DNA of 64,000 nucleotides from a virus. The stretch lies in IMG/VR virus record IMGVR_UViG_3300045988_173323. One strand, written 5' to 3'. Positions 1-64,000 of the stretch are shown here, in pieces. The position numbers were made by a program, and so were the translations under genes. Under the pieces are notes generated by a model. The model was not told the DNA's origin and did not search any database. It saw nothing but the letters and a program-made list of their open reading frames with translations. Numbering within the stretch: the first letter of the stretch is position 1; each line of letters opens with the position of its first letter.

Positions 1-427
1 TTAGACTACTCGGATATTTTTTTACAATTTCCGCTAAGTCGTCATATAAAGTAACTACTCTTTCCATACCTCTATCAAAAAAAGAATTCATCCAAGCTCT
101 TGAAGATAATTCTTTTAATGCTCTATATCCAATTTTATTTTTAGCAATTAAAATAAAATGAAAATATTTTTGTCCTTTATCTCTTGATGGACATAAATAA
201 ATTTCATTCCCTAATGCAATTTTAAAGTTAGGATTTTTCTCTTTTAATTCCTGAGCATATATATTTATTTCCATATGAGAAGATAGACAATCATGGTCTG
301 TAATAGCAATTCCAGATAAGCCTAAATCAATCGCTCTTTGAATTAAATCTTTTGGTCTATTAATACAATCTAATAAACGAAGATTACTATACTCAGTATG
401 AGAATGAGTTTCAAAACGATTACTCAT
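1..427 (-). CDS. Partial CDS (N-terminal part, runs off window start): PHP-domain protein, possibly N-terminus of a DnaE-like polymerase or PHP phosphoesterase
   Basis: Minus-strand ATG at 425-427 with RBS-like purines upstream. Translation begins MSNRFETHSHTEYSNLRLLDCINRPKDLIQRAIDLGLSGIAITDHDCLSSH, which carries the PHP-domain His/Asp motifs (HxH...D...H). No in-frame stop before position 1. Confidence 0.5.
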   Translation of the reverse strand, partial: MSNRFETHSHTEYSNLRLLDCINRPKDLIQRAIDLGLSGIAITDHDCLSSHMEINIYAQELKEKNPNFKIALGNEIYLCPSRDKGQKYFHFILIAKNKIGYRALKELSSRAWMNSFFDRGMERVVTLYDDLAEIVKKYPSSL

Positions 428-659
428 TTTATTTTCCTTTCATTTACTTATTCTACTTGCTCTTTATAATATTTATAAAATTATTATATTATATTTTTTT
501 ATTGTTGTCAATGCATTTTTTACATTTAATTATTTCTATAGAGTCCCTACCAAGCTCTCTATAGAAAAGATTATATCCTTTAAAAAGAGAGAGTCTATTA
601 CATTTACTACATCTTTTTGGGATAATTGCATACTTATCATAATAAGTTATTGTCATATT

Positions 660-1844
660 TTATTCATTCCTTATTAAAACTAATTTTTTGCTTGCCCGTG
701 TAACTGTAGTATATAGCCAACGTGCATGTTCTGTCTTATCAAAAGGAAAAGTTTCCTCAATAACTAAGACTTTATCCCATTCACTACCTTGTGATTTATG
801 TCCCGTAATAGCATAAGCATATGCAAACTCTTTAGGAACGACATCTCCAATTTTATCTTTTAGTTTCCCTAATTGATAAGCTACTTTCCAATCACAGCAT
901 CTTTCTCCATTTAAAATTAGTTGTTTATCTACAAGAACATAATTAAATGAAGTATTTTTATCAATAATAAAATCTGAGCTAATCATCTCTAATTTACGTT
1001 TATCTGTTTTTATAAATCGCGGAACTGTATAAAAAGTTTCAAAAGGATTCTTTAAGTAGCCAATAGTTCCATTTACTAATGAATCTCCATTTTCATTAAT
1101 ATCATCCCAATAATTTCTTAAACAGATAACTTTATCTCCATCTTCTGGGAGTGATCCCCGCCCCAATAAAGCTCTCATCTGGTTATTGATATTTTGACGA
1201 GTCGCATTTGTTCCTACCAAAATTTGATCCGCCCAAGTAAGCATCCCTGTATTTAAAGTTTCTTTTGATAAGACCTTAACATTATTTCCATTAAATAAAG
1301 AAATTGGTTCTCTTTTTCTAATTTTCATAGATAGTTGAATAATTTCAGAATCTTCCGCCTGCCGCATAATTTCATCTAAGAATATATGCGGATGGTCTAA
1401 TAAATGATTATCTTCATCTTTGTTAATTGGTGGGAGCTGAAACGGATCTCCTAAGCAAATAATATGACATTTATGAGATGCTAGTAATTCCATCAATGAC
1501 TTAGGTGCCATGGAAATTTCATCAACCACTACAACTGAATATGGAATATCTTTTTTTGGTTTTCTAAAGAAACCGCCTTCTGGCTTTGGAAAATGGTCAT
1601 ATAAAAGTTTATGTAAAGTACAAACGTTATGATTTCCTTTTTTCTTTAAAACCTCTGCGGCTTTCCCAGTAAAAGCAGTATAACACACTTTATTTATATC
1701 AATATCTAAAGCTTCAATTATAAATTTTACTAAGCTACTCTTGCCTACTCCCGCGTAACCTCCAATGACAGTGTACTTTTCCTTATTCTTATATCTTTCT
1801 ATTGCAATATGTAATCCTTCTTCTTGTTTCTTTGTTAAAATCAT
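660..1844 (-). CDS. SF1 DNA helicase, Dda/RecD-like
   Basis: Walker A GGYAGVGKS, Walker B VVVDEISM, and a C-terminal motif VTRASKKL typical of RecD/Dda family helicases. Confidence 0.7.
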   Translation of the reverse strand: MILTKKQEEGLHIAIERYKNKEKYTVIGGYAGVGKSSLVKFIIEALDIDINKVCYTAFTGKAAEVLKKKGNHNVCTLHKLLYDHFPKPEGGFFRKPKKDIPYSVVVVDEISMAPKSLMELLASHKCHIICLGDPFQLPPINKDEDNHLLDHPHIFLDEIMRQAEDSEIIQLSMKIRKREPISLFNGNNVKVLSKETLNTGMLTWADQILVGTNATRQNINNQMRALLGRGSLPEDGDKVICLRNYWDDINENGDSLVNGTIGYLKNPFETFYTVPRFIKTDKRKLEMISSDFIIDKNTSFNYVLVDKQLILNGERCCDWKVAYQLGKLKDKIGDVVPKEFAYAYAITGHKSQGSEWDKVLVIEETFPFDKTEHARWLYTTVTRASKKLVLIRNE

Positions 1845-1986
1845 ATTTTACCTTTCCTTATCTTATAAATATATGCTTTTACTTATATTATAACATTTTT
1901 TTAAAGAAAAATCAAAAAATAATTTTTGGTCTGAAAAATCCAAAACCACTTTCAGTTCTCAGAATCGGGCGTAAACTGCCCGGTAG

Positions 1987-3786
1987 TTAAAAGTAATATT
2001 GACTAGAATCAACAATTTCATAATCTTCAATAAAAATTTGAGGATTTACATATCCTTGCCATTCATTCTTATTACATTTACCTACCAAATCAATAGCTAC
2101 ATATCCATCCTCTGAAAATAATTTTTCGTATTCCTCTTGAGAAGAATTGAATTTAATTAAAGAAATATTATTTGGTAAAGTTATTTTTAAAGTAGGTTTT
2201 TTATCTGGTGACATTAAAGTTATCATGTCTTTTGTAATTGTTAAACCTTTAACCGCAACTAAAGGTTCTTCCATATCTTTTCCCCAAAGATCATCTAATG
2301 AAGCTATATCAAGAATATTTTCTGCTTTAACTTGATTTCCTTCATAAATATAATCTACTAAATAAATTGGTTCAGACGACATGAATTTAAGAACTTCATC
2401 TGTATAATCTAAAAACAAAAGTATAGATTCACCCCAAACTTCTTCATCATAGCCTTTTTGACCTAGATATAAACTCAAACCAAAGGCGTTTGGATGTCCT
2501 TCTGCAAACTCTACCCCTGGTGCGGATTCACACAAATTTTTAAAATTAGCAACTCCACCTTTCTCATATCCTCTCGCAGAACCTTGATAAAAAATCTTAT
2601 TTTCATCTTCAACTTGAGTTAAAATGCAACAAGGTCTTTGATACTTTGACATAAACTTATTCGCGATTAATCCAGCTATATTAGAATTAATCTCCCCTGG
2701 TTTAAGTAAAAACAATAGCACTTTGTGATCTAATAAATGCTTCTTTTCAATTTTATCTTCTAAGAGTGTCATTCCTACATCTTGAGCTTTTGTCTGTCGA
2801 TTTTTAACATTAGCTGCAGTTCTAATTGCTTGAAGCACTAATGGCTCTTCTTCTCCTTCTTTATGTCCCCTTTTTGTAGAAGGTATTTTTTTTGAAGCTT
2901 CAAATTTAAGCATTGATTTAAAAACAATATGTTTTTCTTCTAAAGTACCGCTTCTAGCAATAGCATTAACAAAAGGTGCAATGTAAAACGCAGCTCCCAT
3001 AGGAGTGATATTTTTTCCTAATGAATAACTATTTCTATCTGCTATATATACGATAAAAGGATTCTGGATATTTTCATTTTTAAATCCCTTTGTAATTAAA
3101 TGCCTAGTCTCAAAAGAAGTCATACTCATCATATCTGCCATTAGACCTAATGCAACTAAATCTACATAATCTTCGGCATAATTGGTTTTCATAATTAAAT
3201 CTATATATCTGCAAAACTGCCATACAATACCAACACCAGATAGCTGTTTATTTGGATAGTCACTTAATTGATTATTTATAACAATAGCATTTTCACTTAT
3301 ATGATCAGCTTTATGATGATCTAGAACTAAAACATCTATTCCTTTCTCGTTTAACATTTTATGTTCTTCAAAATTGTTACTTGAAGAATCTGGGCAAATA
3401 ACTAAAGAATAGTCTTTTTCAAGAATTATATCTTTACAATCCTTTAATCCATGTTGTTTTCCGCTATGAACTAACCATTCTACTTTTGAAAGAGTATATC
3501 GCGGAAAATGGTCATATAAAAAGTTAATTAAAACAGCACTGCTGGTAAAACCATCACAGTCAGAATCTACTATGATTAAAGTTTTTGTATTATTATAAAT
3601 TGCTTTTAAAAGTACAGCAACGCCTTCTTTTAATACCTTTTCTCCTAACTCTAAAGGCGAATAAATGTCATTATCAGTAGTATTCAAATAATGTTTAATA
3701 TCTTCATGTTTGATTCCACGATTTGTTAAAATTTGCTCTATCGCGGAATATTTTAAATTAACAGGTTTAATTAACTGGTATTTCAT
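1987..3786 (-). CDS. DHH-family phosphoesterase, RecJ-like ssDNA exonuclease
   Basis: DHH motifs IIVDSDCDGFTS and LVLDHHKAD, plus a DHHA1-like C-terminal region (GHPNAFG). Confidence 0.65.
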   Translation of the reverse strand: MKYQLIKPVNLKYSAIEQILTNRGIKHEDIKHYLNTTDNDIYSPLELGEKVLKEGVAVLLKAIYNNTKTLIIVDSDCDGFTSSAVLINFLYDHFPRYTLSKVEWLVHSGKQHGLKDCKDIILEKDYSLVICPDSSSNNFEEHKMLNEKGIDVLVLDHHKADHISENAIVINNQLSDYPNKQLSGVGIVWQFCRYIDLIMKTNYAEDYVDLVALGLMADMMSMTSFETRHLITKGFKNENIQNPFIVYIADRNSYSLGKNITPMGAAFYIAPFVNAIARSGTLEEKHIVFKSMLKFEASKKIPSTKRGHKEGEEEPLVLQAIRTAANVKNRQTKAQDVGMTLLEDKIEKKHLLDHKVLLFLLKPGEINSNIAGLIANKFMSKYQRPCCILTQVEDENKIFYQGSARGYEKGGVANFKNLCESAPGVEFAEGHPNAFGLSLYLGQKGYDEEVWGESILLFLDYTDEVLKFMSSEPIYLVDYIYEGNQVKAENILDIASLDDLWGKDMEEPLVAVKGLTITKDMITLMSPDKKPTLKITLPNNISLIKFNSSQEEYEKLFSEDGYVAIDLVGKCNKNEWQGYVNPQIFIEDYEIVDSSQYYF

Positions 3787-4013
3787 TTAATTTCCTCCAA
3801 AGTAATATTTTTTTTACATTGAGGAGATTTAATTTCCTCCAAAGTAATATTTTTTTTACATTGAGGACAATTAATATATTTTTCATAATAAACTAGCATG
3901 ATGCCCAAACAGTCTGATTTTGTTTTTACATCTTCTTCTTCATAACTAAATAAACATCCACATTCCTTACATTCTTGAATTTTTCTTGTTCCTTTTCTTA
4001 TTATTTTAATCAT
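3783..4013 (-). CDS. Small zinc-ribbon protein with an in-frame 14-aa C-terminal tandem duplication
   Basis: CKECGC...CPQCKK. The C-terminus reads PQCKKNITLEEIKS twice, encoded by a 42-bp tandem DNA repeat at 3787-3870. Confidence 0.4.
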   Translation of the reverse strand: MIKIIRKGTRKIQECKECGCLFSYEEEDVKTKSDCLGIMLVYYEKYINCPQCKKNITLEEIKSPQCKKNITLEEIK

Positions 4014-4268
4014 AATACTCTCCTTATAAATAACAAATTAAAATTTCAACGTCTATATTTTTTAAAATACAATAATATTTCTTTTACTTTATTCTATTTT
4101 AATTTATCTAATCCATATCCAATTTTCGGCATTGCTATTTTTTTTATTATTTTCTCTAATAATAATTTTCATCCAAGACAAAGAACTCTCTAATGACTCA
4201 TAAGATAGCTTACTATAGTATCTTTCTTTAATAAACTATATAAAAGTACCCAAATCTACCGGACATCG

Positions 4269-5405
4269 CTACAACATAATTCTATTTTTAAATAATTTTA
4301 AAAAAGTTTCCTTTCCTTTGTCAACTGGACTATCTTTATAATCTAATAAGTCTTTTTTATCAAACAAATAGCTAATTTGAACATATGCACCATATTTTGT
4401 ATGAATATCATAAAGTTTTTTTGTCCATCTCTCCCATTCTTTGTCCCCGATCTCTTTAAATTGTTTATCAAAAGCAATAATTATTTCTTCGACTCCTAAA
4501 GATAATAATAGCTTAACTTGATAAGTAATTAAAGAGCTGCCGCAAACTGCGACACTAATATCATTCTCTTCGCCAAAAAAACTTGCGTATAGAAGAGATG
4601 ATTTTTCTCCTTCATAAACAATAACTTTTTTAATTATTTTTATATTATTTTTACTATTGTTAAGATTATATAAGTTAAAGCCTAGAGGATGGTTATACAT
4701 AACTCCATTTAGAATAGCTGGTCGATATTTTCCAAAATTTTCTTCTTCTTTAATTAAAGTTCTTTCTCTTATTCCAACTAATTGATTATTTATATCATAA
4801 TGCGGAATTACTATACCTTGGTTTTTAGGATCATAGGCGATGCCCCTATGATCCATTACCTCTTTTTTTATTCCCTCTTGTTCCCAAGTTATTATTCGCG
4901 GACGAGGTAAATACTGTAAAATTTTATTATCAAAAATTCTTAATTCTACTCTTTGCTCTTGTTCATCTTTGTTTATTTGCTCATAATTATTAAGAACTTC
5001 CCAATCTTTTAATTTCTCTTGAGTCTTTTGAAAATCAAATGTTTTTGGTGAATATCCATAATATATTGCAACAAATTCAACAGCATCAAAAAGTTCCCAT
5101 TCTCTATAACAAACTTTTCCTTCTTTGTTATAATAACTTTTTAAGTCCTTACTATTATTTTTTATCTTTCTTACAAGTTCATATATATCAAAGCTAGTCC
5201 CACAATCAGTATAGCATCTAAATAATTTAGTATTGTCATAATAATATAATTTATAAGAGCCTTCTCCAGCATGATTATGACATATTGTTTTAGAAATAAA
5301 AAAACCACTTTCCATTCGCGGCTCTCCACCCAATTCCGCGACCAGATCAAAAACTTGCTCTATTGAAAGATTTAATTTTAATTCGTCTTTATCATACTTA
5401 TACAA
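4269..5405 (-). CDS. DNA primase, DnaG-like (zinc-binding domain + TOPRIM)
   Basis: N-terminal zinc motif CHNH...C..C and a TOPRIM segment VIVYEGEKSS...DKQF. Confidence 0.6.
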   Translation of the reverse strand: MYKYDKDELKLNLSIEQVFDLVAELGGEPRMESGFFISKTICHNHAGEGSYKLYYYDNTKLFRCYTDCGTSFDIYELVRKIKNNSKDLKSYYNKEGKVCYREWELFDAVEFVAIYYGYSPKTFDFQKTQEKLKDWEVLNNYEQINKDEQEQRVELRIFDNKILQYLPRPRIITWEQEGIKKEVMDHRGIAYDPKNQGIVIPHYDINNQLVGIRERTLIKEEENFGKYRPAILNGVMYNHPLGFNLYNLNNSKNNIKIIKKVIVYEGEKSSLLYASFFGEENDISVAVCGSSLITYQVKLLLSLGVEEIIIAFDKQFKEIGDKEWERWTKKLYDIHTKYGAYVQISYLFDKKDLLDYKDSPVDKGKETFLKLFKNRIML

Positions 5406-5434
5406 GACTCTTTATTCCTTTCTTTCTTTTTAAA

Positions 5435-7003
5435 TTAAAAAGCACTAACATCAGCCTTTTTTTCTTCTTTTGGCTTAACAGTGATTTTTAAATCTTCAAT
5501 AGGAATCAACTCATACTGGTAATTAGTTGCAAACATAGGAATAATTTTACAAGTACCTCTATTCGCCTTACACCACAATAAAATTCCTTTATATCTACCT
5601 CTACGATTTTTATAAACAGAAATTTTAATTAAAGGTATTTCAAACCCGCCTTGAGCTAAAACATTTTCTAAAGCCGTACGATCATCATTATCAACTTCAA
5701 GCATAATCATACCACAATCAATTTTATCCGCAATAGATTTAGCTCCTCTTAACAGATTCTGATCATACTGTTGAGCTGTTATATAACTACTATTTAACTG
5801 AGTTGCCGTCATAATAAAAATGCCATACTGATTACACATATCTTTTAAACGAATTGAAATCATAAAAAGGATATTATCCTCTCTTAACCCTCTCACTCCA
5901 GTTTTAGATGAAACTTCACTTAGAATCTTCATGCTTGTATGGATGTAATCGAAGAACACATATTTAACATCATATTCTCTAACTCCACGTTTAATAGTAT
6001 TCTCAATATCTTTTAAAGAAAAATCTGGTAATTGTTCTATATATAATGGACATCTCTTTAAAAGGTTTGCCGCATAAATAACACGTTCCCATTCTCCTGA
6101 ATAGTATTCTCCAGAGATGATATGCTCTTCATCTACATCAGATAAAAAAGCGATCATCATAGTCTGAATTTCATCTTTCTCTTGTTCTGTTGAAATAAAG
6201 ATTGTTGGTTCTTTAGTTCCATTTGGAATCCATTTTTCTTCTTTAGAATCATAAATTTCATCGCACGCAATAGAACATGCATCCGCAATCATCGCTCGTG
6301 TTTTTCCTACTCCTGTTGCGGCTGATCGCAAATAAAATTTCTTTAATCTAGCCCCTCTGGTTACAGTATTTATCAAGGGTCCGAATAGAGGATATCCTGC
6401 TTCAGGTGTCTCTTTTAAGCGTTCAAGTAGCTCTAATGCTCCATTACCTGCCAGCTCCGCACCATTAGAAGCATCATCTACATACTTTAATCTTATATCA
6501 GTAATTTTTTTGTCAATGATCTCTGCAATATCTTCAATAGATGAATTATCTAACCAATCCTCTTGAGCCTGCTTCTTCTTAACATCCATAATATTGTCTA
6601 TATCATATAACCATGATAAATCCATTCCTATATTTTGATACATTCTTAGCAAAGTCATCTTTTTCATCCTGCTATAATAAAAATCAAAAGCAGCTAATTG
6701 TACTGATTTACTTAATTTTTGAAGATATTCTTGTCCCTTATTAGCCTTATAAACTGCATAGCTTTTTGGTCTTTGCTCTAAATAATCTTCTATCGCATTG
6801 ATAGAAATTTCTTTAGCACCTAATTCATGTAAATTATATATAGACCCAAAAAGAATTTTATGAAATTCTTCTGTAAAATCTTCTTCATTAAAAAAGTATT
6901 TTCCATCTTCATCTAGTAAATTAGGGTTTAAATAAATCCCTCCAATAACTTGAATAATAGATGGAATGTCCACATATTTTCCCATTTTATTCTTCCTCCT
7001 CAC
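5435..7003 (-). CDS. Replicative DNA helicase, DnaB-like
   Basis: Walker A RSAATGVGKT, Walker B-like FFDYIHT, and IFIMTATQLNSS (the DnaB 'QLNR'-type motif). Confidence 0.7.
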   Translation of the reverse strand: MRRKNKMGKYVDIPSIIQVIGGIYLNPNLLDEDGKYFFNEEDFTEEFHKILFGSIYNLHELGAKEISINAIEDYLEQRPKSYAVYKANKGQEYLQKLSKSVQLAAFDFYYSRMKKMTLLRMYQNIGMDLSWLYDIDNIMDVKKKQAQEDWLDNSSIEDIAEIIDKKITDIRLKYVDDASNGAELAGNGALELLERLKETPEAGYPLFGPLINTVTRGARLKKFYLRSAATGVGKTRAMIADACSIACDEIYDSKEEKWIPNGTKEPTIFISTEQEKDEIQTMMIAFLSDVDEEHIISGEYYSGEWERVIYAANLLKRCPLYIEQLPDFSLKDIENTIKRGVREYDVKYVFFDYIHTSMKILSEVSSKTGVRGLREDNILFMISIRLKDMCNQYGIFIMTATQLNSSYITAQQYDQNLLRGAKSIADKIDCGMIMLEVDNDDRTALENVLAQGGFEIPLIKISVYKNRRGRYKGILLWCKANRGTCKIIPMFATNYQYELIPIEDLKITVKPKEEKKADVSAF

Positions 7004-7502
7004 TGTTTAAATTAAATAATCTCTTCATTTTTCGAATCGCGGAAGGAGGAGTAATTTCTATATATTTTATTTTAGGTTTATATTCTTCAATATTCTTATT
7101 TTCATTTGATAATTTCGCTAAATACAAGCTATAATAATATTGTAAAGCATCCTTGTATATAAAAGGGATAATACCAATCCCGCCATTCGCTTTTTCTATT
7201 GAATTTCCTTTAATTTCATAAAACCAAATCAAAGATTTTAACATTCCACTATAAGTATAATTATACATAGCTTTATAATCTTTAATTTGTTTTTTAATTC
7301 TAGCATTAATATAAGGTTCATCAAATAGTTTCATAATATATTGCTCTAATTTTTCTAAGTCTTGCTCTTCCTGGCTTTTTTCTTTTTGATTCTTTTCCGC
7401 ACATTCTTTATGTGCATATCTCCTTGCGGAAATTTGAGTTGTGTCTATTTTGTCTCTATCAAAACGTTTTTTACAATAAACGCACGTTACTAAATGAGCC
7501 AT
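6987..7502 (-). CDS. Hypothetical protein with N-terminal zinc ribbon
   Basis: CVYCKKRFDRD...RYAHKEC. This is paralogous to the N-terminus of the AAA+ ATPase at 33370-34572. Confidence 0.35.
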   Translation of the reverse strand: MAHLVTCVYCKKRFDRDKIDTTQISARRYAHKECAEKNQKEKSQEEQDLEKLEQYIMKLFDEPYINARIKKQIKDYKAMYNYTYSGMLKSLIWFYEIKGNSIEKANGGIGIIPFIYKDALQYYYSLYLAKLSNENKNIEEYKPKIKYIEITPPSAIRKMKRLFNLNSEEEE

Positions 7503-7568
7503 TTAAAACTCCTTAATTCTTTTATTATATTATAACATATTTTTTAATAAATATCAAAAAAGTGTGGA

Positions 7569-8510
7569 CTAATCCACACTTTTTACTAATTCTTTCAAGT
7601 CAGTAACAATTAAATCTAAAGCCTCAACTTGATCTCTTGAACATTGACTAACTTTCATACCTTTTCCTAAATATCTATCTGTAATTTGAACGATTCTAGG
7701 CTGCCAATATTCTTTAAATTCCTCATTAGATTTTTGCATGATTAAATCATTTACAATAGTATTGAAACTATTCAATAATTCATCAAAATCTAATTCCGCT
7801 CTTGTGTCTTTATATAAGTTTGATCTTTCGTCTGTAAAATACTCACTTCCATCTTCTTCCATTTGTTTATCAATAGCCATGCCAATAGCATCAACTAAGC
7901 TTTGATAATTAAAATCAATGTAATCTGGAGTATATTTAAAACGAGAGCCTGCAATATATCTTGGCGTTCCACGCATAAATAATTTAGTTGAAGTTTTACC
8001 TTCTTTATCTTGAATACTACGAGAGTAGCCTATAATATCGCACATTCGAGATACAATCGCTCTAGGTTTATTTCCTAAGGTAGGAACGATCTGATTATAC
8101 TCTTGACCTTGCTCATCTTTAAAAGTTTTATCTACTGAGTGACTAATTAAAACTAAACCGTAATCCATTTGAATAATAGAACGTAAACATTCATCATATT
8201 CTTTGGCGACTAGAGTATACCCTTTCCCAAAAGGAATATCACTAACAGAATCCACCCCAAAGCCGCCATCTGGTCTTTTTGCATTGGCACAAATATACTT
8301 TTCACACAAGTCATATGCGATATCTGCTGTATCCAGAATAATCGTTTCAAACTGTTCTTTTACTTTTTCATCTTTTAATTGTCTCAGCACTTTTCTAAAT
8401 TCCGCCCAAGTATTAATTGGCTGAGCCATTGCTCCAGGAATCGCGTTGTATCCTTTCTCAAAAGCCAGCAACAAGTGGCGTGGAAATTTGGTTGCGATTG
8501 TCGTTTTACC
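7569..8510 (-). CDS. AAA_24/Sak4-like phage ATPase, exon 2 (joins exon 1 at 9645-9734)
   Basis: The ORF begins abruptly inside the P-loop (..GKTTIATKF). Joining with the upstream exon reconstitutes FFYGEPKSGKTT. The RecA-like core matches phage Sak4/AAA_24 family proteins. Confidence 0.65.
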   Translation of the reverse strand, partial: GKTTIATKFPRHLLLAFEKGYNAIPGAMAQPINTWAEFRKVLRQLKDEKVKEQFETIILDTADIAYDLCEKYICANAKRPDGGFGVDSVSDIPFGKGYTLVAKEYDECLRSIIQMDYGLVLISHSVDKTFKDEQGQEYNQIVPTLGNKPRAIVSRMCDIIGYSRSIQDKEGKTSTKLFMRGTPRYIAGSRFKYTPDYIDFNYQSLVDAIGMAIDKQMEEDGSEYFTDERSNLYKDTRAELDFDELLNSFNTIVNDLIMQKSNEEFKEYWQPRIVQITDRYLGKGMKVSQCSRDQVEALDLIVTDLKELVKSVD

Positions 8511-9644
8511 CAATAGTTATTAACTGTAAGTTTTTTATCTTACACTCTGGAGATTTCTCTCATTTTCATCAGTTGGTTAATTCCAACCCAGTTTAGCATA
8601 GCTTCTCTTCCATTCTTTTATTTGGAAGTTGCAGACTCGTGGTTTTATTATATTCTAATATTTATTAGAAACAATACTACTGATATTGTTTCTTTGTAAC
8701 CATTTTTTATATTTGTAATATTTCCTTAGCAAGAAAATATCATTAAGACTATACATTTCATCAAGGATTTTTTTAGCATCTTTAGTAGAATAAGTTAATG
8801 TATAATAATTTTTTCTACTTTTATCTTTATATACTTCTTTATTATTACTACAGAGGAAACTTAAAATTCGAGCAAAATCTTTTAATAATTCTGGTCGATA
8901 AGAACAAATTTCAAGGCAACATGTAGTACCATTATCTTTAAAACAGCCATTTCCATCGAAATATCCTAAAATAAAACTTAATTGCTTACTAAAATCAAAA
9001 ATAGGTAATTCCATTTTTTTATAAGTTTTATTTGGAACAATTCCATACTTAGCTAATTGTTTTTTATGATTTTTACTACTCCAAGATAATTCAGATACTT
9101 TAAAACCATTATTAGTTTCATAATCTAAGATATCTCTTTCACTTTCTATCATTATTTTAATTTTTTCTAATATAGGTCTATCTACTGAACTTAATCCTAT
9201 TTTAATACGATTTCTGTTTTTTGAAACATTACCATCTGCTACTAAAAAACCTAATAACCAAGCTTTTTCATTAGAATCTATATTATCAAAATAATGATGA
9301 TTAACTTTAAGACCTTTTTCTTGATTTATTATTCTATTTTGCTCTGCTCTTGTCCGTATTTTAATTCCATTCTTTATAAGAATAGATTTAATTTTTCCCC
9401 CATATGTGTCATACTTATTTGCGATAAAGCTTAAAGATTTTCCTTCATTATATAATTTTATTATCTCTTGGATGTTCATATATGATACATGCCTTTCATA
9501 AATATTAGTTTCAAAAACTATGCGTTGCGTGTGTTATTCTTTTTAAAGAATAACTTCCCTTCGGATTCTCCTAATCTAATAGGATTCTTTCCGTTTTTTC
9601 TGCAATGTTTGCTCTATAATTACTTATAGAGAGAGCAGTTATTT
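8511..9644 (-). other. Group I intron (~1.13 kb) carrying a LAGLIDADG homing endonuclease ORF
   Basis: Exon 1 ends in U (..AAG AGU). The intron's last base is G (..UUG) before exon 2 GGU AAA ACG. Joining restores the Walker A GEPKSGKT. The flanks are non-coding and GC-richer, and the internal ORF is a homing endonuclease. Confidence 0.65.
8655..9479 (-). mobile_element. LAGLIDADG homing endonuclease (intron-encoded)
   Basis: Two LAGLIDADG motifs: LLGFLVADGNV and ILGYFDGNGCF. There is an N-terminal HTH-like region. Confidence 0.8.
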
Positions 9645-9734
9645 ACTCTTAGGCTCTCCATAGAAGAATACACTATATCCTCTTAAATCTCTTGATACTT
9701 GATGTGGTTTAATATTAAGTAAATCAATTCCCAT
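9645..9734 (-). CDS. AAA_24/Sak4-like ATPase, exon 1 (30 codons)
   Basis: Translation is MGIDLLNIKPHQVSRDLRGYSVFFYGEPKS. It continues in frame into exon 2 once the intron at 8511-9644 is removed. Confidence 0.6.
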
Positions 9735-9817
9735 AATTATCTTTCCTCTAACTTTCTTTATTTCTTTATTTATTTCTCATTAAATTAAATTAAATTGGGA
9801 GCTAAGCTCCCAATTTA

Positions 9818-10768
9818 TTAAAAGTTAAAACCGCCGCTGTTTACTGAAACAGTTGAGGCTTTAGGAGAAGAAGAATTGTTATTAGCAGCTTTCTGAGCCA
9901 AATACTCTTCTCTTCTCTTCTTAACCTCAGCAAGATGAACCTCTCTATTCTGCATAGCCTGAGTAACTTCTTCCGCAGTTAAAACTTTCTCATCTCCAAA
10001 ATCATATGGTACAAGAGATACTCCAATAATCTCCCATTCTTTTGATTTCTTCTCATAGCTTTTTACTGCTACTTCACCGCCAAAAGCTGATTCTTCTTTC
10101 TGTTCTACTACAATAGTTCTGCAATTAATTCTTCCCCACACTTTTGTAAATAAAGGTTCTGAAGAAGAAAAATCTAAATTCTCAAAATACTTAATACCTT
10201 CTGGATTTTTTAATACAAACTCTACTGGTAAAATATCATTTCTAAAATTAAAAACTGCCCCTCTGATTGTTAAGTAATCATTTAAAATACCTTTTTCCTC
10301 ATCTGCTTCCACTCTATTCATAGAAGTCATAAGCATATCTGTTGTAAAGGTATTTCTTTCATTTTCTTTACATAAATTACTAACAATAGTAACAAATCCA
10401 CCCTCATTAATCTTCTGTGATACTAAAGTGTCTTCATTAACATAGAAATCATTTAAAGCAAGAGCAGTATCAATTTTTACTTTCGTTGCCTCATCTTTTC
10501 CGTCTGTAATCCATGCTTTTCCTTCATCAATAATTTTCTTCAAAGCTGTATAAGTAGCGTTTTTCTTACCAGCTTTTGTTGTTTCTGTCACGTATGTAAA
10601 GTCTACTTTTACAATATTCATACCCTCTTCATCTACAGCTACACTTAATGTACCTGAAATGAATTCTTTTCCATAATTACTTGACTGCTGATTTTGAACT
10701 GTTTTAATTGTCAATTCATGCTCATATACTCTGCCCTCGATATGTTCTGTATTAATTGCTTTTTTCAT
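9818..10768 (-). CDS. Hypothetical protein, possibly ssDNA-binding (speculative)
   Basis: 316 aa with no catalytic motifs. It ends in a C-terminal GGFNF tail reminiscent of phage SSB C-termini, and it sits beside a Sak4-like gene. Confidence 0.25.
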   Translation of the reverse strand: MKKAINTEHIEGRVYEHELTIKTVQNQQSSNYGKEFISGTLSVAVDEEGMNIVKVDFTYVTETTKAGKKNATYTALKKIIDEGKAWITDGKDEATKVKIDTALALNDFYVNEDTLVSQKINEGGFVTIVSNLCKENERNTFTTDMLMTSMNRVEADEEKGILNDYLTIRGAVFNFRNDILPVEFVLKNPEGIKYFENLDFSSSEPLFTKVWGRINCRTIVVEQKEESAFGGEVAVKSYEKKSKEWEIIGVSLVPYDFGDEKVLTAEEVTQAMQNREVHLAEVKKRREEYLAQKAANNNSSSPKASTVSVNSGGFNF

Positions 10769-10850
10769 CTATTTTCTCCTACTTTTATTTTTTTATTCAA
10801 AATCTTTATATAATAATTATATCAAAAATTTTAAACTTTGTCAATCTATA

Positions 10851-11228
10851 CTAATCTATCTGTTTATTTCTTCCTTCATCAGTTAAACTATAAGTTACTG
10901 GATCTTTACCAACTTTTTCAACAAAACCATTTGCAATAATTTTTCTCATTGAACCAGAAACTGAACGAGATGACATAAAAAGCCCCTCTCCAATCTCTTT
11001 TGAAGTAAAAAGGTTATTATATTTATCTTCATTAGATTGCATATATTTTAAAATCTTTGAACCATTCTCTGTCATTTCACTATTGCTAGAGCTTTTCTTA
11101 TCACTTAAAAACTGGCTCCAAAAGTTTTTAATATCTTCCCAATCTTCCCCGCATTGTTCTACATATATATCTTCTCTTTCAAAAATCTCTGATTGAATAA
11201 AATTTATAAATTTTTCTTTTTTTGTCAT
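10851..11228 (-). CDS. Small winged-helix (MarR-like) protein, paralog family member 1
   Basis: C-terminus KIIANGFVEKVGKDPVTYSLTDEGR. This motif is shared with the ORFs at 13071-13409 and 59624-60007. Confidence 0.3.
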   Translation of the reverse strand: MTKKEKFINFIQSEIFEREDIYVEQCGEDWEDIKNFWSQFLSDKKSSSNSEMTENGSKILKYMQSNEDKYNNLFTSKEIGEGLFMSSRSVSGSMRKIIANGFVEKVGKDPVTYSLTDEGRNKQID

Positions 11229-11312
11229 AATTTTTTATATAACCTTTCTTTCTCTTTTATTATTATACAATAATTATAACATTTATTTTAATAAAATTCA
11301 AATAAGTATATT

Positions 11313-11993
11313 TTATTTAAGAGGTTTTCTTCCGCAACTTCTCTCGCCTTCGTTACAATAACCAAGATACTCACATTTAGGACAAAAATAATTTGTAACT
11401 AAATATTCCCATTCTTCAGAATATTGTTTCAAAGCTTTAATTAAATCATTAAATAATTCACGATATTCCCAATAGGCACAAGTACACATTCTTTGATGAG
11501 ACATATCTATTAAAGTTCTTAAATTAATTTTACAAGAAACAACAGTAGTCATTCCAAGCGGAAGTCCATTCGCAGTGTCCTCATGTGGGATACTATAAAC
11601 TTGCTCTAAAGTTAATAGCGTTTCATTTATAATAGCCATTAATTCATCCCACAATAAACTAGCACCTTTTTCTTTTTTAATACTATGCGGGGTAATGTAT
11701 TTAAAATTATTCTTAGCGTAGTCTATATATCTAGTAGAAGCCTGAACCCTTGTAGGCATCCCGCCAATATGCGTATACCATTCTCTAATGACTCTTGCAG
11801 AATATCCATCTAAAGTTAAATACACATCGGGAAATTCCCAAGTTCTCCCATGCCCACTTTTTAAGTTATGAATACCTCTTTTGTAATTTTTCTCTTTATT
11901 ATCTATAGGAGCGTTATAGCAAACTCCAGACATTTCTCCAATTAATGTAATTGGATCTTTAGTAGTTCTTTCGTTAATGATAATTTGTCCCAT
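11313..11993 (-). CDS. ThyX-like flavin-dependent thymidylate synthase (divergent)
   Basis: The skeleton SARVIREWYTH...STRY and the C-terminal NLRTL...YWEYREL resemble the ThyX RHR/SxRY and AQWEIR regions. The canonical RHR is not conserved. Confidence 0.45.
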   Translation of the reverse strand: MGQIIINERTTKDPITLIGEMSGVCYNAPIDNKEKNYKRGIHNLKSGHGRTWEFPDVYLTLDGYSARVIREWYTHIGGMPTRVQASTRYIDYAKNNFKYITPHSIKKEKGASLLWDELMAIINETLLTLEQVYSIPHEDTANGLPLGMTTVVSCKINLRTLIDMSHQRMCTCAYWEYRELFNDLIKALKQYSEEWEYLVTNYFCPKCEYLGYCNEGERSCGRKPLK

Positions 11994-12016
11994 CTATTAC
12001 TCCTTTATTTTTACTT

Positions 12017-12829
12017 TTATTTATTTCCAGAAGTGCTATTATAGCCATAAATATCACTTTGATACATTTGAATCCAAAATTTTTCTTTTTCGTTTAATTC
12101 TGTTCTTGAACATTCTTCCATCAATTCAAAAGAAAAATTCCAAACACCATCTTGTTGCATTGCTTTATATAACTTATTTGTTGCGGAAGCATCTATTCCC
12201 AATCCGCATTTAACGTGCTGCTTAAATCTATCTTGAATATTAACGCTTTGTCCAATATAGCATTGTTTAGTTAATAAATTTGTAATTTTATAGATTCCGC
12301 ATTTAGTAGTAGTTCCTAATATCCTATTGCACATTTCAGTTGTTTGTTTTTGAAAATAAGTTGACCAAATAATTTTATTTAAAACAACAGGTTGATGAAA
12401 AGAAACTTTTATTTTATTTAATGCCATGATATCTGATAATTCATTATCTGTAATAGTTAATTTGTAAAAGTTAATTTCTTCTTCTTTTTCTCTTTCGCGG
12501 AGTTGAGCCTGTACGCCCGCACTCAGTGATTCTTTTATTTTATGTAAAGATTCATCAATTTCCTTTTTCTCTTTATCAGTCTTAGCTTTATATAAGTCAT
12601 ATTTTAATTCTATATCTTCATATGCTTTTTCTAATTCTAAAACATATTGTTCTTTTGCATATTTAATTTTATCTTTATAGCTGTTATATTCTTTTAGTTG
12701 ACTCTCTTTAAAATCATTTAATTGGTCTAATATATCATCTTTCTTTTGACAGAAAGATTTAAAAGCATCAGATTGTTGCTCTGTAAGTAAAGATAATTCT
12801 CTTTGCCTGCCTTTGATTTGCATTATCAA
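12017..12829 (-). CDS. Coiled-coil protein with C-terminal GIY-YIG nuclease domain
   Basis: CGIYKITNLLTKQCYIGQSVNIQDRFKQH at the C-terminus, with a long N-terminal coiled coil. An in-frame hydrophobic extension upstream of the ATG (IVYIIFFLFIISIIF) has no ATG start. Confidence 0.5.
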   Translation of the reverse strand: MIMQIKGRQRELSLLTEQQSDAFKSFCQKKDDILDQLNDFKESQLKEYNSYKDKIKYAKEQYVLELEKAYEDIELKYDLYKAKTDKEKKEIDESLHKIKESLSAGVQAQLREREKEEEINFYKLTITDNELSDIMALNKIKVSFHQPVVLNKIIWSTYFQKQTTEMCNRILGTTTKCGIYKITNLLTKQCYIGQSVNIQDRFKQHVKCGLGIDASATNKLYKAMQQDGVWNFSFELMEECSRTELNEKEKFWIQMYQSDIYGYNSTSGNK

Positions 12830-13070
12830 ATTACGTTTTTGAAAAGCTAAAGAATTTAATTCTTTTAATAAGGCTTCTTTTTCTTTCTCTTCCTTTCTAT
12901 TATTATATATAATAGTATTTTTTGATTTTATTGCTAAATATATTCCATAAAATAAAAAAATAATACTAATAATAAATAAAAAAAATATTATATAAACAAT
13001 ATCGGTAGCCTCCTTAAATAAAAAGAATGGGTTAAACTAATAATTAGCTTAACCCTTTTAAAATTTATGA

Positions 13071-13409
13071 TTACTCAGCCTGTTCTGTTACGTCTGGATC
13101 GAAAGTACGACCTTCGTCGGTCAAGCGAATAAATTTAACTGCTTTATGAGTGCCATCTTCAAGCTCAATCTCTGACGGAACTCTTTCCATTAAACCTTTT
13201 CTCTGAAAAGCAGAAGTTACAATACCATTTACACTTCTTACTTCGAGACCAGTTGCTTCTGCAATATCTGCCGCTGTTACATTCTGTCCATCTACACTCT
13301 TTACATAATCAAATACTTTTCTTGAATTTTCTTTTAATGCTGCCATTTTTTCTTTCTCCTTTAATTTTAAAACATAGTATATTTTATTTTTATTATTAGA
13401 TGATTTCAT
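13071..13409 (-). CDS. Small winged-helix protein, paralog family member 2 (true start probably the internal Met near 13346)
   Basis: DIAEATGL...FIRLTDEGR, an HTH followed by a wing. Confidence 0.35.
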   Translation of the reverse strand: MKSSNNKNKIYYVLKLKEKEKMAALKENSRKVFDYVKSVDGQNVTAADIAEATGLEVRSVNGIVTSAFQRKGLMERVPSEIELEDGTHKAVKFIRLTDEGRTFDPDVTEQAE

Positions 13410-13658
13410 CTTATATTTTATATAAATATTATACCAAAAATTTTTTAATTTGTCAATAATTTATTTTTGGTTATATAATCATCTATCATAAACATATCTT
13501 CTAAAGATAACGTTTTCGATATTTCTTGAATTTCCTTCATATTTTCTTGAACATTTTTACCCTTAGAAAGTTCTTGTTCCATCTTCACTATTTTAAGTGC
13601 TAAATCTTTTATTTCTTTATTTTTCATATTTATATTATACTAAAAATTTTTTAAAAAA

Positions 13659-14768
13659 TCAAAAAATGCTACTTACTGTGCAGTCTTTTGCATCTTTATC
13701 TTCTCTTAAGCCTTTCCAAAATCCATGTCTAATTGTCTTTTCTTTAGAATCTAACTCCATACATTGTATTTTTACTACATGATTAAGATAATTTTTCGGA
13801 TTCTTAGACATATCTTCTTTTAATTCATCAGAAATTCCAGAATGAATAGTACCTATATCAATAATAGTTCCCTTATCATCATATGCCCCTATTTTTATTC
13901 TGGCATTATGCCAATTATAATAATAAGGTTTTGTCACTGGAATTATTTCTTTTCCCATCTTAAGAAGTTCTTTATAAGTCCCTTGCATCCTAATACCATT
14001 TTTATTAATACAAAAGCCCCAAGAATCTAACTCTTTTCCATAATATTCCTTTGTAGGCTCTTCAAACCCTATAATAATAGCATCTATAAAATCTACCTTT
14101 TTCGCTTTTAAATTACTATCTGGGCGTTTTCCAGGCTGATATATCCCATTTTTCTTTTTTAAAACCATTCCCTCTTCACCTACGGATAAGGCACTTCCAA
14201 CTCTTTCATATAAATTATCTTCCCATGCTTCCGCAAGCTCAAGAAAATTATATTTTTTTAAATTATATTTTTTCCAAACTTCTTTTAATATATTATATCT
14301 AACTAAACTGCCAGTATTTAATAAGTTATAGCCATTATATATTAAAATATCATGGATATAATAATGAATCAATCCATACGAACCATTTTGTCTTTCTATT
14401 GCTTTACCAGCCAAACTTCCCATAATGGGGGTAACATTTTTAGAACTTCCTCCTGGATAATAAATTTCTCCAATTAAAACAGTCTTGTCTGGCAAACACT
14501 CTAAAGCATTAACTATATGAGGGACATTATCATGCTTCTCTGTCAGAAGTCCAGTCTTCTTACTTACTGTCCGCCCAAATAAATAACAATTTTCATTTTT
14601 AACAAACTGATAGAAAGCTCCATCCTTTTTAAGCTGACCAAAATATTCTCCACTTGAACAAGCTCTTTTTAGTTGTTCTTTTGTAGAAGAATGAATTAGC
14701 ATAGGCTCAATCATCAATTCTCCTGCCCCTGGATATAAAGATTCAATTTTTTCCTTACTAAAAACCAA
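13659..14768 (-). CDS. ATP-dependent polynucleotide (DNA) ligase
   Basis: Motif I QLKKDG, motif III LIGEIYYPG, motif IV EGMVLKKKNG, and motif V LKAKKV. Confidence 0.6.
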   Translation of the reverse strand: MVFSKEKIESLYPGAGELMIEPMLIHSSTKEQLKRACSSGEYFGQLKKDGAFYQFVKNENCYLFGRTVSKKTGLLTEKHDNVPHIVNALECLPDKTVLIGEIYYPGGSSKNVTPIMGSLAGKAIERQNGSYGLIHYYIHDILIYNGYNLLNTGSLVRYNILKEVWKKYNLKKYNFLELAEAWEDNLYERVGSALSVGEEGMVLKKKNGIYQPGKRPDSNLKAKKVDFIDAIIIGFEEPTKEYYGKELDSWGFCINKNGIRMQGTYKELLKMGKEIIPVTKPYYYNWHNARIKIGAYDDKGTIIDIGTIHSGISDELKEDMSKNPKNYLNHVVKIQCMELDSKEKTIRHGFWKGLREDKDAKDCTVSSIF

Positions 14769-14801
14769 TATAAACCTCCTTTACTCTTCTATTGTTAAGT
14801 T

Positions 14802-17144
14802 TTATAACTTAACAATAGAAGAAATCAAACTATTTTTTAACATAATATTTCCTATGCTTGTGCGGCTTAACTTAGGAATATCTTTTGTAGATATACATAT
14901 TGATTTTGGCTTTCCTACAATTAACAAGTTATCTGAATCATCGACCATACCTCCGCCAACAATCACTCCAGAAGTATCCGTAGTTTTATAAATGATAACT
15001 CCCTTTCCCGCTCTTTGCTGAAGTGGCAATTCCTCTAAAGATATTTTCTTTCCTAGACCTCTTGTTGTAACAATAGCTAAACAATCATCCTTCTTATTAA
15101 TTGGTAATCCCGCAATAACTTCATCATTTTCATCTAGCTTAATAGCTTTAACGCCCGCGGTAACTCGTCCAATAGGGTTGATTTCATCTGTAGGAAAATG
15201 GATAGCCATACCATTCTTTGTTATAACTATCATTTCTTCTTTTTCTATGAAAGTTACGTTAGCTAAAGAATCATTATTTTTTAAATTTATCGCGGCAATA
15301 CCTGTACTTCTCTTTACTTTTGTATATTCCTCTAAAGAAGTTTTCTTAATTAAACCTTGCTTAGTTATGAAAATAACATATTTTGCTTTTGTTTTTCTAT
15401 GCAAAGAAGTAATAGCAATAACTTTTTCATCTTTTTCTATATTTATTAAAGTGCCAATATTTATTCCTTTTGATAGATTAGTTCCAACTGGTATATTATC
15501 CACCAGAAGTCTATACATTTTACCTTTAGATGTAAAAATCATAAGAGTATCAATAGTATTAGTAGATATAACGTCTAATATGGCGTCATTTTCACTTTTG
15601 ACTCCTTTTCCATTCTTCTTCTGAACTTTAAAAGATTTTAAAGGAACTCTTTTAATATCTCCATTTTGAGCCGCAATAACAACTACATTTTCTGGAATAA
15701 TTTCTGCAACTTCTTTTTCTTCTGGCTTAATATCAATGTGAATTAATTCAGTTCTTCTGTCATCACCATACTTTTTTACTAGTGATTCTAATTTAGTTTT
15801 AATATCAGATAACTGCAATTCTCTATTTGAAATATGTAATTCCAATTCCGCAATTTTAATTAACAAGTCTTTCTTTTCGTTTTCAAGAGTTATTTTTTCC
15901 AAACGAGCTAAACTAGATAATCTCATTGCCAAAATGGATTTAGTTTGAATTTCAGACAGCTTATAAATTTCAATTAGTTTATTTTTCGCAGCTTCTGAAT
16001 TTTCTGACTTTTTAATTAAAGAGATTACATTATCAATGTCCTCTAAAGCTATCAAAAGACCTTCTACAATATGTAATCTATCTTTTGCTTTCTTTAAATC
16101 AAAAGTCAATTCTTTTTTTAAACATTCAATATTATGCTCTATATATATCTTACAACAGTCAGCTAAATTTAGCTCAGTTGGTACTTTATCAACTAAGGCG
16201 ACTTGATTATATGATATGCTTGTTTGAAGGTTTGTTTTAGAATAAAGCTTTTTTGCTATTGAATCTAAGTTCGAATCTTTTTTACACTCGATTACAAGTC
16301 TAATTCCTTTTTTGTTTGTTTCGTCGCGGATTTCAGAAATTCCTTCTATTTCTTTTGAATCACAAACCTCACCTATTTCAGTCAGTAACCCTTCAATAGT
16401 AGTTCCATAAGGAATTTCATAAAAGACAATGTTATTTTTTTCAATTTTATATTTTCCGCGGACTTTAACAGAACCATGTCCAGTTTTCATAATCTGCGGA
16501 ATATCTTTACTATTTATTATAATTCCACCTGTTGGAAAATCCGGTCCAGGTAAAAGAGGCTTTTTTCCGTCCATGTAATCATAAATAGCTTGTGCAACTT
16601 CCTTAAGGTTGTGCGGAAGCCAGTTACAGGCGATGGCAACTCCAATTCCAGTATTTGGGTTACACAGTAAGTTTGGAAAAATAGCTGGTAAGGTTACTGG
16701 TTCATCCAGAGTTTCATCATAATTTTGAATAAAATCAACATTTTTCTTTTTTAATCCAGATAATAAGCCATCTTCTGCAATTTTACTTAATCTTGCTTCT
16801 GTATAACGAGATGCAGCAGGTCCATCTCCTGCAATATTTCCGTTATTACCATGCCAGTCAATAAGAGGGTATCGCAATATCCAGTTTTGAGAGAGACGGA
16901 CTAAAGCACCGTAGATTGAACTATCTCCGTGCGGATGATATTTACCCATGACGTCTCCTACTATTCTAGCACTTTTAATATGAGGTTTAGAAAAAGTTCT
17001 TCCCTCTTCAAAAGCTGACCATAAGATTCTCTTTGCAACAGGTTTTAAACCTGACTTTGCATCAGGAATTGCTCTATCGGTATTAACTGCAACTGCATAC
17101 TCTATAAAGTTCGTACCAAGTTCTTGCTTTATATCATTCTGCAT
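14802..17144 (-). CDS. Type II DNA topoisomerase, A (GyrA/ParC/T4 gp52-like) subunit
   Basis: N-terminal AVAVNTDRAIPDAKSGLKPVAKRILWS, HPHGD..IYGALVRL, and the catalytic Tyr region ARYTEARL. Confidence 0.85.
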   Translation of the reverse strand: MQNDIKQELGTNFIEYAVAVNTDRAIPDAKSGLKPVAKRILWSAFEEGRTFSKPHIKSARIVGDVMGKYHPHGDSSIYGALVRLSQNWILRYPLIDWHGNNGNIAGDGPAASRYTEARLSKIAEDGLLSGLKKKNVDFIQNYDETLDEPVTLPAIFPNLLCNPNTGIGVAIACNWLPHNLKEVAQAIYDYMDGKKPLLPGPDFPTGGIIINSKDIPQIMKTGHGSVKVRGKYKIEKNNIVFYEIPYGTTIEGLLTEIGEVCDSKEIEGISEIRDETNKKGIRLVIECKKDSNLDSIAKKLYSKTNLQTSISYNQVALVDKVPTELNLADCCKIYIEHNIECLKKELTFDLKKAKDRLHIVEGLLIALEDIDNVISLIKKSENSEAAKNKLIEIYKLSEIQTKSILAMRLSSLARLEKITLENEKKDLLIKIAELELHISNRELQLSDIKTKLESLVKKYGDDRRTELIHIDIKPEEKEVAEIIPENVVVIAAQNGDIKRVPLKSFKVQKKNGKGVKSENDAILDVISTNTIDTLMIFTSKGKMYRLLVDNIPVGTNLSKGINIGTLINIEKDEKVIAITSLHRKTKAKYVIFITKQGLIKKTSLEEYTKVKRSTGIAAINLKNNDSLANVTFIEKEEMIVITKNGMAIHFPTDEINPIGRVTAGVKAIKLDENDEVIAGLPINKKDDCLAIVTTRGLGKKISLEELPLQQRAGKGVIIYKTTDTSGVIVGGGMVDDSDNLLIVGKPKSICISTKDIPKLSRTSIGNIMLKNSLISSIVKL

Positions 17145-17212
17145 TTAACTTTCTCCTTCTATCATTTTTCATATATTATATCACACATTTCTATAAAAAT
17201 CAATAAAATAAT

Positions 17213-17482
17213 TTATTTTTTGTCACTTTGAGTATATTTTGTAAAAATAAATAAATTATTATTTTCTTTTATATCTTCTAAGATAAATCCCTCTTTGTAA
17301 ATGACAATTAAGTCGTTAATGCTTGGCTTTTCTGTCATTGTAAAGCTATTTATATCTCGTAGCGAGATACACCTTATTATACTATTTTCAAAAGGTCTTT
17401 TATTTTCAATATCTGCTCTAATTTTATCCGCAGATATTGAACAATACCCTATAATTTTATCTTTCATCATATTATACCTCAC
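17213..17482 (-). CDS. Hypothetical protein
   Basis: 89-aa ORF between the topo subunit genes. No recognisable motifs. Confidence 0.25.
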   Translation of the reverse strand: MRYNMMKDKIIGYCSISADKIRADIENKRPFENSIIRCISLRDINSFTMTEKPSINDLIVIYKEGFILEDIKENNNLFIFTKYTQSDKK

Positions 17483-17732
17483 TTATATCAAAAGAAAGAA
17501 ATCTAAAATCTAAATTTATAACGATATTATCTTTAATATTTTCCTTCTTCACAAGTTCCGAAAAAGTAACAAATTTCATATGCGTTTACTTCATAATTAT
17601 CAGATAACTCGAATTTTTTAATATGTCCAATAATAGTACCAATCTCATCTTTTACCATCATAAGCGGAGCCTCGCTATCAAATTCTCGTACATCATTCTC
17701 TACCGCTTCTTTTGTATAAATAGTTCCATTTC

Positions 17733-17765
17733 CTATCAGGCTTACTGACAGGAAATGGAACTCTC
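17733..17765 (-). terminator. Putative rho-independent terminator downstream of the topo II B subunit gene
   Basis: 14-bp inverted repeat CCATTTCCTGTCAG/CTGATAGGAAATGG with one mismatch and a 5-nt loop, followed by a U-rich run on the minus strand. Confidence 0.35.
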
Positions 17766-17786
17766 ATAATAACCTTTATTGGATTA

Positions 17787-18189
17787 TTACTCAGCATTAT
17801 ATGTTGCCTCCTGCGAATGTTCTTTAATATACGCTTTTCTTGCAGTTACCCCATTTCCCATTAACTGTTCAAAAAGAATTGAAGTTGCACTAACATCTTC
17901 AACTGTAATTTGTCTGATAATTCTTTTCTCAGGATCTGTTAAAGTTTCTTCTGTCTCGTCTACTGACATTTCACCTAATCCCTTCATACGCCCAACCAAA
18001 TACTTCTTTCCTGCATTGGCTTTTTTAAATGCCTCTAATTCTTCATCATTTTTTAAGTATTTATATTCTTTTCCAATAGTAATTTTGTATAAAGGTGGAA
18101 CTCCCGCGTAAACATATCCATCCTTTATAAGTTCTGGACAAAAGTTCCATATAAATGTATAGAAAAGATTTTTGATGTGAGCACCATCA
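17787..18189 (-). CDS. Type II topoisomerase B (GyrB/T4 gp39-like) subunit, exon 2 (C-terminal part)
   Basis: DGAHIKNLFYTFIW...KGLGEM... is the C-terminal half of the TOPRIM domain (DxDxDGsHI) and the GyrB tail. Confidence 0.8.
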
Positions 18190-19283
18190 CGTGTTGTTCC
18201 CATGTTTTCATCGGCACTGACTATCTCTTACTCAATTAATACAAATTAAGGAGACCATTTCGACATTTAACTAGCTTCGTTGCCTAGAACTAGACTACGT
18301 ATCAATAGTAGCTCTACTTCCCTGCCCAGAAGGCTTAGGGAATAGTCGATACAGGTTCAAATATTTATCCATTTTTTTTCTTTTTTCTTATATATTGGAA
18401 GATTGCTATAATATCTTCCCCATAGGATTTGTTGAAACGATTGATAAGATATACGTTCCTTATAATCCTGATAAATCTGTTTTGCACTTTCTACTACATA
18501 TCGCTTTCTAATCAAAATTACTTCTTCATCAGAAAGTTTAGCAGAAGCACTATTTCCACCTTTGCTATTCTCATACATATAATATTTTTTATTTTCTTCG
18601 GTAAAAACTTCTGGCATTATATGCGACCAAGCTTTTCCTTGCCAGAGATTTTGAAAATAGCTAAATGAAATTTTATCTTTATAATCTTCATAAACATCTT
18701 TTTGTTTAAGATGATTATTATATGCCTTTCGTATGTTAATAACATCTTCTTCGGTTAATTTAGCCCGTCCGTTATTTTTTCCAATGGACTGTTGATTTCC
18801 ACCTTCTGAACAGTTATATCCATTTTTAATGGCATTTAATTTTTTAATCCAATATTCTTCTTTAGCATTAAGGTCATCTATAGAACATTCTTCTAAAATT
18901 TCATAATCAAAATTATCTGCACCATATTTCTGTATAGCAACATCTACTGGAATTCTATTTTTTTCACCAGCTATTTTATGCTCTTGAAATCTTCTTTGAA
19001 TATTATTTGATTGACCTATATATATTTTATTGTTAGTTTTATTTGTTATTTTATAAATTCCTATCATCTTTAATTCTCCTTCATTTTTATTTTTGAAAGA
19101 GAATGAATAAATATTTGTTTCCCACGGGATTACCATATCTTGCTCAAGGACTTAGGATTCCCCGTTAGCAAAAATTTTCTCTTTCATATTTATATGAGAA
19201 CCATATGGATCACATAAATATGTTTTGACCAAAATTTTTACCCGCTTGATTAAGCGAAAAGTCTTTCATACGCCGTATTACTG
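18190..19283 (-). other. Group I intron (~1.09 kb) carrying a GIY-YIG homing endonuclease
   Basis: Exon 1 ends ..GAC GU (U before the splice site). The intron ends ..AACACG (terminal G). Joining gives the in-frame DADVDGAHI, matching the GyrB TOPRIM motif DADVDGSHI. Boundaries are good to about 2 nt. Confidence 0.65.
18357..19136 (-). mobile_element. GIY-YIG homing endonuclease (intron-encoded), with NUMOD-like C-terminal repeats
   Basis: IGIYKITNKTNNKIYIGQSNNIQRRFQEH at the N-terminus. Confidence 0.8.
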
Positions 19284-20788
19284 ACGTCCGCATCTGACAT
19301 TATAATTATTTTACCATATCTTAAATCTTCTTTATCGTAAGTTACTTTCATAGTTTTAGGATCAATTTTAAGTCCAAAAGCATCAATCATAGTCATAATT
19401 TCAGCATTTTTCTGAATTTGAGTTAGGGTAGCTTTTTGACAATTTAAAATTTTTCCTCTTACAGGCATAACTGCCTGAAACTCGTTATTTCGTGCTGTTT
19501 TCAAATTACCTGAAGCACTATCACCCTCAGTCACGTATATTTCGCACTTCATTCTGTCCTTTGAATAACAATCAGCAAGTTTTGAGTTAAATTTTAAAAC
19601 TTTTTCTTTCTTCTTCTTTTCTTTTTCTCTCGCAAGTTCTCTTGCTTTTTTCGCGGCTTCACTTGCCTTTTTCGCGGCGATTGCTTTATCAAAAATTACC
19701 TTAATCTCTTTTTCATTTAACAAAAGCCACTCTTGGACACTTTCTGCAATAATGCCAGTAAAAGGTGTCATATCAAGTTTTACAATTCTGGATTTAGTCT
19801 GAGCGTCATAAGATACCCCTGGAGCTGTAATATTAAAAGCTACTATTAGCCCCTCTTGAATAGCAGTGCCTTCTAAATTATCATCTTTAGTCTTTAACCA
19901 TTTTTTTTCTCTAAAGAATTTATTAAATTCTCTAGTAATTAAAGATTTAATCTGTGTAATATGCGGTCCTGCATCTGTCTCTCCTGTATTAACATAAGAA
20001 ATCATATTCATTGAATAATTATTTGTATATGTTAATACTAAATCAATTTTATTTTTACCATTGCTATGTTTAATATATAATCTATTGTTAATGATTTCAG
20101 TGTTCTTAACTTTATCTGAAACTAAATCATCAAGACCATTTTTTGAAACATATTTAATAGCATCTTTTCCATTGTGAGTTAAATTGATTGTTAATCCAGG
20201 ACATAAACAGACCAATACGTGAAATAATTCTTTTATTCTTTTTTCATCTATCTCCGCATGATTAAAAAACTGCTTATCAGGCTTCCAAGAAACAATAGTT
20301 CCAGTATGGTGTTCCCCTTGATTACCAAGTTCTCGTTTTTCAAAAATACCATCTTTGAACCAAATTGTCTCAAACTTTCCGTCTCTGAAGGTTTGTACTT
20401 TTAGCTGAGACGCTAAGAAATTTGTTAATTTACTACCAATTCCGTTCAAACCCAAAGCTGTACCTTCATAAACGCCATCTTCTGAAAACTTACCAGAAGT
20501 ATTTAAAACATCAAAAGAAGCTTGCAAAACGCTTTCCCCATCTTCTCTCATAATATTTACTGGAAAGCCTTGAGCAAAATCTTCTACTGTACAAGAGCCA
20601 TCATCCTTATAATCTACATTTATTATGTTTCCATTTCCCGCTTGAAACTCATCAATAGCATTAGATACAATCTCAATCAATAGCTGAGTTGAATACTCTG
20701 TCGACCCACAATAAACTCCAGGTCTAAGTCGCGTAAACTCCCGCGGGCTTAATGATTCTATTGACTTCTCATTATATAAATTGCCCAT
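19284..20788 (-). CDS. Type II topoisomerase B subunit, exon 1 (GHKL ATPase + start of TOPRIM)
   Basis: GHKL ATPase motifs (EIVSNAIDE, GLNGIGSK), a transducer region, and TOPRIM EIYVTEGDSA...IIIMSDADV. The ORF stops just after DADV. Confidence 0.8.
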
Positions 20789-20879
20789 ATTTTCTCCTTA
20801 TCATCTTTAATATCCATATTAGATACGTTTTTCTTTTTTTCTTTTCCTTAATATATTATAATATAATTTTTAAAATAAA

Positions 20880-21359
20880 TCAACTATAATAATCTTTTAA
20901 CAGATTAGAAAATTTTTTAATATTATTAGTAGCAAGAGCATCAGCAAGTTCATTTTTAATGTTATTTGCATGACCTCTACACTTGCGAACTTGACAATTA
21001 AAAAAATCTATGTTAATATAATTATATAATTCCTTTATTAAATCAATATTTTCAATTTCTTTCTTTTTACTATTTTTCCAACCGTTCCTCGCCCATGCAT
21101 GAATCCAATCGTTGCATATGTTTACACAATACGCAGAATCAGAATAAATAATACAAATTTTATTTTTATATTTAGTTTGGGATAATTTAAAAGCTGTTAA
21201 AATAGCTTTTAATTCTTCTCTATTGTTAGTTGTAATATTAGAATTTTGTTTTTTAATTACTTGAATAATTTTGTTTTCATTAAAACAGATTACTCCAAAT
21301 CCGCCAGGACCTGGATTCTTTCTACAACTTCCATCAGTATAAATCTCAATTTTTTCCAT
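20880..21359 (-). CDS. rnhA: Ribonuclease H (RNase HI)
   Basis: YTDGSC...GGFG, NNREELKA, IYSDSAY, WARNGW, and CRGHANN..NELAD. Confidence 0.8.
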   Translation of the reverse strand: MEKIEIYTDGSCRKNPGPGGFGVICFNENKIIQVIKKQNSNITTNNREELKAILTAFKLSQTKYKNKICIIYSDSAYCVNICNDWIHAWARNGWKNSKKKEIENIDLIKELYNYINIDFFNCQVRKCRGHANNIKNELADALATNNIKKFSNLLKDYYS

Positions 21360-21361
21360 TT

Positions 21362-47890: not shown

Positions 47891-48027
47891 ATATACAAGG
47901 CTTACTTGTTTATTTAATTTTTAAGAGTAAATAAACTAAATCTCTTTTTATAGCTTTACATTTCTATAAAACTATCTCATCAACTATATTATCGTATAAT
48001 TGCTGCATAAAATAAGCCTTTATTTAT

Positions 48028-48372
48028 TTATTCTAAATTTGAAAGCAGTTCAGCAAGTGCATCTTCTGCTCTCTGTTCCAGGATTTCCGCATCGTTAATA
48101 TAAGCAGACATTTCTTCAAGATGCTCTGATGCTTTATTATATATTTCAATCGCTTCTTTAAATTTACCAGAAGCTCTTTCAACTCTTTTCTTCGCAATTT
48201 TTGCATTACATCTCGCAGCGGCAAGAGTTTTTCCTTTCTCCAAGTCAAATGTATCTTTTGGATTACATTTTGCTTTTCCTTTAACAATTTTTCCCGCGTA
48301 TGTAGAAACCGCGACAACAAGATTTTTTGAAGTATAAAACTTATATTTACTTATATCCAGGTCTGTAAACAT
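48028..48372 (-). CDS. Hypothetical protein
   Basis: 114-aa ORF with an RBS/promoter cassette upstream at 48391-48440. Confidence 0.3.
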   Translation of the reverse strand: MFTDLDISKYKFYTSKNLVVAVSTYAGKIVKGKAKCNPKDTFDLEKGKTLAAARCNAKIAKKRVERASGKFKEAIEIYNKASEHLEEMSAYINDAEILEQRAEDALAELLSNLE

Positions 48373-48433
48373 ATCATCAATCTCCTTTTCTTTTGATATA
48401 ATAATTATATCATAATTTTTTTATTTTTTCAAG

Positions 48434-48522
48434 CGTGCGGTAGAGGATTCGAACCTCTGGACCAGGGCTTCCTGGTCGGTGGATTAGCAATCCACTGCAA
48501 TCAGCCTCTCTGCCAACCGCAC
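48434..48522 (-). tRNA. tRNA-Ser(GCU)
   Basis: Acceptor GTGCGGT/ACCGCAC, anticodon arm GTGGA-TTGCTAA-TCCAC, long variable arm CGACCAGGAAGCCCTGGTC, T-arm AGAGGTTCGAATCCTCT. Confidence 0.75.
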
Positions 48523-48525
48523 AGA

Positions 48526-48598
48526 TAGGGAAAGTAGGTAACGATCCTACATCCTAGGATTTTCAGTCCTATGCTTTTACCATATAAGCTATTTCCCT
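48526..48598 (-). tRNA. tRNA-Phe(GAA) with an atypical T-loop (ATCGTTA)
   Basis: Acceptor AGGGAAA/TTTCCCT and anticodon arm TAGGA-CTGAAAA-TCCTA. Confidence 0.6.
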
Positions 48599-48808
48599 GA
48601 GCTGTTACTGTTTTATTTTATTGTGAGAAAACAGTACAAAAAACTCGGCTCATCTAATTTAATTTCTAAAAACTTAAGCTTAAGTGTCTTTACGAGAAAG
48701 CTAGATGCGGTTGCTTATGAAGAATTCCAAATCTTCTCTTTCTTTCTCTTAAAGAAATAATTTAATTTTCTAATTTTCTATGGTGTTGCTATTATTTTTA
48801 CCATAGAA

Positions 48809-48881
48809 TACGGGAAGTGGGACTCGAACCCACAAAATTGAGTTCCTAAGACTCACGCGTATGCCATTCCGCCATTCCCGC
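48809..48881 (-). tRNA. Class-I (short variable loop, 72-73 nt) tRNA with anticodon UAG; Leu-like D-arm but lacking the long variable arm
   Basis: Anticodon arm TGAGT-CTTAGGA-ACTCA. The D-arm TGGCGGAATGGCATACGC is identical to that of tRNA-Leu(CAA) at 49028-49106. The variable region is only ATTTT. T-arm GTGGGTTCGAGTCCCAC. Confidence 0.5.
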
Positions 48882-49027
48882 ATAGTGTAGGTAACCTTCG
48901 CAGAAACCTACTGACTTGCCGATAACTTACATAGTCTCGTATATCTCTTACGCTGAACTATCCTCTCTCCGCAAATACTACCGTAAGGTATAACACCCTG
49001 TTGAGATATTTATAACGAAGGTTTTAA

Positions 49028-49106
49028 TGCTCCTATTGGGATTTGAACCCAAATGATTTCTCCGTAGCTTTTGAGACTACTGCGTATGCCATTCCGCCAT
49101 AAGAGC
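49028..49106 (-). tRNA. tRNA-Leu(CAA)
   Basis: Anticodon arm GTAGT-CTCAAAA-GCTAC, a ~12-nt variable arm, T-arm TTGGGTTCAAATCCCAA. Confidence 0.65.
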
Positions 49107-49110
49107 TTAA

Positions 49111-49195
49111 TGAAGGTGGTGGGATTCGAACCCACAATGTTTCTAATGTAGCGGATTTTAAGTCCGCTCTGTCTCGCCAGTTGCAGCACACCTCC
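49111..49195 (-). tRNA. tRNA-Leu(UAA), copy 1
   Basis: Anticodon arm GCGGA-CTTAAAA-TCCGC, long variable arm, T-arm GTGGGTTCGAATCCCAC. Confidence 0.7.
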
Positions 49196-49282
49196 AAATG
49201 AAGAGTTTTAAACTCTTCAGTTTGTTAATTTATTGTAAGGGAATTAACACCATAAAGGAAGGAAAACAGTTTCATGAACGAA

Positions 49283-49364
49283 TGGGCGTGGTGGGATTCG
49301 AACCCACATAGTTCTAAACCAGCGGATTTTAAGTCCGCCACGTATACCTTTCCGTCACACACCC
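49283..49364 (-). tRNA. tRNA-Leu(UAA), copy 2
   Basis: Same anticodon arm, with a different acceptor (GGGTGTG) and D-arm. Long variable arm. Confidence 0.65.
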
Positions 49365-49694
49365 AAAATGGATAGATTCAAAGGCTCTTTACTCCCCGAG
49401 AGGATAAAACCTTAATATTAAGCATTGACATTAAAGGCTTTGCTAATAGAAAGCTATATCTATCCAACTTTCAAGACAAAAGATTTAATTTATCAGTCTG
49501 TAAAATTATTTAATTATTTGATTATTTGATATTTTAATTATAATGGACGTCCGCAGTACTTTTTGACAGGCACTTCTGCCTCCACGATTTAACCGAATCG
49601 CTCGGACAAGAAAACTCACTTGCGTTGCACATCTATTGTCTGCCCATATGCTTTGACTATCGTAGGTTTTTAAAAAGTAAGCCTATAAACTTGA

Positions 49695-49768
49695 TGCTTA
49701 AGAATGGATTTGAACCACCGACCTCATGTTTATCAGACATGTGCTCTAACCAACTGAGCTACTTAAGC
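49695..49768 (-). tRNA. tRNA-Ile(GAU)
   Basis: Acceptor GCTTAAG/CTTAAGC, D-arm TAGCTCAGTTGGTTAGAGC, anticodon arm CATGT-CTGATAA-ACATG. Confidence 0.75.
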
Positions 49769-50231
49769 TTATATTTCTTTTCTTTTCTTTTGATATATTT
49801 ATTATATCATAATTTTTTATTTTTTTCAAATTATTTTTAGAGCCTATGCTATATGTTTACACCACCGCCACCTAAATAGTCGCTACCTTGCTCAGAAAGA
49901 GGAATTTAATATTTTGTTTTTACAGAAAGGTACAAAATAAACCTATGTCATTTTATAACACAATTTAAAGAAAGAGGTGTGCAACACTAGTTTTTTGCAC
50001 TCACGGCATTTAGGCATCCGCGTTTCATATGACGTCATCTAGTTTTTGCCATGCTTCTATTTTTTAGCCATATTAGCAAAAGATAAGAGAAACACTAACG
50101 AATCTTACTTTCACCCACATTCGGGAACGGTTTCCTAATTCAAACCGCTAAAGTCACTTCATCTCGCATGAAGAGCGTTTGTTCTTATTTACTAATAACT
50201 TCCTAGGTTTATCTGTAAATAAAAGACAAAA

Positions 50232-50305
50232 TTGCGGCGGGTGGGATTCGAACCCACGACCTCTTGGTTATGAGCCAAGCGAGCTTCCAGACTGCTCTAC
50301 CCCGC
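50232..50305 (-). tRNA. tRNA-Met(CAU), initiator-like features; acceptor stem imperfect
   Basis: 5' CGCGGGG, D-arm GAGCAGTCTGGAAGCTC, anticodon loop CTCATAA, and T-arm GGTCGTGGGTTCGAATCCCAC resemble E. coli tRNA-fMet. The 3' acceptor CCGCCGC does not pair cleanly. Confidence 0.5.
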
Positions 50306-50309
50306 GATA

Positions 50310-50539
50310 TTAAAATCTTCCGAGAAAATTTCCCAATTCATCAAAATCAAAACCTACTGGTTCTCTTTCATAACCATTCGCAATCATAAAAGAAACTCTG
50401 GAAGCGGGTAAGGAAGAATACTGCTTTTTTAATTCAGTAAAATCCTTATCAAGAAAATCTTCTACAATAAAAGGACTATTGTGACAAGCAGATTGAATCA
50501 ATTTGATTCCACCAAGTAATTTTTCTTTGTCAGTCATAA
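50310..50539 (-). CDS. Hypothetical protein (start reassigned to MTDKEKLLGG; the listed N-terminal extension overlaps a tRNA-like sequence)
   Basis: GGAGAAAAATCTT-ATG RBS. Confidence 0.3.
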
Positions 50540-50642
50540 GATTTTTCTCCTTTTTTACAAGACAGTTTATTTTAGGTTTATAAGAATTAAAAGTTCTTTC
50601 CTTGAAATTTGAAATAATATAATTGTTTGCAGTATCTGTCTT

Positions 50643-50716
50643 AAAATCACACCAGCGAGACTTGAACCCAGCATTACGACCTTGAAAGGGTCGCGTCCTT
50701 ACCATTAGACCACGGA
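50643..50716 (-). ncRNA. Chimeric/degenerate tRNA-Glu(UUC)-like element
   Basis: Good anticodon arm CGACC-CTTTCAA-GGTCG. The T-stem 5' strand (CTGGG) does not pair with the 3' strand (CTCGC), and the 5' end GCGGCTC does not pair with the 3' TGGTGTG. The 3' portion from the T-loop onward is identical to tRNA-Glu at 51063-51136 within a ~110-bp repeat. Confidence 0.35.
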
Positions 50717-50920
50717 GCCGCATATTTGTACTGGGATTCAAACTCAGGTTCTCAGGTTCTCAGGTTCTCAGAATTAGTCTTGACTGCTTGACTATAAAGC
50801 CAAAAACTTATTACTCTTCTTCAAGCTCCTCATTCATAACTGATTCCCAATATTCAGCATCATCATAAAACTCTTCACACTGAGGACCTAAGTCAAAATC
50901 ATCAAACATAAATATCATTT

Positions 50921-50990
50921 CCTTTCTTTCTTTTGATATATTTATTATATCATATATTTTTTAAAAAATCAATTAAGATTTTTTAATTTA
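50921..50990 (-). promoter_or_regulatory. Repeated sigmaA-type promoter cassette (full-length copy)
   Basis: TTTCTTTCTTTTGATATATTTATTATATCATATATTTTTTAAAAAATCAATTAAGATTTTTT. Confidence 0.5.
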
Positions 50991-51062
50991 CAAGACAGAT
51001 TTATTAGATCTATAAGAATTTTAAGTTCTTTTAAAAATAATATTGCAGTATCTGTCTTAAAA

Positions 51063-51136
51063 TCACACCAGCGAGACTTGAACTCGCGTCTGAAGCTTGA
51101 AAGGCTTCTATCCTGTACCTACTAGACGATGGTGTG
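51063..51136 (-). tRNA. tRNA-Glu(UUC)
   Basis: Acceptor CACACCA/TGGTGTG, anticodon arm GAAGC-CTTTCAA-GCTTC, T-arm GCGAGTTCAAGTCTCGC. Confidence 0.7.
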
Positions 51137-51203
51137 TTTCTTTTCTTTTGATATATTTATTATATCATATATTTTTAAAAAAATCAATTAAGATTTTTTT
51201 CAA

Positions 51204-51277
51204 TCACTCTTAACAGGCTCGAACTGTTATCTTTACCTTGAGAGGGTAATATCCTATTCCTTTTAGACGAAAGAGTG
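51204..51277 (-). tRNA. tRNA-Glu(CUC)
   Basis: Acceptor CACTCTT/AAGAGTG, anticodon arm TTACC-CTCTCAA-GGTAA, T-arm AACAGTTCGAGCCTGTT. Confidence 0.65.
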
Positions 51278-51504
51278 TTATAATATGTGCGATCAGCTTT
51301 AACGCACTTGATGCTTATTAAGTTGGTATTATAAGCATCTTTCATACAAATGGTATTACCAACAGTCATTTATACAAAGTTTTCCCTTTGATCTAATGAC
51401 TAGCTTGACATTCAAGTCTACCGCATCCTCGCGGACTAACTTCATTAGCTTTTAACCAGGTCTATCACAGTTAAGGAGTTTTATGTGTGTTCCTTCGCAC
51501 AGCG

Positions 51505-51587
51505 TGGGCGGTGATGGAGTCGAACCATCCGAGACCGAAGCCATCAGTTTTACAGACTGACCCGCTACCCCTACGGTATAACCACCC
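51505..51587 (-). tRNA. tRNA-Tyr(GUA), copy 1
   Basis: Anticodon arm TCAGT-CTGTAAA-ACTGA, long variable arm, T-arm GATGGTTCGACTCCATC. Confidence 0.65.
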
Positions 51588-51592
51588 AAATT

Positions 51593-51946
51593 TTAAATAC
51601 AATTAATTTTATCAAACATTGGTGCATAACTTTTAACATGATTATGTGTTAAAACGCCCATTAAAGCTTCATTTTCATTTTCTTCTACGATAAAGATACG
51701 AGCCGTATCTGTCGTAATTGCTTGTCTACCTCTTGGAGCAGTTAATAGTTTAGCACATCTTTCAACTCTTTGCATGTCAGTAGTATTAACCTTCCATTCT
51801 TCCTCTAGAACTAACTACTACAAAAACAGGCATATTGTTTTTAATCTTTGGTTTTACATCAAGAATTCTACCACACCAGTTAATATCATATTCTTCATGT
51901 ACATCTGTTACTACTAAATGCGTTTTTACTAATACTTCCGCCATCT
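51593..51946 (-). CDS. Two short adjacent ORFs (51785-51946 and 51593-51775) that may be one gene split by a frameshift
   Basis: MAEVLVKTHLVVTDVHEEYD...SSRGRMEG* then ..VNTTDMQRVERCAKLL... The frames overlap by about 30 nt. The function is unknown. Confidence 0.25.
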
Positions 51947-52169
51947 TATCACTCCTTAAAAGAATTGAAAAAATTCATTATATCTTCATTTACCTTTCTA
52001 GTTTCAATATCTTTACCTTTTGGTGCAGGCTTAGACTGATGAAAAGGATGCTGCTCTTTCCAACAAGATAAAAAATGCTTTGTCAATTTTTGCTCCTCTT
52101 GAAATCTTCTGTGACAAGTTGGACATATGTACATTTTATACTCTCCTTTTGTATATATTCATGTACTAA

Positions 52170-52241
52170 CTGGGGTAGCTGGATTTGAACCAGCGAATAC
52201 AGCAGTCAAAGTGCTGTGCCTTACCGCTTGGCGATACCCCA
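52170..52241 (-). tRNA. tRNA-Gln(UUG), copy 1
   Basis: Acceptor TGGGGTA/TACCCCA with G73, anticodon arm CAGCA-CTTTGAC-TGCTG, T-arm GCTGGTTCAAATCCAGC. Confidence 0.75.
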
Positions 52242-52577
52242 TTATTCTGAAGCATGGGACTTACCTAGAACGTTCCCTCACAGACAAGCTTCTGTGCCAT
52301 CCCCGCGTGTTTTCAGTTTTTTATTGAGTCATGCGGCAAACATACACGGTTTCAAGCCAGGACTCTGTAATTTCGAGATATATTTTATATATTTGATTAA
52401 AGCTCAAATCTAAAATTATTTGCTGTATATATCTCTCTTTACTTTATATAATTATTATATAATATTTTAATTTAAAAATCAATTAAAATATTATTCTGAG
52501 AATGAGGAACTCAAATGTATAAATCATAGTAATATTAATATACCTTACTACTTGGTATTACCTCATCTCAAACTGCC

Positions 52578-52650
52578 CCGGTGGGGATCGAACCCACAAC
52601 ACGCTGGTTAATCAGAAGTTGAGATTTGAACTCAAATATTTTTCCCATTG
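52578..52650 (-). ncRNA. Degenerate tRNA-like fragments (two T-arm hairpins without a complete cloverleaf)
   Basis: GTGGGTTCGATCCCCAC and TTGAGTTCAAATCTCAA. No acceptor or anticodon arms could be paired. Confidence 0.25.
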
Positions 52651-52870
52651 CTCATCAGTGTATTTATCAATTCCTTTTTTATTTTATAAATATAAAGAAT
52701 TAACATTATGAGTTAATCACTGTTGACCATAGTTCAAATGCATTACTTATGCTACTCCCGCACAGCCAGCCGTTCTACCATTGGACTACAGGGCATTAAA
52801 ATGTTACAAGATGCTCTTATTAAATTTTTTCGCCTATACAGAAAATCATTGCTGTATTGCATCTTTAATA

Positions 52871-52930
52871 TTTTCTTTTGATATATTTATTATATCATAT
52901 ATTTTTTAAAAAATCAATTAAGATTTTTTT
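52871..52930 (-). promoter_or_regulatory. Repeated sigmaA-type promoter cassette
   Basis: Full-length consensus copy. Confidence 0.5.
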
Positions 52931-53538
52931 GCCTAGCGTTTCAGGTACTTTTTAGCCCTAACTTATTTGAATAAGGTCTGACATTCACGCATGCTCCTCT
53001 AGTACCATGGGGCTTAGGTCTCGATCAAGTAGTTGTACTCTTTTCATAGCCTGGACTCTTGAAAGATGGTTTAGTTCGTTTTATACCGCCTACTCCTTAT
53101 AGCGGTTTTGGCTGTTTCTCAAAATCCATTTAACCGTTTCATAACACTCATCAGGTTCAACCTGGATTAGGTGACTGCAGCACCAAAGTCCCGTGGAATG
53201 GATTCGAACCATTCTAATAGTTATATACTTTAGCTCGTACTTATTAAATTACTTATAGTATTTTTTCTAGCTTATTATTACTACTTTCATAAAATAGTTA
53301 ACTTACTATTCTCAAACCTTGTCTCAGCGATTACCCAATTTTTCTTAATAAAATTTAGCTAGTTAAATAAAATAAGATCAAATCGCACACGGGTTATAAA
53401 TATTTAATTATTTTGTTATAATGCAGTTTCTTTTCAATTAACCGCTACTCAGACTTACAATTATAACAAGGTTATTAACCTAATGGATAGCACCGTTTAA
53501 AGCTCCTGAACTGCTTACCATCATATTGTAACTTGTTC

Positions 53539-53618
53539 ATAGGCGAGGCGAGATTCGAACCCACACGCACGAGGCACCAGTTCCTAAGACTGGTGTGGCT
53601 ACCATTACACCACTCGCC
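53539..53618 (-). tRNA. tRNA-Leu(UAG), class II with a long variable arm
   Basis: Acceptor GGGCGAG/CTCGCCT, anticodon arm CCAGT-CTTAGGA-ACTGG, variable arm TGCCTCGTGCGTG, T-loop TTCGAAT. Confidence 0.6.
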
Positions 53619-53627
53619 CTTAAAATA

Positions 53628-53700
53628 CTCTAAGTGGAACTCGAACCCACAGCAGCTTAAATGTTGTGTTGTGTTGTGTTTACCAGTTTCATCACTAGAG
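53628..53700 (-). ncRNA. tRNA-like element with an embedded (GTTGT)n microsatellite; anticodon arm not foldable
   Basis: Acceptor GCTCTAG/TTAGAGT with G:U pairs and T-arm GTGGGTTCGAGTTCCAC. The internal ACAACACAACACAACAC repeat replaces the anticodon arm. Confidence 0.3.
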
Positions 53701-53742
53701 CTTATTTAACCACGTGAGAAAAATTTGCACGTGTTAGTAGAA

Positions 53743-53810
53743 TATGTGCGATTTGAACGCCGCCTCAAGTTCCCAAAACTCGTGTGCTACCATTACACCA
53801 CATACTCTAT
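53743..53810 (-). ncRNA. Degenerate tRNA-Pro(UGG)-like element (weak 3-bp T-stem)
   Basis: Anticodon arm CGAGT-TTTGGGA-ACTTG is perfect. The T-stem is only GCG/CGC. Acceptor AGAGTAT/ATATTCT has a G:U pair. Confidence 0.35.
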
Positions 53811-54027
53811 ATTAAAGTAGGCTATTGTAAACTCACCGTCTACCATGGCGACTCATTTAATTTCTCCTTTTCGGATATGTTACAGTGATATAGCTATAAA
53901 ATTGTGGGTGCGATCTTGCCTAGGTTCAAGCCTTTACCCCGGCGGAGCTAGTGCAAGTACTTTTTCCGCTGTGCCCTACACTCTATTGCTGTGTATGCCG
54001 TTCACCGCATTTAATAAAGGATTTGCG

Positions 54028-54098
54028 AGCCGGTAGAGGGATTCGAACCCCGTCTACTGATTACAAGTCAGTTGCATTGCCAACTATGCTATACCGGC
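54028..54098 (-). tRNA. tRNA-Thr(UGU)
   Basis: Acceptor GCCGGTA/TACCGGC, anticodon arm ACTGA-CTTGTAA-TCAGT, T-loop TTCGAAT. Confidence 0.7.
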
Positions 54099-54099
54099 A

Positions 54100-54125
54100 T
54101 TTAAAAAGCGAGTTTCCTCGCCTTA
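54100..54125 (-). terminator. Rho-independent terminator / stability hairpin on the minus strand
   Basis: GCGAG-gaaa-CTCGC followed by TTTTT on the minus strand. Confidence 0.45.
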
Positions 54126-54960
54126 ATAATTTTTTATTAGGCTGAGATTATTGACCTATTATAATTAGCTTTGCTTACCGTTGGAAGTAAGTAATCACAC
54201 GAACGATTAATCCGTAGCTAATAGCGACACCAGTTTCAGTGGCTCCTGGCAAACTCTTACTACATAGTATTATAAATTTCCTTTCAGCACATTCTTCCTT
54301 GCGGGATTCAGAGATTGCAGTCTCTTAGAGTTGCACCTAATTGTACTTTTTCATATCTCACCTTGCGAGTTCAATATGTGTCCATATTACAGAACAATAA
54401 GTCGCTTTTCTCTATGTAGTCATGTACACTTTTGCTGTATAAGTAAATGTTTATTTTCTCATATAATATATTGGAAAACCAAATCAGGCTCTTCCTGATT
54501 AAATATCCAATGCAATCATGTACATATATTATGGATTACGAGGTACACATTTGAGCATCTATACCTTTTGAGTACAGCCCACTCATCGCAACCCTGCTCG
54601 TCTTGCTATCGACTCACTTTAGACTATTCCAACTATCTTTCGATTTAAGTCAGAAATGACTAATTAAATACAGCACTTATTCTTGCGGAATTTGCACCAT
54701 AAAACAACCTTACTGTCCACCCATTTCTGAGTTTACCTATAGCACCTTTCACATGATGCCCAACCAACCATTGTCCTCAGCGGATGCCCCAAAACTTTAG
54801 GTTGGAACGTTAGTAAGTATTGGCTTTCTATTACCCCTCTTTAGAAGGAGGCATTTTCATGCTTTATACGTGTCACCACGCTTATTTAACGACCTGAAGC
54901 CAGCCGATTAGTTTTTCAAACGTGTTCGCCGAAGTTAGTGCGTTGTTGGATAACTAATAA
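54126..54960 (-). ncRNA. ~830-nt GC-enriched non-coding region between tRNA-Gln and tRNA-Thr; candidate large structured RNA
   Basis: No ORF of 60 aa or more on the transcribed strand. GC content is clearly above the genome background, with many local helices. It is bounded by a promoter cassette upstream (55101-55160) and a terminator hairpin. Confidence 0.3.
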
Positions 54961-54966
54961 TCCGAG

Positions 54967-55037
54967 CGGCTCCTACGGGATTCGAACCCATGCCGTCGCA
55001 GTCAAAGTGCGATATGCTACCACTACACCAAGGAGCA
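54967..55037 (-). tRNA. tRNA-Gln(UUG), copy 2 (1:72 mismatch, G73)
   Basis: Anticodon arm TCGCA-CTTTGAC-TGCGA and T-arm ATGGGTTCGAATCCCGT. The acceptor is TGCTCCT/AGGAGCC. Confidence 0.55.
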
Positions 55038-55223
55038 TTATCTGAGACGCATACTCACCTTAAGATTTAATTTACAGTCAAATTTTTGAAATTGCTTTTA
55101 GCGTCTTCTTATCTTTATTACTTATATATTATATAATAATTTTTTATAAAAATCAAATTTAAGTAACCTATCGTTCCGTTCTTCAGTTACTTGGCTTTGC
55201 AATGCAAAGACGGAAACAAAGCG

Positions 55224-55297
55224 TGGAGTTAGGGAGATTCGAACTCCCGACCTCTTGTTTGCAAAACAAGCGTTCATCCCGACTGAACTATAACCCC
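55224..55297 (-). tRNA. tRNA-Ala(UGC), copy 2
   Basis: GGGGTTA acceptor with G3:U70, anticodon arm CTTGT-TTTGCAA-ACAAG, T-arm GGGAGTTCGAATCTCCC. Confidence 0.7.
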
Positions 55298-55405
55298 AAA
55301 ATTAAAGTGCCGGCAAATGCCTAACCTTTAATTTATAAAAAATATAAATGACGAGTTCATAAAAAATGTGTGTTATCATCATACATTTTGGCTTTGTTAG
55401 CCAAA

Positions 55406-55480
55406 CGACTCTGACGGGACTCGAACCAGTGTTATTCCACTGTGACAGAGTGGTACCATAACCAACTAGGCGACAGAGCC
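55406..55480 (-). tRNA. tRNA-Asp(GUC)
   Basis: Acceptor GGCTCTG/CAGAGTC, anticodon arm CCACT-CTGTCAC-AGTGG, T-loop TTCGAGT. The T-stem is imperfect. Confidence 0.55.
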
Positions 55481-55549
55481 AAAACAAGATGGAATTATTT
55501 TTGCACTTAATATCCCCAATATTACGCAACATTGCTGTGTCCATCTTAA

Positions 55550-55631
55550 TTGGGGAGGTAGGACTCGAACCTACGACGTTTCTTTGTCACGGTTTTACAG
55601 ACCGCTACCCTCGCCGCTGGGTTACTCCCCA
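55550..55631 (-). tRNA. tRNA-Tyr(GUA), copy 2
   Basis: Acceptor TGGGGAG/CTCCCCA, anticodon arm GCGGT-CTGTAAA-ACCGT, long variable arm GACAAAGAAACGTC, T-arm GTAGGTTCGAGTCCTAC. Confidence 0.65.
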
Positions 55632-56351
55632 TCATTATTAAGTTGGACAGCTATCCTTTAGAAGACGATGCTTCTGGAGCCTTAATAGTACCCCAAGTAA
55701 TTTACCATTTCTACAAATTACCAAAGATTAGAACAATTTTCTCGTTTTGTTCATTGACGTCAGAATTTTCCGCTACGAGGTATCTGAAATATACCTTTAT
55801 TTTATGTATTTATTATAATATAATTTTTTCAAAAAATCAAATGTTATAATAAATATTTTATGATGCACTCCCAATCTAAAAAACCTGTGGTTTCCTAGGA
55901 AGGATTTTCACCTTCGAGTTCCCATCATAGTGGGCGGTAACTTCTGCATCTTTTCTTATGATATAATAATTATATCATAATTTTTTTAAAAAATCAAATT
56001 GTTTTAAACTTAGGAACAATTTTAACCCCTACCATGGTATCTAGGTCTATTTTTTTCAGCCAGGTTTAACCTAGTTTATTTTTTTCCTTCTAAGTACGCA
56101 GACATCTTTTAGTTCATTTAATTACTTACAGGCTAACTAAGTGAGGAATACGCACTTTCCGCAATCTCTAAACGCCTAGGTTTTTAAAGTACAAAACCCT
56201 AAACTCGAAATTTCCTAGCTTGTTTTCTGGCACAACCTTGGATTCATTCTTGCTAAAAAAGTTTAAGCCATATGTTTTTCTTTATTTCTTATGTATTTAT
56301 TATATCATAAATTTTTCAAAAAATCAATTTAAGATTTTTGTCATAACTTTT

Positions 56352-56675
56352 TTATTTACATCCTAAAAAATATCCATAATGACAAAGTAAATCTTCAATA
56401 TTAGACCTTCCAACAGGATTCATTGAATGACAAACAAAACCGTATAAAGGAATTTTATTCTCCACAATATACTTCGCAATATCGTATCCTGTTTTCTTTT
56501 GACCTAAGTCATGGTCTAAACTAATAAAAACGTTACCTTGACAACAATAAATCTTTAAAGCTTTAATTGCTTGTCTATAAGTTCTACAAACAACTTTTTC
56601 TTCACCCAACCACATTAAGTTCTTTGGAATAGGTCTTTCATCGTCAACCCAAATAAAAGTTTTAACTTTGCTCAT
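56352..56675 (-). CDS. Hypothetical protein (possible receiver/Rossmann-like fold)
   Basis: 107-aa ORF; WVDDERP...ISLDHDLG pattern. Confidence 0.3.
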   Translation of the reverse strand: MSKVKTFIWVDDERPIPKNLMWLGEEKVVCRTYRQAIKALKIYCCQGNVFISLDHDLGQKKTGYDIAKYIVENKIPLYGFVCHSMNPVGRSNIEDLLCHYGYFLGCK

Positions 56676-56742
56676 ATTTCATTCCCTCTCTTATTTCTTA
56701 TATAAATATTATATCATATTTTTTATAAAAAATCAAAAGAAA

Positions 56743-56819
56743 CAGACAGTTTAGGAATCGAACCTAAATCTAAATCTAAATTTTTGGAAAATTTTATGCT
56801 ACCATTGCACCAACTGCCC
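56743..56819 (-). tRNA. tRNA-Trp(CCA) with an expanded 9-nt variable loop containing a tandem ATTTAG hexamer
   Basis: Acceptor GGGCAGT/ACTGTCT, anticodon arm AAATT-TTCCAAA-AATTT, variable region AGATTTAGA, T-arm TTAGGTTCGATTCCTAA. Confidence 0.6.
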
Positions 56820-56829
56820 TCTTAACTAT

Positions 56830-57492
56830 TTAATACCAGCCATTAGCATCCCAAAAAGCTAACGCTGCGTCCCAACTTCCGTATCTTTCCGCCACATATT
56901 GCTCTGCAACTCGCTCTTGATTTTCTGCGGAATAATCTCCATTTAACATAGTGTATGTTAATTGGTATCTTCCTATATACTCTCCTGTTGGGCTAATAGC
57001 ATTATAATCGCCACCAGATTCTCTCTGAGCAATAATTTCTTTCGCAGAATTAGTATATTCATATACATACTCAACTACATTATCTTCTATAGATAAATCT
57101 ATATAATCTTGCTCTGTACTTAAATATTCGTTCCATGCAAAATATTGTTTACCATCTATTTCAATGATATCCCAACCATACTCTCCACTTATTCCAATTC
57201 TATGCACTTCAGTATTTGACTTTAATACCATTATTCGCTCTGAGTCGATAGAAGGAATATTTCGAATATTCAAATTTGCTGTAGTATATACTTCTTCATC
57301 TACTCTTTCAGATGAAAAAAGTACATACTGATTTTCTGAATCTACTATTTGAAAATCGTTATTTTCATCAACAGCAATAAGAACTGGCTCTGAATTAAAT
57401 TTATTTTGATATTCAACGTTTGCCGCGGAAACTGGCAAACTTAAGCTGAACATCATTCCGCCAATTATTAACACTTTTGTAAGATTTTTCAT
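56830..57492 (-). CDS. Secreted IsaA/SceD-like lytic transglycosylase (signal peptide + SLT-like domain)
   Basis: N-terminal signal peptide MKNLTKVLIIGGMMFSLSLPVSA. C-terminal AQRESGGDYNAISPTGEYIGRYQL...W matches the IsaA-type motif ESGGNYxAxNxxSGAxGKYQF. Confidence 0.55.
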   Translation of the reverse strand: MKNLTKVLIIGGMMFSLSLPVSAANVEYQNKFNSEPVLIAVDENNDFQIVDSENQYVLFSSERVDEEVYTTANLNIRNIPSIDSERIMVLKSNTEVHRIGISGEYGWDIIEIDGKQYFAWNEYLSTEQDYIDLSIEDNVVEYVYEYTNSAKEIIAQRESGGDYNAISPTGEYIGRYQLTYTMLNGDYSAENQERVAEQYVAERYGSWDAALAFWDANGWY

Positions 57493-57658
57493 TGTTTTCT
57501 CGCTTTCTTTTTAGTTTTTGATCCCTATAAAGAACAGTTTAAAAATAATTAAGAATCATTTTCAAATAAAAATTTTCAAATAAGAAAATTCTTTATAATA
57601 AGACCATAGGATCTCTTACTCTAAAATGAATTTTAAAGTAATTATTTCATTGTTACAA

Positions 57659-57736
57659 TGCGGAATCTGGGATTCGAACCCAGGACAAACATCGCTTATA
57701 AGGCGACCGCTCTAACCTTGACTGAGCTAATCCCGC
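57659..57736 (-). tRNA. tRNA-Ile(UAU)
   Basis: Acceptor GCGGGAT/ATTCCGC, D-arm TAGCTCAGTCAAGGTTAGAGC, anticodon arm GTCGC-CTTATAA-GCGAT, T-arm CTGGGTTCGAATCCCAG. Confidence 0.65.
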
Positions 57737-57902
57737 ATATCCCCAACTGAGTCTAGCCAATGCTCTTCTGTGGGGTAGTTGATAGCTTTTGCAGATTTCG
57801 CTGCAAAGGGAGTGCATCACTGGGCTTCAGAGGTGCGAATCTCCTCTACGCATTGAATTGGCTACTCTCCCGTCCCGCCCCTGCGTCGATACCTTATTTT
57901 AC

Positions 57903-57931
57903 AACGCGACCTTCGGAAACGTTGGTTTTTT
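57903..57931 (+). terminator. Hairpin + T-run at the end of a ~190-nt GC-rich leader upstream of tRNA-Ile(UAU)
   Basis: CAACG-cgaccttcggaaa-CGTTG followed by GTTTTTT. Confidence 0.35.
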
Positions 57932-58051
57932 ATTTCTTTATTTCTTATGTATTTATTATATCATAAATTTTTCAAAAAATCAATTTAAGATTTTTGTCCT
58001 ATATTATAAAAATATTTTATAACATTATTATGATATAATATTTTATAAAAT

Positions 58052-58342
58052 TCAAACAATAAAGTTAATCTTTCTTGACATAGAATTTATCCATAGTAAG
58101 TATTTATGACAATCTGCATATTTTTCCCAATAGAAAATCAATATGTCAGTTTTATCATTATAACTTTCAATAGTAGCATGAAATGAGTCCATTAAAAGGA
58201 AAATATACTCTTCCAAAGACATTTTTAATAACCTCGCGGGAATCCACCATTTACCAGCTATTCCCGCTAAATCAGAGGTATCATTACAATACCATTTTCC
58301 AGATGAACCTTGCCATTCACTTACTTTATACACATGACTCAT
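58052..58342 (-). CDS. Hypothetical protein
   Basis: 96-aa ORF. Confidence 0.3.
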   Translation of the reverse strand: MSHVYKVSEWQGSSGKWYCNDTSDLAGIAGKWWIPARLLKMSLEEYIFLLMDSFHATIESYNDKTDILIFYWEKYADCHKYLLWINSMSRKINFIV

Positions 58343-58368
58343 AATGATACCTCTTTCTTCTTATTTAT

Positions 58369-58683
58369 TTAAAGTCCTAATCTCTCCATTAAAGCTTTTA
58401 CGTTAGCTTTCTCTTCTGCTGTAGGCTCAATTAAAGATGAATCTGTTGCATTTGAAATAGAGCCTACAGTTAACTTATCTTTTGTCTGCGATACTCCCGG
58501 CAAAGCCGCATCACTTCCGCGATCTACATTGACTTTTGCACAGGTTAATGTTACTTTAATCTGAACTTCCTCGCCATTCTCCATCATAGGAATACGAATT
58601 TCTTTATCGAATTTAAAAGAACCTTCAAATGTATTTAAAAGCCGATTAATAATTTCTTCCTTAGCTGCCGCTCCTCTTGCCAT
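58369..58683 (-). CDS. Hypothetical protein
   Basis: 104-aa ORF with GC content above background. Confidence 0.3.
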   Translation of the reverse strand: MARGAAAKEEIINRLLNTFEGSFKFDKEIRIPMMENGEEVQIKVTLTCAKVNVDRGSDAALPGVSQTKDKLTVGSISNATDSSLIEPTAEEKANVKALMERLGL

Positions 58684-58739
58684 ATTTCTTTTCTCCTTTA
58701 TTCTTTATGTATATATTATATAATAAAATTTATTAAAAA

Positions 58740-59555
58740 TCAATTATCTTCCAAAGGCTTAATTATAATTTTTTCTCGTTCTAGTACATCAGATAATTTT
58801 TTTATATTATTACATATCTTACAGCTTTCACCTTTAAGACATTTCTTTCCGCAACTAATTCTCTTTTCTGAAAAAATAGGCAAAATACACCTGCTATCAA
58901 GATCTTCATTAAAGCTAAGAATTAATTCTTTTAATTGTCCAAACCATTTCTTCTCTTTTGCATACACTCGATATAAAGTCCCTAAAGATTTTTTGCTTTT
59001 GTAAAATTCAAGAGTGTCAATATATGGTTCATATAAAGATACATCTTCGGGTCTAATAAAGAATCCTTTTATATCTGGAACGCCAATCCAACCATTTTGA
59101 CATACATTAGGAAAAGCTCTTACTTTTACTCCTTTAGAGTGACAAAAGGAACTAACTTTATCTAATTCAAAGCCTAATTCTTCTGTTATATATACATCTG
59201 ACACACCCATATTGACAAAAGAATAAAGTACATCCCATGAATTTATATACTTATCATAATAAAACTTAAGGTTAGAATCTTTAACAATAGAATAAAACTG
59301 CCCAAAATTCGCGGAAACCGGTAATTTTAAATAAAAATTTAAGTCTGGATACTTTTCTAAGTAAGCTTTAAACAGATTTATACTATCATCATATATAAAT
59401 TCTTGGGTATCTTTAATTTCTATATTTATCCTTTTATCCTTATGTAATAATAAAAAGTCTAATAAAGATAAATCTCGCTTATTAAAAGAGATATTTAATT
59501 CATCAACCTCTTTTAAATAAGGAAAATCTTTAGAATAATCTACACAAAATTTCAT
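58740..59555 (-). CDS. Hypothetical protein with a C-terminal Cys cluster
   Basis: 271 aa; C..C...C..C at the C-terminus. Confidence 0.3.
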   Translation of the reverse strand: MKFCVDYSKDFPYLKEVDELNISFNKRDLSLLDFLLLHKDKRINIEIKDTQEFIYDDSINLFKAYLEKYPDLNFYLKLPVSANFGQFYSIVKDSNLKFYYDKYINSWDVLYSFVNMGVSDVYITEELGFELDKVSSFCHSKGVKVRAFPNVCQNGWIGVPDIKGFFIRPEDVSLYEPYIDTLEFYKSKKSLGTLYRVYAKEKKWFGQLKELILSFNEDLDSRCILPIFSEKRISCGKKCLKGESCKICNNIKKLSDVLEREKIIIKPLEDN

Positions 59556-59623
59556 ATTTTCTCCTCACTCAAATAAGAGGGACAGAGTCCCTCTTACCCA
59601 ATATATTTATTATAAACCAGCTA

Positions 59624-60007
59624 TCAATCCTGATTAACCAGTCTATAAGCCATACGTCTGCCATCTTCAGTTTTAACTTGCTCTTTTTCAGCAATACCCG
59701 CTTTAACCAGCTGGTTCAGACGAGCAGTAACTTTCGGCTGAGTAACATCTTCGCCATCAATCTGTGCGAAAATATCAGAAATAATCTGAAATTCATCAGT
59801 CAGACAGCTCTGAACCGCTTTTCTCAGCTCATCGCCCTCATTTCTAGTTTTTTCTGCTTTTGCCTGAGCTTTAACTCTTTTTGCTTCCAGCAGCTCTTTT
59901 TCGTGTTCAATGAAGTTAAGGATATCTTCTACACGAGAATCATCGCTTGCTCTTACGATCTCTTCAATCATTTCAAAGTAGCCCTTTTTTGTAATTTTTT
60001 CTGTCAT
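59624..60007 (-). CDS. Small winged-helix (MarR-like) protein, paralog family member 3
   Basis: ARLNQLVKAGIAEKEQVKTEDGRRMAYRL. Confidence 0.35.
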   Translation of the reverse strand: MTEKITKKGYFEMIEEIVRASDDSRVEDILNFIEHEKELLEAKRVKAQAKAEKTRNEGDELRKAVQSCLTDEFQIISDIFAQIDGEDVTQPKVTARLNQLVKAGIAEKEQVKTEDGRRMAYRLVNQD

Positions 60008-60088
60008 ACTCTTTTCTCCTTTTCATCTCTTCTTTATGTATATATTATACCAAAATTTTTTAAACTTTTCAACTTTCTTTTCAATATT

Positions 60089-60304
60089 TTAAAAGCCAAC
60101 TTTACTTTTTATACAATAAATTTCTTCCAAAGATAAATCATATGATCTTAAACCATGACTGGATAAAGTTTCTTCCAGATAGTTTCCTGGATTTAAACCT
60201 AACTGTTTAATTCCAATTAAGTCTTCAATTACTTTATCTATTGCGGTTGATTCTTTTAAAAAACCTTCTGCTTCCGCCATAAAAAGTCCATATGCTAGAT
60301 TCAT
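60089..60304 (-). CDS. Hypothetical protein
   Basis: 71-aa ORF. Confidence 0.25.
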   Translation of the reverse strand: MNLAYGLFMAEAEGFLKESTAIDKVIEDLIGIKQLGLNPGNYLEETLSSHGLRSYDLSLEEIYCIKSKVGF

Positions 60305-60315
60305 AAAATTCCTCC

Positions 60316-60648
60316 TTAAAGTCCTTCTGGTTCACAATACTTTTCAATAAATTCAGAAAAACAATCTCCATAATCACAAGCTTCAATATCTAATTCTTCT
60401 GTTGTTAAAATTACGTCATCACGAATTTTATAACAACCCCAGCAAAGGTTTTCTTCCCACGCATCTTCATCTTCAATAAGATCCTGAAAATGAGAATCGT
60501 AAGATACCATAACGTCATTGGACATCTCTCTGCCAATTTCATTTGCCTGCTCTACAGCTCTTTCGTCATCCACTTCATCTACAGCAACACTATACATACC
60601 ATGTAATCCGCAATAAGTATTTTCCATAGCATAGATATAAACTCTCAT
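60316..60648 (-). CDS. Hypothetical acidic protein
   Basis: 110-aa ORF. Confidence 0.3.
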   Translation of the reverse strand: MRVYIYAMENTYCGLHGMYSVAVDEVDDERAVEQANEIGREMSNDVMVSYDSHFQDLIEDEDAWEENLCWGCYKIRDDVILTTEELDIEACDYGDCFSEFIEKYCEPEGL

Positions 60649-60953
60649 TATTCTCCGCCTCTTTCTTTATTTTATTATATCATATTTTTTTTAAAAAAAC
60701 AAAGTGAGCTTAATTCCTCTACTTTTTCTTTCTCTTTTTCTTTCTTTTGATATATTTATTATATCATATTTTTTTAAAAAAATAAAGCGAGCTTTAAAGA
60801 CAGCTCACTTTTTAATCATTGATTTTAAGACAGACATAGTTTTAATATAAACTTCTGCCTGTCTTAAATTTAATTCTTTTATTTCTTCATACCCATGCCA
60901 TCAGTTATATTTAAGGTAAAGCTCTCTCCAAGAGTCTAATGAGATGACGCCAT

Positions 60954-61406
60954 TTATTCACTACCTTCTTTTAATTCTTCTCTAACTCTCATTAAAATTT
61001 TACCAAGTTTATTTTCTTTCGGCTTTTGCCAACATTTTAAACATACACAAGAACCCCAATAATTGTCATGCCAATAGTTTCCCTCCACTAATTGCTCATT
61101 ATTGGTCGCTAATAATTTAGCCTTCATTTCTTTATTTTTAAATTTGTTTAAGATAATTTCATACATAATCTGATCTTTTACTTCTTCCCAATCACTTCTT
61201 ATTTCTACCTTTCTTCCTAATCGTTTTGCTTTACCTGGTGTATCAGCTTTTTTAATCGCTTCTTTTTGCATTATATTATGCGTTTTTGCCGCTTGAAATG
61301 CGTGTTCTGAAGTTGGATACTTTACACCATGATATTCTATTTGACATGCATAAAAATTTGATAAAAAACTGTATTCTCCATTAAAAGAAGTAATCATTAT
61401 AGCCAA
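60954..61406 (-). CDS. NADAR-domain (YbiA/DUF1768-like) protein
   Basis: FLSNFYACQIEYHGVKYPTSEHAFQAAK matches the NADAR signature (FLSNF...EH.FQ). Confidence 0.65.
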   Translation of the reverse strand: MAIMITSFNGEYSFLSNFYACQIEYHGVKYPTSEHAFQAAKTHNIMQKEAIKKADTPGKAKRLGRKVEIRSDWEEVKDQIMYEIILNKFKNKEMKAKLLATNNEQLVEGNYWHDNYWGSCVCLKCWQKPKENKLGKILMRVREELKEGSE

Positions 61407-61597
61407 TTCCTCCTATTTTTTTCAAATTTCTCTTTTTTCTCTTTTTTTAAATTAAGACGAGCTGGTTTTCCGCCTTTTAATGCCCTATACTGTTTGCATT
61501 TTTGACATGTTTTTCTAAACCATACTTTTGTTTTTCTTTTAGAGCAAGGTCCACCTGCATATGTATAGTACTCACAAACTATTTCTCTATCTCGCAT
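61397..61597 (-). CDS. Small basic zinc-ribbon protein
   Basis: C..C...C..C and a Lys/Arg-rich sequence. Confidence 0.3.
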   Translation of the reverse strand: MRDREIVCEYYTYAGGPCSKRKTKVWFRKTCQKCKQYRALKGGKPARLNLKKEKKEKFEKNRRNWL

Positions 61598-61824
61598 ATT
61601 TTTTCCTCCTAAAGATACATTATAATACTATAAACAATAAATACAATCATTAATAGAATAGAAAATGACAAAAATTTATTTAAGTATTTTTTTATATCAG
61701 ATAAATCTCTTGTTGTATAATTTTTTATAATATAAAAAAGCTCAAAGCCGCCAACAATCCCTACTAAAAGAATAATCTGAAATAAATCCATAATTTACCC
61801 TCCTTTTATTCATATCAATGATCA

Positions 61825-62559
61825 TTAATCATTAAAACCAGAGTAATCAATTATAACAGGTCTATCTCCTATATACCCAATATTAGCCTTATGCAAGTCC
61901 CCTACACAGGCATTTTTAATAAACTGTAAAAATTCTTCTCCTTTTATTTCTCCATAATATTTAAAAGCATCACATAACCAATACTTATTAAAATAATCAT
62001 AGTTGTGATTATAACAAAGAGAATCAATTTTTTCATAGTCTTCTTCAGTATATTTTTTTCTATATTCTGTTTTTTCAGTTTCGCAAGAATAGAATATATC
62101 CTCATAAATTTTCGCAATTTCTTGCACATAAATAGGGTAGTCGTGAATAAAACCAATACATTCAGTTTTTGCAAAAAAATCTTCTACTGCCTCTTCTTCT
62201 GCCAAAGCATAAATGTCACATTCAACTTGACAATAGTTCCATTCGTCGCCTTCTACACTCATTGGCGACTGTGCTCCTGTAAATTTAGAATAACTGCTAA
62301 TCCGTTTCCTTTTTACCCCTTTCTTAGTGTTTATTTCAATCATTTTATCTTTGTAACGTCCTGAAAAAGGAATCTTAATTACAAAATTTTTATCAGGCAA
62401 GATAAAAACAATTTTTGTGGCTCCATAATGATAATCATAATTAAGATCTTCTGGAAGGTATTTTAGAATTTTCTCTTCAAAGCTATATTCTGTTAATTCT
62501 CCATCAAAAATACAGTCTTTAAAAATAGAAAGTACTGATTCTGCTAATTTTTTATCCAT
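61825..62559 (-). CDS. Hypothetical protein, possibly an atypical kinase-like fold
   Basis: VIKIPF...DLHKANIGYIGDRPVIIDYSGF resembles APH/YrbL-type catalytic-loop and DFG-like motifs. Confidence 0.25.
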   Translation of the reverse strand: MDKKLAESVLSIFKDCIFDGELTEYSFEEKILKYLPEDLNYDYHYGATKIVFILPDKNFVIKIPFSGRYKDKMIEINTKKGVKRKRISSYSKFTGAQSPMSVEGDEWNYCQVECDIYALAEEEAVEDFFAKTECIGFIHDYPIYVQEIAKIYEDIFYSCETEKTEYRKKYTEEDYEKIDSLCYNHNYDYFNKYWLCDAFKYYGEIKGEEFLQFIKNACVGDLHKANIGYIGDRPVIIDYSGFND

Positions 62560-62630
62560 TTATTAAATCCCTTTTCTTTTCTTTATATATTTATTATATC
62601 ATATTTTTTTAAAAAAATAAAAGAAGAGAA

Positions 62631-63014
62631 TTATTCTCTTCTTTTATTCTTAATTCTAATATATAATTCTTGGAATCTTATAAAATTCGCGGGATTACCT
62701 CCATTATCTGGGTGCGAAACTTTCATAGCTAGTTTAACTGCATCTTCTAAATCTTTGTCAGGATTAATAGTTTTGTTGGAATTAACAGAATAGTTAGAAA
62801 TAAAACCCCTTTTTAGTTTTATTGTTAACAGTAGCAGTTGTTTTTCTCGTAATATAGCTTTTTCATATTCTTCTTGTAAAATTTGATTTCTTTTTTTAAG
62901 GTCAAATATTTTAAATAGCATTGCTATTATAATATAAGTTATAATAACAATGGGTAAGCATATATAAGGAAATGCCGTAATTAACATACTACTCTCCAAT
63001 CTCTTTAATGACAC
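62631..63014 (-). CDS. Membrane-anchored J-domain (DnaJ-like) protein
   Basis: N-terminal transmembrane helix and a C-terminal J-domain with HPD: KLAMKVSHPDNGGNPANFIRFQELY. Confidence 0.5.
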   Translation of the reverse strand: MSLKRLESSMLITAFPYICLPIVIITYIIIAMLFKIFDLKKRNQILQEEYEKAILREKQLLLLTIKLKRGFISNYSVNSNKTINPDKDLEDAVKLAMKVSHPDNGGNPANFIRFQELYIRIKNKRRE

Positions 63015-63558
63015 ATCGAGTTATCTGAGTTGTTTTTACATCTCTAAATTCTTCGTGCTTTTTAATAGTACCTGTTAATAAAATTGGACAGCCTTTTTCA
63101 AGAGACAACTCTTTCTTAGTGAACCAAACTAAGATGTCATGTCCAATTTCAAAAGTATGAATGTTAGTCCAACCATACCTAGATTCAAACCCTTTTGTTG
63201 ACTTATAGATCGCGGTTTGATCATATAAACGCTCACCAATCTGACCTACATATTCTGATAAGCTAGGTCCTTCCGCGTGTTTAAATGCTTTATTGATTTT
63301 TTCTTTTGCAGTTTCTAAGAAAAAAGCATTTTGAAATTTCTCACTCCACTCTAAAATATCATCAAAAGTGAAACTAATCATTCCATATCCCGCGGGTAAG
63401 TCTAATGGCTCTGGACTGTGCCATTTTAAAAGAGGAGAGAATCTGCATCCTAATTGTTTTAATTTTTCTTTAATACTATAGGTATCATCTCCAAAGATAC
63501 AATAGGTGAGTCCATCCGCGGAAAATCCATTTTTTTCTAACCATTCTGCTTTTGTCAT
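62989..63558 (-). CDS. Hypothetical protein
   Basis: 189-aa ORF. Confidence 0.3.
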   Translation of the reverse strand: MTKAEWLEKNGFSADGLTYCIFGDDTYSIKEKLKQLGCRFSPLLKWHSPEPLDLPAGYGMISFTFDDILEWSEKFQNAFFLETAKEKINKAFKHAEGPSLSEYVGQIGERLYDQTAIYKSTKGFESRYGWTNIHTFEIGHDILVWFTKKELSLEKGCPILLTGTIKKHEEFRDVKTTQITRCVIKEIGE

Positions 63559-63681
63559 AACAAATTCCTCTTTTCTTTCTTTTTCTTTATAGTTATATTA
63601 TATAATATTTTTTTAAAAAAATAAAGTTGTATAAATATAACTATTTATACAACTCTAATTCTTATTGCATTATTCTTTTAT

Positions 63682-63942
63682 TTAAAATAAATCATCTTCA
63701 TCCGCAGTTTTTTCATAATTATCATCTACTTGTAAGGCATGCTTCATTTCATATACCATAAAAAGACCAATTATAAGGCTAGATATTGCCATAGATAGAG
63801 CTGAACCTATCCAAAGCGGTAAATTAAAAAGATGGCTTATAACAAATCCAAACCAATAAACTCCTTCCATGTACAACACAATCATTCTGTACAACATAAT
63901 CATTCCTAAAATACAGGCAAATCCCACTAAAAAGAAAAACAT
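63682..63942 (-). CDS. Small membrane protein
   Basis: Two transmembrane helices and an acidic C-terminus. RBS AAGGAGGGTAAA-ATG. Confidence 0.35.
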   Translation of the reverse strand: MFFFLVGFACILGMIMLYRMIVLYMEGVYWFGFVISHLFNLPLWIGSALSMAISSLIIGLFMVYEMKHALQVDDNYEKTADEDDLF

Positions 63943-63954
63943 TTTACCCTCCTT

Positions 63955-64000
63955 ACCACCAAAGATTATCTTTCTCAGCTTCTTCGATTTCCGCGATATG
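63955..64000 (-). CDS. Partial CDS (C-terminal end; gene starts beyond the window)
   Basis: In-frame ...HIAEIEEAEKDNLWW* ending at 63955. Confidence 0.3.

Follow-up and report, generated by a model that had tools for sequence, protein, structure and literature searches.

The window (the whole stretch of viral DNA analysed, 64,000 nucleotides) very probably contains a mobile group I intron of IA-like architecture, which interrupts a Sak4-like ATPase gene at its Walker A motif, between the codons for Ser and Gly. We put the probability of this reading at about 0.9; splicing itself is something we infer from the structure of the locus and its alleles. The element is of a known kind, and neither this insertion site nor any intron in a Sak4-type gene is described in the literature searched. 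The initial annotation had proposed such an intron, with an insert of 1.13 kb, and had located only the whole locus (7569-9734); the insert can now be assigned to 9644..8511, a length of 1,134 nt (Table 1).

Table 1. Features of the interrupted ATPase locus, with positions in the window
Feature	Position	Strand	Details and basis
Exon 1, Sak4-like (AAA_24) ATPase gene	9645..9734	(-)	ATG 9734, 30 codons; intronless alleles L130-L134 have an identical 5' part
Group I intron	8511..9644	(-)	1,134 nt; exact insertion relative to intronless alleles
Internal guide sequence GCUCU (P1 3' strand)	9632..9636	(-)	pairs with exon-1 end AGAGU (9649..9645)
5' ribozyme half	9480..9631	(-)	alignment, pair counts
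P2	9631-9612	(-)	8 bp, GUAA loop
P3 5' strand UUGCAG	9605-9600	(-)
P4/P5/P6/P6a, then J6/7 CGCAAC	in 5' half	(-)
P7 5' strand GCAUA	9523-9519	(-)
Extra helix between P7 and P3', GUUUU/AAAAC		(-)	5' strand GUUUU in 5' half, 3' strand AAAAC in 3' half
ORF-enclosing stem, 5' strand CUAAUAUUUAU	9508-9498	(-)
Intron ORF, LAGLIDADG homing endonuclease	8655..9479	(-)	274 aa; Pfam LAGLIDADG_3, PHROG 4645
ORF-enclosing stem, 3' strand AUAAAUAUUAG	8665-8655	(-)	endonuclease stop codon inside
3' ribozyme half	8511..8654	(-)	similarity to relatives' 3' ends, nhmmer, covariation
CACGAG, then P3' CUGCAA	P3' 8634-8629	(-)
P8 CUUCCA/UGGAAG, J8/7 AGAAGC	in 3' half	(-)
P7' UAUGC	8600-8596	(-)
P9, P9.1 (GAGA-GAAA-UCUC), P9.2, terminal G 8511	in 3' half	(-)
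Exon 2, Sak4-like gene	7569..8510	(-)	first codons GGT AAA ACG ACA (G-K-T-T); 313 codons plus stop

The interrupted ATPase gene and its intronless alleles

The first exon ends in G-E-P-K-S (GAG CCT AAG AGT), with U as its final RNA base, and its frame meets a TAA two codons into the insert. The corresponding upstream ORF (9734..9639, minus strand, 31 codons) reads MGIDLLNIKPHQVSRDLRGYSVFFYGEPKS-K-stop. The downstream ORF (8513..7569, minus strand) begins in the middle of the P-loop, as had been recognized initially; it starts with a TTG and reads (M)GKTTIATK..., and there is no Shine-Dalgarno sequence upstream of the TTG at 8513. Joining T 9645 to G 8510 in silico yields a protein of 343 aa (...FFYGEPKS|GKTT...) with the predicted ligated junction GAGCCTAAGAGT|GGTAAAACGACAATCGCAACCAAA. 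The break is located between the Ser and Gly codons within the Walker A signature GxxxxGK[ST], and the join restores GEPKSGKT, in agreement with the 30-codon exon ending in FFYGEPKS of the initial annotation. A terminator-like hairpin (7584-7557) follows exon 2. In a promoter scan of positions 7400-10000, promoter-like sites were no commoner than in shuffled sequence, and none was positioned for separate transcription of the endonuclease.

The spliced product matches Pfam AAA_24 with 128 bits (cut-off 27) over profile positions 2-195 of 195, which is the complete family model, and PHROG 124 ('Sak4-like ssDNA annealing protein') at 1e-49. It aligns without gaps over the junction with the Sak4-like protein of Enterococcus phage VRE9_4, with which it shares an identical FYGEPKSGKTT, and with YorG of SPbeta; residues G26, G31, K32, and T33 do not vary among the aligned sequences. 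The gene order yorF - yorG - yorH - dnaB-like helicase of SPbeta and the Enterococcus VRE9 phages is common also to this locus. By these matches, the host gene is a Sak4/AAA_24-type ATPase of the SPbeta YorG type with a predicted annealing activity, split inside its Walker A motif as originally proposed. The homologues of cultured phages, however, share only 31-52% identity with the spliced product, and the gene differs from theirs in being interrupted; a megablast search of the locus against cultured phages gave no match.

Uninterrupted alleles of 343 aa (P0001-P0005) are present in public assemblies and share 98-99% amino acid identity with the in-silico spliced product. The DNA of these near-identical phages reads ...CCTAAGAGT|GGTAAAACG... 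across the junction, and that of L130-L134, which encode alleles P0001-P0005, reads ...GAGCCTAAGAGT|GGTAAAACGAC.... Because the intronless DNA is contiguous at the exact predicted junction, with zero bases duplicated or missing, the boundaries are unambiguous, which fixes the previously suggested U|...G| boundaries at U 9645 and G 8511. The same comparison answers the question, raised in the initial annotation, of whether the N-terminal exon might be a gene in its own right, as the intronless homologues are single uninterrupted genes.

The spliced coding sequence and the intronless alleles are 97% identical at the nucleotide level and differ at 27-28 synonymous versus 3-4 non-synonymous positions, which corresponds to a dN/dS of 0.024-0.034 (about 0.025) over both exons. 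In exon 2, the bases ACA and AAA (positions +12 and +24) distinguish the intron-bearing allele. Apart from its interruption, the gene is intact and under strong purifying selection.

Ribozyme core and related introns in other phages

The intron starts with AAAUAACUGCUCU... and ends with ...AAUAACUAUUG. In P1, a U.G pair is found at the splice site, U(9645).G(9636), and the ACU directly 5' of the guide can pair with the GGU of exon 2 in a P10 of 3 bp. Among the relatives, the guide at the homologous position varies together with the exon end (guide:exon end GCCAC:GUGGU in the Sak4-gene intron L013, GCCGU:AUGGU in AR9, GCUCU:AGAGU in the diverged relative L045, GCCGU:UUGGU in phiR1-37, and GUCC(C)GC:GCGGAU in a Clostridium perfringens phage). 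The two matched in all seven members checked, and all seven have U at position -1, directly before the intron. The last base of the intron is the G at 8511, the omega-G position fixed by the intronless alleles; a terminal G is found also in L013, L045, both AR9 introns (i1 and i2), phiR1-37, and the C. perfringens phage by exon reconstruction.

Across 9 helices with 41 pairs, 99.7% were paired and 25 pairs had changed on both sides, compared to 29-45% paired in slid controls. Changes on both sides were found in all 6 pairs of the long-range P3, in 2 of the 4 pairs of P4, and in both pairs of P6. An extra helix directly after P7, in which 4 of 5 pairs covary, encloses a second stem that holds the ORF. 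In 80 copies, P7 reads GCAUA/UAUGC (60 copies) or, with an A-U to G-C change, GCGUA/UACGC (20 copies), and neither of the two 5' strands was found with the 3' strand of the other. Because both elements vary little, P7 is supported by one covarying pair and the short P9.0 by none. RNAfold reproduced the hairpins in the ORF-deleted intron (the 306-nt version) with a z-score of -8.7. Every core helix is intact in the window copy; P6 contains one mismatch.

These results support a group I core with a P3/P7 pseudoknot, P4-P6, an extra helix between P7 and P3', and P9-P9.2. In combination with the P1 guide and the terminal G, the covarying P3/P7 and the other helices bear out the group I intron of the initial annotation, for which splicing is predicted. 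The architecture resembles subgroup IA, as extra helices P7.1/P7.2 or P7.1/P7.1a are an IA trait, and would correspond to either IA2 or IA3.

Rfam cmscan recovered no intron family, neither at the locus at E<=1 nor in the whole window at gathering scores, and the window therefore lacks an RF00028 match at the gathering score; the same search found no match at four related loci, including those of AR9, phiR1-37, and the C. perfringens phage, over several kilobases. The ORF-less relative L013 gave an Intron_gpI match of 19.9 bits (E=0.005; gathering score 50), the sole Rfam family with E < 0.05, which places P1-P6 and the pre-P7 element as assigned here. In a control with phage T4, the proven td intron scored 40.3 bits, which is below the gathering score of 50, and the proven nrdB intron gave no match. 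Because the model misses or under-scores proven T4 introns, the negative Rfam result is uninformative; RF00028 is insensitive to phage introns of the kind seen here.

Family profiles built without the window match it at 9639-9509 (E=4e-6) and 8654-8511 (E=5e-28; nhmmer), and a peripheral 26-base motif of the 3' half occurs exactly in at least 120 IMG/VR viral contigs, with sources among Bacillus and Yersinia jumbo phages, a crAss-like phage, and the present gut phage. The family members examined are always located in split genes that become whole once the insert is removed; their host genes include gyrA of AR9 (annotated as a join), gyrA of phiR1-37, and terL of the C. perfringens phage. No ORF is present in 76 of the 85 copies for which both halves were found. 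Sak4-type genes carry at least three insertion points, two in the P-loop (S|G and G|K) and one at FG|KGY, with a possible fourth at Walker B.

In cultured phages, the shared ribozyme 3' end was found only by 'distant' blastn and not by megablast. The introns in gyrA of Bacillus phage AR9/PBS1, gyrA of Yersinia phage phiR1-37, and terL of Clostridium phage vB_CpeS-1181 are 78-83% identical to the present intron over the 3' 100-150 nt and share its helices, the conserved junctions CGCAAC-GCAUA, AAAAGAUAUGC, and GAUGAAAAUGAGNGAAANCUCCAGAG, the U before the 5' splice site, and the final G. They differ from it in host gene, site, and guide (GCCGU versus GCUCU here). Both copies in AR9/PBS1 gyrA are ORF-less, unlike the present intron; in phiR1-37, the ORF is located in the P1 loop, whereas here it occupies a stem-loop between P7 and P3'. 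The LAGLIDADG protein g328 of phiR1-37 is homologous to the endonuclease of the present intron. The literature searched yielded no member of this particular ribozyme family for which experimental tests are described. The AR9 transcription paper touches on introns only in passing.

The T4 td (I-TevI, group IA2) and nrdB introns, which home into intronless alleles, are likewise phage group I introns in genes of DNA or nucleotide metabolism, with extra helices between P7 and P3', P9.1/P9.2 extensions, and a looped-out homing endonuclease gene. However, their endonucleases are of the GIY-YIG or HNH type instead of LAGLIDADG, and the ORF of td lies in P6a, a different loop than in the present intron. 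Homology to these classical introns is not demonstrable by sequence, because nhmmer searches of the T4 td/nrdB locus with the family profiles returned nothing significant. Introns of Bastillevirinae phages are also IA-type, with a ribozyme broken by an endonuclease loop and only partially detected by covariance models, and reside mainly in genes of DNA polymerase, ribonucleotide reductase, and terminase; the term 'Sak4' has 0 occurrences in the same paper (PMC11878797).

The intron-encoded endonuclease and intron mobility

The ORF of the intron sits in a peripheral loop of the ribozyme. Its product matches Pfam LAGLIDADG_3 with 59.6 bits (cut-off 22.5) in two stretches, which contain the motifs WLLGFLVADG and FILGYFDGNG; residues G77/D82/G83 and G172/D175/G176/G178 are invariant in 14 homologues. 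A family profile matches the solved structures of I-AniI, I-DmoI, I-HjeMI, and 2DCH, and its positions 57-242 align to I-AniI 7-234 over both halves. The profile was needed for these matches because single-sequence phmmer found none in the PDB. Like the present protein, these enzymes combine two motifs in a single chain, each motif with a conserved acidic residue; the similarity is remote, however, and they are of organelle or archaeal instead of phage origin and lack the N-terminal extension of about 60 aa, which by inspection resembles a helix-turn-helix. A single-sequence AlphaFold2 model of the endonuclease was discarded (pLDDT 36, pTM 0.23). Judged from its sequence, the product of the 274-aa ORF (9479..8655) is a monomeric two-motif LAGLIDADG enzyme with predicted cleavage activity, which matches the double-motif enzyme of the initial annotation.

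Among public assemblies, intron-bearing calls, in which the gene is shortened to 301-314 aa, occur on about 190 contigs versus about 12 intronless ones, and both kinds of phage have their gene order in common. One protein name in these assemblies hints at Megamonas as a possible host. Such a presence/absence polymorphism at one site in close relatives, with exact boundaries, is characteristic of a mobile (homing) intron. Co-conversion of the flanks was not apparent from the exons, as the 2-3 differences within 30 nt of the junction show no enrichment over the expected number of about 2. In the diverged relative L045, the intron is located at the same site between exons that are 81-93% identical in protein; it encodes an intact endonuclease of 267 aa (53-55% identity), and both its P3 and its extra helix show compensatory changes. 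The candidate homing target, in the intronless L131, is ...GAGCCTAAGAGTGGCAAAACGACGATC..., where cleavage is predicted.

Proposed mechanism, alternatives, and significance

In the transcript, P1 would form between the exon end AGAGU and the guide GCUCU. Free guanosine, bound in P7, would then attack after U 9645; its place would subsequently be taken by the terminal G 8511, which exon 1, now released, would attack. Ligation of the exons would yield an mRNA that encodes the complete ATPase of 343 aa, including a restored GEPKSGKT. The endonuclease, presumably translated from the loop of the peripheral stem between P7 and P3', would cleave near AGT|GGT in co-infecting relatives whose alleles lack the intron, and repair off the intron-bearing copy would spread the intron by homing.

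There is a small but appreciable chance that the group I intron does not splice unaided but relies on the LAGLIDADG protein as a maturase, or on a host factor, which would render expression of the ATPase conditional. This would be in line with the match of the endonuclease family profile to I-AniI, a known endonuclease/maturase, with the mismatch in P6 of the window copy, and with a P10 of just 3 bp; moreover, the ORF-less majority of copies (76/85) indicates that the RNA can persist without a resident protein, from which autonomy of every copy does not follow. Against such dependence speak the intact core helices of the window copy and the existence of ORF-less copies, in AR9 gyrA and the Sak4 gene of L013, that have no intron protein of their own. 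It is very unlikely that the insertion is dead and non-splicing and has inactivated a gene whose loss the phage tolerates. Splicing is a prediction, and public annotations show fragments (31 aa, 286 aa or 301-314 aa), but a dead insertion is difficult to reconcile with a dN/dS of about 0.025 across both exons, with the intron-bearing form being in the majority, or with ribozyme helices that are all intact; in L045, a diverged relative with the insertion at the same site, both exons and the endonuclease ORF are kept and the ribozyme has compensatory pairs.

A reading frame opens at TTG 8513 and is preceded by a 31-codon ORF, as might be expected if a free-standing homing endonuclease gene had split the ATPase into two reassembling polypeptides, as in some T4-type split genes. 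This is highly improbable, because the break would lie within the P-loop, which must be one continuous strand-loop-helix, and the TTG lacks a ribosome-binding site; furthermore, the ORF is flanked by about 300 nt of conserved, covarying RNA that would be pointless for a free-standing gene. The likelihood of any other class of intervening element is close to nil. Inteins are frequent in P-loops and often contain LAGLIDADG domains, but the insert is out of frame, with a TAA two codons in and many further stops, and the ORF within it starts independently, in a different context. Group II introns are characterized by a six-domain RNA with a domain V and usually contain a reverse transcriptase ORF. 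According to PMC13190283, group II introns with LAGLIDADG genes exist; the present insert, however, has no Rfam group II match, its ends are AAAUA...UAUUG and not GUGYG...AY, and about 300 nt of non-coding sequence are too little for six domains. The 1,134 nt also far exceed any known translational bypass.

A mobile group I intron in the Sak4-like gene changes nothing in the known workings of group I introns and homing endonucleases. Once the intron is recognized, a common gut phage lineage regains a full recombination/replication ATPase, for which public annotation lists two pieces, a fragment of 31 aa and an ATPase of 286 aa or 301-314 aa that lacks the P-loop. The locus represents a natural experiment, as its intron-bearing and intronless alleles are 97% identical, the homing site is defined, and the LAGLIDADG enzyme is intact; it would be suited to studies of homing during phage co-infection or to the characterization of a new meganuclease specificity. 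The ribozyme belongs to a widespread phage intron family that evades the standard Rfam scan. More tentatively, this family may represent a large, tightly conserved clade, essentially unseen by curated models, that repeatedly targets the most conserved codons of ATPases and topoisomerases, which we regard as possible rather than probable. If so, phage introns in metagenomes would be substantially under-counted, and many 'truncated' replication genes would in fact be intact.

The interrupted gene and its intact alleles

As the initial annotation had claimed, a Sak4/AAA_24-like ATPase gene is split inside its Walker A motif. Fusing exon 1, up to the T at 9645, with exon 2, from the G at 8510, in silico yields a 343-aa product that matches Pfam AAA_24 across the full length of the model (128 bits, against a threshold of 27) and PHROG 124 ("Sak4-like ssDNA annealing protein"). 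In tblastn searches of cultured phages, Enterococcus phages of the VRE9/EF1 group match residues 3–341 of the spliced product in a single piece (52% identity), as does YorG of SPbeta with residues 1–339; the exon junction aligns without a gap, and FYGEPKSGKTT is the same as in the Enterococcus protein. The window, which is part of a large AT-rich phage genome and has nearly all of its genes on the minus strand, also shares the SPbeta gene order (yorF-like, Sak4-like, yorH-like, DnaB-like helicase).

The decisive evidence for an insertion is the presence of empty sites. A search of a large protein collection with the spliced product returned both uninterrupted 343-aa proteins (P0001–P0005; 98–99% identity, contigs of up to 134 kb) and many proteins of 301–314 aa that comprise exon 2 only (96–100% identity). 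In five intronless alleles (L130–L134), the DNA is contiguous over the predicted junction (...GGAGAGCCTAAGAGT followed directly by GGTAAAACGAC...). Relative to these alleles, the insertion in the window is exactly 1,134 bp long, without target duplication, and its boundaries cannot be shifted because the flanking bases on each side differ; the U before the intron and the G at its end are thereby fixed as previously proposed. Interrupted and intact forms are 97% identical over the 1,032-nt coding sequence, with 27–28 synonymous and 3–4 non-synonymous differences (dN/dS 0.024–0.034), and are represented by ~190 and ~12 contigs, respectively (summed over the protein matches listed). Given that most contigs carry the interrupted form and that it is so strongly constrained, the protein must still be made.

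Public assemblies (L128, L129, and proteins P0023–P0058) annotate the locus as a 31-aa ORF, an endonuclease, and an AAA_24 protein that lacks the P-loop (gene calls of 286 aa or 301–314 aa). One fragment bears the name "ATP-binding protein [Megamonas funiformis]", a hint at the host.

The ribozyme and its guide sequence

The assignment of the intervening sequence to the group I introns is supported by its relatives. In blastn searches at lower stringency, its last 100–150 nt are 78–83% identical to stretches in quite different phages, including the split gyrA genes of AR9/PBS1 (a three-piece join in the authors' annotation) and phiR1-37 (split around g328) and the terL gene of C. perfringens phage vB_CpeS-1181 (split around an ORF). 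A 26-base motif of the 3' region (GATGAAAATGAGNGAAANCTCCAGAG) recurs without mismatch in at least 120 IMG/VR contigs; the ribozyme clade is common in viral metagenomes and rare in cultured phages (14 records). Family profiles built without the window match both flanks of the ORF and end exactly at the terminal G; they detected no further copy in the whole window.

Twenty ORF-less members of the family align well with the ORF-deleted window intron. With helices assigned by hand and only reliably aligned helices counted, 99.7% pairing is found over 41 pairs, 25 of which have changed in both strands; when the partner strand is shifted by 1–3 columns, pairing falls to 29–45%. All six pairs of the long-range helix P3 covary, and covariation is present also in P4, P6, P9, P9.2, and the helix directly after P7. 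P7 itself is invariant among the 21 sequences but occurs as GCAUA/UAUGC (60) or GCGUA/UACGC (20) over all copies, with no crossing of strands between the types. P3 and P7 interlock in a pseudoknot, and the order of elements (P1, P2, P3, P4–P6, P7, one or more extra helices, P3', P8, P7', P9–P9.2) is that of group I introns; the additional helical element between P7 and P3' is a trait of subgroup IA. The junctions, too, are similar to those of classical introns: as in td of phage T4 (UAAC-GACUA), AAC precedes P7, and AAAAGAUAU-GC corresponds to GAGAU-AUAGUC of td. Folding of the ORF-deleted intron alone recovered P2, P4, P5, P6a, the ORF-enclosing stem, P8, P9, P9.1, and P9.2 (z = −8.7).

Just upstream of P2, the guide GCUCU pairs with the exon end AGAGU, with the U at 9645 opposite G. 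The pentamer at this position varies among relatives, each matching its own exon end: GCCGU with AUGGU (AR9 gyrA intron 2) and UUGGU (phiR1-37 gyrA), GCCAC with GUGGU (L013), GCUCU with AGAGU (L045), and GUCC(C)GC with GCGGAU (C. perfringens phage terL). P10 comprises 5 bp in L013, where GUUUU before the guide pairs with AAAAC at the start of exon 2, but only 3 bp in the window.

The curated model did not detect the intron: Intron_gpI of Rfam matched neither the window, even at E ≤ 1, nor its relatives when kilobase stretches were searched. We give this failure little weight, since accepted introns of this kind demonstrably escape the model as well; the proven td intron of T4 scored 40.3 bits (gathering score 50), with only its 3' half sensibly aligned, and the proven nrdB intron was missed entirely. 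When the search was limited to 321 nt around the ORF-less intron of L013, no family other than Intron_gpI reached an E-value below 0.05; Intron_gpI (E = 0.005, 19.9 bits) placed P1–P6 and the element preceding P7 in agreement with the manual assignment. A recent study of Bastillevirinae introns reported the same problem for phage introns that are interrupted by endonucleases (PMC11878797).

Endonucleases and further introns

The double-motif LAGLIDADG enzyme proposed for the insert is well supported. Two stretches of the 274-aa protein match LAGLIDADG_3, and its whole length matches PHROG 4645; the motifs KAYWLGFLxADG (G77, D82, G83) and FIRGYFDGDG (G172, D175, G176, G178) are invariant among 14 aligned homologs, and the family profile matches solved monomeric enzymes (2DCH, I-AniI, I-HjeMI, I-DmoI) on both halves. 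By inspection, the first ~60 residues look like a helix-turn-helix DNA-binding extension. About 30 loci with the same ribozyme family, including phiR1-37 g328, encode homologs (~30% identity). The ORF lies in the loop of a stem between P7 and P3', with its stop codon within the stem, whereas the homologous ORF of phiR1-37 is located in the P1 loop, and of the 85 family copies in which both halves were detected, 76 lack an ORF at the stem between P7 and P3'. Such a pattern is typical of endonuclease genes that have entered ribozymes independently.

Related introns occur in other Sak4 genes. In L045, whose exons are 81–93% identical in protein to those of the window, a 1,096-nt intron at the same S/G position (slashes mark insertion sites) encodes an intact 267-aa endonuclease (53–55% identity) and shows compensatory changes in P3 (UUGCAG/CUGCAA to UUUCGG/CCGAAA) and the helix after P7. 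In L013, which together with L079 has a Sak4 gene only 38% identical to that of the window, an ORF-less 290-nt member sits three bases downstream, between the G and K codons. The insertions at S/G and G/K identify the ATP-binding loop of the Sak4 gene family as a repeated target, as would be expected of homing elements, which are known to favor coding sequences of the highest conservation. Another Sak4 homolog, in L062, is interrupted at its FG/KGY site by a related intron; the guide of this intron, GCCCC, pairs with the exon sequence GGGGU, and its LAGLIDADG frame holds two stop codons, suggesting that the endonuclease may be decaying. In L045, Sak4 homology stops again ~190 nt into exon 2, in the Walker B region (IIIDTA/), where a signature of the same family (P4/P5, CGCAACGCATAG) starts; a ribosome-binding site and an ATG come next. 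The gene possibly contains a second intron here, at the end of the contig.

The gyrB gene of the window is also split. Joining its exons restores the universal Toprim motif DADVDGxHI; the 1,094-nt insert is preceded by U, ends with G, and contains a AGAUAGUC element. It was matched neither by Rfam nor by the Sak4-intron profile and probably represents another group I intron, from a separate family. The gyrA gene is intact, whereas those of AR9/PBS1 and phiR1-37 are interrupted at IIG/xYHPHG by the ribozyme family of the Sak4 intron. The window has a free-standing GIY-YIG gene but lacks the GIY-YIG+NUMOD gene of the otherwise syntenic intronless contigs, so that this phage lineage is a mosaic with respect to the presence or absence of endonuclease genes. 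The window also encodes an unusual gene set for a phage (vault-like and SPFH proteins) and grouped RNA-repair-like genes.

Features of the window and of related loci
Feature	Position	Strand	Details
Upstream ORF	9734..9639	minus	31 codons, reads MGIDLLNIKPHQVSRDLRGYSVFFYGEPKS-K-stop
Exon 1	9734..9645	minus	
Intron	9644..8511	minus	
Guide	9636-9632	minus	GCUCU
P3	9605-9600 with 8634-8629	minus	UUGCAG with CUGCAA
P7	9523-9519 with 8600-8596	minus	GCAUA with UAUGC
ORF-enclosing stem	9508-9498 with 8665-8655	minus	11 bp
Profile matches	9639-9509; 8654-8511	minus	E=4e-6; E=5e-28
Middle ORF	9479..8655	minus	274 aa
Downstream ORF	8513..7569	minus	314 codons, TTG start, reads (M)GKTTIATKFPR...
Exon 2	8510..7569	minus	
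GIY-YIG gene	12017-12829	minus	free-standing, upstream of thyX
gyrA	14802-17144	minus	
gyrB	17787-20788	minus	
gyrB exon 1	ORF 19250-20788	minus	ends ...IIIMSDADV at 19284
gyrB predicted intron	19283..18190	minus	
gyrB GIY-YIG ORF	18357-19136	minus	homing endonuclease
gyrB exon 2	ORF 17787-18203	minus	resumes at 18189; (V)DGAHIKNL, GyrB C-terminal domain
Vault-like gene set	30725-37195	minus	814-aa ORF (MVP_shoulder, 7e-22; vault repeat, 8e-10), then AAA_5 ATPase, DUF7192 protein, SPFH/flotillin-like protein
RNA-repair-like genes, DUF2828/DUF7788 protein, tRNA array	26091-30369, 38735-39310, 41733-43214, 43310-57737	minus	RNA ligase, AAA_33 kinase, three metallophosphoesterases; DUF2828/DUF7788 protein adjoins 32 tRNA genes
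Short tRNA-like match	43493-43549		57 nt; found by Rfam, absent from ARAGORN output
L013 intron locus	1961-3207		
L045 Walker B signature	6785-6932		
L062 intron locus	about 6545-8594 (reverse-complement coordinates)	reverse	
L130/L131/L133 GIY-YIG+NUMOD gene	1244-1984		between 125-aa gene and yorF

Predicted splicing and homing, and relevance

The locus combines an exact, polymorphic insertion between intact, constrained exons with a covarying group I core, guide/exon matching, a terminal G, and a two-motif endonuclease. Guanosine-initiated two-step splicing would restore GEPKSGKT, the endonuclease would be translated from the looped-out ORF, and its cleavage of intronless alleles, followed by repair, would spread the intron. 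We consider a homing group I intron the correct reading with a probability of about 90%. Within this reading, it is unlikely, but conceivable, that the intron splices only with the help of its own protein or of a host factor. Set against the same observations, a pseudogene, a split protein, an intein, and a group II intron are even jointly quite improbable.

Group I introns with homing endonucleases have been known in DNA-metabolism genes of phages since T4, and the finding would not surprise a specialist. The window intron extends this group by a further member, in a host gene (Sak4-type) and at a site for which no description was found in the literature searched; the locus can serve annotation as well as studies of homing or meganucleases.

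Follow-up and report, generated by a model that had tools for sequence, protein, structure and literature searches.

The 64,000-nt stretch of viral DNA analysed here (IMG/VR record IMGVR_UViG_3300045988_173323; hereafter, the window) carries 32 tRNA genes between positions 43310 and 57737, every one of them placed on the minus strand by ARAGORN. The question raised by this array is what occupies the 867 nt between two of its members, tRNA-Gln and tRNA-Thr (54099-54965). A first-pass annotation had flagged this interval as a possible large structured non-coding RNA, a remnant of a self-splicing intron, or a processed precursor spacer. The two flanking genes were as it described, with tRNA-Gln on the upstream side of the interval, as transcribed, and tRNA-Thr on the downstream side. 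ORFs of more than 55 aa were looked for on both strands of the interval and none was found, the maximum on the minus strand being 35 aa. The accompanying claim that this was the longest ORF-free interval held when ORFs of at least 40 aa were counted (54499-55121, 623 nt) but failed for ORFs of at least 60 aa, where 52414-53844 (1431 nt) exceeds it; a tRNA-free gap at 52242-53539 (1298 nt) also outsizes the flagged 867-nt gap. The reported GC enrichment is genuine but modest, since the interval (37.6% GC; whole window, 31.2%; remaining array spacers, 31.1%) falls at the 95th percentile among stretches of equal size (835 nt).

The window is phage DNA, as it encodes both topoisomerase II subunits, a RecJ-like exonuclease, a DnaB-like helicase and an endolysin with two lytic domains. 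The phage is AT-rich (∼31% GC), tRNA-rich and uncultured, and lacks a close relative in culture. Its topoisomerase is at most ∼41% identical to that of any deposited phage, and the best matches came mostly from human faecal samples. No nucleotide relatives were found among deposited phage genomes, either for the interval (blastn in ‘distant’ mode) or for positions 30000-43000 (megablast); a search for relatives sharing the neighbouring 220-aa protein found none, and a PDB sequence search with the ORF at 41733-43214 gave no match. The tRNA array itself is a mosaic that contains tRNA remnants.

Identification of the element was accomplished with Rfam covariance models. In E-value mode (positions 53500-55400), model RF02032 (GOLLD) matched 54594..54139 on the minus strand along its entire length (model positions 1-416 of 416), with a score of 104.2 bits and E = 8.1e-28; the match recurred in a 17-kb search with E = 7.2e-27. 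This score lies below the curated gathering cut-off of RF02032 (150 bits), a working threshold for annotation rather than a biological feature, and some stems are shorter than in the model. Being under the cut-off, the match was missed by the default scan, in which the whole window at gathering thresholds returned tRNAs alone, without GOLLD. The Infernal/Rfam search proposed in the first-pass annotation thus identified the element, yet only by E-value. That E-value, the strong covariation described below and a single-sequence minimum free energy z-score of -2.65 (calculated from 20 shuffles only) together place the RNA beyond chance. We consider it very probable that 54908..54139 (-) encodes a GOLLD-class RNA of ∼770 nt, so that the first of the three options, a large structured non-coding RNA, was the one borne out. 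The copy is a new, divergent member of GOLLD and not a new RNA class. Coordinates of all features are collected in Table 1.

Table 1. Features of the GOLLD locus, in the direction of transcription; env-38 equivalents of contact loops are assigned from sequence context.
Feature	Position	Strand	Remarks
Sigma-70-type promoter-like site TTGATT-17-TATAAT	55156..55128	-	Upstream of tRNA-Gln; 10/12 matches
tRNA-Gln(UUG)	54966-55037	-	Directly 5' of the RNA unit; ARAGORN; Rfam tRNA, 57.7 bits
Leader	54909..54965	-	57 nt; specific to close relatives, absent or different in distant homologues (alignment A1)
Leader hairpin GGAUUAUUAGUUAUCC	54963..54948	-	U-A pair becomes C-G in L011 (GGACU...GUCC)
GOLLD 5' domain	54595..54908	-	Beyond the Rfam model; conserved in all 15 A1 homologues
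P1 hairpin CGGCU/GGUCG	54906..54890	-	5' domain; AAAUAA junction next
GNRA hairpin CGUG-GUGA-CACG	54880..54869	-	5' domain; AUAAAG motif next
GAAA-loop hairpin	54731..54720	-	5' domain
Invariant hairpin AAAUCGAAAGAUAG	54648..54633	-	5' domain
GOLLD 3' domain	54139..54594	-	Family-defining; span of RF02032 match; helices 13-27
First 3'-domain hairpin (P14 equivalent)	54533..54594	-	Rfam match, A1
Invariant loop UCAAAAG (env-38 B6 equivalent)	54572..54564	-	Sequence context
Variable AU-rich linker	54437..54532	-	Inside 3' domain; length differs among homologues
Linker hairpin AAUCAGGAAGAGCCUGAUU	54500..54482	-	Terminator-like in terminator scan
Junction motif AGCAAAAGU	54436..54428	-	GC is presumed partner of L20 loop (B7 equivalent), by sequence context only
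GCAA-type loop CUCGCAAGG (L20 equivalent, B7)	54369..54361	-	Sequence context
GCAA-type loop CUGCAAUC (L21a equivalent, B8, GC)	54320..54313	-	Sequence context
GCAA-type loop CCGCAAGG (L21b equivalent, B9, GC)	54304..54297	-	Sequence context
AA loop in GGAUUAAUC (B10 equivalent)	54213..54205	-	Sequence context
Hairpin GCGAG-GAAA-CUCGC + U5	54121..54103	-	17 nt past end of GOLLD match, 4 nt before tRNA-Thr; direct reading
tRNA-Thr(UGU)	54027-54098	-	Directly 3' of the RNA unit; ARAGORN; Rfam tRNA, 63 bits

The same E-value search (E ≤ 10, 53500-55400) matched no model of group I or group II introns, RNase P, tmRNA, 6S, OLE or ROOL RNA. This result bears directly on the second option, a self-splicing group I or II intron or its remnant, which would fit the size and structured character of the element and for which homing endonuclease genes in related arrays (an HNH-like ORF at locus L009) offer some encouragement. 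The element has no ORF, however, and sits between two complete tRNA genes rather than within a gene, while the GOLLD model accounts for the whole 3' domain and the start of the 5' domain resembles that of env-38, a GOLLD RNA of known structure. Given the lack of an intron-model match, the intact flanking tRNAs and the GOLLD match, the intron reading was rejected, and we give it almost no weight.

Homologues of the GOLLD gene were sought among IMG/VR contigs using a pattern of two conserved GOLLD motifs (AGCAAAAGU ... GAAARNNGACUWAU). This search returned 17 tRNA-rich loci on contigs of 52-196 kb, and in 16 of them the motif lay between or beside same-strand tRNA genes. Similarity to the window was graded: eight close relatives were 91-96% identical across the whole 867 nt, three intermediate relatives were 85-88% identical, four distant relatives were ∼74% identical over the 3' domain and patchily similar over the 5' domain, and one further locus was weakly similar. 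A pattern match in a giant-virus MAG (L016) had no GOLLD match and was treated as chance. None of the 17 loci reached the GOLLD cut-off in a gathering-mode scan. Seven were rescanned in E-value mode, of which six matched the GOLLD model along its whole length (71-115 bits, each under 150) and one, L003, did not pass the limit of E ≤ 1e-10, though it aligns well with L015. Applied to bacterial and archaeal genome assemblies, the same pattern revealed two further copies within tRNA arrays, on MAG contigs of 134 and 139 kb (95 and 120 bits); seven of the nine pattern loci scanned in these assemblies had no GOLLD match and were treated as chance, a tenth (L024) lying outside the scan. GOLLD-positive homologues thus span 71-120 bits over the full model, all under 150, and constitute a GOLLD branch that is missed by the curated cut-off. 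The family as a whole is broad, since the published GOLLD alignment includes many cultured phages that infect widely differing hosts, among them Caulobacter, Vibrio and Mycobacterium.

The window and 14 homologues (15 sequences, 74-96% identical to the window) were aligned using MAFFT (alignment A1, 1009 columns), and conservation across all groups was found to run from ∼54908 to ∼54136. The covariation check in related phages that had been suggested at first pass was performed with RNAalifold on A1 and revealed strong compensatory variation. The consensus comprised 154 pairs in 27 helices, with compensatory changes on both sides in 99 pairs (41 upon shuffling; 9-23 with slid partners) and a standard pair in 97.2% of cells (84.7% upon shuffling; 34-40% with slid partners), counts that lean towards the RNAalifold fold, as it was derived from the very alignment that was counted, and in which many compensatory cells go back to few evolutionary events because close relatives dominate A1. 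None of 500 shuffles equalled any of the observed pairing measures. Both caveats are answered by the coincidence of helices 13-27 with the Rfam GOLLD consensus structure, itself derived from a different set of sequences, and by the pairs retained out of sample in L021, a homologue from outside the derivation of the fold. Pairs changed on both sides occurred in 13 of the 15 helices numbered 13-27, with 93-100% of cells paired. In L021, 78 of the 90 pairs of the 3' domain were kept, 32 of them with both bases differing from those of the window, as were 39 of the 52 pairs of the 5' domain (slid controls, 36-43%). The 120-bit copy, L019, had 45-60% of cells paired in a MAFFT alignment too poor for pair counting. 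Helix 3, which would join the 5' domain to the 3' domain by 3 bp (A1 columns 141-143 with 873-875), was weakly supported and was not relied on.

Two other explanations are addressed by this variation. ORFs of 25-55 aa are present on both strands and could be taken to encode one or more small proteins; yet those on the minus strand end at the 35-aa maximum given above, substitutions among homologues track base-pairing (the 99 compensatory pairs), and indels lie in RNA loops and the linker. The coding reading was rejected on these three grounds and appears extremely improbable. As for a non-functional spacer or decayed tRNA debris in a fast-evolving tRNA array, the mosaic nature of the array, its tRNA remnants and the lack of an ORF in the interval speak for such an origin, but the interval is better conserved than adjacent array segments, homologues occur in distant contigs, and both the strong compensatory variation and the covariance-model match (E = 8e-28) contradict it. 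This reading was also rejected, with a probability that we regard as negligible.

The closest structural reference for the window RNA is GOLLD env-38, for which cryo-EM has described a D7 14-mer RNA cage with tabulated bridge residues (Kretsch et al. 2025, PMC12286853). In env-38, A447 and A448 of the P14 loop form the intermolecular A-minor bridge B6 (PMC12286853 Supplementary Table 2), the GC dinucleotides of the L20, L21a and L21b loops make the kissing contacts B7, B8 and B9, and a B7-type contact is formed by G546/A547 with C618/U617 (PMC12286853). Putative equivalents of the B6-B10 loops are all present in the window, as mapped by sequence context and not by structure. The invariance of the junction motif AGCAAAAGU among homologues is by construction, because this motif formed part of the search pattern. 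The contact loops appear compatible with a GOLLD-like multimer and, by analogy with env-38, copies of the RNA would assemble, via kissing loops and A-minor contacts, into a large RNA-only cage, an outcome towards which we lean with some reserve. The variable linker in the 3' domain corresponds to that of env-38, which is disordered, both being placed after the first 3'-domain hairpin. A tRNA-Leu(GAG) lies inside the linker in two homologues (L004 and L013), and a tRNA in this position has been described for GOLLD (PMC12286853).

Ahead of the 3' domain, the 5' domain holds helices 1, 2 and 4-12, the majority of which show compensatory changes, as well as several invariant GNRA/GAAA loops. Its first ∼50 nt align with the start of env-38 (GGCCGCUAUGGUCGUCAAAUAAAUACGAAAGUAGGAUAAAG in env-38, GGCUGGCUUCAGGUCGUUAAAUAAGCGUGGUGACACGUAUAAAG in the window), and the same order of elements is common to both 5' ends, namely the P1 hairpin, an AAAUAA junction, the GNRA hairpin and AUAAAG. 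The alignment firmly indicates homology to env-38 over these ∼50 nt and is suggestive of it across the remainder. Both this comparison of 5' domains and the assignment of bridges are nevertheless approximate, as the env-38 sequence used was an imperfect copy from a PDF table (816 of ∼833 nt) with visible errors and local disagreement with the Stockholm file.

GOLLD RNAs (RF02032) were reported by Weinberg et al. 2009, and the class, its location in phages and its proximity to tRNAs have already been documented, along with the env-38 cryo-EM structure (Kretsch et al. 2025, PMC12286853). The window RNA resembles the class in its total length of ∼770 nt and two-domain organization, with the 3' domain matched end to end and a less conserved 5' domain ahead of it (∼300-400 nt in the class, where the total is near 800 nt), in its UCAAAAG loop, AGCAAAAGU junction, three GCAA loops and 3' end UCUCAGCC, in its variable linker, and in its position in phage DNA beside same-strand tRNAs. 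It differs in its score (104 bits versus the cut-off of 150), in several stems that are shorter than in the model, in a 57-nt clade-specific leader and a 3' hairpin, and in its location inside a 32-tRNA array of an uncultured phage of ∼31% GC. Since the testable features of the family were found, save for the bit-score cut-off and with the contact loops mapped by sequence context, the RNA was filed as a divergent member.

A GOLLD-related but distinct sister class, with the same 3'-domain scaffold and another oligomeric state or function, would account for the whole clade at 71-120 bits, under the family cut-off. Consistent with such a class, every GOLLD-positive homologue scored below 150 bits in E-value mode, none of the 17 IMG/VR loci was at the cut-off, some model stems are truncated, and the 5' domain is comparable to env-38 only approximately. 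However, the match spans the entire model and includes every helix, the loops for env-38 bridges B6-B10 are retained, the start of the 5' domain resembles env-38, the genomic context is as described for GOLLD, and the published GOLLD alignment is already broad across phage hosts. We regard a separate class as improbable and retain the assignment to GOLLD.

Two other kinds of RNA invite comparison with the GOLLD copy. Like GOLLD, ROOL is a large ornate RNA of phages and prophages that is often encoded close to tRNAs and assembles into a cage made only of RNA (Weinberg et al. 2017, PMC5737381). In contrast to the window RNA, it is ∼580 nt long with intertwined 5' and 3' regions and is unrelated in sequence and fold; no ROOL match was obtained in Rfam searches of the window (gathering mode, E-value mode over 53500-55400, and the 17-kb search). 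Phage tRNA clusters also encode stable non-tRNA small RNAs, such as the two in the tRNA region of T4, which are embedded in the tRNA transcription unit and freed by tRNA-processing enzymes, and to which the window RNA can be likened in this respect. They are far shorter than the window RNA, to which they have no sequence relationship, and RNAs of this type are not known to form a multimeric cage.

The arrangement of the locus suggests how the RNA may be expressed. The promoter cassette that had been reported upstream does include a promoter-like site, but this site precedes tRNA-Gln and is not directly before the interval. From its -35 hexamer onward the sequence is identical in L011, L014, L017 and L002, and the DNA further upstream differs among them; the blocks of homology that L011, L014 and L017 share with the window begin at 55160, at the -35 hexamer. 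Between the promoter-like site and the GOLLD 3' end, L017 shares 92.7% identity with the window, versus 80-88% for adjacent array segments, a difference that would fit purifying selection on the cassette. This apparent cassette comprises, in order, promoter-like site, tRNA-Gln, 57-nt leader, GOLLD, hairpin with U5, and tRNA-Thr.

The hairpin with U5 noted downstream at first pass was confirmed on the minus strand by direct reading, and is absent from the list produced by a simple terminator scan. Close relatives keep the hairpin and not the U tract, and in L004 and L013 its position is taken by another hairpin (AGUCUC-UUCG-GAGACU + U6). Efficient termination here would stop the expression of tRNA-Thr; because only 4 nt separate the hairpin from that gene, a leaky terminator or a protective 3' stem-loop seems more likely than a strong stop. 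In two homologues (L003 and L015) P1 begins ∼5 nt past tRNA-Gln, and the RNA ends ∼10 nt before tRNA-Glu in L003 and ∼10 nt before tRNA-Pro in L007. With no room for a promoter of its own in L003 and L015, the RNA would be made within the tRNA precursor and freed by tRNA end-processing. A promoter-like TTGAAA-17-TATAAT stands immediately before GOLLD in L004, so the arrangement varies between loci.

From this layout we infer that the window RNA is probably co-transcribed with tRNAs and processed from the common transcript. Transcription would begin at the promoter-like site and include tRNA-Gln, whose 3' processing by tRNA-trimming enzymes would release the 5' end of the RNA, and the 3' end would be set by the downstream hairpin and/or by RNase P cleavage at tRNA-Thr. 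The third option of the first-pass annotation, a processed precursor spacer, was therefore partly right, in that the element is apparently co-transcribed with tRNAs and excised by tRNA processing, and wrong in that it is a discrete conserved gene and not a spacer. The explanation as a whole, a GOLLD-class RNA of ∼770 nt with tRNA-coupled expression and release and with a cage by analogy with env-38, is one that we hold to be highly likely as regards the identity of the RNA, with less confidence in its expression route and less again in the cage.

An extension of this explanation would treat the sub-threshold GOLLDs as a distinct promoter-tRNA-GOLLD-hairpin cassette of phage tRNA operons, cut out by RNase Z and RNase P, with a cage stoichiometry that may be unlike that of env-38 and with a role that may involve working directly with phage tRNAs (e.g. 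holding or shielding them). This subtype is speculative and, on present evidence, unlikely; if it were true, it would link GOLLD function to tRNA supply during infection. Expression that rises in lytic phage growth is a trait of the GOLLD class, and in the literature searched, to mid-2026, no biological function of GOLLD was established.

A second element of ∼260 nt (53186..52930, minus strand) was observed in the ORF-free gap at 52242-53539. It is almost invariant in six relatives, with diverging flanks, and its first 80 nt are missing in two relatives. It folds as a closed multi-helix structure, and most differences between the window copy and the rest are compensatory or compatible with G-U pairing. 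No Rfam match was obtained for it at E ≤ 5, and two pattern scans found copies only in the same phage clade. The element is a candidate for an unclassified structured RNA and may be more novel than the interval originally flagged.

Existing knowledge of the GOLLD class is unchanged by the present results. GOLLD is among the largest structured RNAs of bacteria and phages, with a cage larger than the ribosome. Because the curated Rfam cut-off misses GOLLD genes of uncultured, tRNA-rich phages, the family is undercounted by routine annotation. The graded set of homologues assembled here adds covariation data on the 5' domain, which has been poorly modelled, and the tRNA-GOLLD-tRNA spacing of ∼5-10 nt in some relatives is concrete evidence for maturation of these RNAs via the tRNA-processing pathway.

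Within an ORF-free gap of the tRNA array, we found a conserved block that is a candidate unclassified structured RNA. The block was near-invariant in the related phage loci L017, L002, L009, L010, L008 and L029, with diverging flanks, and was present without its first 80 nt in L028 and L030. Its consensus fold contains 63 pairs and is closed by a long-range helix. Most differences between the copy in the window and the other copies were compensatory (e.g. CAGGUUGAACCUG versus CAGAUUGAAUCUG, and CUUAU..AUAAG versus CUUGCG..CGCAAG). A search of the block against Rfam returned no match at E <= 5, and two pattern scans recovered it from this phage clade only. The block is followed by a promoter-like TTGATT-17-TATAAT.

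Coordinates of the array features and of one reading frame in the window
Feature	Position	Strand	Remarks
Structured block, ~260 nt	52930-53186	minus	within ORF-free gap 52242-53539
Split tRNA-like element	~53190-53394	minus	directly upstream of structured block
Weak/truncated tRNA-like match	43493-43549	minus	41.4 bits over 57 nt
Weak/truncated tRNA-like match	45852-45923	minus	26.8 bits
Weak/truncated tRNA-like match	53626-53701	minus	23.1 bits
YrlA (Y RNA-like) match	45937-46050	minus	E = 5e-7, full model length
ORF, 493 aa	41733-43214	minus	2.7 kb from YrlA-like match
Spacer, tRNA-Thr to tRNA-Pro, 218 nt	53809-54026	minus	
Leader, promoter-like site to tRNA-Gln, ~90 nt	55038-55127	minus	

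In the split tRNA-like element, the 5' acceptor strand (ACCCGUG) lies near 53394 and the 3' acceptor strand (CACGGGA) near 53197, with ∼190 AT-rich nt separating them; a T-arm (GAAUGGUUCGAAUCCAUUC) is also present. An ordinary 84-nt tRNA-Leu(CAA) occupies the same position in L009, and the element in the window may be either a tRNA that has been disrupted or one that carries a large insert. The three weak or truncated tRNA-like matches, at none of which ARAGORN called a tRNA, may be degenerate tRNAs.

The spacer that separates tRNA-Thr from tRNA-Pro has a raised GC content (about 41–42%), was 88% conserved in L017 and gave no match when searched against Rfam. The leader that precedes tRNA-Gln was kept in four relatives and contains a long-range inverted repeat (AGACGC...GCGUCU).

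The YrlA-like match scored 40 bits, against a model cut-off of 69 bits. The outer stem and the tRNA-like part of the model were matched, and seven consecutive pairs were unformed in its second, inner long helix. The 493-aa ORF matches PHROG 850 (‘RNA-binding protein’) and, in Pfam, DUF2828 and DUF7788; a PDB sequence search with this ORF as query produced no match. The putative RNA and the ORF may represent a phage Ro/Y-RNA-like pair, which we consider a candidate.

Some GOLLD RNAs have been reported with tRNAs in the linker (PMC12286853). Among the loci carrying GOLLD homologues, a tRNA-Leu(GAG) was located in the linker of both L004 (4579-4651, plus strand) and L013 (oriented coordinates 514-587), in each case directly preceding the AGCAAAAGU motif. 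L009 carries an HNH-type endonuclease reading frame (...LDHINGKNNDDRLENLRWVCPNCNQQ...) at oriented coordinates ∼1480-1590, with the tRNA-Gln of this locus about 100 nt further downstream. Between GOLLD and the nearest upstream tRNA, L008 and L010 contain 0.8–2.7 kb of extra DNA. The tRNA arrays of this phage and its relatives are mosaic.
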